Shown here in pieces: positions 1 through 64,000 of a stretch of 64,000 nucleotides of DNA. A program made the position numbers and the translations under genes. The notes beneath the pieces are model-generated. The model searched no databases. It saw only the letters and a program-made list of their open reading frames with translations, and was not told where the DNA came from. The stretch comes from Calothrix sp. NIES-2098 (lineage in GTDB: Bacteria > Cyanobacteriota > Cyanobacteriia > Cyanobacteriales > Nostocaceae): positions 157,599 to 221,598 of the forward strand of contig AP018172.1 of NCBI GenBank assembly GCA_002368175.1, in the 5' to 3' direction. Within the stretch, counting starts at the first letter, position 1; each line of letters opens with the position of its first letter.

Positions 1-848
1 AAAATTTAACCCCAGAACAGTGCTTTGCCGCTGTGGAAGAGTGCGGCGCACCAGTTGTCTCAATTCCTGGGGGAGAACCGTTAATGCATCCCCAAATTGA
101 TGAAATTGTCCGGGGATTAGTGGAACGCAAGAAGTATGTTTACTTGTGTACCAATGGTTTGTTGCTAGAAAAAAGCTTGGATAAGTTCCAACCTTCGCCT
201 TACCTAACTTTTAGCGTTCATTTAGATGGAATGCGCGAATTGCACGATAAATGTGTCGATCGCAAAGGCGTTTTTGATATTGCTGTTAAAGCCATTCGTG
301 CTGCTAAAGCTAAAGGTTTTCGGGTGACAACTAACACCACTGTTTTTGATGGCACTGACCCTACAGAAATACAGGAGTTCTTCGACTTCCTGGAAACCCT
401 GAATACTGATGGCATGATGATTTCGCCTGGCTACAGCTACGAGTGGGCACCAGATCGAGATCATTTTCTCAAGCGCGAACAAACACGCGCCTTATTTAGA
501 GAAATTCTTGCCCCCCATAAATCTGGTGAGAAAAACTGGAACTTCAATCACAATCCTCTATTCTTAGACTTCCTCACAGGCGAGAAGGACTACGAATGCA
601 CGCCTTGGGGTAGCCCCAGTTACAGCGTTCTCGGCTGGCAAAAACCCTGTTACCTCTTAAATGAAGGTTATTATGCCACCTTCAAGGAATTACTAGAAGA
701 CACAGATTGGAGTCAATACGGTCGCGCTAGTGGTAATCCCAAATGTGCCGATTGTATGGTTCACTGTGGTTATGAACCAACAGCAGCAATGGACGCAATG
801 CAACCGCAAAATATCGCACGTTCTCTAGGTACTGTATTTGGTAAGTAA
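1..848 (+). CDS. hpnH: Hopanoid biosynthesis radical SAM protein HpnH (adenosylhopane synthase), C-terminal part. The 5' end lies upstream of the window.
   Basis: The frame is open from nt 3 with no start codon, so the gene begins before position 1. The sequence is strongly HpnH-like (…[14 protein letters not shown]…CTNGLLL…SVHLDG…[20 protein letters not shown]…[12 protein letters not shown]). Confidence 0.8.
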
Positions 849-865
849 TTAATATCCCTAGACTT

Positions 866-900
866 ACACAAATGGGTGGGCATAGCCCACTCATTTGTGT
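866..900. terminator. Bidirectional hairpin between the convergent hpnH and amidinotransferase remnant
   Basis: acacaaatgggtgggc-ata-gcccactcatttgtgt forms a 16-bp stem with one mismatch. It lies between the two convergent ORF ends. Confidence 0.5.
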
Positions 901-922
901 AAAAGTAAGCCAAAAACTTCAC

Positions 923-1477
923 TTAAAAATAAGACTTTAATTCCCCTTTTCTCCTAATATCTAAAGTTGCGCAATGAAAAGAGCCACCAAAAGGCGTGTA
1001 ATTTAGAAAAGCGCAAGGGATAGGTTGAAATCCCCAATCTTTCATGGCTCTAATCGTAGATTCTTGAGATTTTTCGACAACTACTCTTTTTTCATCCAGC
1101 ATTAACACATTTAAGCTAATCCATTTGCTACACATCGATACAATATAGCCTGTAATGGGATCTGGTTCTGGAGCAACTAAAATATCCCAAGATTTCAGAA
1201 TTTTGGGTAATTTATTTATATCAATATAGTCAGGGTTAACTAACACCTTACCTGGTGCTAGAGGCATAAAGGTAGAATCAATATGCATGGGGGTAGGACA
1301 ACTACTTTCGATTTCATGGATTGTGTATTTTTCCCCTAAATGCCTTCTTAACCAATTGATGCCAGAATAATTTGTCATATTACTTTTTAAAACAAAAATA
1401 TCTTTACCACAACGCACAAAATCAGCAGCATCAAAAACTGGTTCAAATTCATTAATTACATAACGGATTGGTTCACC
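923..1477 (-). pseudogene. Truncated amidinotransferase (AGAT/StrB-type), C-terminal ~185 codons only
   Basis: The translation …GEPIRYVINEFEPVFDAADFVRCGKDIFV…NPDYID…HCATLDIRRKG matches the C-terminal half of glycine/inosamine amidinotransferases (EPCFDAADFIRAGRDIF…HCWTCDVRRRG). An in-frame stop at 1478-1480 sits where ~240 N-terminal residues would be expected. Only a GTG at 1415-1417 could act as a start. Confidence 0.65.
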
Positions 1478-1648
1478 TTAAAATATGAATAAATTCATCT
1501 AATTCTGTTTGCGCACGCTTATTCCGCATTACAGGTGTCAGCCGCAACCAATTCTAAACCTAGCGGCTCTAATCTGATGAAAATCTTGGAATACATGAGG
1601 GCAATAGGATGAACGCCCAGAAATTCAGATGAATGCGTTGATTCAGTT

Positions 1649-2907
1649 ATATCAGGACTTACGCAACTGGCACAATGCGATCGTTAGTTCATAGTACATA
1701 GGTATTAATTAAATCTGATTTTGAAAGCTTTGCCTTCGTAATAGAAGTCGCTGTCTTGGAAGTACTATCGAAATATTCGTGAGAAAATAGGTAGAGGTTA
1801 TATTAGATAAATTTCGCTAAGGGTAATGAGATTTACTAAGCTTAATTACTGCCAATATTTATTAAGTAGTCAAATTAATTATACAATTACCAATTTGGCA
1901 GAGCATTTAGAGAGTATTAGTCATGACGCAATTAACTATTATTTGAAAACCGAAAAATTAACACCTCGTTTACTATGGGATAACGTGAAAGAGGTCGTTG
2001 AGTCTGATGAAAATGGTTACATCATATTTGATGATAGCGTTTTAGATAAAAAGTATTCTGAAGAAATAGAAATAGTCAGAAGACAATATAGTGGTAATGA
2101 GCATGGTGTCCTGAAAGGCATTGGTGTAGTTAGCTGCGTGTATGTCAACCCTACACTTCAAAGATTTTGGGTCATAGATTATCGAATTTTTAATCCTGAT
2201 GTCGATGGGAAAACCAAGATAGACCATGTGAAAGATATGCTCCAAAACCTTGTGTATCATAAGCTTTTACCATTTGATACTGTTTTGATGGATACATGGT
2301 ATGCGGTACACAGTTTAATGCTATATATTGATAGCTTAGACAAAATTTATTATTGCCCTTTAAAAAATAATCGTTTAGTTGATGATACATTTGGTCAAGA
2401 AAAATATAAACGGATTGAATTATTAGAATGGAACCAAGAAGAATTAGACTGTGGTAAAATCATAAAAATTAAAGGATTCCCAGCTAATAAAAAAGTGAAA
2501 CTATTCCGGGTTACTGTTTCTACCAACAGAACGGATTATGTCGCCACTAACGATTTATCTCAAAGTTCCACGGATGTTGTACAACAGGTGTGTAAAATTC
2601 GTTGGAAAATAGAGGAGTTTCACAGGGAAATTAAACAACTAACTGGCATTGAATCTTGCCAGTGTCGGAAAGCTAGACTCCAAAGAAATCATATTGCTTG
2701 TGCAATGTTGGTTTGGGTTAGGTTAAAGAATTTAGCCTATAGAACTGGCAAAACTATCTATCAAATCAAGCATAACTTGCTTTCTAATTATTTAATTCAG
2801 CAACTGAAGCGCCCAAGTATTTTTATGTGCTTGGTTTGATTTATATTGTCGCGTGTCAGGGCTTTGCCCTGCCTGCTATTTGTGCCAATTGCGTAAGTCC
2901 TAATATC
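1649..2907 (+). mobile_element. IS element (IS4/IS701-like, DDE) with ~27-bp terminal inverted repeats
   Basis: Left end atatcaGGACTTACGCAACTGGCACA (1649-1675). Right end TGTGCCAATTGCGTAAGTCCtaatatca (2881-2907) is its reverse complement with 2 mismatches. The element encloses the transposase ORF. Confidence 0.7.
1826..2839 (+). CDS. DDE transposase (IS4/IS701 family-like)
   Basis: 337-aa ORF with a transposase-like C-terminal motif (…IRWKIEEFHREIKQLTGIESCQCRKARLQRNHIACAMLVWV…). It is flanked by inverted repeats. Confidence 0.7.
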   Translation: MRFTKLNYCQYLLSSQINYTITNLAEHLESISHDAINYYLKTEKLTPRLLWDNVKEVVESDENGYIIFDDSVLDKKYSEEIEIVRRQYSGNEHGVLKGIGVVSCVYVNPTLQRFWVIDYRIFNPDVDGKTKIDHVKDMLQNLVYHKLLPFDTVLMDTWYAVHSLMLYIDSLDKIYYCPLKNNRLVDDTFGQEKYKRIELLEWNQEELDCGKIIKIKGFPANKKVKLFRVTVSTNRTDYVATNDLSQSSTDVVQQVCKIRWKIEEFHREIKQLTGIESCQCRKARLQRNHIACAMLVWVRLKNLAYRTGKTIYQIKHNLLSNYLIQQLKRPSIFMCLV

Positions 2908-2959
2908 AATGAAGTTTCATTTTCCACCATAAGTAAGCGATCGCTATCTACCTAATGGC

Positions 2960-4115
2960 AGTTTCTCATACCAATTAACTAAAAGTATGATACAAATAAT
3001 TAAGGAATAAATATGAACAATAAAAATGGCTGGAGTAACTAAAGTTGAAATAAAAGAGTCAGTCGAAGAGTTACATGAACTGCTGTTAAAACAAAAAACC
3101 GCATCAAGCCGTGAAAGAATACAAGCTTTGTATTTGCTGAAAATGGGACAAGTAAAAACAATACAGGATGTAGGTGTTGTTCTGGGCAGAGGAAGAGTAA
3201 CAGTACAGCGATGGTTAAAGGCTTATACACAATCAGGAATTACAGGTCTGTTAGTAATAAAAAAAAGTACAGGACGACCGCCAATTATTAAGTCAGAAGC
3301 AAAAGAGCAACTTTTAAAAGAACTAGAACAACCAGAAGGATTTAAAAGTTATGAAGAAATCCGAACATGGCTAAAAGCAGTGGAGGGAATAGAAGCATCA
3401 TATAAAGTAGTACATGATACAGTACGTTATCGAATGAAAGCCAAATTAAAAGTGCCAAGAGCAGTAGGGATAAAACATCACGAAGAAGCAGAATCAGAAT
3501 TTAAAAAAAACTGCCACAATACCTAGAAGTCATTAAAAAACACGTTATAGAGCCAAAGGATAAACACAAAAGAATTAGATACTGGTGTGGTGATGAAAGC
3601 CGTGTAGGATTAAAAACAGAATTAGGAAGACTGATTACGCTTTGTGGCATTAAACCTATCGGCATCATGCAATGGAGAAGAGAAAATTTCTATTTATACG
3701 GTTTAGTAGAACCATTAACTGGGGAGTATTATATTTGGGAATTTTCTCATCTCAACACAGCTTGTTTCAATATCTTTCTAGAACAATTTGCGGCTACATA
3801 TCCAGACGATATACATATTCTTCAATTAGATAATGGTGCTTTTCATTTAAGCCAGACACTTCAAATTCCCGAAAATATTATTTTCTTATTTCAACCTCCA
3901 CATACTCCCCAGGTCAATCCCATTGAAAGGTTATGGGAAGAAGTTAAAAGAAATTTAAGTTGGGAATGCTTTGCCAATTTAGACGAGTTAAGAACAGCTA
4001 TCTGGCAACGCCTTGAGCAATTAAACAACTTCATTGTTGCTTCTATTACAGGTTGGGGTTTTATTCTGGATGCTTTATTTGTATCAGGCTTTTCGTGAAT
4101 TGGTATCAGTGCTAA
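2960..4115 (+). mobile_element. IS630/Tc1-mariner family insertion sequence
   Basis: Imperfect terminal inverted repeats ctcataccaattaac (2965-2979) and gtgaattggtatcag (4095-4109, reverse complement ctgataccaattcac). Two-part transposase with a frameshift. Size is ~1.15 kb. Confidence 0.65.
3026..4098 (+). CDS. IS630-family transposase, OrfA (HTH) and OrfB (DDE) joined by a programmed -1 frameshift at the A8 run 3503-3510
   Basis: OrfA (3026..3526) has an HTH N-terminus. Frame 1 opens immediately after TAA 3502-3504 and reads through KKLPQYLEVIKKH… into the DDE domain (…LQLDNGAFH…FQPPHTPQVNPIERLWEEVK…). The slippery A AAA AAA sequence is typical of IS630. Confidence 0.7.
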
Positions 4116-4342
4116 TATTATTAATTTTTACTGTAAAAATGTTGAGTAATTTATATGATGCTTATATACATCAGTGATATTAATCTTACTAGGATTTAGG
4201 ATAGATTAATTATGATGTAAATGCTTGCAAATCCCAGAACCGATTGTAGCTATAACTAACAGTAAATTTCCAGTTACGGAGGTAGATCCTAACTCTTAAA
4301 TCTAGGCGTAAAGCCTGTTTTAATTTTGAATTATGCTGTCAA

Positions 4343-5077
4343 TTAAACTTCTATAATTTGAATTTCATCAAGCTGGTTGATCGCCACATCCGCACCTTTG
4401 ACATGATCTGATTGACCAATCCAAGTAATACCGATGCAACCTGCGGCGTTAGCGTTGCGTGCCATTTGCATATCACCAACAGAATCACCTACCATCAATG
4501 TAGCGCTTGGTTCTACTCCTAAAGCTTGGCAAGCTTGTAAAAATAGGATGGGATCGGGTTTGCTCGGCCCTTCATCTACTCCCATTTCTAACTGGATGTA
4601 ATCACTTAACTGGTGATGAGCGACAAAGCTTTGTACTTCTTGAGTTGTCGCTGCTGAGAGGATACCAAGTTTTAACCCTGCTTCTGAAAGAGATTTCAAT
4701 ACTTCCAAGCTACCGACAAACAATGGCGAAGGAGTTTGACCAATGTATTTTTCGGCTTCATCCAAAGCTTGACGGGCAATTTTTAAAGACTCAAACCACC
4801 CTCTACCAGTTTCAGCAATATATGCAGCAGCAGCAACTTCTGTTTCGCGGCGACTGGCGACTGAGATTAAACCTGCGGGATCGAGGCTATTGCCATTCAC
4901 ACCAAATGCCATTAGTAGAGGTTCACCAATACCAGGAATTTGAGCATCTATTAATCTTGCTGCTCTTTGGGCGAGCGATCGCAAATACACTTCTGAGTCT
5001 TCTAAAGTACCGTTTTTATCAAACAAAATCGCTTGAATATGAGGAAATGTCATATTTTTACATTTAATCGTTACCAA
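4343..5077 (-). CDS. HAD-superfamily hydrolase (phosphatase-like)
   Basis: HAD motif I ILFDKNGTL near the N-terminus and motif IV MVGDSVGDMQMARNA. The true start may be the internal Met at ~5053. Confidence 0.7.
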   Translation of the reverse strand: MVTIKCKNMTFPHIQAILFDKNGTLEDSEVYLRSLAQRAARLIDAQIPGIGEPLLMAFGVNGNSLDPAGLISVASRRETEVAAAAYIAETGRGWFESLKIARQALDEAEKYIGQTPSPLFVGSLEVLKSLSEAGLKLGILSAATTQEVQSFVAHHQLSDYIQLEMGVDEGPSKPDPILFLQACQALGVEPSATLMVGDSVGDMQMARNANAAGCIGITWIGQSDHVKGADVAINQLDEIQIIEV

Positions 5078-5180
5078 AATCCTTCACTCCTCTAATTGAA
5101 ATGGATACCATAAAAAAAGAGGGAAAATCCCCCTTTTTGAAAAACTTTCATGTTTTTAATTACAGACAAATACGAATGTC

Positions 5181-6197
5181 TTACTCTTCAATAGCTGCTG
5201 GAATTTCTTCCTCAATAGCTACTGGGATATCTTCTTCAATAGCTGCGGGAATCTCTTCTTCAACTACAGCATCACCAGCAACAGCAGTAGCACCTTGTTG
5301 TTTCGCTAGCATTTGTTCGCGATACTTGGCTGCCATTTCTTCTGCCTTATCGTAAACCAAATCGCGGTTTTTAATCATGTCACCGGGTTCGGGTTCGAGC
5401 TGCTTGGTTGACAAGGAGATCCGACCTCTTTCTGCATCCAAATCAATGATCATTACTTTCACTTCATCATTGACATTGAAGACGCTGTGAGGTGTATCAA
5501 TATGCTCGTGGGAAATCTCAGAGATGTGCAATAGACCGCTAACGCCACCGATATCAATAAAGGCACCGTAGGGTTTAATACCACGCACTGTACCGATTAC
5601 AACTTCACCAACTTCGAGGCGGTTCATCTTACGTTCAACTAACGCCCGACGGTGAGATAGAACTAAGCGATTGCGTTCTTCGTCTACTTCGAGGAATTTT
5701 AATGGTAGTTCTTCACCTACCAATTCTTCTTTAGGTTTGCGAGTGCTGATGTGGGAACCAGGGATAAAACCACGCAATCCCTCAATCCGCACCAATGCAC
5801 CACCACGGTTAGTAGCAAACACACCAGAGCGAACGGTAGCATCTTCAGCTTGTAGCTGGCGTACACGCTCCCAAGCCCGCATATATTCAATACGACGAAT
5901 TGAGAGGGTTAGCTGACCATCTTCGTTTTCGTCAGTGAGAATAAAGAATTCGCGCGTTTCGTTAGACTGTAATACTTCTTCCGGGGCATCTACCCGGTTA
6001 ATAGACATTTCCTGTATAGGGATGTATGCTGCGGTTTTCGCACCTATGTCAATCAGAGCGCCGCGCGGCTCTATACTGAAAACGGTTCCTGGTACAATAT
6101 CGCCAGGGCTAAAGTGATAATCGTACTTATCAAGTAGAGCAGCGAAATCTTCGTGAGTAAATCCAATTTCTGTAGCGGTTAAATTCTGATTGACCAT
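5181..6197 (-). CDS. rpsA: 30S ribosomal protein S1 (short cyanobacterial form)
   Basis: Three S1 domains (…PGTVFSIEPRGALIDIGAKTAAYIP… / …GFIPGSHIS… / …IGTVRGIKPYGAFIDIGGVSGLLHISEIS…) and an acidic EEIPAAIEE repeat tail. Confidence 0.85.
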   Translation of the reverse strand: MVNQNLTATEIGFTHEDFAALLDKYDYHFSPGDIVPGTVFSIEPRGALIDIGAKTAAYIPIQEMSINRVDAPEEVLQSNETREFFILTDENEDGQLTLSIRRIEYMRAWERVRQLQAEDATVRSGVFATNRGGALVRIEGLRGFIPGSHISTRKPKEELVGEELPLKFLEVDEERNRLVLSHRRALVERKMNRLEVGEVVIGTVRGIKPYGAFIDIGGVSGLLHISEISHEHIDTPHSVFNVNDEVKVMIIDLDAERGRISLSTKQLEPEPGDMIKNRDLVYDKAEEMAAKYREQMLAKQQGATAVAGDAVVEEEIPAAIEEDIPVAIEEEIPAAIEE

Positions 6198-6583
6198 GCT
6201 AATTTGTTCCTGGTTCTAGTCTCCGTAATTTTTTGTCGCGATTGCAATTATCAGGCAAGCGATATCATGCTAGCCCAAACCTTTTTCATCCTAGCGCAGA
6301 AAAGCTAGTAACAACACATATCAACTTCACAGATAGAAGATTATATCATACTGCCTGGTGACAAGTCATTTATCAGGATGTTGATATTTAGTACCAAGGG
6401 TTTCAACCTTAAGATTCATAATTTGTTATCAAATTACTCATAATTAAAGTATTTGACCCAGCCTCTAGCTTACACCAAAGTATTCCCTGATTCTTTACTA
6501 CAATCGGGATTAATCGCGAGTCAAAGTAATTGTAGATAGTGTAATTTTTGCCAAGCAAACTAATTTCAGAGGCAGTAAACGTA

Positions 6584-6620
6584 AATATCCGCTGATACCA
6601 AAGAGGTGACAGCGGATATT
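6584..6620 (-). terminator. Stem-loop downstream of psbB-psbT
   Basis: aatatccgctg…cagcggatatt forms an 11-bp perfect stem. It lies just 3' of psbT on the minus strand. Confidence 0.45.
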
Positions 6621-6657
6621 CATGTTTATATGACGTTAAAAGTCGAGTAATAGTGTT

Positions 6658-6762
6658 CTAATCATCTTTCTTCGCAATGCGGGGGGGTTCGCGAAATGCG
6701 ATCGCAAAGAAGAGAACTCCTATACACAGAGTGAAAATTAAGATGTAAGCAACGCTTTCCAT
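6658..6762 (-). CDS. psbT: Photosystem II reaction center protein T (34 aa)
   Basis: Small ORF absent from the ORF track. It encodes MESVAYILIFTLCIGVLFFAIAFREPPRIAKKDD, the canonical PsbT sequence. It lies immediately downstream of psbB, as in other cyanobacteria. Confidence 0.8.
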   Translation of the reverse strand: MESVAYILIFTLCIGVLFFAIAFREPPRIAKKDD

Positions 6763-6902
6763 ATTACAAGTTCCTGCCTATCCAGCCAGTAATAATATTG
6801 TACCAAGCTAGGGTATGAGGTGTCAGGGACTCGGTACTGGGTATGAGGTCTAGGAAAAACCTATTTCCTCATCTCCAGATCCTAATCCCTAGTCCCTAAA
6901 AA

Positions 6903-8432
6903 TTAGAGAGCTTCCTTACGGCGGGTTGTCTTGTCACCCACTTTCTGGAATAGACCCCATTCGACTTGCTCTTCTAGATCCGCTTCTACACCAGCAAATA
7001 CATCACGGTAGATTGTACGCGCGCCATGCCAGAGATGACCAAAGAAGAATAAGAGAGCAAATACAGCGTGTCCAAAGGTGAACCAACCTCTGGGGCTAGT
7101 GCGGAATACACCATCAGAGTTCAAGGTTTCCCGGTCAAATTCAAAGATTTCACCGCCTTGAGCTTTACGGGCGTATTTCTTCACTTCAGCTGGATCTGTA
7201 AAGGTCTGACCGTTCAGATCGCCACCGTAGAAGCTTACAGTTACACCAGATTGTTCAAAGCTATATTTGGATTCTGCCCGACGGAAAGGAATATCAGCGC
7301 GAACGATACCATCTTTGTCGGTCAAGATAACTGGGAAGGTTTCAAAGAAGTTGGGCAGACGACGTACAGTTAATTCTCTGCCTTCAGCATCTTTGAATAC
7401 TGCGTGACCTTGCCAAGATTGGGCAATACCATCACCCTTGACCATTGGCCCTGTACGGAATAAACCGCCTTTGGCAGGGCTGTTACCAACGTAATCGTAG
7501 AAAGCAAGTTTTTCAGGAATTTGTGACCAAGCTTCCGAAAGGCTTGCACCATTGGCAACGCTGTTTTGGACGCGACGATTAATTTCTTGACGGAAGTAGC
7601 CTTGATCCCATTGGTAACGGGTAGGGCCAAACAGTTCAATTGGGGTAGCAGCGTTACCGTACCACATAGTTCCAGCAACCACGAAGGCAGCAAAGAATAC
7701 CGCAGCAATACTGCTAGAAAGTACAGTTTCAATGTTACCCATCCGCAAAGCTTTGTAGAGCCTTTCGGGTGGTCTGACTGTGAGGTGGAATAAGCCTGCA
7801 ATAATGCCGACGATACCAGCAGCTATGTGGTGAGCAACAATGCCACCAGGATTAAAGGGGTTAAAGCCATCGGGCCCCCATTCGGGCGCTACTGGTTGGA
7901 CGCTACCTGTAACTCCAAAGGCATCAGAAACCCACATTCCCGGGCCATATAGTCCAGTTAGGTGAAAAGCACCGAAGCCAAAACAGAGTAGACCAGATAA
8001 GAACAAGTGAATGCCAAACATCTTTGGCAAGTCTAGAGCAGGTTCGCCAGTGCGAGGATCTCTAAAGAGTTCCAAATCCCAGTAAACCCAGTGCCAAACG
8101 GCAGCTAAGAACAAAAGACCAGAAAGAACAATGTGAGCCGCCGCAACACCTTCAAATGACCAGAAACCGGGATCGGTTGCCGGGCCACCAGTAACGCTCC
8201 AACCACCCCAAGATTGAGTGACGCCCAAACGTGCCATGAAGGGTAACACGAACATCCCTTGACGCCACATGGGGTTAAGAACCGGATCGCTGGGGTCATA
8301 AATAGCTAGTTCGTACAATGCCATCGAACCAGCCCAGCCTGCCACTAGAGCTGTGTGCATCAAGTGTACAGAAATCAGTCGTCCTGGATCGTTCAGAACG
8401 ACTGTGTGTACTCGGTACCAGGGTAGTCCCAT
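6903..8432 (-). CDS. psbB: Photosystem II CP47 chlorophyll apoprotein
   Basis: 509 aa beginning [43 protein letters not shown]…, a highly conserved PsbB sequence. Confidence 0.95.
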
Positions 8433-8952
8433 CGACTACGCTCCTCCTCGATGAGTTAGTTTACAAAGCAATTTTCTTACGGAAGTTATGCGCGGCAGAA
8501 GTTACCGCTGGGACTTCTCTTTTGTTTTTTGTTATTGCCAGGGTCTTTTTTACCACAGCTTGGTCTTGTTAAGTCAGACAGCGTGGGTATTCTGGCTATG
8601 CTTAGACGCTGTAACGGTCTGTACCCGATTGGGTTGCGATCGCTCTCAATATTGAACTACCTCATATTTCTCTAGAAGTGATTAAACCTCTTAGAGGCAT
8701 TTTGGTAGTTAAACGTGCTAGGCAATAGCAAGCGCAAAAATGAGAATATTTTAAAAAGTGTAACTATTGATGGAATTGTTTGCAAGCGTGTAAATAGATG
8801 CGATCGCGTAGCATCTATGATGTTTTTCGCTACCAATCCCTGTCTTACATCTAGTTTACGTGTTCTTATGGAACTAAAGGAGATGAAGCAGGTGAGGAGC
8901 ATAAGGCAGATTCTTCCTCTGCACTCCTGCTCCTCCTACTTCCTCTGCTTTC

Positions 8953-9276
8953 TTACTGCGCCACTGATTGAATGTTTTGCAGCTGACATTTGGCCTCAGC
9001 TGTACCCAAGCGTTCGATTACCTGTTCGGCTGTCATCAAACGCTTCAGCACTACTTGACCGATGGTAGTATTTGCTAGTGTTGTTGTTGGTTTCACTTCT
9101 ACGGTGAGAACGGCCTCTTCAACTCGATAAAGCCACAACAATTCGTTATTTTCCACAAGACAAATATTCAGTTTCTGAATATCTGGTTGGCGTCGCCACG
9201 CGGTTATCTGCCAGAGTCCATCAGAGGCCCAGACTCTAGATACTGTCCATCCTTCAGATAGGAAAAAATATTTCAC
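8953..9276 (-). CDS. Hypothetical protein (107 aa)
   Basis: ORF with protein-like composition. The overlapping + strand ORF 8715..9068 looks spurious. No family recognised. Confidence 0.35.
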   Translation of the reverse strand: MKYFFLSEGWTVSRVWASDGLWQITAWRRQPDIQKLNICLVENNELLWLYRVEEAVLTVEVKPTTTLANTTIGQVVLKRLMTAEQVIERLGTAEAKCQLQNIQSVAQ

Positions 9277-9645
9277 GTTCTTAGTCTCACTATTAGACTA
9301 TTAATCTGCTGTTTACGATATCGCGATCGCCTTCAGCGCTGATGTATATCCCTTGATATATTGTCAGCAAAGCTAGGCAGCAAATGACAAATTTTTAATT
9401 TCAAACTCTTTGGGCTAGGCTCAAAGCTAAACTATCCCAAATAACCCCGATTACTTATAAAATTTACGACAAAATAAGCTACTATTAAAAATTTTAATAA
9501 TATATAAAGTTTTTGATGCTCTAAGATTTCATCTCAAACTATGTACTTTTACCTAATTTTTCTCATAAACGTTGCTATTTTGATGTGAGAAATTAACCAA
9601 CCTATAGTAAAATTACTCACCGCTGATTTCAACAATTTTATTTCT

Positions 9646-11292
9646 ATGACCAGGTTTACCTTATCAATTAGACGATGGAGACGGATGGCACAATTCCTCT
9701 CTTTATTCTGTCTATGTTTATTTTTGGTTGTCAGTTGTGCTCGTCCACAAACAAATACATCAACTGGTTCTACAAATAGTTCTACAGGTGATGGTCGCAT
9801 TACTATCGGGACGACAGCCAAGCCAAGAACTTTAGATCCGGCGGATGCTTATGAGTTGGCATCGTTGGGTTTGGTGTTTAATATGAGCGATCGCCTCTAT
9901 ACTTATGAGCCAGGTAGCACAGAAATTAAGCCCCAACTAGCGACAGCATTACCCAAAGTCAGTGCCGATGGTTTAACTTACACCATCCCTTTACGCCAGG
10001 GAGTAGTTTTTCACGATGGAACTCCCTTTAATGCGGAAGCAATGGCATTTACTATCAAGCGCTTTATTGAAAATAAAGGTAAACCTTCTTTCTTATTAGC
10101 CGATACTGTAGATTCAGTCAAAGCTACGGGTGAGTATGAGTTAACTGTCAAGCTGAAAAAACCTTTTGCGGCGTTTCCCTCACTATTAGCGTTTTCTGGT
10201 GTTTGTCCAGTGTCGCCGAAAGCTTACGAACTGGGTGCGGGGAAATTTAAACCAGAGACATTTGTCGGAACTGGCCCTTACAAATTAGCAGCCTATGGTA
10301 CTGATTCGCTGCGATTGGATGTGTTTGATAAATATTGGGGAGACAAACCAGCTAATCAAGGTATTAACGTCCAAATTCAAACAAGTCCGGTGAATTTGTT
10401 TAATGCCTTCCGCACTGGTGCAATAGATGTAGCTTACCTTTCTTTACAACCAGATCAAATTCGTAGTTTAGAAGAAGGTTCAAAAAAAGGAGATTGGCAA
10501 GCGATCAGCGCTCAAGGTAGCGTAGTCAGTTATATGGTGTTGAACCGGAATCAGAAACCTTTAGATAAACCAGAGGTCAGACAAGCGATCGCTTCATTAA
10601 TCGATCGTCCGCTTTTAAATCAGCGAGTCTTGTTTAATCAAGCCGATCCGCTTTACAGCATGATTCCTACTACCTTTAATGTATCCCAGCCTTTATTTAA
10701 AGATAAATATGGTGATGCTAACTTTGATAAGGCGAAACAACTATTAACTGCTGCTGGTTTTTCTAAAGAAAATCCGGCAAAAGTTCAAGTTTGGTATCCT
10801 GCTAGTTCGGCTACTCGGAGTTTGGTAGCACAGACCCTCAAATCCCTGGTCGATCAAAAGATGGATGGCATCTTGCAATTTGAAATCAGCACTGTAGAAG
10901 GTGCTACCTTCTATAAAGACATTACCAAGAGTTTGTATCCAGCAGCTTTACTTGATTGGTATCCAGACTTTTTAGATCCTGATAATTACGTGCAACCGTT
11001 TTTAGCTTGTCAAAAAGGTTCGGTTGCTAAGGGATGCGAAGATGGTGGTAGCCAAACTCAAGGTTCTTTCTATTACAATCAAACCGTCAATCAGCTGATC
11101 GATCGGCAACGTAAAGAACAAAACCCAGAAGCCCGCAAGCAAATATTTACCCAAATTCAAGAACAAGTAGTGAATGATGTGCCTTACGTTCCCTTATGGC
11201 AAAACAAAGATTATGTATTTGCACAAAAAGGTGTAAGTAACGTCCAACTTGACCCAACTCAAAATTTAGTTTACAAGCCAATTAAAAAGTAG
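9646..11292 (+). CDS. ABC transporter substrate-binding lipoprotein (family 5, peptide/nickel Dpp/Opp-like)
   Basis: Signal peptide with lipobox LVVSC, and SBP_bac_5-like length and sequence. It is followed by a DppB-like permease. Confidence 0.75.
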   Translation: MTRFTLSIRRWRRMAQFLSLFCLCLFLVVSCARPQTNTSTGSTNSSTGDGRITIGTTAKPRTLDPADAYELASLGLVFNMSDRLYTYEPGSTEIKPQLATALPKVSADGLTYTIPLRQGVVFHDGTPFNAEAMAFTIKRFIENKGKPSFLLADTVDSVKATGEYELTVKLKKPFAAFPSLLAFSGVCPVSPKAYELGAGKFKPETFVGTGPYKLAAYGTDSLRLDVFDKYWGDKPANQGINVQIQTSPVNLFNAFRTGAIDVAYLSLQPDQIRSLEEGSKKGDWQAISAQGSVVSYMVLNRNQKPLDKPEVRQAIASLIDRPLLNQRVLFNQADPLYSMIPTTFNVSQPLFKDKYGDANFDKAKQLLTAAGFSKENPAKVQVWYPASSATRSLVAQTLKSLVDQKMDGILQFEISTVEGATFYKDITKSLYPAALLDWYPDFLDPDNYVQPFLACQKGSVAKGCEDGGSQTQGSFYYNQTVNQLIDRQRKEQNPEARKQIFTQIQEQVVNDVPYVPLWQNKDYVFAQKGVSNVQLDPTQNLVYKPIKK

Positions 11293-11378
11293 TTTTGTCC
11301 TTTGTCCTTTGTCATTAGTCATTTGTCCTGAGTTGTGTAAATGGCTAATGACTAATAACTATTGACCCTTGACTAAAT

Positions 11379-12404
11379 ATGTCACGCTCCAAAGCCCTAC
11401 AATATTACATTGCTTCCCGTTTACTGTTAGCGCCACTTCAGCTATTAACAATTATCACCATTGTGTTTCTCTTACTAAGAGCAACACCAGGAGATCCAGC
11501 AGATGCGATTCTGGGCGGACGTGCGCCAGAAAGTGCTAAAGCAGAATTACGCAAACAACTCGGTTTAGACTTACCTTTGTGGTTACAGTATTTAAATTAT
11601 TTGGGAAACTTGCTGCGCTTTGATTTAGGAACCTCTTTGACGAGTAGAGGACAGCACGTTGGTGACATAATTGCACAGTATTTTCCGGCGACAGTAGAGT
11701 TAGCTGTGTGTAGTATGGCAGTTGCACTGATTGTCGGAATTTTGGTTGGTACTCTTTCGGCTTCTCGTCCTGGGACAGCTGTAGATGCGGGAGGACGCTT
11801 ATTTGGAATTATTACCTATGCACTGCCGATGTTTTGGGCGGGAATGATTCTTCAGTTGATTTTCTCGGTACAACTCGGTTGGTTTCCCAATTCCAATAGG
11901 TTTCCGCCTAATCTTCCCGCACCCGCGCATATTACAGGTTTGTATACAATTGATAGCTTACTCGCTGGGAACTTAAGCCAGTTTTTTGCATCATTGCATC
12001 ATATTGCCCTTCCTAGTTTGACTTTGGGAATATTACTGAGTGGAATTTTTGAACGAATTGTGCGCGTCAACTTAAAGCAAACTCTACAAGCAGATTATAT
12101 AGAAGCTGCTAGAGCCAGAGGAATTCCAGAACGTAAGATTTTAGTTTCTCATGCTTTAAAAAATGCTCTAATTCCGGTAATTACAGTTTTGGGATTAACC
12201 TTTGCTTCTTTGTTGGGTGGAGCAATTCTAACTGAAGTGACATTTTCTTGGCCTGGGTTAGCAAACCGACTATATCAAGCAATTTCCGATCGCGATTATC
12301 CCACCGTCCAGGGAGTGCTAGTATTTTTCGGTGCGATCGTCGTTAGCGCCAGTATTTTAATTGATATTTTAAACGCTTACGTAGATCCCCGAATTCGCTA
12401 TTAG
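11379..12404 (+). CDS. ABC transporter permease (DppB/OppB-like)
   Basis: BPD_transp_1-type permease with typical N-terminal TM segments and an EAA-like loop (…IEAARARGIPERKILVSHALKNALIPVIT…). Confidence 0.75.
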   Translation: MSRSKALQYYIASRLLLAPLQLLTIITIVFLLLRATPGDPADAILGGRAPESAKAELRKQLGLDLPLWLQYLNYLGNLLRFDLGTSLTSRGQHVGDIIAQYFPATVELAVCSMAVALIVGILVGTLSASRPGTAVDAGGRLFGIITYALPMFWAGMILQLIFSVQLGWFPNSNRFPPNLPAPAHITGLYTIDSLLAGNLSQFFASLHHIALPSLTLGILLSGIFERIVRVNLKQTLQADYIEAARARGIPERKILVSHALKNALIPVITVLGLTFASLLGGAILTEVTFSWPGLANRLYQAISDRDYPTVQGVLVFFGAIVVSASILIDILNAYVDPRIRY

Positions 12405-12515
12405 TGCAAGCAGCCAATTGAGGACAAATGACTATCAAAAATCTAGCCGTCACTCCTCAGTCCTGAATTTCCTTTGTGATGCTACGGTAAAACAAGAGGA
12501 GAACAGAGGTTTTTC

Positions 12516-13505
12516 ATGCCCATTTATGTTTACTGGGGTGAAGATGATTTTGCCATAGAAAAAGCGGTGGCAGTTTTGTGCGATCGCGTCCTCGATCCCC
12601 AATGGACAAGTTTTAACTACACTTCTTTGCTACCAGATCGAGATGATGCAGCGATTCAGGGATTAAATCAAGTCATGACACCTAGTTTTGGTGCTGGTGG
12701 CAGATTAGTCTGGTTAGTCAATTCTACTGTTTGCCAACATTGCCCAGATAATGTGTTAGCAGAACTTGGGCGTACCTTACCTGTAATTCCGGAGAACTCA
12801 TTTTTATTGCTCACAAGCCGCAACAAACCCGATGAACGCTTAAAATCGACAAAAATTTTGAAGCAATACGCTACTGAGTTTCGAGAATTTCCGTTGATTC
12901 CACCTTGGAAAACGGAGTTGCTAGTACAAGCTGTGAATCAAGCTGCTCAGACTGTAGGTGTAAAATTAACTCCCAAGACTGCGGAATTTATAGCAGAATC
13001 TGTAGGTAACGACACGCGCCTTCTTTATAATGAAATGGAGAAGTTGCACCTCTACACTGCTGGTAGCACCCAGCCTTTAGATGTTGATATAATTACCAAA
13101 TTAATCGGCAATACTACGCAAAATAGTTTACAATTAGCAGCAGCAATTAGAACTGGAGACACAGCTGGAGCTTTGGCGACGTTAAGCGATCTGATCGCTG
13201 CTTCTGAGCCTGCTTTACGGATAGTCGCTACATTGATTGGTCAATTTCGTACTTGGTTATGGGTAAAAATTATGATGGAAAGCGGTGAGCGCAATCCGCA
13301 AGCGATCGCTCAAGCTGCTGAGGTAGGAAACCCCAAAAGAATTTACTTTTTACAACAAGAAATCAAGTCACTTTCTGTACAGCAACTAATCTCGATTTTA
13401 CCTTTGTTGCTGGAGTTAGAAGTTAGCCTTAAGCAAGGATATTCAGATATATCCACTCTTCAGACGAAAGTTATAGAACTTTGTCAAGTCTTTCGAGGAA
13501 GCTAA
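12516..13505 (+). CDS. holA: DNA polymerase III delta subunit
   Basis: N-terminus MPIYVYWGEDDFAIEKAV… and a length of 329 aa are typical of HolA. Confidence 0.65.
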   Translation: MPIYVYWGEDDFAIEKAVAVLCDRVLDPQWTSFNYTSLLPDRDDAAIQGLNQVMTPSFGAGGRLVWLVNSTVCQHCPDNVLAELGRTLPVIPENSFLLLTSRNKPDERLKSTKILKQYATEFREFPLIPPWKTELLVQAVNQAAQTVGVKLTPKTAEFIAESVGNDTRLLYNEMEKLHLYTAGSTQPLDVDIITKLIGNTTQNSLQLAAAIRTGDTAGALATLSDLIAASEPALRIVATLIGQFRTWLWVKIMMESGERNPQAIAQAAEVGNPKRIYFLQQEIKSLSVQQLISILPLLLELEVSLKQGYSDISTLQTKVIELCQVFRGS

Positions 13506-13633
13506 CACTAAATCTCTAAATTTGAGAGATTATATAAAAATTTCATGGATTGCGGAATTTGCGGAACTTCTTACTCTTAAAATAATTCAAAGCAATTAAC
13601 ATATCCCTAGTCTAGTTCTGTGTTACAAGCTAT

Positions 13634-14110
13634 ATGAAGAACATTGCTGATTTGTTTTGCCAACGAAAATTACAAAAGATGCTTTCGCAAAGTTTATCTT
13701 ACAGTGCGATCGCTACTGCTGGTATAGTTGCCAGCGTCATAGTTAGTGGTAAAGTTAACGCTCAAACTCCACAACCAGTTAACAGTAATGAAATTGTCAG
13801 CTATGCTCAAGCTGTATTAGCAATGGAACCAGCACGTCAACAAGCTTTTGACGAAATTAAAAAACTGATGGGCGATCGCGAAATTCCCAAGATAGTTTGT
13901 AATGACTCCAAAAGTATAAGTACTCTGCCAAAAAAAGCTCAAGATATCGCAGTTAATTACTGTAAACATTCCCAAAAAATAGTAGAAGATAACGGCCTTA
14001 CTATTGAGCGTTTCAATAAAATTACTGTGGATCTGCAAAATGATAATGATTTGAAACGGCAGATTTCTAACACATTAATACGCATCCAAAATCCTGCTAA
14101 AAATCCCTAA
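13634..14110 (+). CDS. Secreted DUF4168-like protein
   Basis: Signal peptide followed by two copies of a helical repeat (…IVSYAQAVLAMEPARQQAFDEIKK… / …IERFNKITVDLQNDNDLKRQISN…). Confidence 0.45.
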   Translation: MKNIADLFCQRKLQKMLSQSLSYSAIATAGIVASVIVSGKVNAQTPQPVNSNEIVSYAQAVLAMEPARQQAFDEIKKLMGDREIPKIVCNDSKSISTLPKKAQDIAVNYCKHSQKIVEDNGLTIERFNKITVDLQNDNDLKRQISNTLIRIQNPAKNP

Positions 14111-14314
14111 TAGTTTCTGAATTCAACTGTTAAATCAAGAAGATTTCAGTAATTATAAATGCTCAAATTGCCTGTTCGCTACTCTTTTGAGTAGTTATAG
14201 AAATTCTGGCTTTTGGATGAATATTCTTGATTTTTGAATAATACTATCTATGCAAATTTTGTACCAGGGAGCTACATTTAAATTTTCTCAAGCCGATCGG
14301 TAGAAAATTTAGTA

Positions 14315-14926
14315 CTACTGTGCTTCTAGATATGCTTGTCGTTTAGCGTGAATATTCTTCATATGTTTCTTGACAGTGTTGATAGTAATGTACAGCTTGG
14401 CAGCAATATCTTTATAGCTATAATTGCCTCTATATAAAGACCAAATTTCAGCTTCGCGCGGAGTTAGATCGTATTTAATAACTTCAGCGATCGCTATGTT
14501 TTTTAGTGACTCATGAGAATTTTCTATTGTTACTAGAAAATGAGGCATCTGCGTAATTTTTAAATTCAGACATCTAACACGGATACGAAAAATACTTGAC
14601 GGATTGACAACAATTTCATCAGAGAGAACGATCGGATTATCGGCATTCAAGTGTTGTTTATCAATTAACGACTGGCAAAGCTGCCAGATGACTGAATGCA
14701 TAAACTTTTGATGACCATATTCTTGCTGTAGTTGAGTACACATTGGATAGGCAGATGCATTAGCATGAACTACTTTACCCATGTCATCGAGAATTAAAAT
14801 ACCGTCCTCTAAGCTCTCAATCAATAGTTGAAAAAAATAAACTTGTAGCAAGTTATTTTCATCAAATCTATGACAATTTTTGCTCGAAATGTTGGTTTTT
14901 GCTGATATCTTTTTAAGGGTTAACAT
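14315..14926 (-). CDS. PAS-domain LuxR-family transcriptional regulator
   Basis: C-terminal LuxR HTH (…TPREAEIWSLYRGNYSYKDIAAKLYITINTVKKHMKNIHAKR…) with an N-terminal PAS-like fold. It is transcribed divergently from the FG-GAP gene. Confidence 0.7.
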   Translation of the reverse strand: MLTLKKISAKTNISSKNCHRFDENNLLQVYFFQLLIESLEDGILILDDMGKVVHANASAYPMCTQLQQEYGHQKFMHSVIWQLCQSLIDKQHLNADNPIVLSDEIVVNPSSIFRIRVRCLNLKITQMPHFLVTIENSHESLKNIAIAEVIKYDLTPREAEIWSLYRGNYSYKDIAAKLYITINTVKKHMKNIHAKRQAYLEAQ

Positions 14927-15295
14927 AATCTTAGATCGATATTTAAGTTAGTCATTTAATAGTTAAAATGGACTCTCAATTATCTGCATAAGATGATTAC
15001 AATGCAGATACACTTAGATATTTTTGTTATCGATACTAGTTATTAGCTTTGAAAACAATGTTGATAACACAATTTACATACAACTCTGCAATCCTCTATT
15101 TCGGATAGAAAGGCTGTTGTCTTTGCGTAATTACCACGATATGGCGTTTATAGTGTGTTCACGGAAGCGTGTTTTCTTATTTCCGCAATAATCTGAATGA
15201 TGTATTCCTCACAATTTTAATGAAGAATATTAATTTTCTTAATTATCAGGTGAGCTAAGTGTGAGGAAACCAGCACACTCTTAATTAAAGAAATC

Positions 15296-17680
15296 ATGAG
15301 CATATCATTTGCAAGTGCCAACGACTTTCCTGTCGGTTCAAGTCCCTCTTCTGTAATAGTGAAAGACTTAAATGGAGACGGCAAACTTGACTTAGCAGTA
15401 GCGAACTCTGCCGATCGCAACATTTCTGTGTTGTTGAACGATGGTAATGATGGCTTTGGTACTGCTATCAACTTCGCAGTCGGCACTAATCCAGTTTTTC
15501 TGACCTCAGAAGACGTAGATGGCGATCAAAATCTTGACTTAGTGGTAGCGAACGCTGATGACAACAACGTTTCAGTTTTGTTGAACGATGGTAATGGCGG
15601 CTTTGCTACTCCTACCAACATCACAGTCGGGACAACACCTTCTGCGATCGCCATTGGAGATATCGACGGTGACAGCAAAGTTGACTTGGTAGTAGTAAAT
15701 GTTGATGACAACAACGTTTCAGTTTTGTTGAACGATGGTAATGGCGGCTTTGCTACTCCTACCAACATTACAGTCGGGGCAAAACCCTCTGCGATCGCAT
15801 TGTTAGACATAGATGGCGATCAAAAGCTGGACTTTGTAGTAGCGAACGCTGATGACGATAACGTTTCAGTATTTTTGAACGATGGTACTGGCAGCTTTGA
15901 TACTTCTTCCAACTTCACAGTCGGAACACAACCCTCTGCGATCGCGATCGGAGACATCGACGGTGACAAGCAACTTGACTTGGTGGTAGCGAATTATGCT
16001 TCTAACAATGTCTCGGTGCTATTAAACGATGGTAATGGTGGTTTTGGCACTTATACCAATTTCACAGTCGGGACAAGTCCTAATTCTGTCGTCTTAGAAG
16101 ACATCAATGGTGACGGCAAACTTGACTTGGTAGTGGGGAAAAATACAGATGTTAACAACATCTCCGTGCTTTTGAATGATGGTAATGGAGGTTTTGATAC
16201 GGCCATCGATTTCACAGCTGAAACATCCTCAGCTTACGTGGCTGTGGGAGACTTAAACAGTGACGAAAAACCTGACTTAGTTGTAGTGAATCCTGATAGC
16301 GATCGAGTCTCAGTGCTGCACTCTGAGCCTACAGACTTAATATTTAATGCGATCGGCGATGATGATGATAGTAGTAGTGATGATGATGAAAAAGCCATCT
16401 GTGTTTTAAAAACCACTGACTTAGATAAAAACACCAAGTATACTTTCAATTTAGTTGCAGGCACTGGCGATATTGATAATGATGCATTCATTATCGATGG
16501 GGATAGCCTCAAAATCAAATCTTCCATAACTAAAACTACCTACAATATCCGCGTGCGCACAACTGACTCTCTAGGAGAGTCCTTTGAGAAAGAATTGGCG
16601 ATTAATGTTAACGATTTAGGATTTGCGGCAATTAACCAAATAACAACGATTGTTAATTTCACCAATATTACGGAGAATATCTTTACTGTCAAAAGTAAAG
16701 TTAAAGGTGATAAAGCCAAACTCTCAATCAAAATTGAAGGCAAAACTTCAAAAGTAGTTGATGAAATAGGTGTCTTTATCGTTGACGATGCTCAAGGTAA
16801 GATTGACGGTATTGCTCCGGATGCAGCAGGTTATGCAGAAGTAGCTCTCAAACGAGCAAAGATAGTTTGTTCTGCTATTGCCAATGCACCTGATGGTTTT
16901 AATCCGGCTGACTTGGGAAGCTTATTAGAATTTGACTCAGGCGCAAACCTGAGATTCTATATGATACGCAACAGCAGCACTGATGCTGTGCTGTCTGGAA
17001 AAACCTCCTTCTCTGAGGTAGTTTTTTCCTCCGCTACGAATGTCAAAGTAGAAAGCTCAGAAGTTGAAGGGTTTTCTCTGACTTGGAAGGGAGTATCTGT
17101 TGGTGGTAGCGATTTAAGGCTGAAGATTAAGGAAACTAATGAAAAAATACCTCTAGGTATAGGACTTCAAGGAAAACATCAAGGCGAACTCATCGATTTG
17201 CGGGAAGTCAAAACTAAAGTTAAAGCCGAGTTTGTCATTAACAGAGAAGCTGCTTATGACAACTTAGTTGGTTTCTGTAGAGTAAATGATGAGAATGGAG
17301 GTATTGATAGTGACAACGATGGTAAGATTGACTTCCGTCCAGGCGATAAAGGCTACATTAAAGCCATGCTTCGCTCGCGTGTTGACGGTATTGATTTGAA
17401 GGTGAAAAACCAAGGTAAAGCAAGTTTCACAGGCAATTTTGAATCAGGTTGGCTATTTGCACCTTTTATTATTGCCAATAGCACTGTAGAGGCAATTTTA
17501 AGTAGTAATTCTGAAGACTTTGCCGTTTACAGTCCATTTTTAGGCGCAAATTCTGACAAAAGTAATCATATTCGCCTACTTGGTAATAACTGCTTTGGCT
17601 TTGAGGATATCACAGGGGCAGGTAGCGATTGGGATTTCAACGATTTAATTGTCCAAGTCAAATTGACTGTGGATGGGTAA
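15296..17680 (+). CDS. Large FG-GAP (7-blade) / cadherin-like / DUF4114-like repeat protein
   Basis: Seven ~47-aa FG-GAP/VCBS repeats (DxDGDxKxDLxVxNxxxxNxSVLLNDGNGGF), an acidic linker DDDDSSSDDDE, and a cadherin-like segment. The C-terminal modules end …WDFNDLIVQVKL and are shared with the 2467-aa protein. No obvious Sec signal. Confidence 0.7.
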   Translation: MSISFASANDFPVGSSPSSVIVKDLNGDGKLDLAVANSADRNISVLLNDGNDGFGTAINFAVGTNPVFLTSEDVDGDQNLDLVVANADDNNVSVLLNDGNGGFATPTNITVGTTPSAIAIGDIDGDSKVDLVVVNVDDNNVSVLLNDGNGGFATPTNITVGAKPSAIALLDIDGDQKLDFVVANADDDNVSVFLNDGTGSFDTSSNFTVGTQPSAIAIGDIDGDKQLDLVVANYASNNVSVLLNDGNGGFGTYTNFTVGTSPNSVVLEDINGDGKLDLVVGKNTDVNNISVLLNDGNGGFDTAIDFTAETSSAYVAVGDLNSDEKPDLVVVNPDSDRVSVLHSEPTDLIFNAIGDDDDSSSDDDEKAICVLKTTDLDKNTKYTFNLVAGTGDIDNDAFIIDGDSLKIKSSITKTTYNIRVRTTDSLGESFEKELAINVNDLGFAAINQITTIVNFTNITENIFTVKSKVKGDKAKLSIKIEGKTSKVVDEIGVFIVDDAQGKIDGIAPDAAGYAEVALKRAKIVCSAIANAPDGFNPADLGSLLEFDSGANLRFYMIRNSSTDAVLSGKTSFSEVVFSSATNVKVESSEVEGFSLTWKGVSVGGSDLRLKIKETNEKIPLGIGLQGKHQGELIDLREVKTKVKAEFVINREAAYDNLVGFCRVNDENGGIDSDNDGKIDFRPGDKGYIKAMLRSRVDGIDLKVKNQGKASFTGNFESGWLFAPFIIANSTVEAILSSNSEDFAVYSPFLGANSDKSNHIRLLGNNCFGFEDITGAGSDWDFNDLIVQVKLTVDG

Positions 17681-17800
17681 ATTGTTAAGTAGGGGTGGGT
17701 TTGGCAAGCCCCGTTAATTATTGATGATATCTATAAACCCCCCCCTCTCTCCGTTTTTCGCGTAAACGAGCAAAGCGAAATCTGCGCACTCAAGAGACTG

Positions 17801-19258
17801 TCAATAATTCAAAATATTTCCTTGAGCGTAGTTGAGATTGTGCTGATACTCAATTGTTTTTTGCTTTGCAACAGAATATTGAGGACTAGTGGATTGAACG
17901 GATTTCATTAACGCGATCGCACCTTGCCAATGCTTGCTCACAACTTTCCAATCTTCGCTCTTAGAAGCTGTTTGAGTTAAGTTAGCCGCAGTTGTAGCAT
18001 GATTAACAGCAAGACGGAATTTATTGTGGGTATATTTATGGACGTAGTGTAAATTGCGCTCGTATTCGTTAATTTTTTGGCTGGCGACAGTGTAATGAGG
18101 ATGATTTTTGGGAAGGGACTTTAAAAGTGCGATCGCGCTTTTCCAAGATTGTGCCACTTGTTCCCACTGTGCTGGCGATTGGGCGACTTGAGTCAGATTT
18201 GCTGCTTTAGTTGCTAAATTTACCGCCGTATAGAAAGAAGTATTAGTTTTTGGAGCCGCAGGCCTTAAAGTTGCATAAGATAAAGGTAGATTGTGGCTCG
18301 AAAGATAAAAGCCGCCAAACCCTCCTATTAGCAAACCTAGAAATACAACTACTGTAAATTTCGTTTTTTGCAACTGCGAAAATAAAGAGATATATCGCGT
18401 TTTTGGTTTCTCTAGTTCTAAATTTAGGAGAGAGTTAGTTTCTGGCATATTTGGTAGAGTTTGTGAAATATCTGCTGCGCCAGATTCCGGGTTTGTTTCT
18501 GCTAATTTGCTTGGCATATTTTCGGGATTTTCAACAACACTAGCAGCATCAGAGAGATTGTCTATGCAAACAGAATCTTTATATTGAATAACTTGCTCTT
18601 TCAACCAATTATCAAATAGTTCTTGCAGTAATTCCTGCCGGATTTGCTCATTTAATTGGGCAGGAATAAACTGTTCGAGACGCACAATTATAAACATTTT
18701 GTCCAAGTACAAAAGGGGTGAAATTTCTCCTGGCTGACTGCTACGGAGAATTTCAGCTAATTTGGGATGAAGATGACAGAGTTTTAATGTACCAACCCAT
18801 CCACCATTTTGTGCTTCTAAACCTTGAGAGTATTGTTTTGCCAATTCTGCAAAACTTTGTTCATTTTCGGTTAGGCGAAAATAGATTTCTTGAGCAATTC
18901 CGCCATCAGGTATTTGAATTAGAGAGAAAGCAGCTCTTTCCAAACGTGGTTTTTGAGAAAGGAAATAAGATTCAACTTTATCGCTCCAGTTAGCTTTTTG
19001 AAATTTATGAATTTTGAGTTGATGAACGGCGAAAGTCTCCAGATTAGGCTGAGAATTTACTGGAGTTTGGTTTAATTCCTGAAGCTTTTGGCAAAAAGCA
19101 TAAAGTTCATCTGGAGTATAGTCAATTGATGCGATCGCTTGTTCGATAATTACTTCCTTGAGAACTTGCGGTAAGAGATGAGAACGAGTCAAAAAAGAAA
19201 TTAATTCTTCACTCGTTAATTGTTTGTTGGCAATCTGTAAAACGGTGGTCATATTCAA
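17801..19258 (-). CDS. Membrane-anchored parvulin-type peptidyl-prolyl isomerase with duplicated C-terminal domain
   Basis: Parvulin signature …SFAELAKQYSQGLEAQNGGWVGTL…. One TM helix (FTVVVFLGLLIGGFGGFYL). Then two ~65-aa repeats (…AANLTQxAxSxxxWxxVxxxWxxAIALxKSxxxxxPxYxVAxQKxxEYxxNLxY…). Confidence 0.55.
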   Translation of the reverse strand: MNMTTVLQIANKQLTSEELISFLTRSHLLPQVLKEVIIEQAIASIDYTPDELYAFCQKLQELNQTPVNSQPNLETFAVHQLKIHKFQKANWSDKVESYFLSQKPRLERAAFSLIQIPDGGIAQEIYFRLTENEQSFAELAKQYSQGLEAQNGGWVGTLKLCHLHPKLAEILRSSQPGEISPLLYLDKMFIIVRLEQFIPAQLNEQIRQELLQELFDNWLKEQVIQYKDSVCIDNLSDAASVVENPENMPSKLAETNPESGAADISQTLPNMPETNSLLNLELEKPKTRYISLFSQLQKTKFTVVVFLGLLIGGFGGFYLSSHNLPLSYATLRPAAPKTNTSFYTAVNLATKAANLTQVAQSPAQWEQVAQSWKSAIALLKSLPKNHPHYTVASQKINEYERNLHYVHKYTHNKFRLAVNHATTAANLTQTASKSEDWKVVSKHWQGAIALMKSVQSTSPQYSVAKQKTIEYQHNLNYAQGNILNY

Positions 19259-19311
19259 TAAATTTAGTGAAGCTTCCTCTAGTGTCAGATTATTTGATAG
19301 TTTGTAATTTC

Positions 19312-22300
19312 CTAAGCAAAATTCACTTGCAGAATTATGTCATTATAATCACTGTCACCTCCAGCAAATAAATCTTCAAAACCAAAAGTGTTATCTCCAA
19401 GTTGACGAATGTGATCTACACCGTCTGGATTCGCCGCCATAAAGGCAAAGTAAGCCATTGCACCTTTGTCGGCGGTATTATGAGGATTTTCTGCTAAGAA
19501 TTTTTCAATGGAACTATCTGCAATAATATAAGGTGCAAGCAGTCCCTCTAATTTGGCAGAATCTTTACCATTGCGATTCAAGTTTACAAGGCTACGTTGT
19601 GCGATCGCCGCTTGAGCATAACCTACATCCCCTGGACGTAAGTTACCAATACTTCCGCTTTCATCATCAACAACATACCATCCAATAGTATTGTTATAAG
19701 CTGCTTCGCTAGCTACTTTAAAACTTGCGTCTAATGTCCCTAAATTTCTGAGATCGATTAGTTCTATCTTGCCTTGTAATCCCGTACCTATAGCAGTAGG
19801 TTTTTCATTTGCAACCTCTACATTCAAGATCAGATCGTTAAAGGCAGTATCGCTACTATTTAAAGTATCTTTCCAAGCTAGGGTAAAAGCTTCGTTCTCT
19901 AAGTTAGAAACCTGTAGAGGTGCAAAACCATTCTGATTTGCAGATGGAATAGCAAATAATATATTTGCAGGAGTTCGTCCGGCTGCTAGGTCAGCTAAAA
20001 TCGTATCTGTAGTGCTATTTTGAACTAAGTAAAATACCAAGCGATCGCTGCTATCAAGGTTGAATTGACGGGTAAAGTCAACTCCTTTCAGAACGTTATT
20101 CGGAAGGGCAGAAAAGATGACTTGAGAACTTTTTAGGGCAGTAGCCAGATAATTGGAATTATCTGGAGTTACTCCCTCGATCGTGCCTCGATCGTCATCA
20201 ACAGTAAAAAATCCAATTTCATTGACAAAATTAGTATTTTGTGAATTAAAACTTAATCGCAATTGTTTGGTTTGTCCAGCTTTCCCTCCTAGGCTAAAAA
20301 CTTGATTTTCGTTAAATTTGGCAATTCCATTAGCTACAGCTTCGTCAACTACAGCCGTATCTAGAATTACAAAATCATTGTTTGCATTGGGATCAAAAGT
20401 TTTGCTGTTAATTTGGCTCCGGCTACTAATGATGCCTGTTGTACTTGGTGCAGTAACAGTAATTTCAACAGTTTTGGTGGCGCTAGTGGCTAAATTACCC
20501 AAATCAAAGGTGAGAGTATCTTCTGATTGATTTACAGGCGTTAAATTTGCTGAAACAAATTTGCTACCTTTGGCTAATGTTTCTGATAGGGTAATACCTT
20601 GAGATTCTATTGAACCGTTGTTAGTAATGGTAATTGTGTAAGTTAGGCGATCGGCAATGTTAACTCGATCGGCACTGGCTATTTTAGTAACTGCTAGATC
20701 GGCTTGTGCTGTGATTTGCACCGGGTTGGGTGCATAAGTAAAAACAGGGGCATGGTTCTCGTCAAAAGACATTGCATAGATATGATAAGTACCTGGAGCA
20801 ACGCCTTGAGTATTCCACTTGAAAGTACCTGTGCCGTCTGCTTCTTTGATGCCACTAGCCATGAGAATGCCATCATATCCTGAAGCATCAGTGTCATAAA
20901 ATAAGCTAATCTGAGCCTCAGAGTCAGGATCGGTTGCGGCGTAGTTGATGACAATTTCTGAAGCATCAGCATTGGCAGTAATATTGGTTACTTGAATAGA
21001 AGGTGCTTCTGAATCGCGGAATGCACTAGCTTGAACATCGCCTAAACCAGTTGCATCGACTACATTAATATCCCAAATACCTGCTTCTGGATTGGCAACT
21101 ACCACGGCACGGGTTTTAGAACTACTGAGATTACTAACTACGGAAATATCACTGCTATTAGCAAAGTCCGATTCTTGAAGAATACTGCCATCGGGCTTCT
21201 TAAGTTTTACCTTGACATTATCTGAAGGGGTATCCCAGTTAGCGTTGAAAATAACCCACTTTGTACCTGGATCTACTCGGAAACTATTAATTTCTTTGAG
21301 GAAATTACCAATTTTGATTTGTGCCCTACCATTTAAGTAAACAGTAAATGCGGCATCTTGTTTACCAATAATGGGGATATCAATTTGACCTGAACTACGG
21401 ATAAAATCATTGGCTAGGTTGTTATCATTAGTGAATTCCACAACTGCCTGAGCTGAGGTCAGTTCTTGTCCGCCCAGATTAATTTTCTTCTTACCCAAAA
21501 CAACAGTATCAACCTCGAAGTCAATTGTCGGAGCCTTGATATTGGCATCTGTTACCAAACCAAAATTGAAGTTAGCATCAGCTTTTAACTTACTCTGAGC
21601 ATTGATAATGTCTCCAATGGAAAGATTAAGATTTGCGTCTAAAAACCGGGAGTTCCAGTTGAGAGTGGCATTACCTTGACCTGTAGCTAAACCTCCTAAG
21701 AGCTTAATATTTCCATTACCTTGAATTTGCTCTTGATTCAGACTACCTATTAAGTCAATATCGAACAATGACCCAGAAAAATTAGCACCACCAGCGAACC
21801 AAGAGGGAACAGAAATATCAATCTTTGGCCCGGCAGTGAAGCCAAGCCCACCAGTAAACTCGATGGGATCTGGGTCTGAAGGAGCAACGTTATTGATTTC
21901 ACCACTGATATGCTGGAGGAACGCTCCAGTTGCACCTATAGGTTTATTGAGTTGGTCAGCTTGCAAGGATAAATAATTAAACTGTCCATTGATAAAACCC
22001 ATCCCACCTCCAATTTCTATCCCCGTGGGAATTAAAAGTAAGCCAGAACCTTTAATTTCATTTTGAATGCTATCTAAGCTTAAACTAGCTCTTTTGACTT
22101 CCCAGATATTAGGAACAATTGGAATATTTTCAACAAATATAGAGCCTACAACATCAACCTTCAGTTGCTCCTTATTATCTCGATCCTTAGCATAAGAAAT
22201 CTTGACAAAGTTATTATTTGTGAAGTCTGCTGTGGCGTTGAATATATCTGGAAGTGTTACTTGACCTTGTAACTTTAAGAAGCGATCGGGTTGCTCAACA

Positions 22301-25300
22301 AAAGTAGCTCCTAAATTATTGGACTTAACTTCTAGAAGGTTCAGCAACTTAAAGTTAACATCGGGTAACTTTACAGAGCCACCTGTATTTTGATTGTCAG
22401 TAATTCCAAGCTCATCAATAATTGGTAAAACTTTTTTACCTATATCCTGACGTGTCTGTTCAACAGTAGAGCGAAACAGTAGAGATGACACTAGAAGCTG
22501 AGTGTCGGGAGAAGAAGAAGTTAAAAGAAATGCACCAATTAAAAAACTAAAAAATTCTGGATCTAAGTATGTGAAATATTCATTATTAAGACTATCTACA
22601 GAACTAAACTTCTGTGAAGTAACATTTGTCGGCTTCAAGAGTTTTGTCTCTGCTTTTAGGGAATCATAGTTAACTTCAGCCGCCAGAATAGGATTTAAGT
22701 GTTTATTCAAGGTGGCACTCTTGACGTAATCTATAAAGCCTGAATACCTAAATAGTTCATACTCACCACTAATATAGTCATCACCTGCAAGGCTAACTAA
22801 ATCTCCAGATACAATGTGATGTTTAACTTTTGCCGCTTTGCTAGGATTAAATTTATTTGCCCATTCCTGAGAAATACCAGGAGAGTTGAATGTGTAAACA
22901 TTGCCAATTACTCCACCTTTGTTAGTGAAGTCAGCAGCAAAAAATTGAGTTAATGCGCCGCCTAAACTATGCCCAACAATATCAGAACTTGGATGTTTAT
23001 TTAACCATTCTTCTACTTGAGTTTGATGAGACTGAAACTGTTGAAAACCAACACCTTCCGGTTCAAGATCTGCAAAAATATCTGCTAAAAAGTTGGCAGT
23101 TGGTTCTGTTCCTCGAAGGGCTAGGATAGGTTTGAGTGTTGGGGAAATTAAACCTAACCCATAAAAGCCATTGCCATTAGGATCTTCAAAGACAGCATCT
23201 ACGCTATAGTCTAACCCTAAAGAATTAAGAGTTGCTCCGACTGACCAAGTTTTATAGGCAATGTCTTTAGCTAAATACTCATAAATTTCTGGCGTTGGTG
23301 ATGTAAGTGTTACATCATTATCAACAATGACTAAATTAGCTATTTTTTGACTACCTAAAGTTGCTCCACCTGTGGGGTTAGTTAAAGTCAGGTTAATTGT
23401 TTCGTTGGTTTCGGCTATGGAATCATCAATAATAGGGATTTGGATGACCTTAGAGTTTGTATCCCCAGCAGCAAAATTAACAGTTATAGGAGAATTATTG
23501 TAATCGTTGGGTGCAATAGCAGTACCATTACTGAGGGTAATTGTCGCACTAACTGAACCATTGCTTCCCCCGGTACGAGTAACTGTGACGCCTACAATAG
23601 CTTGACCATTCTCGTTAATACGAAATTCAGGATTACTAAAGCTTAAAATACCAGAGCTGCTTGCAGAACTAACATCTTGAATTGTTGCTAAACCTTGGTC
23701 GTCAGTAATAGTAACACCAGTATTGCTGGTAGTCAGATTGACAAAGAAAGTCTCATCAGCTTCAGACAAAGAATCTGTTAGTGTCTTAACAGTAATTGTT
23801 TTAGTCTTTTCACCTGAATTAAACGTAAGTGTTCCATTAGTAAACTCATAATCTGCACCAATACTAGCTGTGTTACTAGAAGTAGAATAATAAACTGTGA
23901 TTGGTTGTGGATTATCTCCCTCAACTGTGACAGTAAAAGTTGCTAACTCTCCTTCTATGACGACAGCATCATTTATCGATAAAATACAGTTATTAGATAA
24001 TATTTCGGGAGTTGCTATCGATAGTTCGGCATAGGGAGTAGAGCTATAATTGCCATTACTTGTATTGGTATATAAACGAATAATGGCGTGATTAGCACCA
24101 TCATCACCATTGGCAACCAAATCTAAATCACCATCTTTGTCGTAGTCGCTCCATTCCACAAAAGATGGATTCCAACCAATGGTTGTGTTGTTAATAATTG
24201 GTGTAGAAAACCCATTCCCCAGATTGCGATAGACACCAAAGAAACCGATGACTTTCAACTCTGGAGTCAATGCTGTTCCATTGAAGAGAATATCTAAATC
24301 TCCGTCCTGGTCATAATCTTCTAGAATTGGATTTCCACTACTAAAAGAACTACCTGCTGGAGAAGAAATTGACAGTTCGGCATAGGGAGTAGAGCTATAA
24401 TTGCCATTACCTGTATTGGTATATAAACGAATAATGGCATTATTAGCACCATCATCACCATTGGCAACCAAATCTAAATCGCCATCTTTGTCGTAGTCGC
24501 TCCATTCCACAAAAGATGGATTCCAGCCAATGGTTGTGTTGTTAATAATTGGTGTAGAAAACCCATTCCCCAGATTGCGATAGACACCAAAGAAACCGAT
24601 GACTTTCAACTCTGGAGTCAATGCTGTTCCATTGAAGAGAATATCTAAATCTCCGTCCTGGTCATAATCTTCTAGAATTGGATTTCCACTACTAAAAGAA
24701 CTACCTGCTGGAGAAGAAATTGACAGTTCGGCATAGGGAGTAGAGCTATAATTGCCATTACTTGTATTGGTATATAAACGAATAATGGCGTGATTAGCAC
24801 CATCATCACCATTGGCAACTAAATCTAAGTCACCATCTTTGTCATAGTCGCTCCATTCCACAAAAGATGGATTCCAGCCAATGGTTGTGTTGTTAATAAT
24901 TGGTGTAGAAAACCCATTCCCCAGATTGCGATAGACACCAAAGAAACCGATGACTTTCAACTCTGGAGTCAATGCTGTTCCATTGAAGAGAATATCTAAA
25001 TCTCCGTCCTGGTCATAATCTTCTAGAATTGGATTTCCACTACTAAAAGAACTACCTGCTGGAGAAGAAATTGACAGTTCGGCATAGGGAGTAGAGCTAT
25101 AATTGCCATTACTTGTATTGGTATATAAACGAATAATGGCGTGATTAGCACCATCATCACCATTGGCAACTAAATCTAAGTCACCATCTTTGTCATAGTC
25201 GCTCCATTCCACAAAAGATGGATTCCAGCCAATGGTTGTGTTGTTAATAATTGGTGTAGAAAACCCATTCCCCAGATTGCGATAGACACCAAAGAAACCG

Positions 25301-26715
25301 ATGACTTTCAACTCTGGAGTCAATGCTGTTCCATTGAAGAGAATATCTAAATCTCCGTCCTGGTCATAATCTTCTAGAATTGGATTTCCACTACTAAAAG
25401 AACTACCTGCTGGAGAAGAAATTGACAGTTCGGCATAGGGAGTAGAGCTATAATTGCCATTACTTGTATTGGTATATAAACGAATAATGGCGTGATTAGC
25501 ACCATCATCACCATTGGCAACTAAATCTAAGTCACCATCTTTGTCATAGTCGCTCCATTCCACAAAAGATGGATTCCAGCCAATGGTTGTGTTGTTAATA
25601 ATTGGTGTAGAAAACCCATTCCCCAGATTGCGATAGACACCAAAGAAACCGATGACTTTCAACTCTGGAGTCAATGCTGTTCCATTGAAGAGAATATCTA
25701 AATCTCCGTCCTGGTCATAATCTTCTAGAATTGGATTTCCACTACTAAAAGAACTACCTGCTGGAGAAGAAATTGACAGTTCGGCATAGGGAGTAGAGCT
25801 ATAATTGCCATTACTTGTATTGGTATATAAACGAATGATGGCATTATTAGCACCATCATCACCATTGGCAACCAAATCTAAATCACCATCTTTGTCATAG
25901 TCGCTCCATTCCACAAAAGATGGATTCCAGCCAATGGTTGTGTTGTTAATAATTGGTGTAGAAAACCCATTCCCCAGATTGCGATAGACACCAAAGAAAC
26001 CGATGACTTTCAACTCTGGAGTCAATGCTGTTCCATTGAAGAGAATATCTAAATCTCCGTCCTGGTCATAATCTTCTAGAATTGGATTTCCACTAGTGAA
26101 AGTTGTTGAGCTACCATCTTTCTCAATCTCAACAAATTTTCCGTTCAAAATCACTAAAGATTTATCATCCTCAAGCTTGAGTTGAGATAACTTACTTGCA
26201 CTTAAATCTTGCTGCTGTACCAAGGCTGAAAAAATTGCTCCCTCATCTCCTGGGGAGTCGGTATCATTCATGGAATAATCGACAAAATGACCGTATTCTT
26301 CCAAGAAAACATCTAAAATTGCATCCAAGTTGTGAACATTTGCACGCAGAAACTCTTGCGCTAAATAAATTGTATTTGTCGCGCCTGCAAACGCTCCATT
26401 TGCTCCATTAATTTCTGTTGCAGAGATAATTTCTAGCTTAGGTAAACTAAATACCCCATTTTCCCAAGCATTTTGTAAACCCGCAGCTACTCCTTCCCCG
26501 AATGCGATCGCCATTTTATTGCTAAACTCAGAAGTCTTAGCGAACTCTTGCAGCTTCTCCTGAGCAAGTTGGAGTACGGGTTGCACTACAGACGCCAAAA
26601 GATCGTTCTCCACAGTCAGATGATTTACCGGAATCAGTAAATCCTCAAACGGAGTCTTAGTTGTTGATTGCTCAAAAGCTAATAGATTTTTGTTAAAAGT
26701 CTTGTTGGCTATCAT
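19312..26715 (-). CDS. Giant multidomain extracellular-type protein (2467 aa): FG-GAP tandem repeats, 2x Calx-beta, class-3 lipase, PPC-like, DUF11, DUF4114-like
   Basis: Six near-identical 117-aa units each carry two FG-GAP-like DxDxDGDLD motifs. Two Calx-beta-like domains follow. Lipase_3 motif IVGHSLGGALTQ is encoded at ~22955-22980. A DUF11-like repeat (ADLAVTKIA…TYTITITNNG…) follows. The terminal modules end GFEDLFAGGDSDYNDIILQVNFA, paralogous to the 794-aa protein. Confidence 0.8.
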   Translation of the reverse strand: MIANKTFNKNLLAFEQSTTKTPFEDLLIPVNHLTVENDLLASVVQPVLQLAQEKLQEFAKTSEFSNKMAIAFGEGVAAGLQNAWENGVFSLPKLEIISATEINGANGAFAGATNTIYLAQEFLRANVHNLDAILDVFLEEYGHFVDYSMNDTDSPGDEGAIFSALVQQQDLSASKLSQLKLEDDKSLVILNGKFVEIEKDGSSTTFTSGNPILEDYDQDGDLDILFNGTALTPELKVIGFFGVYRNLGNGFSTPIINNTTIGWNPSFVEWSDYDKDGDLDLVANGDDGANNAIIRLYTNTSNGNYSSTPYAELSISSPAGSSFSSGNPILEDYDQDGDLDILFNGTALTPELKVIGFFGVYRNLGNGFSTPIINNTTIGWNPSFVEWSDYDKDGDLDLVANGDDGANHAIIRLYTNTSNGNYSSTPYAELSISSPAGSSFSSGNPILEDYDQDGDLDILFNGTALTPELKVIGFFGVYRNLGNGFSTPIINNTTIGWNPSFVEWSDYDKDGDLDLVANGDDGANHAIIRLYTNTSNGNYSSTPYAELSISSPAGSSFSSGNPILEDYDQDGDLDILFNGTALTPELKVIGFFGVYRNLGNGFSTPIINNTTIGWNPSFVEWSDYDKDGDLDLVANGDDGANHAIIRLYTNTSNGNYSSTPYAELSISSPAGSSFSSGNPILEDYDQDGDLDILFNGTALTPELKVIGFFGVYRNLGNGFSTPIINNTTIGWNPSFVEWSDYDKDGDLDLVANGDDGANNAIIRLYTNTGNGNYSSTPYAELSISSPAGSSFSSGNPILEDYDQDGDLDILFNGTALTPELKVIGFFGVYRNLGNGFSTPIINNTTIGWNPSFVEWSDYDKDGDLDLVANGDDGANHAIIRLYTNTSNGNYSSTPYAELSIATPEILSNNCILSINDAVVIEGELATFTVTVEGDNPQPITVYYSTSSNTASIGADYEFTNGTLTFNSGEKTKTITVKTLTDSLSEADETFFVNLTTSNTGVTITDDQGLATIQDVSSASSSGILSFSNPEFRINENGQAIVGVTVTRTGGSNGSVSATITLSNGTAIAPNDYNNSPITVNFAAGDTNSKVIQIPIIDDSIAETNETINLTLTNPTGGATLGSQKIANLVIVDNDVTLTSPTPEIYEYLAKDIAYKTWSVGATLNSLGLDYSVDAVFEDPNGNGFYGLGLISPTLKPILALRGTEPTANFLADIFADLEPEGVGFQQFQSHQTQVEEWLNKHPSSDIVGHSLGGALTQFFAADFTNKGGVIGNVYTFNSPGISQEWANKFNPSKAAKVKHHIVSGDLVSLAGDDYISGEYELFRYSGFIDYVKSATLNKHLNPILAAEVNYDSLKAETKLLKPTNVTSQKFSSVDSLNNEYFTYLDPEFFSFLIGAFLLTSSSPDTQLLVSSLLFRSTVEQTRQDIGKKVLPIIDELGITDNQNTGGSVKLPDVNFKLLNLLEVKSNNLGATFVEQPDRFLKLQGQVTLPDIFNATADFTNNNFVKISYAKDRDNKEQLKVDVVGSIFVENIPIVPNIWEVKRASLSLDSIQNEIKGSGLLLIPTGIEIGGGMGFINGQFNYLSLQADQLNKPIGATGAFLQHISGEINNVAPSDPDPIEFTGGLGFTAGPKIDISVPSWFAGGANFSGSLFDIDLIGSLNQEQIQGNGNIKLLGGLATGQGNATLNWNSRFLDANLNLSIGDIINAQSKLKADANFNFGLVTDANIKAPTIDFEVDTVVLGKKKINLGGQELTSAQAVVEFTNDNNLANDFIRSSGQIDIPIIGKQDAAFTVYLNGRAQIKIGNFLKEINSFRVDPGTKWVIFNANWDTPSDNVKVKLKKPDGSILQESDFANSSDISVVSNLSSSKTRAVVVANPEAGIWDINVVDATGLGDVQASAFRDSEAPSIQVTNITANADASEIVINYAATDPDSEAQISLFYDTDASGYDGILMASGIKEADGTGTFKWNTQGVAPGTYHIYAMSFDENHAPVFTYAPNPVQITAQADLAVTKIASADRVNIADRLTYTITITNNGSIESQGITLSETLAKGSKFVSANLTPVNQSEDTLTFDLGNLATSATKTVEITVTAPSTTGIISSRSQINSKTFDPNANNDFVILDTAVVDEAVANGIAKFNENQVFSLGGKAGQTKQLRLSFNSQNTNFVNEIGFFTVDDDRGTIEGVTPDNSNYLATALKSSQVIFSALPNNVLKGVDFTRQFNLDSSDRLVFYLVQNSTTDTILADLAAGRTPANILFAIPSANQNGFAPLQVSNLENEAFTLAWKDTLNSSDTAFNDLILNVEVANEKPTAIGTGLQGKIELIDLRNLGTLDASFKVASEAAYNNTIGWYVVDDESGSIGNLRPGDVGYAQAAIAQRSLVNLNRNGKDSAKLEGLLAPYIIADSSIEKFLAENPHNTADKGAMAYFAFMAANPDGVDHIRQLGDNTFGFEDLFAGGDSDYNDIILQVNFA
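23990..26100. repeat. Tandem array of six ~351-bp units (>95% identical) inside the giant gene
   Basis: The motif gttcggcatagggagtagagc recurs at 24024, 24375, 24726, 25077, 25428 and 25779 (period 351). The last unit runs to ~26100. Units differ at only a few positions (N/H, S/G substitutions in the protein). Confidence 0.85.
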
Positions 26716-27595
26716 ATTGTCACCCTTCTATTGCTGTAGTCGATCGCAAATCAAGTTCTATCTTTTTGCTGGACAGTCTAAAAAATTGGCAGATTAAATC
26801 TGCGATCGCACTTCATAGCGATCGCTAAAAGCATTGCTTCTTTAACGGAAATTGCTGAATTCTCAATACTTAGCCAACAAATCTTGACTTTTTTAGCCCA
26901 TCTCTTCCAAAATTGCCTCAATCTTCTGCATCTATTAGCGAGGTCTTCAAGTGTCTATTTTCCCAACTGTTTATTGTGGAATAAGTAACACATAGACTGA
27001 CCGATCAACAGTTCTGAAGTTAGACTAGCCGACATAGTAATTTTACGGATGAGAAGAGCAAATTTTTGCTTTTTTAGCATTAAGCTTTTCTTGATTTCAG
27101 CTATTAAGTTGTATGCATACTTAATTACGTCAGTATCAAATAATATAACTGACACATGATAACAACAAAACACTTGATTGCCAATATTTAGGCTTTTTGT
27201 GGAAATATTAGATTTTTTATGGTGTTTTACCAGAATAAAAACCATTTTTAGGCAAATTTTTGGTATAAAATTATATAACAGATAAATAAATTAAGATTTT
27301 ATAAAACTTTTGCGAACTTTTATTACGTACTATCAACAATAAAAATTTTTATACTGCTGAGTCATTAAGTAGATTGGATGGTGCTGCTGGGCGATCGCTA
27401 CCTATTGGAAATGCCTGAAACCCTTGTGAAAAGCTAATTACATATTCCGCGCAGCGATAATAGCTGAGAAGGGACAACCAGATAAATCTACCACTAAACG
27501 CAAAATTAGATAAATAAAATCAACCTAAGGATGATTTAGTGCATCAGCAATGCTACTAAACTTGAGTGCAAAACTAATTTTTTATACTTATATAT

Positions 27596-28894
27596 ATGGT
27601 AGATGTTTATATTGTTGACCTGCTAATAGTTGGGCTACTTTTGTTGCTCGTCACATTAGGGTCAGGGTGGATTTCACGATTACCACTTTCCTTTGCGCTC
27701 ATCTATCTAATAGTAGGAATTCTCTTAGGGCCTTATGGCTTTGGGCTGATTCAATTGCGCCGCAATGATGTATTCAATGCAGAGGTTTTAGAGCGTATTG
27801 CCGAATTGGTAGTAATTATTTCTGTGTTTAGCTGTGGGTTAAAAATAGTACGACCTCTCAAATTAGGAATTTGGGATATTACAGCCCGCCTCATAGGATT
27901 TTTAATGCCAATTTCAATTTTTGCCTTGGCTATTGTCGGTAAATTATTTTTAGGCATGGATTGGGGAGCAGCGATTTTATTAGGCGCTATTCTTGCACCA
28001 ACAGACCCAGTTCTAGCATCAGAAGTGCAACTAACCGATACAAACGATCGCGATGAGTTGCGCTTTGGTTTAACTTCCGAAGGAGGTTTGAATGATGCTT
28101 TAGCATTTCCCTTCGTTTATTTTGGTATTTATGCCCTCAAAGATAGCAACTGGAATAATTGGTTGAAAAATTGGTTATTAGTTGATTTAATTTGGGCGAT
28201 CGCTGCTGGTATAGTAATGGGAATTGTTGTAGCCAAGGTAATAGTTTGGCTGGATAAGAAAATCCAAAAGCGTCGTCCTGCCGATGACCTGATGGAAGAT
28301 TTTATCGCTATTAGTATTATTCTTTTGACTTACTCCATCACAGAAATAGTCAATGGCTATGGGTTTTTAGCAGTATTTGTTGCTGGTTTAGTTGCACAAC
28401 GTAGTTACCACAATCCAGACAAATCACTTGCCCAACTAGGATTTATTGAGCGATTGGAAAGATTGCTAGAAGTCGGGACAATTTTGTTATTGGGATCGAT
28501 ATTATTATTGCAGCCAATGCTAAATTATGCGGCTCAATCTTTGTTAGTGATAGTTTTGTTATTCTTCGTTATCCGACCTGTAGGTGTTTGGATTAGTACA
28601 ATCGGCAAACGTCCTCTCAATTCTTATCGTCGAACCTTGAATCCAGTTACACGTTGGTTATTTGGCTGGTTTGGCATTCGTGGTGTTGGCTCTTTATATT
28701 ATCTTGCCTATGCATATGGTAATGGCTTAAAAGGTGAAACTGCCGAGCAAATTGCTTGGATAACTTACACCACGATTGTAGTTTCTGTGATTGTGCATGG
28801 AATTAGCACCACGCCATTAATGAGTTGGTATGAACGAAATACTGCTCGCGATACAAAGCCTCATATTCCTGCCACAATTGATGAATTGGAATAA
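27596..28894 (+). CDS. Na+/H+ antiporter (CPA1/NhaP-type)
   Basis: 432 aa, polytopic, with a Na_H_exchanger-like N-terminus (…LLGPYGFGLIQ…). It follows a ~880-bp AT-rich leader. Confidence 0.7.
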   Translation: MVDVYIVDLLIVGLLLLLVTLGSGWISRLPLSFALIYLIVGILLGPYGFGLIQLRRNDVFNAEVLERIAELVVIISVFSCGLKIVRPLKLGIWDITARLIGFLMPISIFALAIVGKLFLGMDWGAAILLGAILAPTDPVLASEVQLTDTNDRDELRFGLTSEGGLNDALAFPFVYFGIYALKDSNWNNWLKNWLLVDLIWAIAAGIVMGIVVAKVIVWLDKKIQKRRPADDLMEDFIAISIILLTYSITEIVNGYGFLAVFVAGLVAQRSYHNPDKSLAQLGFIERLERLLEVGTILLLGSILLLQPMLNYAAQSLLVIVLLFFVIRPVGVWISTIGKRPLNSYRRTLNPVTRWLFGWFGIRGVGSLYYLAYAYGNGLKGETAEQIAWITYTTIVVSVIVHGISTTPLMSWYERNTARDTKPHIPATIDELE

Positions 28895-28953
28895 TGGGCA
28901 TGGGGCATGCGACATTGGGCATCGGGTATTTTTCCCTTGTCCCACACTCTGAC

Positions 28954-31239
28954 TTACGAAAGAACTTCATGCAAGGTATTAAGTAACATATGGGCTGTAA
29001 AGGGCTTGGCTAGGAATTCTCGGATACCAAGGCTCTTTTTTTGAGCAGCAGCTTCATAGGCCATAATTCCACTCATGGCTATAATTTGTGCCTTTGGATT
29101 CATGCGTTGCAACATGAGTATTGTGCTATTGCCATCCATGACCGGCATCATGATGTCTATTAACACTACGCTGATATCATCTATGTGCTGGGCGTAAAGT
29201 GCTAAAGCTCCAATGCCATCATTAGCAGTTAAAATTCTATAATTATGACTTTCTAAAGTAGTTTTCGCGATTTGGCAAATTGAGACTTCATCATCTACTA
29301 CTAAAATCAATTCGCCATGACCGCTTGCTAATTCTGTGTTGGTAATTGCTTGAGTCTCTGTAGCTTCTCTACTCGGTAAGTAAACCTTAAAACAGCTTCC
29401 CTGGTCTACTTCGCTATGCACGGTCACAAATCCGTTGTGGTTTTTGATAATACCCATGACAGTAGAAAGCCCTAGACCCGTTCCTTTACCAATTTCTTTG
29501 GTGGTAAAAAATGGGTCAAAAATGCGATCCATTATTTCTGGTGAAATGCCTGTGCCAGTATCAGCGATAGTGATGACAACATAAAAACCTTCTTGAGCAT
29601 CGACGTGCATACTGGCGTAGTTTTGATCTATCCAGAGGTTTTCTGCACTAATCCTCAAAGTACCGCCATCGGGCATCGCATCACGCGCATTTACGCAGAG
29701 GTTCATTAGTACTTGATGCAGTTGAGTTGCATCTGCAAAAACTGTCCACAGATCTGGGGCGATGTCAGTTTTTGTTTCAATAAATTTGGGGAAAGTACGT
29801 TGAGCAACCTGTGCGACATCTGAAAGTAAGTGCCGTACTTGGACGATGGAGCGACTACCTTCAACACCGCGTGTAAAAGATAGAATTTGCTGGACTAAAT
29901 CAGCACCTCGCTTGGCACTCCCTTCTAGTATGCGCAGTAGTTGTTGTGTATTTTCATCGAGTTCGGGGATTTTAAGCGGTAGCAGTTGTGCAGTTGCCAA
30001 AATTGGCGTCAGGATATTGTTAAAGTCGTGGGCAATACCACTGGCAAGACTACCCAAGCTTTCCAGCCTTTGAGCGCGGAGAAATTGTGCTTCTAGTTGC
30101 TTTTTTTGAGTAATATCTGTACTGAGGGTCAAAATTGATTTCGGATTCCCAACTTCATCGCGCATTAGTGTCCAGCGACTTTCGACAATCAGATCTTGAC
30201 CATCTTTTGTAACTTGCTGCAACTCACCTTGCCATTGATCTTCCTGAGCTAATACTTTTTTTATTTCTAAAAACGGTGGGGAAGTTTCTCCAGATTTGCA
30301 CAAAAGTTGAGCAGCATTTCTCCCTAGAACTTCTGCTGTTGTCCATCCGTAAAGGCGCTCTGCACCTTTATTCCAAAATAAGATATGATTTTCTAGGTTA
30401 CAAACTGCGATCGCATCTGTGGAAATATCTAATAACGCAGCTTGTTCGTAGATTTTCTGTGCTGCTTGTTTGCGATCGCTAATGTCTTCAACAGTTCCTA
30501 CATGACCCAAAAATCTGTCTTCTGCGGAATACATTGGGCTAGCAAGGGCACGCACCCATCGTACTTCACCTTGGGGAGTTAAGAGCCTGTACTCGTTAAC
30601 CCAGGTGCTTTGTTCTGATAATGTCCGCTGCCAATCTTGAACAACCGCATCTCTATCTTCTGGGTGAATCGCTTGCAGCCAATCGTAGCCTAAACTATCC
30701 TCAGCGCTGAAGCCGGAAATCTCATACCATAAAGGATTGTTGTAAGTAAGCTTTCCTTTAGCATCAGTCTGGAAGATAGCCAAAGGAGCCGAAGAGCAGA
30801 GCGTGCGAAAGCGGTCTTCGCTTTCTCGAAAAGCCTGTTCTGCACTATGCCGTTTGTACCGTTCCTCAGCTTCCCGCAACTCTCGCTCAACAGCAGGCAC
30901 AAGGCGGGCGAGATTACCTTTAATGAGATAGTCGTGAGCGCCAGCCTTCATGGCGGCGACAGCAATATCCTCACCAATTGTACCGGAGACAATAATAAAT
31001 GGTAAATCCAGCTTTTGCTTTTGCACGATCTTCAAAGCGTCTAAACCGCTGAAGGCAGGTAGACTGTAATCGGCAATCACAACATCCCACGATCGCTGAT
31101 TTAACGCTGCTTCCATGCCATCGGCGGTATCGACTCTCACATAGTTGAGCGTATATCCACTGCGACGCAACTCTCTTACAAGTAGGAGAGTATCATCTTC
31201 CGAATCCTCAACAATCAGAACATTCAGGTAAGGGAGCAT
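28954..31239 (-). CDS. Hybrid sensor histidine kinase/response regulator (REC-PAS-PAS-HisKA-HATPase-REC)
   Basis: N-terminal REC (…LIVEDSEDD…VVIADYSLP…), PAS regions, H-box …GIAHDFNNILTPI…, and the G1/G2 ATPase motifs. C-terminal REC (…ILVVDDEVS…LIDIMMPVMDG…). Confidence 0.85.
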   Translation of the reverse strand: MLPYLNVLIVEDSEDDTLLLVRELRRSGYTLNYVRVDTADGMEAALNQRSWDVVIADYSLPAFSGLDALKIVQKQKLDLPFIIVSGTIGEDIAVAAMKAGAHDYLIKGNLARLVPAVERELREAEERYKRHSAEQAFRESEDRFRTLCSSAPLAIFQTDAKGKLTYNNPLWYEISGFSAEDSLGYDWLQAIHPEDRDAVVQDWQRTLSEQSTWVNEYRLLTPQGEVRWVRALASPMYSAEDRFLGHVGTVEDISDRKQAAQKIYEQAALLDISTDAIAVCNLENHILFWNKGAERLYGWTTAEVLGRNAAQLLCKSGETSPPFLEIKKVLAQEDQWQGELQQVTKDGQDLIVESRWTLMRDEVGNPKSILTLSTDITQKKQLEAQFLRAQRLESLGSLASGIAHDFNNILTPILATAQLLPLKIPELDENTQQLLRILEGSAKRGADLVQQILSFTRGVEGSRSIVQVRHLLSDVAQVAQRTFPKFIETKTDIAPDLWTVFADATQLHQVLMNLCVNARDAMPDGGTLRISAENLWIDQNYASMHVDAQEGFYVVITIADTGTGISPEIMDRIFDPFFTTKEIGKGTGLGLSTVMGIIKNHNGFVTVHSEVDQGSCFKVYLPSREATETQAITNTELASGHGELILVVDDEVSICQIAKTTLESHNYRILTANDGIGALALYAQHIDDISVVLIDIMMPVMDGNSTILMLQRMNPKAQIIAMSGIMAYEAAAQKKSLGIREFLAKPFTAHMLLNTLHEVLS

Positions 31240-31252
31240 CTTGACTAACTCT

Positions 31253-31696
31253 CTAAAGGGATGGCACCTCGTTCATTAGTAACCAGTACATTCCTAGTTG
31301 TCGAACTGCTTCGGTAAACTGTATAAAATCTACAGGTTTGCGGATATAACTGTTGCACCCCAAACTGTAACTCTTGAGTAAATCTTGTTCTTCACTGGAA
31401 GTAGTCAAAATTACAACAGGTAGCAGGCTAGTACGTTTGTCTGCTCGCAAGCGACGCAATACTTCCAGACCATCGATACGGGGTAACTTAAGATCCAACA
31501 AAACCACAGTGGGTTTAATGCTGATATCCCGCCCAGTGTGAACTCCAGTGCCAAAGAGGTAATCTAGAGCTTCGACACCATCGCGAGCTACTACTATCTC
31601 ATTACTGATATGATTGCGCCTGAGTGCGCGAATAGCTAAGGCTTCGTCATCAGGATTATCTTCTACCAGTAAAATCGTTTTATTGCTCACACTCAT
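31253..31696 (-). CDS. Single-domain response regulator (REC only)
   Basis: …ILLVEDNPDDEALAIRAL…VLLDLKLPRIDGLEVL…. Its start overlaps the stop of the upstream kinase by 4 nt (ATGA), suggesting translational coupling. Confidence 0.85.
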   Translation of the reverse strand: MSVSNKTILLVEDNPDDEALAIRALRRNHISNEIVVARDGVEALDYLFGTGVHTGRDISIKPTVVLLDLKLPRIDGLEVLRRLRADKRTSLLPVVILTTSSEEQDLLKSYSLGCNSYIRKPVDFIQFTEAVRQLGMYWLLMNEVPSL

Positions 31697-33117
31697 GCTC
31701 CAGCCTCATCTGCTACTAATGTAAAGTAAAAAGTAGCTCCTTGTTCGACAAATCCTTCTGCCCACACCCGGCCGCCATGCCGATGCACAATTCGTTGCAC
31801 TATGGCTAACCCGATTCCAGTTCCGGGAAATTCATCGATTCTATGTAGCCGTTGGAAGGGGCCAAATAACTTGTTGGCGTAGGCCATATCAAAGCCTGCA
31901 CCATCATCGCGAATAAAGTAGACTGGAATGTCACTGTCTTGTGACATTGCACCAAACTCAATTTTGGCTTGAGCATGCTTAGAGGTAAATTTCCAAGCAT
32001 TATCGAGTAAGTTTGTCAACATCATTTGCAACAAGCGACTATCTCCTTGAGCTATAAGTCCCGGTTGAATCACAAACTCGACTTGTCGCCCTGGCTGTCT
32101 TTCTTGAGCTTCTCTGGCAATTTCCCTTGCTAATACACTTAAATCTACAGTTTCCAAGTGCATTTCGCTACGCATCAACCGCGATAAGTTGAGCAGGTCA
32201 TCGATCAATTGACCCATTCGCTGCGTAGCTAACCGAATTCGCTGGAGATAATTCTTTCCTGTTTCGTCTAGCTGGTCTTCGTAGTCTTCTAGTAGAGCCT
32301 GACTAAAGCCATCAATACTGCGTAGGGGGGCACGTAGATCGTGAGAGACAGAGTAGCTAAAAGCTTCTAGTTCTTTATTTACTGCTTGTAGTTCAATAAT
32401 TGCTCGTTGTAATCCTTGATTGAGAGAAATTACTGCTTGTTCGGCTTGCTGGCGCTCTAACACTTCTGCTTGAACATCTGCAAGCAGTTCGGCGTGTTGC
32501 AGCGCTACAGCTAGATGACTAGCAATTTGGGTCGCAAACTCAATCTCTGTGGCTTGCCATTCTCGTGGCGCACTACATTGGTGAATACACAACAATCCCC
32601 AGAGTTTATCGCTCTGTAGTAGTGGTAGTACTAAGTTAGCTCTGATTTCAAATTGCGCCAGAACTTGAACGTGACAATCGCTCAAACCAGCAGTGTGAAT
32701 ATCGGCGACAGCTTGAATTCTCCCCTGCTGATAATGAACTGCAAACTGCTCGCCAAAGCAGTGGTCGTGAATTCTTTGCGCCATAGCTGATGGAAAAGCC
32801 GGATCTACATCTTCAGAAACAAATTCCCCATCATCCCAACCAGAATCTGGGTAGAAGCGAAACATCCCCACTCGGTCTGCTGCTAAAAGTTGGCGCACTT
32901 CGGTAGCTGTAGCGTGAAAAATTGTTTCTAGGTCTATTGGTTCGCGTAGGCGAGTAATTACGCGAAATAATGCTTTTTGCTGCTGTACCTGGAAATTTGC
33001 TTGATTAATTTTATGCTCTGATTGTAAAACTTCATCGCCCAGGATCTGCTTGATTTGTTCAAATGCCGCTTCATCGCGGCATAAATCCCGCAGCTTCGCC
33101 AATTTCTCTGGGTTCAT
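31693..33117 (-). CDS. Cyanobacteriochrome-type (DXCF) GAF sensor histidine kinase
   Basis: The GAF domain has a DHCF motif 29 residues upstream of the canonical bilin-binding Cys in …DIHTAGLSDCHVQVLAQFEIRANLVLPLL…LWGLLCIHQCSAPREWQATEIEF…. This mirrors the TePixJ-type CBCR GAF consensus. HisKA (…SHDLRAPLRSI…) and HATPase_c follow. Confidence 0.65.
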   Translation of the reverse strand: MNPEKLAKLRDLCRDEAAFEQIKQILGDEVLQSEHKINQANFQVQQQKALFRVITRLREPIDLETIFHATATEVRQLLAADRVGMFRFYPDSGWDDGEFVSEDVDPAFPSAMAQRIHDHCFGEQFAVHYQQGRIQAVADIHTAGLSDCHVQVLAQFEIRANLVLPLLQSDKLWGLLCIHQCSAPREWQATEIEFATQIASHLAVALQHAELLADVQAEVLERQQAEQAVISLNQGLQRAIIELQAVNKELEAFSYSVSHDLRAPLRSIDGFSQALLEDYEDQLDETGKNYLQRIRLATQRMGQLIDDLLNLSRLMRSEMHLETVDLSVLAREIAREAQERQPGRQVEFVIQPGLIAQGDSRLLQMMLTNLLDNAWKFTSKHAQAKIEFGAMSQDSDIPVYFIRDDGAGFDMAYANKLFGPFQRLHRIDEFPGTGIGLAIVQRIVHRHGGRVWAEGFVEQGATFYFTLVADEAGA

Positions 33118-33329
33118 TCTTTGTTATATGGTAGGGGCTGGTAATAATGTCAGAAAGTCAAAAATCAAAAGAATTATATTTTTGAGTTTTTAGCTGTTTT
33201 TAATATAGATATAGATATTGTAGGCGATCGCTTCACGAGCAAAAATCCAGTACACAAATGTATAAGGCACAACAATATATTGTGCCCCTACCATTTGCAT
33301 ATTATTTAATTGCCAATCCCCTAAAACAA

Positions 33330-33896
33330 CTAACTTGATGCTGTATTAGCGGCTGGTGATGCTTTGGCGTTGGCTGGAGCGCCACCCATGCGAATCTCAG
33401 ATATGAAGGAAGCCATGCTAAAGCCATCGTTGTGCTTCATCACGCTGGCTCGCATCCGCAAGTTGGGGCTAGCAAACCAGATGCGCTCCTCAGACCATAT
33501 AGTTTCAGACTCTATAGTTAGCGTCACAGCGTCATCACTGCCAATTTTGTACCGTCCGGCAATATCAACTGTTGCAGCATTATTCGTTTCTTGTAGCAGC
33601 TTGCCTTCATTGGGGTTATCTGCATCTGGTACTGCAACTAATACAGTAGAGCCACTATGTTTTTCTTTATCCCCTGCTATAGCTCCGTTGCCAGTAACTC
33701 TGACACTACAAGCAGCACTACTGGGGTTAACTTCATATTTTTGACACAGCTTGATTACCTCTGGATCGTCTGCTGCCAGCATTTCAATGATGATATTTGA
33801 TTTACCTTCTTCGGATTGCTTCACAGCTAAAAGATGACTAGTGCGATGGGAAAACCATTTACCAGCGCTCAACTCAAAAAACTCTTCTATATTCAT
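33330..33896 (-). CDS. cpcS: Phycobilin lyase CpcS/CpcU family
   Basis: [33 protein letters not shown]…[18 protein letters not shown]…[18 protein letters not shown]…[13 protein letters not shown] is collinear with CpcS-I sequences. It carries an extra Ala/Ser-rich C-terminal tail. Confidence 0.7.
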
Positions 33897-34054
33897 GATT
33901 GAAACTTACCTGCATCAAAATGCTGAAAAACCCACTTATTACAAGGTAGCAGGAGGCGTTGCCGAGGGTATACCCTGGAAGGAGATAAGAGATTGTGGGG
34001 AGACAAGGGAAGGGAGAACTAATCGGTGACTAATGACCCTTGACCCTTGACTAC

Positions 34055-34744
34055 TCAACTTTCACTATCTGTTGCTTCGAGTCGCGTCAGAGAAATTCTT
34101 GCTGCTTCTGCAACGTGGGAATGGCTATCTTTTTCTAAATATTTCAAGGCTGAGATACTCTTGGGGGTAGGAAGATTACCTAAAGCTTCTGCAAGACGCT
34201 GGCGCACTAACCAATCCTCTGCCTGGGCAAAGCGGAGAATGAGGTCTACAGACTCAATATCTTTAATTTCTCCTAATGCCGCGATCGCAGCTTGATGTAA
34301 TATGACTTCTTCACTATCCAGCGCTTGAATCAGAATCGCATGGGCACGCGGATCTTTAATATTGCCTAGAGAAACTGCCACACTAAAGCGTACTAGCCAA
34401 TCAGTATCTTCATAAAACGCCCGTGACAGCACCTCAAAGGCTCTGGCATCGCCTAGATATCCCAAGGCTCCAGCAGCATCAGCACGCATCCCATAATCTG
34501 GGTCAGTTTCGAGAATTTTTACTAAAAGTGGATAACTTTCTGGCGTCTGTTTAATTCCCAGAGCAAAAATTGCCATTGAACGCAGTTGCAGAGATTCGTC
34601 ATTTAACACCTTTTTAATTAACGGTAGGGCATCTTCAGACGGAACATCTCGCAGATTAGCCAAGGCTACCATGCGATCGCGCAAATTGGGACTTTCTAAC
34701 TGAGCCGAAATTTCTTCTAAGCTTAGAGCAGCCATGTTTCTCAC
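34055..34744 (-). CDS. HEAT-repeat protein (PBS-lyase HEAT-like; CpcE/F/NblB-related)
   Basis: Five or more HEAT-like repeats (…VRxxAAxALGxIGD…). It lies adjacent to cpcS. Confidence 0.6.
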   Translation of the reverse strand: MRNMAALSLEEISAQLESPNLRDRMVALANLRDVPSEDALPLIKKVLNDESLQLRSMAIFALGIKQTPESYPLLVKILETDPDYGMRADAAGALGYLGDARAFEVLSRAFYEDTDWLVRFSVAVSLGNIKDPRAHAILIQALDSEEVILHQAAIAALGEIKDIESVDLILRFAQAEDWLVRQRLAEALGNLPTPKSISALKYLEKDSHSHVAEAARISLTRLEATDSES

Positions 34745-34979
34745 TTTCTTTACTTATCTTTACTTTACAAAATTACTCATAATAAAGGGCACCTTCCCTT
34801 TGGGGGGTTAACCATACCTAAATTGGTAGGGAATGGGACACTGGGCACTGGGCATTGCTCATTTCTCCCCACACTCCCAGACAGACTACTACCAAATTCA
34901 TCCGCAAGTCTTACTTGTTGCCGATGACAAGCAGAACTGAAAATTGGTGCAATAAATCTAGTTTTGACCAGCAGTACTC

Positions 34980-36137
34980 ATGACAAACCGCGTTTTGATT
35001 CTTGGAGGTAGGGGAAGGATTGGTAGCAGTGTTGCTCAAGATCTAGCCATCCACACCCAAGCACAAATTACGATTACCGGACGTTCCCCAGTGCCTGAGG
35101 GAGAAGAAGATGCCAAGTGGCTCAGTAGCAAAAATAACTGGACTTTAGGAACACAGGTAGAATTTTTGGTGTTGGACTTGGCGGAAGTTGACAAACTGCG
35201 GGAGGCGATCGCCAATTCTGATTTAGTCATCCATTGTGCTGGCCCTTTTCATTACCGAGACACTAAAGTTCTAGAAATTTGTATTGAACAAGGCGTTAAC
35301 TATCTAGATGTCAGCGATCATCGTTCATATACTAGCAAGGCTTTAAAATATAACGAACAAGCTGCCGCCGCAAATGTCACCGCAATTATAAATACAGGAA
35401 TTTTTCCTGGTATTTCTAATAGTATGGTTCGGCAATGTGTCGAGCAATTCGACAAACCAGAAAAAATCCATCTCAGTTATTTAGTTTCTGGTTCCGGTGG
35501 TGCTGGTGTTACAGTCATGCGGACAACCTTTTTAGGGTTACAACATACTTTTGAAGCTTGGATAGATGGTAAATGGCAAGTAGTTAAACCCTACAGCGAA
35601 AGAGAAATTATTAGTTTTCCATCACCCTATGGGCGCAGTGGAGTTTACTGGTTTGATATGCCAGAAACTTTTACAATGCCTCATTCTTTCCCATCAGTCA
35701 AAACTGTTATTACAAAATTTGGTTCCATACCCGATTTTTATAATCATCTTACTTGGGTAGCAGCCCATATCTTTCCTAAAGCCTTAATGCAACGTCGTAG
35801 CACGATTGAATTTTTATCTCATGTTAGTCATTTTATGACCGATGTTACTAATCCTTTTACAGGGATTGGCGTAGCAGTGCGTGCAGAAGTCACAGGGCAA
35901 AAAGATGGTAAAACAGCGATTTATTGTGCTGATTTAGTCTATGCAAATACAGCATTAGCTTCTGGTTGCGGAACAGGTAGCATTGCCCAGTTATTACTAG
36001 AAGGCAAACTGAAAAAGCCCGGAGTAGCACCTGTAGAAGAAGCGTTACCAACAGATTTATTTGTGCAAACAATGGCAAGCCGAGGAATTTCAATTAATCA
36101 TAGTTGGGTGGAAAATATACCCAGTTATGCAATATAA
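34980..36137 (+). CDS. Saccharopine dehydrogenase-like NAD(P)-binding oxidoreductase
   Basis: N-terminal Rossmann motif VLILGGRGRIGSSVAQDL, and Sacchrp_dh-like length and organisation. Confidence 0.6.
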   Translation: MTNRVLILGGRGRIGSSVAQDLAIHTQAQITITGRSPVPEGEEDAKWLSSKNNWTLGTQVEFLVLDLAEVDKLREAIANSDLVIHCAGPFHYRDTKVLEICIEQGVNYLDVSDHRSYTSKALKYNEQAAAANVTAIINTGIFPGISNSMVRQCVEQFDKPEKIHLSYLVSGSGGAGVTVMRTTFLGLQHTFEAWIDGKWQVVKPYSEREIISFPSPYGRSGVYWFDMPETFTMPHSFPSVKTVITKFGSIPDFYNHLTWVAAHIFPKALMQRRSTIEFLSHVSHFMTDVTNPFTGIGVAVRAEVTGQKDGKTAIYCADLVYANTALASGCGTGSIAQLLLEGKLKKPGVAPVEEALPTDLFVQTMASRGISINHSWVENIPSYAI

Positions 36138-36285
36138 ACAGTGTTTAATTAGATGAGGCTAGACAAACTAAACCTGCTTATATAGATTTCAATGACTCTG
36201 CAAAAGCGGAATTTCATAGGGGTTTAGCAATGCTAAACCCTTACACAAATATTTGTATAATTATGAAATGAAATAGTATCACATC

Positions 36286-36717
36286 CTAATTTTTTGCCGT
36301 TGCTTCCTTGGCATTCCCGTTGCCATTTACACTATCAACAAGTGACGTTAGCTCTGAGCTAGAATTTGGTAATTCACCTCGTCGTAATGCACGGCGGCGC
36401 TGGTTTTTAGGTACTCCTCCTGCCATACCATACTCTACACTGCGTTTGCCATATAGTGTTGCAACTCCCAACAGCATAAGTTCTGTCATATCTCCCAATT
36501 CTTGCTCAGTTTCTAGCAATTCACGGTATAACTTATCCAAATTAGAAAGGGCACTGTTATAAGCATTCTCTTGAGTTTGCATTGTCTTGATAAGAGTTAA
36601 AAAGCCAGGTAAAGTCAGTCCATTACCTACATCTAAATTTGGATCGATAGAGTTCATGCTAGCTGCACGACGCACTGCTCTTTCTAATACTTTAGAGGTT
36701 CTTTTTTGACGAGACAT
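36286..36717 (-). CDS. Hypothetical protein (143 aa), basic N- and C-termini
   Basis: ORF only. No family recognised. It is transcribed away from the repeat-rich intergenic region. Confidence 0.35.
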   Translation of the reverse strand: MSRQKRTSKVLERAVRRAASMNSIDPNLDVGNGLTLPGFLTLIKTMQTQENAYNSALSNLDKLYRELLETEQELGDMTELMLLGVATLYGKRSVEYGMAGGVPKNQRRRALRRGELPNSSSELTSLVDSVNGNGNAKEATAKN

Positions 36718-36839
36718 AATCTACCCTTCTCATAGAGTACGGTTAACATTCTTTACATTAAGAAACTTCCGTATGGATCAACCTGAGAGAATTTCGGCAA
36801 ATCTGCGATGGCTTTTGCTACACAGATATTTTTCATTTG

Positions 36840-37170
36840 AGTAAGTGAATTACTGATAGGAGTTAGCAAACAAGTAAATTAACAATGTAATTTGTCGTTT
36901 GCTTGCGGAAAACACCAAAATGAGTAGATGATTTACTGTAATGAGTAAGTAATAAAAACTTTTGAGTAAGTAATATGCCATTTTACTTGCGGCAAATACT
37001 AAAAGGAGTGCGCGATTTACTCCAACGAGTAAGAAATAAGATATTTTAAGTAGGCAATATAGCTTTTTACTTGCGGAAAACACAGCAAGGAGAAGGTCAT
37101 AATGTATTTGAAGAACTCATTGAAGTATTTTGAGTAAGTAAAATGCCTTTTTGCTTACTCAAATCAACTT
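36840..37170. repeat. Degenerate tandem array (3-4 units of ~85-90 bp), each unit carrying a GAGTAAGTAA…TTACTTGCGG hairpin
   Basis: ttacttgcgg(a/c)aaa(c/t)ac recurs at ~36898, ~36986 and ~37066. gagtaagtaa-N9-ttacttgc hairpins sit at 36963-36991 and 37044-37074, with a near-perfect one at 37132-37160. Units are ~75% identical. Confidence 0.6.
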
Positions 37171-37397
37171 TATGTATTGTTTTGATGTAGTTATTAGTTA
37201 TGGCGATCGCCAAATATAAAGTTTCAACTAAGTGCGATCGCTCTCTGCCTTCAAAGTTATTGCAAGCGTCCTAAAATTAAGCTTTCAGTTCTACTCTTAA
37301 GCATTGTCACGGATATCAAATTGTTTTTTGCCTAGATATAACATTGATAGATTATTGGATTTGACAACAATCTGAATCACTATGTCTTAATAGATTA

Positions 37398-38816
37398 ATG
37401 ATTTTATTAGCTATGCCACATGAAGAGTCATTGCTGACTAACCAGGATAATTTGCCTATCAATACTATCGCGTCCTATGTTTGTCAAGCTATTATTTCTA
37501 TTCAAGAGCAGCAGCCAGAATTATTAAACGAAAAATTCAAGCATATTCAGTGGCGTAGCAATACTATTGAACCTAAATTAGCAGAAATATTGAGCCAAAC
37601 ACCAGACTATAATGCATTAATACAAAAGTTGAATATCCACCTAAAAAATTGGTTAATTCCTGAAGCTTTTAAATCCCAAATATTAATAGATTTATTACAT
37701 AAAGTTAATCAACTTAATCCTCAAAAAAATTATTTAGATAATACAGCTAATTTTAAATATGTAGAATCATCTGAAACTTTTATGTCTGCTGATAATGTTG
37801 TTGCTTTACAGCAGACAGGAATAGCCATTTTACTTTTGGATGCAGAAAACTTAATAATAAACCATGAATCTGAACAGTTTTTAACTCAAGTTTGTCACTT
37901 TCCTCTACAAGTCAAGATTGCATTTGCTAATTGGCGCAGTATAAGTAAAAAAATCGATGTTGAATTACATAATCGTGGCTACGATCTGATTCATGTTCCT
38001 GCTGGCCGAGACCATGCTGATGGTAAAATGATAGCTTTTGGCTCATCTATCCATGAACGTTACCCAAACGCCAAAGAAGTTTTCGTCTGTTCATCAGATA
38101 CGGTTATGACTAACCTATGCAATCATATTCAGCAGAATGGATTGCTCGTGTATCGGGTTAGCAAGCAGGGAGAAACTGTAACAGTATTTAATTCTTCGAC
38201 TGGAAAGACTATAATTAACATCCCTGTTTTGCCAGCCAAAATTTCATCAATTGAAAAATTTATTCTAGAATTAAAGATTTTAATAAAAAAAGAGCAAATA
38301 AATAGCCAAAATTTTTGGATTAAACTTTCTAGGCTCTCAGAAATATTTAAAAATGAATATAAAATAACTATTAGCCAAGTTGTTTCTAAATATTTGCCAG
38401 GTAAAAAGGCTAGAGATATTTTTATTAACTATCCTGCTGATTTTGTTATTCATCAAATCGATCCAACTTCTGAATTATATGTAACGCTATTGGAAGTTAA
38501 TCAATCACAACCAATAGATAACAATAATCAGGCTCACGGTAGTAGCATTCCAGAGTCTTCATTGCTAAATATTAATACAAAAGCAGATCTGGAACAAGCA
38601 CTTCAAAATCTTATCAAAAGCTTAAATCAAAAATCATCTGACAGCTATGTTAATGCTGGAATTTTAGCTAGCGAATTCAATAAAAAATATAGTAAACCAA
38701 TTACTCAACAGATGAAAAGTTTGCAAATAACTGGTACTTATATCAAATTTTTGCAGTCCAGTAGTTGTTTTACACTTAGGCAAACAGACAAAGGGTGGGA
38801 AGTAAAGAACTCTTAA
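37398..38816 (+). CDS. NYN-domain (LabA-like RNase) protein with two C-terminal OST-HTH/LOTUS-like domains
   Basis: NYN core …IAILLLDAENL…VKIAFANW…DGKMIAFGSSIHERYPNAKEVFVCSSDTVMTNL…. Two ~70-aa LOTUS-like segments follow (…FWIKLSRLSEIFKNEYKITISQ… and …NAGILASEFNKKYSKPITQQMKSLQITGTYIKFLQSS…). The gene is markedly AT-rich relative to its neighbours. Confidence 0.55.
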   Translation: MILLAMPHEESLLTNQDNLPINTIASYVCQAIISIQEQQPELLNEKFKHIQWRSNTIEPKLAEILSQTPDYNALIQKLNIHLKNWLIPEAFKSQILIDLLHKVNQLNPQKNYLDNTANFKYVESSETFMSADNVVALQQTGIAILLLDAENLIINHESEQFLTQVCHFPLQVKIAFANWRSISKKIDVELHNRGYDLIHVPAGRDHADGKMIAFGSSIHERYPNAKEVFVCSSDTVMTNLCNHIQQNGLLVYRVSKQGETVTVFNSSTGKTIINIPVLPAKISSIEKFILELKILIKKEQINSQNFWIKLSRLSEIFKNEYKITISQVVSKYLPGKKARDIFINYPADFVIHQIDPTSELYVTLLEVNQSQPIDNNNQAHGSSIPESSLLNINTKADLEQALQNLIKSLNQKSSDSYVNAGILASEFNKKYSKPITQQMKSLQITGTYIKFLQSSSCFTLRQTDKGWEVKNS

Positions 38817-38988
38817 CTTCAAATATAGTATAGATAATTTCAGTTATAACTATTGTGTAAAAATAATCTGAATTAAGCTATATTTTTTCCTTCAGATGTT
38901 CTCTGAGATAATTCGAGTAATTTATCAAAAATTGATTAATACTGCCAACATCTCCCCATGCCTGAAGTTTTGCAGATTTATAAATTGC

Positions 38989-39462
38989 CTATGCTAAATC
39001 AGATGCTAGGTCGCTTCTCGAACAGTGTTCACTGACATCTATGCAAGCATTGAGAAGATAACTAACAATTTCATTTGCTAAATGTATTGGATTGAAAGGA
39101 GCAAATTCTACTATTTCATCATTGCAATCCAATTCATCGAAAACATCTTGGCAATCTTCAGATGTTGCTTCTCCATTTAGCCATTGACTTATTTTGTTAA
39201 TTCCCCATCTAAATGGCATATCACCCCAAGCATATAACTCTTCTTCTATAGCAAGCTCAACACATTGAAATGTCATACTTATTAGTAATATTGGCTTGAC
39301 TTTTAAACTGGTCATCATCCAGATTAACCAATCTCCTCTTGGACATTCTTGTAAAGCATTTAGCACATTATCTTGATAAAGCTTTGCCCAAATAAGAGCC
39401 TCTCTTCTATCTGGCCCATCTTTAGGTAAATTGAATAATACTTTCACAGTTGTTTTTATCAT
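38989..39462 (-). CDS. Hypothetical Trp/Cys-rich protein (157 aa)
   Basis: ORF in the AT-rich island, convergent with the NYN gene. No family recognised. Confidence 0.35.
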   Translation of the reverse strand: MIKTTVKVLFNLPKDGPDRREALIWAKLYQDNVLNALQECPRGDWLIWMMTSLKVKPILLISMTFQCVELAIEEELYAWGDMPFRWGINKISQWLNGEATSEDCQDVFDELDCNDEIVEFAPFNPIHLANEIVSYLLNACIDVSEHCSRSDLASDLA

Positions 39463-39737
39463 TGATTTTTCTCCATATTTATCTTGTGAATATTTTTAAT
39501 GAAAAGTTTCTTTATATAGCCAAGCACTACTCTGAAATACAAGGTTAGTGGAACGTAGATATGGAAAAGCTGGATTGCCGTATTAATTCGGTGAAAACGT
39601 AGATTGCAGTGTAAAGATACACCTACATTTTAATTACCAACTTTTTACAAAAATTTATACTAAATTGATTAACTACCTTCTTATACGTAACAATATGTGA
39701 GATAATTTTAATAAAAGTTAATGTTTGCTTTCCGCCG

Positions 39738-40451
39738 ATGCTAAGACTATTTACTGACTTCGACGGCCCGATTGTTGATGTTTCCGAACGCTACTACCGC
39801 GTCTATCAATTCTGCCTAGAGGAAACCCGACGCCCAAATCAATCAGTACGAGAACTTTCTAAAGCAGAATTTTGGCAACTCAAGCGATCGCGCGTTCCTG
39901 AAAAACAAATTGCTCTAAATTCTGGACTAGACGAAGCGCAGGCAATAGAATTTTCACAATTGCGGCGGCAAACAGTACATACAGAACAGTACTTTCAATA
40001 CGACACCCTTGTCCCTGGTGCTGTAGACGCACTGTTAAAAGTTCAGCAGGCTGGAATCGATTTAGCAGTCATGACAATGCGCCGTGTTTGGGAACTAGAC
40101 TATGCTTTTCAAAAATTTCAACTAGATAGATTTTTCCCAGAGAATCGCTGTTATTGTCTCAGTAACGACTATGTAAAAACCCGCGATATTGATGATAAGC
40201 CTTTATTAATGGCACGTGCTTTAAAAGAACTACCTGCGGTTGCTGATAGCTGGATGGTGGGGGATACAGAAGCCGATATCACTGCTGGTAAAAAACACGG
40301 GATCAAAGCGATCGCTGTAGAGTCTGGTATTCGCGATCGCGCTCAATTAGAACTTTACCAACCCGACTTAATTGTTAGGGATTTAAGCACTGCGGTAGAT
40401 CTTATCCTAGAAGCTAAACTTATTGAGCCGCAACCTCTATACATTGGGTAG
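39738..40451 (+). CDS. HAD-superfamily hydrolase
   Basis: Motif I FTDFDGPIVD. Motif IV MVGDTEADITAGKKHG. Confidence 0.65.
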   Translation: MLRLFTDFDGPIVDVSERYYRVYQFCLEETRRPNQSVRELSKAEFWQLKRSRVPEKQIALNSGLDEAQAIEFSQLRRQTVHTEQYFQYDTLVPGAVDALLKVQQAGIDLAVMTMRRVWELDYAFQKFQLDRFFPENRCYCLSNDYVKTRDIDDKPLLMARALKELPAVADSWMVGDTEADITAGKKHGIKAIAVESGIRDRAQLELYQPDLIVRDLSTAVDLILEAKLIEPQPLYIG

Positions 40452-40599
40452 TAGCTTGTTCTCGTTAGCGATCGCAAATAACTAACGGGTAATAGATTCA
40501 TGCAATCCATTACCCGTTAGCCATGAAAAACTCAACATTTTTAGACGATTGACTTGGACAACCATCCAATTGCAGAAATTGGGTAAGCTGTTCTTTAAA

Positions 40600-41226
40600 T
40601 TAACGTAAAAAGCTAGTAACCAACCACAACAATATAAAAGTCAGTACCGTAGAAAACTGATTGGACGTTAAATTTAAAAATGGGACTTGCAACAAAATCC
40701 AGTTAGCAACTAGCCCACCAACAATTAAGCCAATTATTAGCCCCAGCAGCGTGAATAAAACTGCTCTACCAAACTTACCTTCTTTACGATTGAGAAAGTA
40801 AATACTAATTCCTACCCCAACCACTAAAGCTAACTGCAAAACTTGATCGCCTGTAGTTGGGTAAAATATACTAGCCGCACTCAAACCTAGATACCAAGCA
40901 CCAGGTAACAATATATCAGCAGGCGTTGGTCGATCCAGCATACGTTGCAGCCATGCCGGAGACTGTTCGTTCTTAGTTGGGCTTTCTTTGGGGAGCGATT
41001 GCACACGAGCTTCTGGAAACCGAATTCGCTCAGGCACTTTGATTTTGCCTTCTTGGCGCATTCGTAAGCGATCCATTAAAATCGCGTCGTAAGCCGCTTC
41101 AATTACTTCTAAAAGCTTGGCATCGCCAATGTGTTGCTCGAACAGGCGATTGCGAGCATCTTGAATTTCATCGAAGCTAGCATCTTCTGAGACCCCAAGT
41201 TTTTCGTAGGGATTTTGATCGCTCAT
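40600..41226 (-). CDS. J-domain-like membrane protein (CPP1/DUF3353-like)
   Basis: N-terminal NPYEKLGVSEDASFDEIQDARNRL (a J-domain without the HPD motif), and C-terminal TM helices. Resembles the cyanobacterial CPP1/CDF1 family. Confidence 0.5.
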   Translation of the reverse strand: MSDQNPYEKLGVSEDASFDEIQDARNRLFEQHIGDAKLLEVIEAAYDAILMDRLRMRQEGKIKVPERIRFPEARVQSLPKESPTKNEQSPAWLQRMLDRPTPADILLPGAWYLGLSAASIFYPTTGDQVLQLALVVGVGISIYFLNRKEGKFGRAVLFTLLGLIIGLIVGGLVANWILLQVPFLNLTSNQFSTVLTFILLWLVTSFLR

Positions 41227-41873
41227 GGGAGTTTATACTTTAGCCTCGGTCAGCGGCAATCTTTTGTTGACGAAAATGCAAATTTAGGTTTTATTTTGAT
41301 CGGAACCCGTAATGCCGATCAATTTTTATCCCCTACCAGGATAGTAGCATGGGTTAGTTTGATCGACCGGGGAATTTTAACTATAAGTCACTTTAACATA
41401 TTGCCATAACTCCGTGTATCCCCCAATGTCGTTCACTATTTCTGGCTCTACTCTAGAATTTAAACTTAGGAATACCTAAAATGCAGTTTTTATGAAAAAA
41501 TTAAGTTTTTGGTGGAAAATTTAGCCAATTATCTTGCTCTGAAGGTGTTTTCACCAATGAAGTGTAAAATTTTTGGTGGTATCGATCCGCATATCGATAT
41601 TAAGATTGAAACAATTTAAATTGCCACTTGCTTGGGATAAGTAAAGCATCTACTCCACTAAGCTAAGGTGACTGAGGTCAAAATCCTTGCTTCCATGATA
41701 TTACTGGTACATACAAGCAGGTCTGTTTACCAGCTTAATTGTCCGTAATCCTAATTAAAGTATTATCTTAAGATAATCAGGAAATGCATCTCTTAGCCTT
41801 GTAGATTCTTAACTAATTCCCGAAGTGGAAACTGCGTTTTTACGCACTCTTCCTATTAATCCTTTATGAATTT

Positions 41874-42611
41874 TTGTGCAAAGTGATGGTCATGGCTCCT
41901 GCCAAGATTCTTGTAGTTGATGACGACCCTGCGGTTCGGAATTTAATCCAACGCTTTTTAATTAAGCAGAGCTATCAGGTAGAAGCTGCTGAGGATGGTA
42001 AGACAGCCTTAGCACTATTTGAGCAATTTAATCCAGATTTGGTGATTTTAGATGTAAATTTACCAGATGTCATTGGGTTTAACCTCTGCCAAGAGATGCA
42101 AGGCCGTAATGGCGTTTTTGTTCTTATGCTGACTAGCCGTGCCGACGAAGCTGACAAGATTCGCGGCTTTTCTAAAGGTGCTGATGACTATCTCACCAAA
42201 CCTTTTGGGTTGGGAGAACTAGAAGTCAGAGTAGCAGCTATTTTAAGGCGTCAGCGAGTTGTGACAACCGCAGAACAGAAACGCCTGGTGTTTGAAAAAT
42301 TGATGATCGATCCAGTCCGCCGGGAAGTGGCGCTTAACAACCAGCCAGTACCCTTAACCGCACTGGAATTTGACTTGTTACATTTTTTAGCTAGCCATCC
42401 TGGTCGAGTGTGGCGACGCGCAGAACTTATTCAAGAGGTCTGGGACTACGAATATGTAGGCGATCAGCGGGTTGTAGATGTACATATCGGCCAAATCCGC
42501 AAAAAGATAGAAATTGATGCTAGCCAGCCAGCATTAATTCAAACAGTACGTGGTGTAGGTTATAAGTTTGAATGCCCAACTCACTCGCCGCAGTTGGAAG
42601 TTAATTCCTAA
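41874..42611 (+). CDS. OmpR-family response regulator
   Basis: REC (…ILVVDDDPAVRNL…LVILDVNLPDVIGF…) plus a winged-helix Trans_reg_C domain (…LTALEFDLLHFLASHPGRVW…VRGVGYKF). Confidence 0.85.
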   Translation: MCKVMVMAPAKILVVDDDPAVRNLIQRFLIKQSYQVEAAEDGKTALALFEQFNPDLVILDVNLPDVIGFNLCQEMQGRNGVFVLMLTSRADEADKIRGFSKGADDYLTKPFGLGELEVRVAAILRRQRVVTTAEQKRLVFEKLMIDPVRREVALNNQPVPLTALEFDLLHFLASHPGRVWRRAELIQEVWDYEYVGDQRVVDVHIGQIRKKIEIDASQPALIQTVRGVGYKFECPTHSPQLEVNS

Positions 42612-42884
42612 GTTCTTAGTCTTATAGTCCAGAGTTTTTAACTCTTGACTTTTGACTAATTACTAAACTGTAAAATCTAGCTGAATATTTTTGGCTGAAT
42701 TTACAGCTAGTTCAACAAAATTGCCTAAATTTATCAAATTAATTTATAAATACAGCACTGTACAAACCAAACTTTCAATTTGAGTTATTAACTGCTCATA
42801 AGAAAAAACTGGTTATGTGAAAGAGTGCATTTCTACTAAAGATTTACCTCAAATACACAACCAGTTAATTTAGTAATAAATCCT

Positions 42885-42905
42885 CCGCAAGGAGGATAAA
42901 TTTTA
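42885..42905 (+). terminator. Perfect GNRA-loop hairpin followed by an A/T-rich tract
   Basis: atcctcc-gcaa-ggaggat, then aaatttt. It lies ~275 nt downstream of the response regulator stop. Confidence 0.35.
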
Positions 42906-43230
42906 GTTAGCTGTGGAATATTTATCTAAAAATCTGATGTTTTGAATTTACAGACAATAGGGCAATATAAACTACCACCACTCTGTAAAACTTCTCAATC
43001 AGGAAATTTCCAGCTTTCGTACGTTCCACTTAAAAATTTTAATAGTTGATTGAGTCTGCCTGGAATTTGCAGAGTAATTTACTAGCTAGAACAGCCATCT
43101 TCAACTTTTGCGCTTACGCTTCATAGATATAAACATTAAGCGCAAAAATTTATCTGGTGAAACCTAAATCTGTCTATAGGAGACAATGAGCCAGAATAGC
43201 ACCGTTAATACCATCTTAAGGCTGTTCTAC

Positions 43231-43452
43231 TTAACTGTGATGGAACAAAGTTTCCAAGTAAACACGAGCAGCACGGCGATCGCTATCTCCATTTTGGAGT
43301 AAAAACAGTGATAGAGCTGCTGTCAATACTCGATTTTGATCCCAGTCGGGATGTGTTTCTAGATAGCTTTTTAGGGATTCGTGAAGTGTTTCCGGAATTT
43401 CTGTAAAGATATTCACCGTTGTGTTCATCAGATTTTCCTCCTCTAAGGTCAA
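43231..43452 (-). CDS. Small conserved hypothetical protein (~65-73 aa)
   Basis: ORF only. The true start may be the internal Met (MNTTVNIF…). Confidence 0.35.
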   Translation of the reverse strand: MTLEEENLMNTTVNIFTEIPETLHESLKSYLETHPDWDQNRVLTAALSLFLLQNGDSDRRAARVYLETLFHHS

Positions 43453-43800
43453 TCAAGGGGGACTAGTTGCTTGTGGTCAGTAGCTTGAGGCAGCATAAAC
43501 AAGCTTTCCACCTGCCTGGCAATTTCCGCCAACATTGAGAGGTAATTTACACAATTGATGTCAGCGATTAAACGAACTAAAACAGCAAGCCGAATCATTG
43601 TGCAGCAAGAGGGGGTAGGTTTGTCAATGCTGCGAAATGTTAAAAACGATGGTATAAAAAGTAAATATCAACGTAATAATCAGGGTTTGACCATATTTTT
43701 TGTTACATAGCTTAATAAAAACTCAGTTACGGAGATACCTTAGCGTTAGAAATAAAAAATCCCCAGTAGGATGGTAAGAGCTTATCAACTCGTTGGGAAT

Positions 43801-43850
43801 CTGTGGAAAACTGCTAAAGTACCTGTGGAAACCCTGTGGAATCTGTGAGG
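43801..43850 (+). promoter_or_regulatory. Direct CTGTGGAA repeats (x3, plus CTGTGAGG) ~45-90 bp upstream of the MFS transporter start
   Basis: CTGTGGAA occurs at 43801, 43823 and 43834. CTGTGAGG is at 43843. Spacings are 22, 11 and 9 bp, about one helical turn. Confidence 0.4.
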
Positions 43851-43891
43851 AAAATGCTCCTGAATGATAAGAATTACAAAAACATTTTCTC

Positions 43892-45172
43892 TTGATGAAA
43901 CTTAAGCCCTTACAACTTGCGCCCCAATTCCAGCTATCTTCATGGCTTTCCCAAATTCAGACTCCTGTTGGGATGTTGGTAATTGGTCGATTTCTTTCCG
44001 AAGTGGGCACAGGTTTTACTCTGTTTTACGCCCCAATCTTTTTCGTTAATCAAGTTGGTTTATCTGCAACTACCGTTGGTATTGCCTTGACTAGCACCTC
44101 ATTAGCTGGTGTTGTCGGGCGAATTTTGGGTGGTTCTTTGGCTGACACAAGAGAATGGGGACGCCGCCGTACTTTACTGCTAGCAACAGGGATTTCAGCA
44201 GTTGGTTCTCTAGTCTTAGCTACAACTAGTAATTTTATGACTCTGGTTATTGGCAGCGCGATCGTTGGTTTAGGCATTGGTTTCTATTGGCCAGCCAGTG
44301 AAGCTGTTGTCGCTGATGGTAGCCAAATGGAAAATCGGCGTGAAATTTTTGCACTCACACGAGTAGCAGATAATCTGGGTTTGGCAATAGGAAGTGTATT
44401 AGCAGGATTGTGGATTGCGATCGCAGGTAATTACCGTGGACTATTTATCATTGATGCGATTTCCTTCATGGTGTTTTTTGCCGTTATTTATTTAGCAATT
44501 AACGAAACTTCACAACCACAGATAGAACAATCCCAGCCAACACAACCTTTCGGTTCTTGGCTAGCAGCATTAAGCGATCGCCGCTTGCTGATTTACGTTG
44601 CTGTTAATATTACTTTCACTACCTACATCTCGCAGTTACACAGCACTCTGCCCATCTACTTCAAAAACTTTATTAGAGCAGAAAATAATACCATAGGATT
44701 GGCTGAAACTACCATTAGCGCCCTATATGCTTGGCATCTTATCTTAGCCGTTATTTGCCAATTCCCGATTGCTAGAGCCTTAAAAAGCTTTTCTCACACA
44801 CTAGCACTGACCATTTCTGCCATTTTGTGGGCAATTGGTTTCGGCTGCGTTTGGATGACAGCGATCGCCCCACATTATCATCTCGTTTGGGTAAGCTTGG
44901 CGTTGACAGTATTTGCCTTAGCATTAGTTTCCTATACTCCTTTTGCTGCCTCTTTAGTCACCGATTTAGCCCCAGAAACCCAACGTGGGGTCTATTTCTC
45001 CATCAATTCCCTCTGCTGGGCTTTGGGTCATTTTGTTGGTTCTCCTTTAGGCGGTTGGGCACTAGATCGATCGCGAATCATTGCTGATAACTTCTGGTTC
45101 GGTTTTTCTTTGAGTGTCTTAATTCCTATTGTGATTTTGCAATATCTCAACAAAATTTTATCTAGCGAATAA
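43892..45172 (+). CDS. MFS transporter
   Basis: 12-TM topology and an MFS-like motif (…GRILGGSLADTREWGRRRTLL…). Confidence 0.7.
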   Translation: MMKLKPLQLAPQFQLSSWLSQIQTPVGMLVIGRFLSEVGTGFTLFYAPIFFVNQVGLSATTVGIALTSTSLAGVVGRILGGSLADTREWGRRRTLLLATGISAVGSLVLATTSNFMTLVIGSAIVGLGIGFYWPASEAVVADGSQMENRREIFALTRVADNLGLAIGSVLAGLWIAIAGNYRGLFIIDAISFMVFFAVIYLAINETSQPQIEQSQPTQPFGSWLAALSDRRLLIYVAVNITFTTYISQLHSTLPIYFKNFIRAENNTIGLAETTISALYAWHLILAVICQFPIARALKSFSHTLALTISAILWAIGFGCVWMTAIAPHYHLVWVSLALTVFALALVSYTPFAASLVTDLAPETQRGVYFSINSLCWALGHFVGSPLGGWALDRSRIIADNFWFGFSLSVLIPIVILQYLNKILSSE

Positions 45173-45601
45173 GTTTAGATTATAAATTTGTAAATACTTA
45201 CTATTTATAATTTTCTGAAATTATAAATATAAGACTAACTTAATATGGCGATGGTACAAATATTTTACTAATTAAGTAGCTGGTAATTATACCCAAGCAC
45301 GAGCTTCTTTACACTATAAAATTCAACCAATAATATTTTTTATTAATTAATGATAATCATAGAAATTCCCAATAATTGTAGTTATCAATTATTGAGCTAA
45401 ATATTGTTTACTTTTACTATGGGTAGTTAAATTTCACTGCGGTAATCATAAAATTCTCAGAAAATTCAACTGGGAAGCATTTATCTTCAGCAGACACCAT
45501 ACTACATAAATCTGACTTTTGAGTTCAGTATTTTGAAACTCAATTAGTTTGATTTTTGAATCTTCTTGTATTTAATTCAAATTGATTTGTGAGGATTTGC
45601 T

Positions 45602-47461
45602 ATGAAAGTAAATCTACTAGCTTATGCTGGTGGGCTAAGTTTTTTATATTTTATTGCTGGATTATCGCCAGTACAAGCAAAATCTGATTCAGCAGAGACT
45701 GTAGATAATATCAAAACTTTAAATTCTGCTGCTCAGGCAGCAGAATTTAAAAGCAATTTTGCCCATAGCAGCTTTTCTCAGCCTACGAAACTAATAAGTA
45801 ATTCTGGGAGAAAACCACTAGATGCACGTACTGCAAATCAAGTAAATTCTTCACCCCAGCTATTAGCATCTGATGCTATAGAACAGGTCACATCTGTATC
45901 GCAACTTTCCGATGTACAACCTACAGACTGGGCTTTTGCTGCCTTACAATCTCTGGTTGAACGCTATGGTTGTATTGCTGGGTATCCCAACAGCACCTAT
46001 CGAGGGAACCGCGCTCTGACTCGTTATGAATTTGCCGCTGGTTTAAATGCTTGTCTCAATAGAATTAACGAGCTAATTGCTACTGCAACCAGCGATTTAG
46101 TTACCAAAGAAGATTTAAATACCTTACAAAAACTGCAAGAACAATTTTCTGCCGAACTAAGTACATTGAGAGGTAGAGTAGATGCTTTGGAAAGTCGCAC
46201 GGCTGAATTAGAAGCACATCAGTTTTCTACAACTACCAAGCTGAATGGTGAAGCAATTATCTCAGCCATTGGTGCTACAGGTGGTGCGCCGGGTCGAAAC
46301 GATCCTAATATTATTCTGACAAACCGAGTGCGATTAAACCTCAACACTAGCTTTACAGGTAAAGACTTACTCATCACTGGGTTGCAAGCTCATAACTTTT
46401 TAGGTGGTGTAGATGGCAGTGGTAGCTTGCAAGAGTCTCTGGGGTTAGCATCACCCGTACTCAGTGCTAGCAGCGCGCGGACTAGTTTTGAACCACAATT
46501 TCCAGGCGTCGATCCGAAGAATTTATCCAATGTTGGCGCAAACTCTCTTCAGCTTTACAAATTGCTTTATATCTTTCCCGTCGCTGATAAATTGACTTTA
46601 TTTGCGGGGACTGCTGCTGAAGTTTCCGATGCTTTTCCCGCCATCACTCCTTTTTATGGTGAAGGACAAGAGGCAATTTCTCGCTTTGCTGGCTTGAACC
46701 CTGTATTACGTGTATCTGGCGGTACTTCCGGTTCTGGTTTAGCATCTGCGGCTGGCTTTATTTATAGTTTTTCTCCGCAACTAGATCTTAGAGCTTTGTA
46801 TGGTAGTGTTAATGCCAATCTTCCCAGTAAAGCAGGCGACATTCTTCCAGGCGTTTCAAATACCCCCTTGGGAGCAGGGGTGTTTAGCGGTAGTAGTGTA
46901 GTTGCAGCTCAGTTGACTTTTAGACCCAGCAGTTCGTTAGATATTGGTCTGAACTATGCTAACAGCTATCATGAAATCAACATTTTGGGCACTGGATTAA
47001 CAAGTAGTGATATTGGTGCTTTAGGAGGAGTAGCTTTAGGCACACCTGTAAAACTTAACTCCTTTGGTGGGACTGTCACCTGGCGCTTTTCTCCCAAGAT
47101 TGCATTATCTGGCTATGGTGCAGCGCTGTTTGTTGATGATTCTTCGCGAGATGTTGATGCTGGTACAACCTTTACTAGTTGGATGGTAGGCGTTCATTTT
47201 AACGATCTATTCAGGCCTGGAAACAATGCCGGTATTATCTTTGGACAACCACTCTATCGTACTGATGCTAGTGGTGCAGCCCAATTAGCACCTGCGGGTG
47301 TGAATAGAGCAGTTCCTTACCATTTAGAGGCTTACTACCGCTTTCGGGTAAATGACAATATTAGTATTACCCCTGGTGCATTTGTTTTGTTTAATCCTGA
47401 AGGCGACAGCAGAAATGAAACAACAACGGTAGGGGTGCTGCGTACTACTTTCACTTTCTAG
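45602..47461 (+). CDS. Outer-membrane porin with N-terminal SLH domain and C-terminal OprB-like beta-barrel
   Basis: Signal peptide, then an SLH motif (…DWAFAALQSLVERYGCIAGYPNSTYRGNRALTRYEFAAGLNACL…), a coiled coil, and a Gly/Ser-rich beta-barrel ending …TFTF. Confidence 0.8.
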   Translation: MKVNLLAYAGGLSFLYFIAGLSPVQAKSDSAETVDNIKTLNSAAQAAEFKSNFAHSSFSQPTKLISNSGRKPLDARTANQVNSSPQLLASDAIEQVTSVSQLSDVQPTDWAFAALQSLVERYGCIAGYPNSTYRGNRALTRYEFAAGLNACLNRINELIATATSDLVTKEDLNTLQKLQEQFSAELSTLRGRVDALESRTAELEAHQFSTTTKLNGEAIISAIGATGGAPGRNDPNIILTNRVRLNLNTSFTGKDLLITGLQAHNFLGGVDGSGSLQESLGLASPVLSASSARTSFEPQFPGVDPKNLSNVGANSLQLYKLLYIFPVADKLTLFAGTAAEVSDAFPAITPFYGEGQEAISRFAGLNPVLRVSGGTSGSGLASAAGFIYSFSPQLDLRALYGSVNANLPSKAGDILPGVSNTPLGAGVFSGSSVVAAQLTFRPSSSLDIGLNYANSYHEINILGTGLTSSDIGALGGVALGTPVKLNSFGGTVTWRFSPKIALSGYGAALFVDDSSRDVDAGTTFTSWMVGVHFNDLFRPGNNAGIIFGQPLYRTDASGAAQLAPAGVNRAVPYHLEAYYRFRVNDNISITPGAFVLFNPEGDSRNETTTVGVLRTTFTF

Positions 47462-47479
47462 GGCATGAGTTATGGGGGA

Positions 47480-47565
47480 GGCAGTGCGTTGCGGTGAGTC
47501 CAGCACTGCGGGAGGGTTTCCCTCCGCAGGTGACTGGCGAACCCGGAGGGAGGTCTCCTCCGTTG
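47480..47565. terminator. GC-rich multi-hairpin element between the convergent porin and hisIE
   Basis: Perfect 11-bp stem ctgcgggaggg-ttt-ccctccgcag (47506-47529), plus cggagg…cctccg (47544-47562) and cagtgc…gcactg (47482-47508). Confidence 0.45.
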
Positions 47566-47647
47566 TAGCAACTGCCGTCATTGGGCATTGGGTATTCTCT
47601 GCATCTTTGCGTCTCTTTGTCCCGCTTGACCCCAAACCTAGTACTTT

Positions 47648-48298
47648 CTATCGCCGACGTTGTTGTAACTTACGATAAACAGCCTTGAGATCGGTTTGAT
47701 GATGAGCTAAAGCGACGAGAGTATGATAGAGCAAATCTGCAACTTCCCCAGCAATGGCATCCGCATCATCATCCTTAAACGCCATTACGACCTCAGCAGT
47801 CTCTTCACCCAGCTTTTTCAAAATTTTGTTATCGCCGCCTGCAAATAACTGACAAGTATAAGAATTTTCTGTGGGGCGATCGCGGCGATCGCATATTACC
47901 TGAAATAATTGTGAAAGTGTATCTCCTGGTGGCGGCACTATTTGTCCATCAACTTGATGAAAGCAACTACGCTCACCAGTGTGACAAGCTATATCTCCTA
48001 CTTGCTCTATCCCGATCAGGAGCGCATCACTATCACAGTCATAACGAATACTTTGCACTTTCTGAATATGACTAGAAGTTGCTCCTTTATGCCACAATTC
48101 CTGACGGGAACGACTCCAAAACCAAGTTTCTCCAGTTTCTAAAGTTTTTTGTAAAGACTCCCGATTCATCCACGCCATCATCAAGACCGTGCCATCAAGA
48201 TAATCTTGGACGATCGCTGGCACTAGACCTCGTTCATCATAGCGAATTTTATCAATAGGAATGGCGTGGTGGAGTGAATGAGGTTCTGTGGAAGGCAT
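47648..48298 (-). CDS. hisIE: Bifunctional phosphoribosyl-AMP cyclohydrolase / phosphoribosyl-ATP pyrophosphatase
   Basis: HisI motifs (…[22 protein letters not shown]…CHTGERSCF…) and a HisE C-terminus. Confidence 0.85.
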
Positions 48299-48398
48299 AC
48301 CAGCTAACTTTTTTAGTGAGAATGATTGCTTGATTCACGATACCATTCTCAATAGGGTATCTGGTATGCTTTTTGCAATTGTGGCTGATTATCTAACT

Positions 48399-48587
48399 TT
48401 AAACAAAAGCATTTTTATCCATAGCAGACTGCATCTTCACAGCACTTAAAGCTACTTGATGAGCCTTTGTTGCTTCACCATACCAATGAACTGCTGAGTT
48501 AAAAGCCGCCCGGTAAAGATCTTGGTATGCTTCCGAAAATCGAGTCCGAATCTCTAAAGGCAATTCTTGATTGGACTTATATAACAT
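48399..48587 (-). CDS. ChaB-family protein
   Basis: …LPLEIRTRFSEAYQDLYRAAFNSAVHWYGEATKAHQVALSAVK… matches the ChaB consensus. Confidence 0.55.
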   Translation of the reverse strand: MLYKSNQELPLEIRTRFSEAYQDLYRAAFNSAVHWYGEATKAHQVALSAVKMQSAMDKNAFV

Positions 48588-48694
48588 ATTGTTATTTTTA
48601 TGGTTCAGGTAATTCTATACGATAGAAGTTCTAAGCAGTTTTTAACCCTATCCTGAGATAGACCTTTTTATTGCCACTGATTTAGGAGAGAACC

Positions 48695-49993
48695 TTGGTA
48701 AATACGACGATTAAAACGACAAAATCACAAGAGATCTTCGCTGCTGCCCAAAATCTCATGCCAGGAGGCGTAAGTTCTCCAGTTCGCGCATTCAAATCAG
48801 TAGGGGGACAACCAATTGTTTTCGATCGCGTTAAAGGCGCATACATTTGGGATGTCGATGGCAACCAATACATTGACTATGTAGGTACTTGGGGCCCTGC
48901 CATTTGCGGTCACGCCCATCCAGAAGTGATTGGGGCTCTCCATGAAGCCTTGGAAAAAGGTACTAGCTTTGGTGCGCCTTCTGTACTAGAAAATGTCTTA
49001 GCAGAAATGGTCATTGATGCTGTTCCTAGCATTGAAATGGTCAGATTTGTAAATTCTGGTACAGAAGCTTGTATGGCTGTGTTGCGGCTGATGCGGGCTT
49101 TTACAAACAGAGACAAAATCATCAAATTTGAAGGCTGCTACCACGGTCATGCTGATATGTTCTTGGTGAAGGCTGGATCTGGTGTTGCGACCCTCGGCTT
49201 ACCAGACTCGCCAGGAGTACCAAAATCGGCAACTAGCAATACTCTCACTGCGCCTTTCAATGACTTGGAAGCTGTCAAAGCCTTATTTGAGGAAAACCGC
49301 GATGAGATTGCTGGTGTAATTTTAGAGCCTGTTGTAGGCAATGCTGGGTTTATTACTCCCGATGCTGGTTTCCTTGAAGGGTTAAGAGAACTTACTCACG
49401 AACATGGAGCGTTATTAGTCTTTGACGAAGTGATGACAGGCTTCCGTATAGCCTATGGTGGCGCTCAAGAGAAATTTGGCGTTACTCCCGATTTGACCAC
49501 CTTGGGTAAAGTGATTGGTGGCGGTTTACCAGTAGGAGCCTATGGCGGCCGTCGGGATATCATGTCAATGGTGGCACCAGCTGGCCCTGTGTATCAAGCA
49601 GGAACTCTTTCGGGTAATCCTTTAGCAATGACGGCGGGAATTAAAACCCTAGAATTGTTGCAAAAACCAGGCACTTACGAGTACTTGGAAAAAATTACTC
49701 AAAAGCTAGCGGATGGCTTACTGCAAATTGCTCAAGAAACCGGTCACGCAGCTTGTGGTGGTCATATTAGCGCCATGTTTGGTTTATTTTTTACTGCTGG
49801 CCCAGTCCATAACTACGAGGATGCAAAAAACTCCGATACTGCAAAATTCGGACGCTTCCATCGCGGTATGCTAGAGCGCGGTATTTACCTAGCACCTTCT
49901 CAGTTTGAAGCTGGATTTACTTCTTGCGCTCACACTGAAGAGGATATCGATCGGACTTTAGCTGTAGCACGGGATGTGCTGTCTAGCTTGTAA
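48695..49993 (+). CDS. hemL: Glutamate-1-semialdehyde 2,1-aminomutase
   Basis: …[12 protein letters not shown]…[26 protein letters not shown]…[10 protein letters not shown]…. Class-III aminotransferase of 432 aa. Confidence 0.9.
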
Positions 49994-50040
49994 GCTACTA
50001 ATAGTCTTTTTGCTAAAAATTGGCGATCGCTTCTAACAAG

Positions 50041-50225
50041 AGTTAGTCATTACTCACATTTTCGTGACAGTTCAGGTATCGTGTTGACCGTTATCCTGCC
50101 CAGCACCTAAATTCTGAGCTAATAGCACAAGTCTACTCAAGTGGACTGAAACATTAGTTTTGGCATAAATTCTAAGGTGGGACAACAACCAAGCACGAGT
50201 TTGAACTAGCTGAGTAATGACAAGC
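50041..50225. mobile_element. MITE-like small element with ~14-bp terminal inverted repeats
   Basis: agttaGTCATTACTCAc (50041-50057) pairs with gcTGAGTAATGACaagc (50208-50225). The interior and flank share short words with other intergenic sites (ggtaggtttgtcaat also at 43614-43628; ccaagcacgag also at 45293-45303). Confidence 0.35.
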
Positions 50226-50606
50226 CAATAAGAGGTAGGTTTGTCAATTTTTAGCAGCCATAACTTTTCTTGAGAATCGGGAATAACTATCCAAATAAGC
50301 TAAAAAATGTTAAATTAATCAAAATACATAATAATTAACGCTAAACCACCCTGAAATTTTAAGCTATAAAAAGTTGTATAAATACTTGCAAAATATTTAA
50401 AGCTATTTCAGTAAATACTTGTAGAAGTTAAGTATAAGTAACGATAGTAGATTTACGAGTGTATCAGATCGGCCATATTGCAACTTTAGGAATTCTTCAA
50501 AGGTTTTCCAGCAAAAATTACCTGGCACAAGTTGACTTTAGCTCACCATAATGATGGGAGTAGCGTAAGGCTACCTATCATTATTTATGCAGCGAGTTGA
50601 CAGTGC

Positions 50607-52223
50607 ATGAGCTATTGCTTAAATCCTACCTGTCCCCATCCAGAAAATTTGGCACATAGCCACCAGTGCCAGTCGTGTGGCTCGCAACTCCTTTTGAGCG
50701 ATCGCTATCAAGTGGTCAAACCATTAGGTCAAGGTGGCTTTGGTGCAACCTTCTTAGCAAACGATCTAGGTTTACCCGGAGAGCCAAGCTGTGTGATTAA
50801 GCAGTTGCGTCCCTCAGTAACTGCACCACACGTTTTACAGATGGCGCGAGAACTATTTGAGCGAGAAGCCAAAACTCTAGGTAAGATTGGCAATCATCCT
50901 CAATTGCCAAGACTGCTGGACTACTTTGAAGATCAACAGCAATTTTACTTAGTTCAAGAATATATCAGCGGTGCTACTCTGCAACAAGAAGTTCAACGTA
51001 ATGGTAACTTTACGGAAGCTGGAGTCAAACAGTTCTTAAGTGAAATCTTGCCATTGCTGCAATATATCCACGAGCAAAAGGTAATTCACCGCGATATCAA
51101 ACCAGCTAACTTGATTCGCCGCACTCAAGATGCGCGAATGGTGCTGATCGACTTTGGTGCAGTCAAAAACCAAGTCGCCCAGGTAATACCCGGTCAATCT
51201 GAGCCAACAGCATTAACTGCATATGCAATTGGGACTCCTGGTTTTGCACCTCCAGAGCAAATGGCAATGCGTCCAGTTTACGCGAGTGATATCTACGCAC
51301 TAGGAGTTACTTGTATTTATCTGTTGACTGGTAAGACTCCTAAAGATTTAGAATACAATCCCTCAACAGGTGAAATGATTTGGGAACCACTTGTACAAGT
51401 GAGCGATCACTTAACGAGCGTGCTGCGGAAAATGTTAGAAGTTTCAGTACGCAACCGTTACAAGTCAGCCCAAGAAGTGCTTCGGGGGCTAGAAATGGAA
51501 CCTTACCTCGATAGTTTGGCTAAGGGGCTGCTGGTAAAGGGTGATGGGGGGGTTAAAGACCCAACAAACGCGATCGCTAATTCTGCTGTTTTGTCTGATG
51601 GTTCGGCTGTTAATTCTACTAATACAGGAGTAGCACAGGTAGCAGCAGCAATTCGAGCTAGGCGAGCTAAGACAACTGAAAGTGTGGGATTGCATCAAGG
51701 AGGAATGCGCCCCAAGGTTTTGATGACAAAACCAGCAATTTTGGAGAGCAATAATAGTAATGGCTCACAAAATCAGAATTCTAAAGTTGTACGTAAATTA
51801 AATACCCAAGGTTTACTAACTGCTTACCTCAAAGGCAGACGAGATTTTGCCCTATATAATTTGAGTATGTTAAACCTGCAAGGCACAGATTTATCAGGAG
51901 CAAATTTCCATTCTGCGCAATTGCAAAAAACTAACTTTCAAGGAGCCGATCTCCACGACAGCGACTTTGGCAGAGCTAGCCTGACTGAAGCTAATCTTAG
52001 GGATGCTAACCTGAGTAAGGCTTACTTTAGTAATGCCGATCTAGAAGGAGCAGATCTGAGAGGTGCTGACCTCAGCCATGCTTATCTCAGCAATGCTAAT
52101 CTTAGAGGAGCTAATCTTTGTGGAGCGATTCTCACTGGTGCCAAAATTACCGAAGAGCAATTGTTACTAGCAAAGACGAATTGGATGACAGTGCGCCCTA
52201 ATGGTAAAAGAGGCTTGTTGTAA
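50607..52223 (+). CDS. Ser/Thr protein kinase with N-terminal zinc-ribbon and C-terminal pentapeptide repeats
   Basis: CxxC…CxxC ribbon, kinase motifs (GQGGFGATF, VIKQL, HRDIKPANL, DFG), then an A(D/N)LxG pentapeptide run. Confidence 0.8.
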   Translation: MSYCLNPTCPHPENLAHSHQCQSCGSQLLLSDRYQVVKPLGQGGFGATFLANDLGLPGEPSCVIKQLRPSVTAPHVLQMARELFEREAKTLGKIGNHPQLPRLLDYFEDQQQFYLVQEYISGATLQQEVQRNGNFTEAGVKQFLSEILPLLQYIHEQKVIHRDIKPANLIRRTQDARMVLIDFGAVKNQVAQVIPGQSEPTALTAYAIGTPGFAPPEQMAMRPVYASDIYALGVTCIYLLTGKTPKDLEYNPSTGEMIWEPLVQVSDHLTSVLRKMLEVSVRNRYKSAQEVLRGLEMEPYLDSLAKGLLVKGDGGVKDPTNAIANSAVLSDGSAVNSTNTGVAQVAAAIRARRAKTTESVGLHQGGMRPKVLMTKPAILESNNSNGSQNQNSKVVRKLNTQGLLTAYLKGRRDFALYNLSMLNLQGTDLSGANFHSAQLQKTNFQGADLHDSDFGRASLTEANLRDANLSKAYFSNADLEGADLRGADLSHAYLSNANLRGANLCGAILTGAKITEEQLLLAKTNWMTVRPNGKRGLL

Positions 52224-52716
52224 TTAATAGTTGAGATTTGGGATCTCTAAATTTTAGGTAGTTGAAAATTTTTAATTCAACATCAAGCATTTTTTCAGAG
52301 CGATCGCAGCGCTCTCTAATCTCTTCAAAGATGGGTATGTTGAATATTTACAGCTAAAACCGCTGTGACAAAACTCTAGGGCTGAGGGTGTGGTAGTTAT
52401 CTTGCTTGAAAGCACAATTGCCCAATATTAAATTTTGCCATCACGATATAGCAAAGCCATACCGTTATTTTGTATATTTTAACAATTTTATAAGAAAATT
52501 TTAATATTTCTAAGTTGTTAAAATTTGACAATCATAATTTACAATAAAAAACAAACCGTCACAATAATTTTTTATAAAAACTTTTGATGACATTTATGGT
52601 TGCTACCACCTAGAAAACTTAGAGCTAAAAAATCAAAAGTTTCTATGCTCTTAAGCGGTTCTTTGTTTAGGTAGTAGCAGTAAGTAAATTATTTTCATAG
52701 CTGAGACGAAATATTA

Positions 52717-53490
52717 ATGAACGAAATCAGCAGATCGCATTTTTTGCCCGTTAAAGGCTCATCTATGATGGTTGAGTTACAAGGAAAAGAATTACAACAA
52801 AGATTAAGTTTATTTCAAGTATTTCTCAAGTTATATGAACAACATGGCAGCCTTTTAGATGACATCCTTCAGCTAGAGAATTTAACTCAGACATCATTGG
52901 CAACAAAGCAAGGTTACATACAAGGTGTCATAGATGGTTGTAGTGTTTATGTAATTACTAATTTATGCGATAACAAAACCCAAAGTTTACAGCAGCCACA
53001 GCAAATATGGACTATAGGTAGAGATGAAAGCAATGGGATCTATATTGCCGATCGCTATCTATCCGATCGCCACGCTGCAATTCAGTATATTGAGCATCAA
53101 GGCTTTTATTTGATTGACTTTAAAAGTACAAATGGTTCATTTGTCAATGGCGAACCAGTCTACAAGCCAACAAAACTTAATGATGGCGATCGCATCCGTC
53201 TGGGTATGATAACTTTTAATTTTTTTATTAATCATAGCTGCCGCAATTTGCCGAGTGTAGCTGTAGAGTTATTAATGCAGCTTGTGCCTGGTATGGATAA
53301 CCCAATTAGTATATTTCATTCAACCAACGAGCAACAACGATATCAAACAGATATCATCAAAGACTTAAATATTGTTGATAATTTGGATAATTTGAAATCT
53401 CCACATAGCAAATTTAGTGCCGAAGAAAAATCAGAAATTTTAGATCGCTTTTTTAGCAGACACCAGCGGGAAAATTTAGAAATTCCATAA
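52717..53490 (+). CDS. FHA-domain protein
   Basis: …WTIGRDESNGIYIADRYLSDRHAAIQYIEHQGFYLIDFKSTNGSFVNGEPV…. Confidence 0.7.
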   Translation: MNEISRSHFLPVKGSSMMVELQGKELQQRLSLFQVFLKLYEQHGSLLDDILQLENLTQTSLATKQGYIQGVIDGCSVYVITNLCDNKTQSLQQPQQIWTIGRDESNGIYIADRYLSDRHAAIQYIEHQGFYLIDFKSTNGSFVNGEPVYKPTKLNDGDRIRLGMITFNFFINHSCRNLPSVAVELLMQLVPGMDNPISIFHSTNEQQRYQTDIIKDLNIVDNLDNLKSPHSKFSAEEKSEILDRFFSRHQRENLEIP

Positions 53491-53595
53491 AAAATGAGTT
53501 CGTATTTTCAGGCTAAAGTCCTAACTACGAACTCATCATCTAATTATGCATGGGGTATATAGCAAAATCTGCTATATATCCCATTTTTTTTACTT

Positions 53596-54672
53596 TTATT
53601 CCTCTTCTTCTAAATCAGCTTCTTCTTCCTCTTCATCGCTGACTTTCGTTACCGAGTTAGCAGAAACCACAGCTCCTTTATCTAACTTTTCACGTACCAA
53701 CTGCTTAATTTGGGCGGCAAATTCTGGCTTTTCTTCTAGATATTTGATGGCATTATCTCGACCTTGAGAAATATTATCGCCATTGTAGCTATACCAAGCA
53801 CCTTTACGGATGAGGATGCCAGTTTCTTCTGCTAAGTCAACAAGACAACCTAAAGTAGAAACTCCTTTACCAAAAATAATGTCAAATTCTGCAACTCTAA
53901 AAGGCGGTGCTACTTTATTTTTTGCCACCTTCACCTTAACGCGGTTCCCGAATTCATCTGTACCTTTTTTCAAAGTTTGAATGCGACGAATATCTAAGCG
54001 CACCGAAGCGTAGAATTTTAAGGCATTACCACCAGTTGTAGTTTCTGGGCTACCATAGGTGACACCAATTTTTTGCCGCAATTGGTTAATAAAAATTACT
54101 GTACAGCCAGATTTACCAATGTTACCAGTAATTTTACGTAAAGCCTGGCTCATTAACCGAGCTTGGAGACCAACGTGAGCATCACCCATATCGCCTTCAA
54201 TTTCGGCACGGGGAACCAGTGCTGCTACTGAGTCAATAACGACAATATCAACAGCAGCAGAGCGCACCAGCTGATCGACAATTTCTAAAGCAGCTTCTCC
54301 TGTATCGGGTTGAGAAACTAGCAGATTTTCAATATCTACACCTAATGCTGCGGCATAGGTGGGGTCAAGGGCATGTTCAGCGTCAACAAAGGCAGCAATA
54401 CCACCTTCTCGTTGCACTTCCGCGATCGCGTGCAGTGCTACTGTTGTTTTACCGGAACTTTCCGGCCCATAAATCTCAATCACCCGCCCCTTGGGTAAAC
54501 CTCCACCCAATGCTAAATCCAAGGTGAGCGCCCCAGTGGAAATTGTCTCTACTCGCATCCGAGTAGCATCCCCTAGGCGCATGATTGCTCCCTTACCAAA
54601 GCTGCGCTCAATTTGGTTGAGTACAATATTCAGCGCTTTTTGCTTGCCAGAAGTATCGGTATTGATAGCCAT
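53596..54672 (-). CDS. recA: Recombinase A
   Basis: …GPESSGKTT… Walker A, and L1/L2 loops. 358 aa with an acidic tail. Confidence 0.95.
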
Positions 54673-54722
54673 TCCTGCCTCTAATATATGGATTTAAGGA
54701 TTGTTTGGGATTGGAGTCTGAG

Positions 54723-54738
54723 TAGAACAGATATACTA
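54723..54738. promoter_or_regulatory. Candidate cyanobacterial LexA box upstream of recA
   Basis: tAGAACagatATACTa resembles the AGAAC-N4-GTACT half-site arrangement (reverse of AGTAC-N4-GTTCT) with one mismatch. It lies 51-66 bp upstream of the recA start. Confidence 0.3.
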
Positions 54739-55350
54739 TTTTAACCAGAAAATTCTGGAATAGAACTTTTAAAACAAAGAAGTGTGACAAGATCGTAACT
54801 CGATCTCTACCTGATTTGGGTAGCTCGATCTAAGTAAGTTTCAGCGCTTGTATATGTTAATAATAGCACCAGTAAAACTATAACTTAGATAGAGAAAGAG
54901 TTGTATGATTATTGGCCACTCAACTTTAGTAGTCTAACTCTTCGTATCAGACTAGCAGAAAAATTACCAAACCCTCCACAGTGCAATCCCACCTTGGTTT
55001 CTACACTTTAATTTTGACTTTTATCAAGAAAGTTTGCAGAGCTTATATCTATTCAAATAATTTTTCCGATACATAAATTATTGCTAAAGAATATGTATTT
55101 AGCTCGTAGTTGCGCTTTAGCGCTAAAGCGCAACTACAAACGAGTGAATTTTTAATATTAGCTGTTATGAGGTTAGTTAGATTTTTTAAATAATAAAGAT
55201 ATAGGGATCGAATTACTAAGCATAAATTTGAAATATTGCAGAGAAAAGAGGGGTAAATAAATTCAAAATTCCCAGTTACACCTGCAAAACTTGAATTTTC
55301 TACTCCCCATCTCCTCTGCTATGACTCAAAGGTGCTATCTTCAACCACTG

Positions 55351-56607
55351 TTAAGGAGCTAAAGCGTTACCACGAATGAGGCTACCAATGGTCTTGGCAG
55401 TAATTTTCAGTTGAGTGATGGGATTGGCGGGGACAACTGTCTTATACAGATAGCTATCAAATGTGAGCTTTTGCACATCCATATCAGCACACATTTCGAC
55501 GAACGCCTCGCGGGTAGCGTCGGTACGATAAAATACTGTTTGCAGAATGTCCAATACCTTGTAGGTAAGTCCGTATTTTTTATCCCAGCGCTTTAGATAA
55601 ACTTTGAGGTCATTTTCTGTGGGGATGGATTGGCCGCTGTTGGATAGTTCCACAATTGTTTCGGCACACATCCGCCCAGATTTAGCAGCAAAGTAAATAC
55701 CTTCACCAGAGGACTTAGTAACATAACCAGCCGCATCTCCTACTAAAGCGACTCTACCGACAACGCGGCGAGGACGGGGATGTTCGGGGATGGGGTGTGC
55801 TTCTACTTTGATGATTTGGCCGCCTGCTAACTTCTCAATTGCACGGGCACGAATACCAGCTTGTAACTGTTTAATGCTGGCTTTGTTAACCTGCATTGTG
55901 CCAGTACCCACAGCTACGTGGTCATATTTGGGGAATACCCAAGCGTAGAAGTCAGTAGAAACGTCATTACCGACATACATTTCGGCAAGGTCGTTGTAGT
56001 ATGCCATTTTGTCTTCGGGGAGACGAATTCGCTCTTGGAAAGCGATCGCATAATTATAATCCCCAGCATCAATTTCTTTAGCAATCCGAGAATTAGCCCC
56101 ATCAGCCCCGATTACTAAATCCACTTTCAAAGTTTTGGCAATACCCTGTGCGCCCCCTTCTGTATGGTCTACATAATGGATGGTGTAGGGGTCGGTATTG
56201 TTGGTAGGTATATCAAGTTTATGAACGGTGGCATTAATTAAAGTTGCACCTAGTTTTGCCGCACGATTTCTTAAGAAACCATCCAGCACCTCCCGGCGGC
56301 ACATTCCTATATATTCTTCTTGATTGATCAGATTGATATCGACCTCACGATTGGAGGGTGATATCATTTTCATCTTTCGCACCCGGCGATCGATAATTTC
56401 TGGTGGTAAGTCAAACTCACTCACCATACACAGGGGAATTGCACCCCCGCAGGGCTTGGCATTATCTAGCTTCCGCTCAATTAGGTAGGTCTCAATCCCA
56501 GCTTTTGCCAGTGTTTCAGCGGCAGATGAACCAGCTGGGCCCGAACCAACAACAGCAACCCGTAGTGTCAAAGGTTTTCTCCCAATCTTGACATTTACCG
56601 AAAGCAT
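55351..56607 (-). CDS. chlP: Geranylgeranyl diphosphate reductase
   Basis: FAD-binding motif VAVVGSGPAGSSAAETLAKAG. ChlP-like throughout. The true start is possibly slightly downstream of 56607. Confidence 0.85.
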   Translation of the reverse strand: MLSVNVKIGRKPLTLRVAVVGSGPAGSSAAETLAKAGIETYLIERKLDNAKPCGGAIPLCMVSEFDLPPEIIDRRVRKMKMISPSNREVDINLINQEEYIGMCRREVLDGFLRNRAAKLGATLINATVHKLDIPTNNTDPYTIHYVDHTEGGAQGIAKTLKVDLVIGADGANSRIAKEIDAGDYNYAIAFQERIRLPEDKMAYYNDLAEMYVGNDVSTDFYAWVFPKYDHVAVGTGTMQVNKASIKQLQAGIRARAIEKLAGGQIIKVEAHPIPEHPRPRRVVGRVALVGDAAGYVTKSSGEGIYFAAKSGRMCAETIVELSNSGQSIPTENDLKVYLKRWDKKYGLTYKVLDILQTVFYRTDATREAFVEMCADMDVQKLTFDSYLYKTVVPANPITQLKITAKTIGSLIRGNALAP

Positions 56608-56760
56608 CGTACCACGGACGTTTGGCTCATTTCTCGCTCTTGCTGCTGGTTTTGACGGAAATGCAATATTCCTTAATATTTCGACACGAACACCCTAGCA
56701 AGCATGAAATGTGGAGTATGACCTAATAAGCTTAAACATTTTATACTTCATGCTTATATC

Positions 56761-57267
56761 ATGGAAATTTCTCTATTTGATTCTCTTACTAGACGAGTTG
56801 GTGTTGTTGCGGTTACTGGCTATCAAAAATACATTTCTCCACATAAAGGCTTTGTTTGCGCTCATCGAGTTTTATATGGTGGCGAATCTTGCTCTCAACA
56901 CATTAAGCGGTTAATTGCGGAAGATGGATTTCAAGGATTACTAGCTACGTCTCGTAAGCGATTTCAAGCTTGTAAGCAAGCCAACCGAATATTAAGGTCG
57001 CAATTAGAGAACTCAGAACCGTCTGAGGATGAAGAAGCAAATCTGCATTCACCAAAAAAAGTCTTAAGTGACTCTGCAAAAAAATCTTCTTTGAATACTA
57101 GTAATAGTAGTGACTGTGTAGACTGTGCTGATGTCAGTTGTAATTGCGCTGAACTTCTGAATATGACTCCTGATTGTAGCGTCGCCGATTGTAGTACAGT
57201 TGATTGTAGTTTTCTAGATTGTAGCGGTGCTGATTGTAGCTTTCTTGACTGTGGTAGCTGTGGGTAA
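56761..57267 (+). CDS. yidD: YidD-family (membrane protein insertion efficiency factor) homolog with Ser- and Cys-rich C-terminal extension
   Basis: Core …YQKYISPHKGFVCAHRVLYGGESCSQH… is YidD-like. A ~90-aa tail follows, with five DCSxx pentapeptides encoded by a 15-nt tandem DNA repeat at 57172-57250. Confidence 0.55.
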   Translation: MEISLFDSLTRRVGVVAVTGYQKYISPHKGFVCAHRVLYGGESCSQHIKRLIAEDGFQGLLATSRKRFQACKQANRILRSQLENSEPSEDEEANLHSPKKVLSDSAKKSSLNTSNSSDCVDCADVSCNCAELLNMTPDCSVADCSTVDCSFLDCSGADCSFLDCGSCG

Positions 57268-57370
57268 TTCAAGCTTTTGAATTTAACTAGTTTGAAAGCA
57301 ATACACTTATGGTATATATGTATTACGGTAATTCTAGCAATTATTCGTAGATTTTAGGGGAAAAGCAGCA

Positions 57371-58387
57371 GTGGGCATATTAGTTGAGAATGTATCCAAA
57401 CAATTTGGTAGTTTTAAAGCTGTCGATCGCGTAAGTTTGGAAATTAAAAGCGGTTCTCTTGTTGCGTTGCTTGGCCCATCAGGATCGGGAAAATCCACGC
57501 TGCTGCGCTTAATCTCTGGCTTAGAGTTACCAGATAGTGGCAAAATTTACCTGACTGGGAAAGATGCTACTTATCAAAGCGTACAGGAACGAAATATTGG
57601 GTTTGTATTTCAGCACTATGCTCTCTTTAAGCATAGGACTGTGCGCCAGAATATTGCGTTTGGTTTAGAAATTCGCAAAGCCCCAGCCAAGAGAATTCAG
57701 GCTAAGGTAGAACAATTATTAGAGTTAGTGCAATTAAGTGGATTAGGCGATCGCTATCCATCACAACTGTCTGGCGGACAAAGACAACGGGTAGCTTTAG
57801 CTAGAGCTTTGGCAGTCGAACCCGAAGTATTATTGCTAGATGAACCTTTTGGCGCGCTTGATGCGAAAGTTCGCAAAGATTTACGGGCGTGGTTACGCCG
57901 TCTTCACGATGAAGTTCATGTCACGACTGTTTTTGTTACCCACGACCAAGAAGAGGCTATGGAAGTCTCTGATGAAATTGTCGTAATGAATAACGGGCGT
58001 GTAGAACAAGTAGGAACACCAGAGCAAATTTACGATCATCCTGCCAGTTCCTTTGTCATGAGTTTTATTGGCCCGGTAAACGTTTTGCCTAGTTCTTCTC
58101 GGATTTTCAAAAGCAGTGGGTTTGAGGTTCCACATCCAGAAGTCTTTTTACGCCCCCAAGATGTCATTGTAGAGACATCCGCCAACGGTGCTACTACACC
58201 TGCAACAGTTAGCCGAGTTATACATTTGGGTTGGGAAGTTCAAGTAGAATTAAGTTTGGATGAAGGGCAAGTGGTGATGGCGCATTTAACACGCGATCGC
58301 TATAAAGAATTGCAATTAGAACCAGAACAACGGGTATATGTGAAACCAAAGGATGCAAAGTCTTTCCCTTTGTCTTATTCTATTTAA
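57371..58387 (+). CDS. cysA: Sulfate/thiosulfate (or molybdate-type) ABC importer ATPase with TOBE domain
   Basis: Walker [10 protein letters not shown], signature [15 protein letters not shown], Walker [12 protein letters not shown], and a C-terminal TOBE fold. GTG start at 57371. Confidence 0.75.
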
Positions 58388-58619
58388 CTAGTTCGGCAAA
58401 ATTTCCCGCATTCAGGTGGAGTTAAGGGTGAATAGTTCACAATGTAGCGAATGCGCAAATATCAAGAAATACCCAGATAAATAAAACACTTTGTGGATAA
58501 AGCTTGAGAGAATATTTCTGCAAAATCTGTTGAATTTACATGATTTTTTAGCATAGTAAAGCCAATCTAGCCCAATTTTAAGTATGGAATAGCACATAAT
58601 AAATTCATGAAATCAGAAT

Positions 58620-59897
58620 TTGTGCTGTTTCCTCATGCTAAGTTCTTCAATTGTTCTGTCTTTGATTGTCACCGCGATCGCTCTTGGAGCCTCGATCATG
58701 GGACTATCAATTTTCAAGACTCAAACAATTCTCAAATTATTCAAGACAGAATCAGAGCAACTGGGTTGGCGAATCATGTTTTTGCTCATGATTGTTTTTC
58801 TAGGCGGTTATTTATTGTGTATCTATTTAACAGTTACGAAGCTGATTCAATGGATACCATTACTTACGGGAATGGTTTTCTTTTTCGGAGCGTTATTCGT
58901 ATTTTTCAGCGTTACTATCTATTACCAAACACTGCAAAGATTATTGTCAGTACAAGAACAATACCGCACCGCAAAAGAAAAGGCAGAGTCAACTTTATTT
59001 AAATTACAAGAAACTCAGCAAGCTCAAATGCAGTTAATTCAACGCGAAACTATGTTAGCGTTGGGAACAATGGTAGCTGGGGTTGCCCACGAAATTAATA
59101 ATCCAATCAGCTTTATTCATGGTAATTTAGAATTTCTTCATCAGTATATCAATGACTTACTCAGCCTGTTGGCAACTTATGCTGATGTTTATCCCAATCC
59201 AGATATTAAAATTGTCAAAGCTATTGCTAACAGCGACCTGAAATTTATCCAGAAAGACTTGCCAAAACTGCTAAACTCGATGACAGTTGGCACAATTCGT
59301 ATCCAAGAAATTGTTGAATCGCTCTCAAATTTCTCACGGTTGAATGAATCAGACTATAAAAAAGCTGACATCCACGAAGGTATTGATAGTACACTTGTAA
59401 TTTTGCAACATCGGCTTAATTGTTATACTAGTAATAATAAACCTATTTCAGTAATTAAACAGTACGAGAATATTCCTCATATTTTTTGTAATCCTCGCTT
59501 TTTAAATCAAGTATTTCTCAATTTAATTAATAATGCAATTGATGCCTTGCTGAAAAAAGCAGCTAATCTCAGTTCGATTACAGATGAAACACCAACTATT
59601 TGGATTCATACATTTCACTCTCAGCATAATGAAATTACTATTTCAATTGCTGATAATGGTTGTGGGATGAGCGAAGAAGTTTGCCAGAATATTTTCCAAC
59701 CTTTTTTTACAACTAAGCCTGTTGGTCAGGGAACTGGTTTAGGTTTGTCTATTAGTTATCAAATTATCGTTGAGCAACATGGTGGTTCTATCAAATGTAC
59801 TTCTACTGCCAATCAGGGAACTAAAATCGATATTAAGCTACCAATTAAACAAGCAGAAAAGACTGTTGTTACTCAATCAACGCATGATTACAGCTGA
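58620..59897 (+). CDS. Membrane sensor histidine kinase
   Basis: Two N-terminal TM helices. H-box VAHEINNPISFI, then N, G1 and G2 boxes (…DNGCGMSEEV…GQGTGLGLSIS…). An alternative ATG lies at 58635. Confidence 0.8.
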   Translation: MCCFLMLSSSIVLSLIVTAIALGASIMGLSIFKTQTILKLFKTESEQLGWRIMFLLMIVFLGGYLLCIYLTVTKLIQWIPLLTGMVFFFGALFVFFSVTIYYQTLQRLLSVQEQYRTAKEKAESTLFKLQETQQAQMQLIQRETMLALGTMVAGVAHEINNPISFIHGNLEFLHQYINDLLSLLATYADVYPNPDIKIVKAIANSDLKFIQKDLPKLLNSMTVGTIRIQEIVESLSNFSRLNESDYKKADIHEGIDSTLVILQHRLNCYTSNNKPISVIKQYENIPHIFCNPRFLNQVFLNLINNAIDALLKKAANLSSITDETPTIWIHTFHSQHNEITISIADNGCGMSEEVCQNIFQPFFTTKPVGQGTGLGLSISYQIIVEQHGGSIKCTSTANQGTKIDIKLPIKQAEKTVVTQSTHDYS

Positions 59898-60243
59898 AGC
59901 TAATAAAGCTATATAATAATTATTTTTTAGTCAAATTCCAGAAATAGCCTACAAGTATGCAATATCAAATTTTGGCTATATTTGAAGCTGTGTTGCAAAA
60001 ATGAGAAAAGCTGAGGCCGATATTAGAAAATATATTTTGTTCATAATTTGAGCAATATCGTTGAATTAACTGCAAGTACTCGCTCTAATCAAGAGTGTTT
60101 TTTTGGGTATTGTCATTTTTGCTGATTGGGTATTCCTGTTGAGGAATTGTCGCGATCGCTGTCATACTTTTAACATTTAACTACTCTCAATCACGACCAA
60201 AAGTTGACAAGACCCGTAACCTAACTCAGTAAATACTTGGGAT

Positions 60244-61578
60244 ATGGATGTACTAAAACGTCGCATGGGTCTTGAGCAGGAGTTTTTCCTCGTAGATGAA
60301 ACGGGGGATCTCAGTAATCGTGGTGATGAGTTTTTGCAAGGTTGTCACTTGCGAGCAGAAACTCAAGGTTTAAATCCGCAATACTTTGTACCGGAGTTCG
60401 TCAAGAGTATGGTGGAAATCAATACTCCACCAGCATACACAGGCACAGAGCTAGCAACAGAGTATCTGAAAAATCTCAAACTGGCGTTAGCTGTAGCGCG
60501 AGAAATGGGTTTACGGCTGTATCCGCTATCTAGCTACCCATTACATATTATGCCAGTGATGCGCGATCGCCCCAATTATCATATCCAAGCACGGACTGTA
60601 GGCTACGACAGATTTTTGCACGCGGGGAAATGTACAGGTACACACCTACATTTAGAAGTACCGCCGGGAGTAATCAATTCTCGTGTTGCAGTTTCTTATA
60701 ACTCTACAGCCGCCGAGCGAGAGGAACTATTGAATATTTACAACTTGGCGACAGCTTTTGACTCAGCGTTGATTTCTTTGGGGCGGGCTTGTCCTTTTTA
60801 TGAAGGTGAAGCAATTGGGCTAGCCGCACACACAATTCGTTATCGGGGTAGCGAAATCTTCGGCTGGGAGGGAGTATATACTTATTTGCAACCTGTCGGT
60901 GGGCTGATGCCTTATGCCGAGAGTGCGGAAAGCTTAGTTGAGCAGCAATTTGCCCGCTATTATGCTTGGCTGCAAGCCTTAGATAAAGCCGGAATTGAGC
61001 GTCACCTTTTCTTAGAAGCGGGAGGAAGCTTACTGAAATCAGCTTGGAATCCCATCCGCCTGAATAAACTAGGGACTGTAGAAATTAGATGCATCGACAG
61101 CAATTATCCATCAGTGATTATTGGTGTAATTGCACTTTTAGAAAAAGCTGCCCACCGAGTTAGAAGCGACAATTTAAAAGTTAGACCAGCTAAGGAAGTA
61201 TATACTTTTGAACTGGAGGGAAATTACCTATGGGTGCCAGATTTTGAATATTTAAATGGCGAGTTATTATATGCAGCTGCAACAGAGGGAGTGAAGCATC
61301 CTAAAGTTAAAGCTTACGTCGATTCTATTTTGCAGTTTGCCATTACAGATGGCGGCGAAGGTGCAAAGTATTTAACAAAATTGAGAACCCAACTAGACCG
61401 CTATCAAAGTATAGAAGCAGATATTTTGCAAGAATTTACTCCGGCTACTGCCAAACTTACTCGCGATGAAGGTTTGCGTTTGGTCAGGGAGTGTTGCGAC
61501 AAGTTAGAAGCACAAGTTTCATGGTTAGATACTCAACATCCTTTAAAGTCTTTAGATGAAGAGGCTGCATTTTTGTGA
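60244..61578 (+). CDS. Glutamate-cysteine ligase family 2 (carboxylate-amine ligase, YbdK-like)
   Basis: N-terminal GLEQEFFLVDETGDL, and overall GCS2 length and organisation. Confidence 0.55.
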   Translation: MDVLKRRMGLEQEFFLVDETGDLSNRGDEFLQGCHLRAETQGLNPQYFVPEFVKSMVEINTPPAYTGTELATEYLKNLKLALAVAREMGLRLYPLSSYPLHIMPVMRDRPNYHIQARTVGYDRFLHAGKCTGTHLHLEVPPGVINSRVAVSYNSTAAEREELLNIYNLATAFDSALISLGRACPFYEGEAIGLAAHTIRYRGSEIFGWEGVYTYLQPVGGLMPYAESAESLVEQQFARYYAWLQALDKAGIERHLFLEAGGSLLKSAWNPIRLNKLGTVEIRCIDSNYPSVIIGVIALLEKAAHRVRSDNLKVRPAKEVYTFELEGNYLWVPDFEYLNGELLYAAATEGVKHPKVKAYVDSILQFAITDGGEGAKYLTKLRTQLDRYQSIEADILQEFTPATAKLTRDEGLRLVRECCDKLEAQVSWLDTQHPLKSLDEEAAFL

Positions 61579-61645
61579 AATTAGAAAAAAGCGATCGCAT
61601 CTACACTATCATCAAGATGCGATCGCTACCTTAGCCAAAACCCAA

Positions 61646-62116
61646 TTAACCGATATTAACTTTGACCGTTTTTTGCTTCTCTGATGCCAATTTCGGCATT
61701 GTTAGTCTGAGAATGCCATCTTTGTATTCGGCTTGTACCTTGTCATGTTCGATTTGCGCAGGTAAAGGAATAACTCGTTGAAATCTTCCATAGCGGAACT
61801 CAGAACGAGCTATACCTTTTTCTTCAGTCTTAGTTTCCGACTTCCGTTCGCCACTAATAGAAACTGAGTCGACGGTTACTTCTACATTGATATCTTTAGC
61901 TTCTAAGCCAGGAACTTCTAGCTTGAGCAGAATTGCCTCATCAGTTTCTTCCAATTCAGCAGCAGGAACGAAGCCAAATCCAATGCCTTCACCACCATTA
62001 GTTGTTGGCATCAACCTATCAAACAAGCGATTCATTTGCCGCTGTAAAGTATCAATATCGCGAAATGGTTCTAAGCGTTCGATATCCCGGAATGGGTCCC
62101 AACTTACTAGTGCCAT
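61646..62116 (-). CDS. Hsp20/alpha-crystallin small heat-shock protein
   Basis: …WDPFRDIERL…, an alpha-crystallin domain, and …DGILRLTMPK. Confidence 0.85.
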   Translation of the reverse strand: MALVSWDPFRDIERLEPFRDIDTLQRQMNRLFDRLMPTTNGGEGIGFGFVPAAELEETDEAILLKLEVPGLEAKDINVEVTVDSVSISGERKSETKTEEKGIARSEFRYGRFQRVIPLPAQIEHDKVQAEYKDGILRLTMPKLASEKQKTVKVNIG

Positions 62117-62425
62117 ACTATCACCTCATAAGCAGCAATCTTCAATTTTAGGAGGCTCAACATCAAGCTTGTTGGCTGGGGGAAACTTTTAGCTTTTTTT
62201 CTCAATCTTCTCTTTTTTTAAGCTTAATCTTAAGCTTCCTAGTTATTAGATTAAAGCAAGGTTCAAGCATTGGCGGTTCGGTTTTATTGCAAAGATCTAT
62301 AGCAATACCCGTACCTGTTGTTAAGCCTTCACGGATAAGTAATTTTCATCTCTCTTATGGTTTCAGAAAAAGAGAACAGGTGAATTACCAGTTCTCCTTT
62401 TCTCTTTACCTCTTAACCACAAACC

Positions 62426-63082
62426 TTAGCGTAGATTCGCAGGTACATTCTCTGGAACCACCCAGTAATAAACAGTTTTACCATCAACGTTTAATGTTTG
62501 TTGTGGTTTCCAATCACCCATATCAAAAGCGTGAGAAACAATTCGCGTGCCTGGTTTAAGTTCCTTAAATAGTTTGGGGCGGAGTTTCATGTTAACTTCA
62601 GGCAACAAGTAGAGTGTAACTACTGTAGCTTTGCTCAAATCAGTATTAAACAAATCTTGCTGCACAAATTTGACGCGATCGGTTACTCCGGCTTTTTTGG
62701 CATTCTGATTAGCTTCTTCGATGCGTTCGGGGTTAATATCTATACCTACACCTTGTGTACCGAACCTTTGCGCAGCTGTAACTACAATTCTTCCATCACC
62801 ACTGCCAAGGTCATAAAGCACATCATTTTTGCTCACTTTCGCCACTTTCAGCATTGCATCCACTACAGGTTGTGGAGTTGGCACATAGGGAACATCACCA
62901 GCGCGTTCTTGAGGTTGGGTTGTGGTTGTAGTATTTGGTGTTTCGGTCTGCTGCACAGTTACAGCAGGCTGTTCTGTTCTAGATTCTAAGTCTTGCTGTT
63001 GAGCTGTGCATCCAGCAATTCCTAAGCTAGCAACACTGATTCCAGTAACTAATCCCAGCAGAACTTTGGAGAAATTCATCAC
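62426..63082 (-). CDS. Class I SAM-dependent methyltransferase with lipoprotein signal peptide
   Basis: Signal plus lipobox …SLGIAGC. Then a Thr/Gln/Pro-rich linker and a Rossmann MTase motif VLYDLGSGDGRIVVTAA. Confidence 0.6.
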   Translation of the reverse strand: MMNFSKVLLGLVTGISVASLGIAGCTAQQQDLESRTEQPAVTVQQTETPNTTTTTQPQERAGDVPYVPTPQPVVDAMLKVAKVSKNDVLYDLGSGDGRIVVTAAQRFGTQGVGIDINPERIEEANQNAKKAGVTDRVKFVQQDLFNTDLSKATVVTLYLLPEVNMKLRPKLFKELKPGTRIVSHAFDMGDWKPQQTLNVDGKTVYYWVVPENVPANLR

Positions 63083-63123
63083 TGTTTTCCTCTTCGATTT
63101 TGGTATTTGGTACTTTGAATGAT

Positions 63124-64000
63124 TTAGGCTCTACCTTGGCGGTAGCGATTCCATAGCAGTAGTGGTATACCTGCTACTACAACTGCGACACCAACAAGTG
63201 CGCCTACACCCGTATAAACTAAGCTGGAGTAAAGAAGGTAGGCGCAGACTGCACAAAAAAGTAACGGTGTCAAAGGATAAAACGGGACGCGAAACGATCG
63301 CGGAATTTGGGGTTCGCGCTGGCGCAGTACTAGCAGCGATATCCCTGAAAGCAAGAAGAAAAACCAAAACACTGGGGCGGTGTAATCCACCATTGTTTCA
63401 AAGCCTTTGCGGGTAAGCGTACCCAATAAAACCAGTGCTAAAGCGATCGCACCTTGCAAAAGTAAGGCATAGGTAGGAGTGCTGGGTCGTTGTTGCCAGC
63501 GTCCCATAAAGCTAAACAGCGAAAAATCCTGCCCCAAAGCGTAATTAGTCCGCGCCCCCGTAAAAATTGTGGCGTTGGTTGCACCTAAAGTAGAAACTGC
63601 AATCAGCAGACTGACAAAAAAGGCTCCTGGTGCGCCCCAAAGCGATCGCATTAAATCTGCGGCTACAGCTTCAGATTTAGCCATGTTTGCTAACCCCAGC
63701 CCCCGCAGATAAGCCAAATTGATCAGCAGATAAATAACAGTGATAATCCCAATACTAAGTAAAAGCGATCGCAGGATATTGCGTCGTCTATTTTGAATCT
63801 CTGCGGCAATATAAGCTGCTTCGTTCCATCCACCATAGGATAACAGAACAAAGACCATTGCTAGTCCCCAACTACCTGATGGTGAAGATGCAACAGCATC
63901 ACCAGTATTAGGTATAGCAGTCAATCCGATAATTACCACCAGTAACAAACCTAAGACTTTAGCCGCACTCAAAAGATTTTGCGTCCATTTACCTTGTTGC
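63124..64000 (-). CDS. APC-family amino acid permease, C-terminal part. The 5' end lies beyond the window.
   Basis: Polytopic protein with APC-like C-terminal helices. The frame is still open at nt 64000 (…GKWTQNLLSAAKVLG…). Confidence 0.65.
   Translation of the reverse strand, partial: QQGKWTQNLLSAAKVLGLLLVVIIGLTAIPNTGDAVASSPSGSWGLAMVFVLLSYGGWNEAAYIAAEIQNRRRNILRSLLLSIGIITVIYLLINLAYLRGLGLANMAKSEAVAADLMRSLWGAPGAFFVSLLIAVSTLGATNATIFTGARTNYALGQDFSLFSFMGRWQQRPSTPTYALLLQGAIALALVLLGTLTRKGFETMVDYTAPVFWFFFLLSGISLLVLRQREPQIPRSFRVPFYPLTPLLFCAVCAYLLYSSLVYTGVGALVGVAVVVAGIPLLLWNRYRQGRA

Follow-up and report, generated by a model that had tools for sequence, protein, structure and literature searches.

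The dpxABC operon of Fremyella diplosiphon (Tolypothrix sp. PCC 7601) has been described by Wiltbank & Kehoe (2016, mBio, PMC4752607) and Wiltbank-Chau et al. (2026, J Bacteriol, PMC13492139). The published DpxA is a protein of 474 aa that binds phycocyanobilin in a DXCF GAF domain. Its two photostates absorb in the yellow (568 nm) and in the teal (494 nm), and yellow light drives it into the teal-absorbing state, whose autophosphorylation is approximately three times stronger (PMC4752607). DpxA represses phycoerythrin, and its loss increases phycoerythrin (PMC4752607, PMC13492139). Single deletions of dpxB or dpxC in F. diplosiphon had no phenotype in yellow light, so the main output of DpxA may bypass DpxB and DpxC.

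Many DXCF domains have a blue-absorbing dark state, and the photocycle of TePixJ is blue/green. RcaE lacks the DXCF second Cys, and RcaC contains an HPt domain. Members of the CpcS family attach phycocyanobilin to phycobiliproteins. NpR5113g1 of Nostoc punctiforme belongs to a protein with several GAF domains. This teal/yellow-green DXCF GAF is the characterised GAF most similar to F. diplosiphon DpxA and has a similar colour pair (PMC4752607).

In this study, a 64,000-nucleotide stretch of Calothrix sp. NIES-2098 (the window) was analysed between positions 28954 and 34744. As for F. diplosiphon, CA3, RcaE and phycoerythrin are given for this strain: a survey supplement assigns it predicted CA3, RcaE and APC/PC/PE on the basis of sequence (PMC9415938). 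The genes at 28954-33117 on the minus strand are very probably the Calothrix ortholog of F. diplosiphon dpxABC, with the HEAT-repeat and cpcS genes as an independent unit that is a neighbour only through local synteny. A dpxABC-type locus has already been described in the literature, and the Calothrix copy is real but ordinary. The original prediction suggested DpxA for alignment but did not recognise the locus itself as dpxABC.

Results

Locus structure and orthology

Five ORFs lie within the interval of the original prediction (Table 1), all on the minus strand, in the order HEAT-repeat gene, CpcS-type lyase, GAF kinase, REC-only gene and hybrid kinase. The DpxA of the window matches BAY07032.1 of Calothrix sp. 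NIES-2098 at 100% identity and is 84% identical to a 474-aa Tolypothrix/F. diplosiphon protein, P0017, at a syntenic locus. Judged by length, organism name and gene order, P0017 is probably the published DpxA (WP_045867496). The gene order around P0017 (RF-1, 224-aa HEAT, CpeS, 474-aa kinase, 147-aa REC, 764-aa hybrid HK and an opposite-strand gene; locus L001) agrees with that in Fig. S1B of PMC4752607. By tblastn against F. diplosiphon, the remaining genes matched at corresponding positions with identities of 91% (DpxB), 82% (DpxC), 89% (HEAT) and 66% (CpeS), as did the flanking Na/H exchanger (84%) and saccharopine-DH-like (86%) genes.

The two loci share the three dpx genes in the same order (474/147/761 aa in Calothrix and 474/147/764 aa in F. 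diplosiphon), the domains of their products, the two PAS domains of DpxC among them, a dpxB start at the end of the dpxA match, and the neighbours: upstream lie a CpeS-like gene and a HEAT/PBS-lyase gene, and downstream an Na/H exchanger gene on the opposite strand. They differ beyond the HEAT gene, where the RF-1-like, DUF1499 and HSP20 genes of F. diplosiphon are absent in Calothrix, so that the saccharopine-DH-like gene directly follows the HEAT gene; a further difference is approximately 12.5 kb of extra genes beyond the Na/H exchanger.

Table 1 Coordinates of the dpxABC-type genes, their neighbours and associated elements in the window
Feature	Position	Strand	Basis
dpxC, hybrid histidine kinase, 761 aa	28954..31239	-	Pfam domains, 82% identity to 764-aa F. 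diplosiphon gene
dpxB, single-domain response regulator, 147 aa, predicted phospho-acceptor Asp68	31253..31696	-	Pfam Response_reg alone, 91% identity to F. diplosiphon gene
dpxA, DXCF cyanobacteriochrome histidine kinase, 474 aa	31693..33117	-	ORF, Pfam GAF + HisKA + HATPase_c, orthology
Phospho-acceptor His259 of DpxA, codon	32341-32343	-	
Bilin-binding GAF domain of DpxA, residues 62-206	32500..32934	-	Pfam GAF E = 1e-22
Canonical Cys148 of DpxA, codon	32674-32676	-	
DXCF Cys120 of DpxA, codon	32758-32760	-	
GCGATCGCCTACAAT: HIP1 site then -10-like TACAAT, ~100 nt upstream of dpxA ATG	33217..33231	-	Conserved block in aligned spacers
Stable stem-loop just 3' of cpcS stop	33250..33300	-	Folding vs shuffles
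cpcS-type (CpcS-III-like) phycobiliprotein lyase gene, 188 aa	33330..33896	-	Pfam CpeS E = 6e-58; outside dpx operon
HEAT-repeat NblB-like / PBS-lyase-like protein gene, 229 aa	34055..34744	-	Pfam HEAT_2, HEAT_PBS; outside dpx operon

The GAF domain of DpxA

DpxA consists of an N-terminal helix region, GAF, HisKA and HATPase_c. Its GAF domain matches solved cyanobacteriochrome GAF structures (E = 1e-29 to 4e-46) and carries DHCF from residue 118 and SDCH from residue 146, which confirms the two Cys of the original prediction as residues 120 and 148. Alignment to characterised cyanobacteriochromes had been proposed as a check, and both residues align exactly with the chromophore-site Cys of the prototype DXCF protein TePixJ (PDB 3VV4/4GLQ; homologous GAF fold, E = 4e-33), with DHCF pairing with DPCF and CH with CH in 3VV4. 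The TePixJ GAF belongs to a methyl-accepting chemotaxis protein, whereas DpxA is a histidine kinase with, in F. diplosiphon, a yellow/teal cycle. Among 180 unique homologs, the DXCF Cys is conserved in 179, and the canonical Cys and the H-box His in all 180. The assignment of the kinase as a predicted DXCF-type cyanobacteriochrome is thus supported.

The motif and its alignment to blue/green TePixJ, together with the frequency of blue-absorbing dark states among DXCF domains, would also fit a typical blue-absorbing sensor with a blue/green or blue/teal cycle, a stable second thioether in the dark state and colours unlike those of F. diplosiphon DpxA. The GAF domain differs from that of F. diplosiphon at 22 of 145 positions, including three directly before the canonical Cys (His141/Thr142/Ala143 in Calothrix and Tyr/Asn/Cys in F. 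diplosiphon). This blue-absorbing reading, whose colours the original prediction proposed, is nevertheless unlikely: the GAF is 85% identical to one measured at yellow 568 nm and teal 494 nm, and positions 141-143 vary naturally within the family (His, Tyr or Ser at 141 in family alignment A1). The teal/yellow cycle is therefore preferred for Calothrix DpxA, and its exact absorption maxima could differ from those of F. diplosiphon given the 22 substitutions.

The HEAT-cpcS pair and its relation to the sensor

A CpcS-type lyase and a PBS-lyase HEAT-repeat protein had been predicted upstream on the same strand, in agreement with Pfam, NCBIfam and the structure 3BDR. Residues 1-177 of the 188-aa predicted lyase align with Ycf58/CpcS-III of Thermosynechococcus elongatus (Tlr1699, PDB 3BDR; E = 3e-61), one of the S-type phycobilin lyases, and homologs are annotated as phycobiliprotein lyase or CpcS-III family. 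As for the CpcS family in general, its housekeeping role is most likely the attachment of phycocyanobilin to phycobiliproteins, and it is a neighbour of the sensor system rather than one of its parts. The HEAT gene starts with GTG, with an ATG three codons further in. Its product shares HEAT_PBS repeats with NblB, a HEAT-repeat homolog of bilin lyases that is required to degrade phycobilisomes, and in NCBIfam it matches NblB best, over its full length; the score of 157 bits falls below the 300-bit equivalog cutoff, and the protein is therefore an NblB paralog, not NblB proper. To our knowledge, a conserved position upstream of cpcS, as seen for the window protein, has not been described for NblB.

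HEAT and cpcS form a conserved pair in Nostocales. All four other Nostocales genomes checked (L084-L087) have the pair without adjoining dpx genes, the HEAT orthologs there being 83-88% identical and immediately upstream of cpcS, and Iningainema tapete carries the pair and dpxABC on separate contigs. Neighbours were counted by ORF clustering across 82 dpxA loci, which contained DpxA in 82, DpxB in 78, DpxC in 73, HEAT in 15, CpeS in 12, the Na/H exchanger in 12 and saccharopine DH in 11; no other gene cluster was found in more than 8 of the 82. The dpxB gene is directly downstream of dpxA in all 78 cases. The cpcS and HEAT genes adjoin dpxA in only about 12 loci, all from close relatives (DpxA at least 81% identical), where synteny extends equally to the unrelated Na/H exchanger and saccharopine-DH-like genes. 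Since these unrelated genes are equally conserved, the adjacency indicates shared ancestry rather than selection.

The 212-nt spacer between cpcS and dpxA contains two further elements. The block GCGATCGCCTACAAT recurs in 11 of 12 syntenic loci in a spacer that is otherwise divergent, and it is unique within the window, with 0 occurrences expected by chance; it is a candidate dpxABC promoter element. The stem-loop has an MFE of -22.3 kcal/mol, a stability that none of 200 shuffles reached (z = -5.67), and its core GGCACAA...TTGTGCC is kept in 7 of 12 aligned loci; it is a candidate terminator or other 3'-end structure between cpcS and dpxA. A consensus scan of the spacer called no canonical terminator or promoter; the stem-loop was missed because it has no clean T-run.

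The five genes might alternatively constitute one light-colour module, in which the relay is coupled to bilin attachment through CpcS and the HEAT protein, either by co-regulation or by a dedicated lyase/isomerase for the sensor. They are adjacent on one strand, the adjacency recurs in about ten genomes besides that of F. diplosiphon, F. diplosiphon DpxA regulates a bilin-carrying antenna protein (PMC4752607), and the consensus scan of the spacer was negative. A single module is nonetheless highly improbable in view of the restricted adjacency, the HEAT-cpcS pairs that stand alone, and the hairpin and conserved -10-like box between cpcS and dpxA. Moreover, published RT-PCR in F. diplosiphon revealed no transcript joining dpxA to the upstream cpeS-like gene, and full-length F. 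diplosiphon DpxA carried a photoactive chromophore when produced in E. coli making PCB, with no added lyase mentioned in the section of PMC4752607 consulted. A light-colour module tied to bilin attachment or phycobilisome remodelling had originally been proposed; remodelling is borne out through DpxA orthology and phycoerythrin repression, whereas the link to the adjacent lyase genes is not.

DpxB, DpxC and comparison with the Rca system

The dpxA stop and dpxB start share a 4-nt ATGA overlap, consistent with the translational coupling foreseen for the kinase and the REC-only regulator, and 13 nt separate dpxB from dpxC. The Pfam architecture of DpxC is REC(Asp57)-PAS-PAS-HisKA(His404)-HATPase_c-REC(Asp695), so that the hybrid kinase and its REC ends stand as predicted, with two PAS domains in place of one. 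The Pfam search found neither HPt (PF01627) nor an OmpR-type DNA-binding domain in DpxC.

The tight three-gene unit had been likened to RcaE/RcaF/RcaC, and both systems have a cyanobacteriochrome kinase, a single receiver and a multi-domain protein with two receivers, and regulate phycoerythrin in CA3 strains. Because DpxC is without HPt and DNA-binding domains, the analogy is only superficial. According to PMC4752607, RcaE senses red/green and DpxA teal/yellow, and RcaC is a response regulator and transcription factor. The DpxC analysed here is instead a PAS-containing hybrid kinase. A four-step phosphorelay of the Rca type, with the last protein in direct transcriptional control, would be in keeping with the similar gene pattern and with the effects of both systems on phycoerythrin in F. 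diplosiphon. We regard such a relay as extremely unlikely, given the complete HisKA-HATPase core of DpxC, the lack of any conserved DNA-binding gene beside dpxABC in the 82 loci by ORF clustering, and the independence of the DpxA effect on phycoerythrin from RcaC in F. diplosiphon (PMC4752607).

Discussion

In the dpxABC unit of Calothrix, phosphate would pass from His259 of DpxA to Asp68 of DpxB and/or the DpxC receivers (Asp57, Asp695), and the two PAS domains of DpxC, together with its own kinase core (His404), may feed in additional signals. The dpx operon encodes no DNA-binding or HPt domain, and its output would therefore act through other partners; the dpx authors suggested that it runs by way of Cgi/IF3a or involves cross-talk with Rca regulators.

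A published conservation survey reported that phycoerythrin is missing from many dpx-bearing species, and phycoerythrin control may thus not be the ancestral or sole role of these genes. As CA3, RcaE and phycoerythrin are predicted for Calothrix sp. NIES-2098 in the survey, a role like that in F. diplosiphon is most likely, by analogy, for its dpxABC genes, that is, repression of phycoerythrin in yellow light, complementing the red/green sensor RcaE.

Identification of the dpxABC operon

Five consecutive minus-strand genes were recovered by the ORF list and Pfam with exactly the limits originally proposed; they encode a HEAT-repeat protein, a CpeS-like protein, a GAF kinase, a receiver protein and a hybrid kinase (table). 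The receiver-PAS-kinase-receiver architecture proposed for the hybrid kinase was retained, and its PAS number was corrected from one to two on the basis of Pfam. The GAF kinase is 100% identical to a Calothrix sp. NIES-2098 protein and has many full-length homologs (72-91% identity) in various cyanobacterial genera. Tolypothrix protein P0017 shares 84% identity with it over the full length, and the assembly of P0017 (GCA_000300115.1) is presumably the genome of Fremyella diplosiphon / PCC 7601.

The 2016 dpx paper (PMC4752607) describes F. diplosiphon DpxA as a 474-aa protein that has a single GAF and a single kinase domain. Its context there comprises hybrid histidine kinase, response regulator, DpxA, CpeS-like, PBS lyase and RF1-like genes, and the next gene past the hybrid kinase is encoded on the other strand. 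Exactly this gene context was found around P0017 in its genomic locus, L001, and the neighbouring genes of the window were placed at matching positions in L001 by tblastn, the DpxC match extending over 100% of its length. By these identities at matching positions, the window carries the positional ortholog of dpxABC.

DpxA was defined as a protein of about 474 aa with a GAF domain and a histidine kinase but no PAS domain, and >67% identity to F. diplosiphon DpxA (threshold from PMC13492139, the 2026 dpx paper); DpxB as a single-domain response regulator directly downstream with at least 73% identity; and DpxC as a hybrid histidine kinase that carries 0-3 PAS domains and is encoded downstream of dpxB. 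The corresponding window proteins have 474 aa at 84%, 147 aa at 91% and 761 aa at 82% identity, and the locus has every dpxABC characteristic that sequence can reveal. A paralogous dpx-like operon, whose DpxA-like protein differs in PAS number (PMC13492139), was considered and ruled out by the synteny of the flanking genes (66-89%) and by the PAS-free DpxA. The stop of dpxA and the start of dpxB overlap as ATGA, and 13 nt separate dpxB from dpxC. The three-gene unit of the original prediction is upheld. The gene junctions are compatible with one dpxABC transcript, the direct RNA evidence being from F. diplosiphon only.

The literature already describes this system, its operon structure and broad conservation, and its CpeS-like and PBS-lyase neighbours; the 2026 paper reports the dpx operon in 86 of 95 genomes from 13 orders, with Calothrix among the genera in its Table 2 (PMC13492139). 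Two metagenome-assembled genomes labelled 'Rhizobium sp. Q54' and 'Methylacidiphilales bacterium' contain DpxA proteins 73-74% identical to that of the window, in locus L058 (CALRKB020000006.1) and as homolog P0070. L058 also carries dpxB and dpxC. Both contigs are probably cyanobacterial and mis-binned into non-cyanobacterial genomes.

Features of the window, with identities at matching positions in L001 (tblastn) and occurrence among 82 dpxA loci (unbiased ORF clustering)
Feature	Position	Strand	Basis or content	Identity in L001	Loci of 82
HEAT-repeat protein, 229 aa	34055-34744	-	ORF list; Pfam HEAT_2/HEAT_PBS	89%	15
CpeS-like protein, 188 aa	33330-33896	-	ORF list; Pfam CpeS	66%	12
HEAT (NblB-like) and CpcS-III gene pair	33330-34744	-	same-strand pair		
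Stem-loop directly 3' of cpcS stop	33250-33300	-	-22.3 kcal/mol, z = -5.67; core in 7/12 loci		
GCGATCGCC-TACAAT block		-	cpcS-dpxA spacer, TACAAT at 33217-33222; in 11/12 loci; single occurrence in window		
dpxA kinase, 474 aa	31693-33117	-	ORF list; Pfam GAF + HisKA + HATPase_c, no PAS		82
dpxB receiver, 147 aa	31253-31696	-	ORF list; Pfam Response_reg alone	91%	78
dpxC hybrid kinase, 761 aa	28954-31239	-	Pfam Response_reg-PAS-PAS-HisKA-HATPase_c-Response_reg	82%	73
Na/H exchanger			opposite strand to dpx	84%	12
Saccharopine-dehydrogenase-like gene				86%	11
Block of about 12.5 kb	15296-26715		see text		
Tandem repeat in 2467-aa protein gene	24023-26102		5.9 copies of 351-bp unit, 98% identity		
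OmpR-type regulator	41874-42611	+	REC + Trans_reg_C		
NYN-like protein, 472 aa	37398-38816	+	weak NYN-domain match (E = 2e-5) alone		
Ser/Thr kinase and FHA-domain protein	50607-53490	+	538 aa and 257 aa		
Transposase ORF, 337 aa	1826-2839	+	DDE family; in a segment of GC 0.35		
psbB	6903-8432				

Characteristics of the sensor domain

The DpxA GAF domain at residues 62-206 (Pfam E = 1e-22) matched solved cyanobacteriochrome GAF structures at E = 4e-46 to 4e-29, including 6OAP (4e-46), TePixJ 3VV4 (4e-33; 4GLQ also matched), RcaE 7CKV (2e-31) and AnPixJ 3W2Z (4e-29). The motif DHCF begins at residue 118 (D118-H-C120-F121) and SDCH at residue 146 (Cys148-His149). In the TePixJ alignment, the query ihDHCFge lies opposite ieDPCFre and lsdCHv opposite lteCHl; thus, both Cys residues occupy chromophore-binding positions, and the misplacement that would have spoken against the original prediction was not observed. 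The DXCF Cys is conserved in 179 of 180 unique homologs, and the canonical Cys and the H-box His259 in all 180. The domain question is settled by the alignment to solved cyanobacteriochromes and by the characterised ortholog at 84% identity: the kinase shows all DXCF cyanobacteriochrome hallmarks accessible to alignment, as had been proposed.

Purified F. diplosiphon DpxA from PCB-producing E. coli interconverts between a yellow-absorbing form at 568 nm and a teal-absorbing form at 494 nm; the latter, made by yellow light, shows about threefold stronger autophosphorylation, and dark reversion is slow (PMC4752607). The suggestion of a blue/green- or blue/teal-type sensor was therefore replaced by yellow/teal, the colours of this 84%-identical ortholog, from which covalent bilin binding and reversible photoconversion are plausibly predicted for the window DpxA. 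The two GAF domains are 85% identical with 22 differences, and three of these (His141, Thr142 and Ala143) directly precede the canonical Cys and may shift the spectrum slightly relative to F. diplosiphon DpxA.

Apart from the two chromophore Cys, all 180 homologs retain Cys177 and Cys181 (LLCIHQC), and Cys13, which lies N-terminal to the GAF domain, does not vary among the 12 sequences of alignment A1. The first 61 residues have no Pfam domain match and only 69% identity to F. diplosiphon DpxA.

Comparison with the RcaE/RcaF/RcaC relay

The likeness to RcaE/RcaF/RcaC seen in the three-gene pattern was shallower than proposed. RcaC contains OmpR-class DNA-binding and HPt domains, whereas Pfam detected neither Trans_reg_C nor Hpt in the 761 aa of DpxC, the only trace being a sub-threshold HPTransfase match inside the ATPase region. 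The RcaE-type GAF is a red/green sensor, in contrast to the window GAF with its DXCF second Cys and its 568/494 nm ortholog, and RcaE was a weaker structural match than TePixJ. The encoded domains thereby place the locus outside the RcaE/RcaF/RcaC type, in its sensor as well as in its terminal component.

Linkage between the lyase genes and dpx

The 188-aa protein matched PF09367 over residues 2-170 of 170 (E = 6e-58) and the T. elongatus CpcS-III structure 3BDR (E = 3e-61), a full-length family and structure match that places it in the S-type (CpcS/CpeS) lyase family; its homologs are annotated as CpcS-III lyases. Given what the family does, its most likely role is the general attachment of phycocyanobilin to phycobiliproteins. 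With 157 bits against the NCBIfam NblB equivalog cutoff of 300, the HEAT protein is NblB-like and not classed as NblB.

Functional coupling of these lyase genes to the sensor had been proposed, and their adjacency was already drawn in a supplementary figure of the 2016 paper (PMC4752607). Eighty dpxA loci were taken from a species-level genome collection and their neighbours were scored, and ORF clustering was performed on 82 dpxA loci. By tblastn, dpxB directly follows dpxA in essentially all loci with sequence there, and dpxC comes next in nearly all. CpeS and HEAT genes were detected upstream of dpxA only in the closest relatives, with DpxA at least 81% identical: Aulosira, Nostoc sp. 106C, Nostoc sp. 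T09, Calothrix NIES-2100, Tolypothrix tenuis, Nostoc carneum, Nostoc linckia FACHB-104, Tolypothrix FACHB-123, Calothrix membranacea and F. diplosiphon. The Na/H exchanger and saccharopine-dehydrogenase-like genes are also syntenic in most of these loci. Beyond the families counted in the table, no family occurred in more than eight of the 82 clustered loci.

A reverse test was conducted with a Trichormus-like contig, Cylindrospermum stagnale PCC 7417, Iningainema tapete and Chlorogloeopsis fritschii. In all four genomes, the HEAT ortholog (83-88% identical) lies immediately upstream of a CpcS homolog, and no dpx genes were found near the pair; Iningainema carries the pair and dpxABC on separate contigs.

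The 212-nt cpcS-dpxA spacer at 33118-33329 is poorly conserved among 12 loci except for two blocks, the stem-loop and the TACAAT block, which came solely from the multi-genome alignment and fit a separate dpx transcription start. In F. diplosiphon and the genomes closest to it, the position of the hairpin is taken by G-rich and CTCAGCACT-type short repeats. A promoter/terminator consensus scan of 28700-35000 returned fewer sites than shuffled sequence and nothing on the coding strand of the spacer, and no Rfam family reached its gathering threshold anywhere in the window.

The neighbour counts, the reverse test and the spacer blocks lead to the conclusion that the cpcS-dpxA adjacency is inherited local synteny of two independent units and not a conserved functional module; the proposed coupling is thus not sustained, with the adjacency confined to close relatives and the HEAT-cpcS pair occurring without dpx. 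In all Nostocales genomes examined, the HEAT and CpcS-III genes are paired on the same strand, whether dpx adjoins them or not (about 4150-5576 of each of the compared loci L084-L087), and the HEAT protein is better conserved (83-96% identical) than CpcS (66-84%). No description of the pairing was found in a limited literature search on alr0616/alr0617, which we take to be the HEAT-cpcS pair of Nostoc 7120.

This constant pairing and the better conservation of HEAT could be read as marking HEAT as an unrecognised, conserved functional partner of CpcS-III in heterocyst-forming cyanobacteria. In a second reading, dpxABC would share some read-through or regulation with the pair in the Calothrix/Tolypothrix/Aulosira clade. 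If true, the placement of dpxABC directly downstream of HEAT-cpcS would link bilin attachment to yellow/teal sensing. We consider these readings very improbable. The evidence speaks against a HEAT-cpcS/dpx linkage; low-level co-regulation may occur within the clade. Independent units remain our reading of the adjacency, which, being clade-local, should not serve to infer the Dpx output.

Other features of the window

In the syntenic L001, the Na/H exchanger is just about 0.4 kb from the GerE/DUF4168/DNA-pol-III-delta genes; in the window, the block of about 12.5 kb separates them. Its products are an FG-GAP/DUF4114 protein of 794 aa, a PPIase-domain protein of 485 aa and a protein of 2467 aa that combines FG-GAP, Calx-beta, Lipase_3, DUF11 and DUF4114 domains and whose gene contains the tandem repeat. 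The NYN-like gene is in an AT-rich stretch (GC about 0.34) between the saccharopine-dehydrogenase-like gene and a HAD hydrolase. The Ser/Thr protein kinase, which carries C-terminal pentapeptide repeats, is followed by the FHA-domain protein, and the two may form a phospho-signalling pair. The transposase ORF is in a low-GC segment near psbB and an S1-domain protein gene.

Discussion

In F. diplosiphon, loss of DpxA increases phycoerythrin independently of RcaC (PMC4752607), and dpx and rcaE double mutants lose chromatic acclimation (PMC13492139). Orthology to this DpxA sustains the proposed connection to phycobilisome remodelling. An entry in the strain supplement of a 2022 survey lists Calothrix sp. 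NIES-2098 with CA3, RcaE and APC/PC/PE (PMC9415938); on this account, the physiology studied in F. diplosiphon plausibly holds for this strain as well.

By orthology, yellow light would convert DpxA into the teal-absorbing, kinase-active state, and blue/teal light would reverse it. From His259, the phosphoryl group could then pass to DpxB (Asp68), whose gene is translationally coupled to dpxA, to the receivers of DpxC (Asp57 and Asp695) or to both proteins, and the kinase core of DpxC itself (His404) and its two PAS domains could bring further inputs. Pfam detected no HPt or DNA-binding domain in DpxA, DpxB or DpxC, and all-against-all ORF clustering of 82 dpxA loci revealed no conserved gene beside dpxABC that could act as its output, for instance a DNA-binding regulator. 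The OmpR-type regulator gene (best NCBIfam match RpaB, 227 bits vs a 330-bit cutoff) was rejected as a Dpx output because of its distance of about 7 kb, its lack of conservation near dpx elsewhere and its only sub-cutoff resemblance to RpaB. The gene neighbourhood gives no clue to the output, since no other gene is conserved beside dpxABC in the 82 loci. A Cgi/IF3a route or cross-talk with Rca regulators has been suggested by the authors of the 2026 paper (PMC13492139).

The signalling genes of the window can be named dpxA, dpxB and dpxC, a result of little significance beyond correct annotation. By orthology to the F. diplosiphon system, Calothrix sp. NIES-2098 is predicted to tune phycoerythrin to yellow versus teal/blue light, alongside RcaE.

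Follow-up and report, generated by a model that had tools for sequence, protein, structure and literature searches.

In bacteria, OST-HTH proteins nearly always carry an N-terminal DUF88/NYN domain together with one or two OST-HTH domains and have been predicted to act as standalone RNA-degrading enzymes (PMC2848206, PMC5499597), a stereotyped architecture that was described in 2010 (PMC2848206). For MARF1 (Limkain b1), the cleavage of single-stranded RNA was shown to require both the NYN aspartates and the LOTUS domains (PMC6217404). The toxin partners described for the immunity protein Imm5 are DYW deaminases and CdiA-CT toxins (PMC3482391). The 64,000-nt window analyzed here, that is, the whole stretch of Calothrix sp. 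NIES-2098 DNA under study, contains a locus that touches on these systems and that a preliminary description had taken for a horizontally acquired AT-rich island encoding a MARF1-like RNase and a small orphan protein as its possible partner. We find that the region consists of two unrelated things, namely an ordinary, uncharacterised gene of a predicted RNase and an unrelated pseudogene. The former is probably a native and vertically inherited NYN-2xLOTUS gene, the latter a decaying Imm5-like gene within an unrelated, strain-specific insertion.

Base composition and conservation of the NYN gene

Both open reading frames on which the preliminary description was built exist, one of 472 aa on the forward strand (37398..38816, +) and, convergent with it, one of 157 aa on the reverse strand (38989..39462, −). 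The sharp drop in GC content is likewise real, with values of 0.29–0.35 across approximately 36800–39800 as compared to 0.40–0.47 in the flanks. The 2065-bp AT-rich stretch itself has a GC content of 0.32 versus 0.40, ranks among the lowest 1.6 % of equal-sized windows and deviates in composition from the host genome, which is one criterion for an island. The horizontal acquisition that had been read from these values did not hold up, however, because the NYN gene falls below its flanks in GC content in all 75 related loci (0.332 vs 0.398). Low GC is a property of this gene and not the mark of a recent transfer. It extends to all three codon positions, FYMINK residues make up 35 % of the product, and an amino acid composition rich in Asn, Lys, Ile, Phe, and Tyr combined with a low GC3 would account for it as a long-standing feature.

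The gene product shows 100 % identity to P0001, which is the 'NYN domain-containing protein' of Calothrix sp. NIES-2098. The 472 aa are those of the longest ORF, with its start at 37398; the true start codon is most likely the ATG at 37413, which is M6 of this long ORF, as supported by the conserved AGCTATGCC context and by the length of the NCBI protein; the gene would then span 37413..38816 (+) and encode 467 aa. It has 936 homologues, and a phmmer search gave 258 clusters at 50 % identity. Homologues occur across Nostocales at 50–84 % identity, and relatives of the gene were found in 313 species genomes, mostly of Nostocales, among them a few filamentous genera without heterocysts (Coleofasciculus, Caldora). 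The order NYN gene, HAD hydrolase gene, CPP1-like gene, and response regulator gene is common to loci L001, L002, and L004. Among the 58 loci with enough flanking sequence, the HAD gene lies downstream of the NYN gene in 32, in 28 of which the CPP1-like gene is present, too; synteny is incomplete in that the other 26 have no HAD gene within 5 kb. The upstream flank is not conserved among relatives.

A candidate promoter or operator motif of approximately 50 nt was found 5′ of the gene (37293..37345, +; TTAAGCATTGTCACGGATATCAAATTGTTTTTTGCCTAGATATAACAT). It contains GATATCA...GATATAA repeats. Its nucleotide identity amounts to 80–87 % across at least 25 loci of Nostocales, the proteins of which are only about 45–55 % identical; it occurs once per locus and always about 55–100 nt 5′ of the start codon, and travels with the NYN gene among relatives. 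Within the 64-kb window the motif is unique (chance expectation of 0 matches), and it is matched by no Rfam family. We infer that it may be the promoter or operator of the NYN gene, which would thus be expressed from a deeply conserved control element of its own. The adjoining repeat array of the preliminary description is present as well (84 nt x 3 at 36898–37149, just 5′ of the NYN gene); as a regulatory part of this gene it was set aside because it is missing from related loci. An Rfam scan of 36200–40000 detected no known RNA family, and a promoter/terminator scan returned sites no more numerous than in shuffled sequence, with no terminator between the convergent NYN gene and small ORF.

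Domain architecture and the predicted NYN active site

From its N- to its C-terminus, the protein comprises a helical domain, a NYN domain (aa 140–275), and two LOTUS domains (aa 283–366 and 393–472), and it fits the bacterial LK-nuclease plus OST-HTH architecture. The earlier assignment of a NYN nuclease fused to two LOTUS domains is borne out, by a Pfam match for the former and by fold for the latter, though without a Pfam OST-HTH match. The NYN–LOTUS order behind the label MARF1-like is the common one in bacteria (PMC2848206, PMC5499597) and neither a speciality of MARF1 nor a hallmark of defence.

The NYN domain (LK-nuclease, PIN-like; 37815..38222, +) matches PF01936 at aa 145–266 with the small margin of 25.8 bits over a cut-off of 24.2, and all 20 aligned relatives match this family (best E 2.1e-8). 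Its fold is PIN-like alpha/beta and closest to solved NYN domains. Profile searches against PDB sequences, run with the full-length family and with the NYN domain only, gave no meaningful match to any solved NYN structure. The domain is divergent in sequence, and its relation to solved structures came out by fold comparison only.

LOTUS domains 1 (38244..38495, +) and 2 (38574..38813, +) both fold as a winged helix-turn-helix that closes with a beta-hairpin and are closest to solved LOTUS domains, which were the best fold matches of the C-terminal model (pLDDT 88). The two are mutually homologous (hhalign 97.7 %, E 1.5e-12). The NYN protein itself stays below the threshold of Pfam OST-HTH (PF12872), isolated LOTUS slices reach only 12–15 bits (cut-off 23.8), and six of the 20 relatives match at E ≤ 0.1 (best 3.4e-5).

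As catalytic reference, we used the four acidic MARF1 residues D178, D215, D246, and D272 together with the Asn of the DxxN and the Ser of the SxD motif, and residues were assigned by motif and predicted secondary structure. On this basis, D148 and N151 are located where beta-1 ends, D208 where a helix starts, and S232 and D234 where beta-4 ends, all five being invariant or nearly so in the family; the DxxN and SxD motifs and the helix-start Asp agree with the catalytic map of MARF1 (PMC6217404). Retention of the catalytic residues, which had been suggested as a check, is thus found for these positions but not at the end of beta-2, where this assignment places an invariant N178 at the site of the essential D215 of MARF1.

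This exchange is a point at which the predicted activity may be questioned. With the beta-2 Asp exchanged for Asn in a divergent domain, the protein might be catalytically impaired and serve instead as an RNA-binding or scaffolding regulator, either like the clock-output regulators of the LabA type, which are not known to be active nucleases, or as a LOTUS-type recruiter of DEAD-box helicases. The LabA family is known genetically only (PMC5499597), Rbp3 and ribosomes co-purify with LabA/NYN proteins of Synechocystis, one of which has an OST-HTH domain (PMC12232666), and LOTUS domains of the Oskar type bind the Vasa helicase and not RNA, according to work cited in PMC6217404. However, D148, E150, N151, D208, S232, and D234 are retained down to 27–37 % identity, which argues for selection on the active site, and the fourth carboxylate could come from D187, which is invariant and lies shortly after beta-2. 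The modelled LOTUS domains furthermore stop at the beta-hairpin and lack the C-terminal helix of the extended, helicase-binding type. Altogether, we regard loss of catalysis as rather unlikely. In the most likely mechanism, which follows from analogy to the families, the LOTUS pair would bind RNA that is structured or G-rich and hand it to the NYN site (D148, N151, D208, S232, D234) for Mg2+/Mn2+-dependent cleavage; the protein would then be an enzyme of the LabA/LK-nuclease type that processes or turns over RNA on its own.

The N-terminal helical domain (37449..37712, +; aa 18–105 of the long ORF) is particular to this family. In the AF2 model it forms helices at 19–38, 57–66, 71–85, and 88–104 (pLDDT about 80–89); it has no Pfam match, and relatives of full length retain it as far down as about 27 % identity. 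A more specific role can be imagined, in which the NYN-2xLOTUS protein is a regulatory RNase specific to the lineage of filamentous, mostly heterocyst-forming cyanobacteria and thus an undescribed module of post-transcriptional control, not a generic housekeeping nuclease. We consider this improbable. The basis named for it is the unique N-terminal domain and the ~50-nt upstream element, the conservation of which exceeds that of the coding sequence. If it were true, this element could be an operator for a conserved regulator or for the NYN protein itself.

The interrupted Imm5-like gene in the NYN–HAD spacer

The small gene covers 38878..39462 (−), of which 38989..39462 form the 157-aa ORF, a Trp- and Cys-rich product as had been noted (six residues of each). 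An in-frame TAG at 38989–38991 (−), within the sequence GAT TTA GCA TAG GCA ATT, stands where homologues have a conserved Trp; the last 36 codons reach 38881, and the natural stop lies at 38878–38880. When 196-aa homologues were used in tblastn, the alignment crossed the TAG and continued down to 38884–38896. Rather than a complete gene, the 157-aa ORF represents a nonsense-truncated copy of a cyanobacterial family of about 196 aa, the truncation presumably being due to a TGG-to-TAG mutation. A sequencing error is a less likely origin of the TAG, because the identical 157-aa protein was found on two contigs of a Logan read assembly, which is an additional public source.

The family has nine close members. 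The view that it belongs to no recognisable family is correct as far as direct Pfam matches are concerned, of which there are none (including PF21805) for the small ORF, P0122, P0123, P0274, P0276, and P0277. It gives way at the level of profiles: a search with the small-ORF family recovers proteins that match PF21805 at 26.7–44.8 bits, and hhalign relates the family to PF21805-matching proteins over 100 columns (99.1 %, E 1.6e-18). Judging from these comparisons, the family is distantly related to Imm5-like putative immunity proteins. The suggested immunity-like character is thereby upheld for the family, but not for this broken and solitary copy as a partner of the NYN protein.

Whether the shortened product might nevertheless be functional deserves consideration. 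The Imm5-like homologous region (about aa 8–110) lies wholly upstream of the premature stop, and the family member P0278 is also short (142 aa). Moreover, the mutation is recent, since the 36 codons past the stop are still intact and conserved, and the truncated protein could still be made and active. On the other hand, the C-terminal ~40 residues with their conserved motifs (W-x-IY-x-AAKLQ) are present in eight of the nine members, and there is no toxin gene nearby in the window. A functional 157-aa immunity-like protein thus seems unlikely, and the gene most likely represents an orphan immunity gene in decay, without functional link to the NYN protein.

The location of the small-ORF family differs in every genome examined. 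The Imm5-like gene is solitary in all five contexts examined, with no neighbouring toxin gene in the window and none recognisable in the four others. In Chlorogloeopsis, the homologue lies a few genes from a pAgo–PDDEXK pair, a proximity that was judged incidental because the other contexts differ.

In Calothrix sp. NIES-2098, the gene is situated in a strain-specific spacer or insertion that extends from the NYN stop codon to the conserved region 5′ of the HAD gene (38817..39660, no strand assigned). Nostoc RF31YmG and Nostoc 106C, which are the closest relatives, have a spacer of about 135 bp at this place, without any small ORF; only 39661–39737 of the NYN–HAD spacer region align with these strains. 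No target-site duplication or flanking repeats were seen at the junctions, and no integrase or transposase is among the ORFs of 34–43 kb. The NYN–HAD slot is variable among genomes, and an insertion of ~0.8 kb into it would have brought in the solitary Imm5-like gene. Patchy presence, another criterion for an island, was found only for this insertion and not for the NYN gene.

These data bear directly on the original proposal that the locus is a horizontally acquired AT-rich island, where the effector, in defence or as a toxin, is the NYN–LOTUS RNase, and its immunity or antitoxin partner is the product of the convergent small ORF. The low GC relative to the window, the Imm5-like kinship of the small-ORF family, the variability of the NYN–HAD slot, and the pAgo–PDDEXK neighbours in Chlorogloeopsis would all be compatible with it. 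Nevertheless, it is highly improbable: in relatives, the NYN gene shows conservation, synteny, and an equal AT-richness, the closest of them have it without the small ORF, and the supposed partner carries a premature stop. The two genes do not co-occur, as none of 80 NYN loci contains a small-ORF homologue and none of the four other small-ORF contexts a NYN gene. NYN proteins are furthermore not among the Imm5 partners described so far (PMC3482391). The architecture is not specifically tied to defence; PADLOC-DB, searched to E ≤ 1, matched neither the NYN protein nor the small-ORF homologues, and PHROGs gave weak matches only (E ≥ 0.05) for the NYN protein and the small ORF. Three observations had been named beforehand as speaking against the proposal, and two of them were made, that is, no co-location elsewhere and conservation of the NYN gene with the same AT-rich composition in every relative; the third, absence of the catalytic residues, was not, these residues being mostly present.

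Relation to known systems

For the discovery of new systems, the locus matters little, and the main result is a correction. An apparent foreign defence island proved to be an old resident gene that is AT-rich in every relative checked, which calls for caution with composition-based island calls in cyanobacteria. In addition, an unannotated family of small cyanobacterial genes is now linked, by profile comparison, to Imm5-like immunity proteins, and a well-conserved cyanobacterial NYN–LOTUS family with a conserved upstream element would, provided that an orthologue is identified in a model Nostocales strain, offer a tractable case in the bacterial NYN–LOTUS class, for which we know of no member with demonstrated activity. 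Our literature search found no study of this cyanobacterial NYN-2xLOTUS family, and NCBIfam gave nothing useful for the NYN protein or the small ORF. NYN genes reported in Nostoc punctiforme (Npun_R1332, adjoining RNase III) and Mastigocladus could not be equated with the family.

As compared to the bacterial LK-nuclease plus OST-HTH proteins (PMC2848206), the NYN protein has an extra N-terminal helical domain of ~110 aa, and within the wider LK-nuclease plus OST-HTH/NYN.COG1432 'LabA-like' group (PMC5499597) it is very divergent, as seen from the 258 phmmer clusters and the barely detected PF01936. MARF1 (PMC6217404) differs more strongly: the protein described here lacks an RRM (no RRM match), has two LOTUS domains instead of eight, and shares 13–14 % identity with MARF1 in structural alignments. 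It is bacterial and not an orthologue, and MARF1 is thought to derive from the bacterial architecture, not the reverse. LabA/LalA of Synechococcus elongatus and Slr1870/Slr0650 of Synechocystis (PMC12232666) are likewise cyanobacterial NYN proteins, Slr1870 having a C-terminal OST-HTH domain, and their genes are chromosomal and regulatory or housekeeping, not defensive. Compared with these by description only, the present family is largely limited to filamentous cyanobacteria and has an N-terminal domain of its own. Among the Imm5/Imm5_like putative immunity proteins (PF14423, PF21805; PMC3482391), those that match PF21805 share with the small-ORF family the motifs CPRGDWL(I/L)W and W-x-GEAT and a size of ~190–210 aa; the family differs from these PF21805-matching proteins in its C-terminal half, where the latter have an Ala-rich repeat, and the Calothrix copy differs from Imm5 systems in being nonsense-truncated and without an adjacent toxin gene.

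Composition and inheritance of the NYN gene

The preliminary description of this region named two open reading frames, a large one at 37398..38816 (+; 472 aa) and a small one at 38989..39462 (-; 157 aa), within a stretch of reduced GC content. Both ORFs are present and the drop in GC is real: the 2065-bp interval has a GC content of 0.32 as compared to a window mean of 0.40 (lowest 1.6 % among equal-sized windows), with values of 0.29-0.35 over ~36800-39800 and of 0.40-0.47 on both flanks. As a tandem array furthermore adjoins upstream, the observation as such stands, although its gene boundaries needed correction. The GC deficit of the NYN gene affects codon positions 1, 2, and 3 alike, and F/Y/M/I/N/K residues account for 35 % of its protein.

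From this composition, horizontal acquisition had been considered likely. Low GC is, however, an old property of the NYN gene and no trace of recent transfer, since the gene lies below its flanks in 75/75 related loci (means of 0.332 vs. 0.398). Full-length homologues with 50-84 % identity are spread across the Nostocales; of the species genomes scanned, 313 encode a relative, almost all of them Nostocales, alongside a few other filamentous cyanobacteria (e.g., Coleofasciculus and Caldora). A library of 1.84 billion proteins yields 258 clusters at 50 % identity. The downstream order of the window, that is, a HAD hydrolase, an opposite-strand CPP1-like gene, and an OmpR-type response regulator, recurs in Nostoc sp. 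RF31YmG, Calothrix brevissima NIES-22, and Cylindrospermum stagnale PCC 7417. Among the 58 loci with enough downstream sequence, the HAD gene follows within 0.15-2.6 kb in 32, and 28 of these also carry the CPP1-like gene. Given this distribution, the shared gene order, and the consistent AT-richness, acquisition from outside is unsupported. The response regulator (41874-42611, +) is itself exceptionally conserved and forms a stable block together with the CPP1-like and HAD genes; its protein is 94-100 % identical across Nostocales loci whose NYN proteins share only ~50 %.

The upstream region

A DNA element of ~50 nt (37293-37345) precedes the NYN gene and retains 80-87 % nucleotide identity in at least 25 Nostocales loci, where the proteins share only about half of their residues. 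Each locus has a single copy, always 55-100 nt ahead of the start codon; the element has the consensus TTAGGCAGTTTCACGGaTaTCAgATnGTTTnnTnCCyAGATATAACAT and contains a spaced direct repeat (GATATCA...GATATAA) as well as a -10-like TAACAT. No Rfam family matches it, and it probably serves as promoter and operator. Alignment of this region across loci indicates that the true NYN start is the ATG at 37413, in agreement with the 467-aa NCBI protein. Two HIP1 octamers (GCGATCGC), a motif typical of cyanobacterial chromosomes, are located in the 5' spacer (37205-37212 and 37235-37242) and are consistent with native cyanobacterial chromosomal DNA.

Further upstream, between the NYN gene and a divergent 143-aa ORF (36286-36717, -), lies an array of three tandem 84-nt units (36898-37149) that are 67-74 % identical, presumably the repeat array of the preliminary description. 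An imperfect hairpin, TTTGAGTAAGTAAnATGCC...TTTTnCTTnC, is present at every unit boundary. Being absent from the upstream regions of related NYN loci, the array is strain-specific. The 143-aa ORF, which matches no Pfam or NCBIfam family, stands in place of the pst-type ABC transporter genes that precede the NYN gene in three relatives, according to their gene tables (L001-L003). Since none of the window's upstream genes was found in any of 80 NYN loci, the upstream flank has been rearranged in NIES-2098.

A truncated Imm5-like gene beside the NYN gene

An initial search with the small ORF returned only two homologues, each of 196 aa. When these were used in tblastn, the alignment ran through the stop codon of the small ORF (...GAT TTA GCA TAG GCA ATT TAT...; D-L-A-W-A-I-Y in the homologues, with Trp at TAG) and continued in frame for 36 further codons, ending at 38881. 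By this alignment, the small ORF is a nonsense-truncated (TGG to TAG) copy of a ~194-aa gene. A Logan read assembly, as a further public source, contains the identical truncated 157-aa product.

With a profile search, the family grew to nine close members; a source organism is named for three of them, all cyanobacterial. The search also retrieved distant proteins that match PF21805 of Pfam ("Imm-5 like putative immunity protein"). Profile-profile comparison of the family with the PF21805-matching proteins gave 99.1 % probability (E 1.6e-18, 100 columns), and both groups have the motifs CPRGDWL(I/L)W and W-x-GEAT in common. Judged from these profiles, this unannotated small cyanobacterial gene family belongs to the Imm5-like superfamily, a new, if modest, assignment. 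For Imm5 proteins, links with DYW-deaminase and CdiA-CT toxins have been described (PMC3482391).

The small ORF had also been proposed as an immunity or antitoxin-like partner of the NYN protein, for which we find no support: none of the 80 NYN loci contains a homologue, and the family members occupy a different site in each genome (pAgo-region genes, aldehyde dehydrogenase, 6PGD, epimerase), with none of the contexts examined adjoining an NYN gene or a recognisable toxin. As the NYN-HAD spacer measures ~135 bp in the closest relatives and only the ~77 nt preceding HAD align with the window, the small ORF, according to this comparison, sits in a strain-specific insertion of ~0.8 kb. The same slot holds other cargo elsewhere, namely a second NYN paralogue in NIES-22 (429 aa, placed in tandem immediately after the orthologue, 7513-8802 of locus L002) and SDR and glyoxalase genes in PCC 7417. 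In Chlorogloeopsis sp. ULAP01 (locus L006), a PD-(D/E)XK gene and, after it, a gene with a Piwi domain (prokaryotic Argonaute) (1811-4836) lie ~3 kb from the full-length small-ORF homologue, with several large ORFs of no known family (696 and 290 aa) between and beside them; these surroundings may be a defence neighbourhood.

The NYN-LOTUS protein and its relation to MARF1

The large protein is 100 % identical to a "NYN domain-containing protein" of Calothrix sp. NIES-2098. Pfam barely detects its NYN domain (PF01936, aa 145-266; 25.8 bits vs. a cut-off of 24.2), and neither OST-HTH in Pfam nor any NCBIfam model matches. Two AlphaFold2 models, one of the protein built with 20 relatives (pLDDT 74) and one of the C-terminal 194 residues with 57 relatives (pLDDT 88), predict four modules (residues numbered in the 472-aa ORF): an N-terminal helical domain (aa 18-105), an alpha/beta domain (aa 140-275), and two winged-helix domains (aa 283-366 and 393-472). 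Lower-ranked matches of the fold comparison include MARF1 LOTUS (7.6), NE0665, a bacterial OST-HTH protein (7.6), and Oskar LOTUS (7.5). In Foldseek, the top match of the C-terminal model is the TDRD7 tandem LOTUS structure. Since the two C-terminal domains are moreover mutually homologous (hhalign 97.7 %, E 1.5e-12) and OST-HTH is found at E <= 0.1 in 6/20 relatives, the models bear out the proposed NYN plus two LOTUS domains by fold instead of curated sequence match. A third LOTUS domain is present in some orthologues from Anabaena and Sphaerospermopsis (550-565 aa). The N-terminal domain, a peculiarity of the cyanobacterial NYN-2xLOTUS family, represents a modest novelty together with the strongly conserved upstream element.

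Mouse MARF1 requires four aspartates, D178 and D215 at the ends of beta-1 and beta-2, D246 where alpha-3 starts, and D272 at the end of beta-4, with N181 and S270 likewise conserved (PMC6217404). The family retains LLLD148-A-E-N151, A-D208-G-K-M where a helix begins, and C-S232-S-D234 where a strand ends, all of them invariant or almost invariant even at 27-37 % identity. The second strand ends in an invariant Asn (KIAFAN178W), Asp not being present there; D187, nine residues past N178, is also invariant. Thus, three carboxylates out of four, as well as the Asn and Ser, appear to be in place, the fourth position having no clear match. The catalytic residues are hence not missing from the NYN core, and full catalytic competence is a possibility. 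The main rival explanation, a catalytically weakened NYN domain in an RNA-binding regulator, draws on N178, whereas the retained residues speak for a nuclease.

While architecture, motifs, conservation, and synteny come from the present analysis, for the mechanism of a nuclease we infer from the families that the LOTUS pair would bind RNA and pass it to the NYN site, which would cleave it in a metal-dependent manner; cleavage would require the NYN aspartates together with the LOTUS domains, as in MARF1 (PMC6217404). In the models, neither LOTUS domain has the C-terminal helix found in the helicase-binding "extended" type. Cyanobacterial LabA-type NYN proteins play a role in clock output, and two Synechocystis LabA/NYN proteins (one with OST-HTH) co-purify with Rbp3 and ribosomes (PMC12232666). 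The suggested defence role is unsupported; no defence-system model matches.

Anantharaman et al. predicted bacterial NYN plus OST-HTH proteins to be standalone RNA-degrading enzymes without conserved partners (PMC2848206), and Matelska et al. described the architecture as common in bacteria and archaea, with functional studies lacking (PMC5499597). In outline, the window protein would work similarly to MARF1. The label "MARF1-like architecture" fits as far as NYN and LOTUS domains are concerned but does not extend to the MARF1 family, as the protein lacks RRM domains, has no more than two LOTUS domains, and shows 13-14 % identity; it belongs to the known bacterial LK-nuclease plus OST-HTH class.
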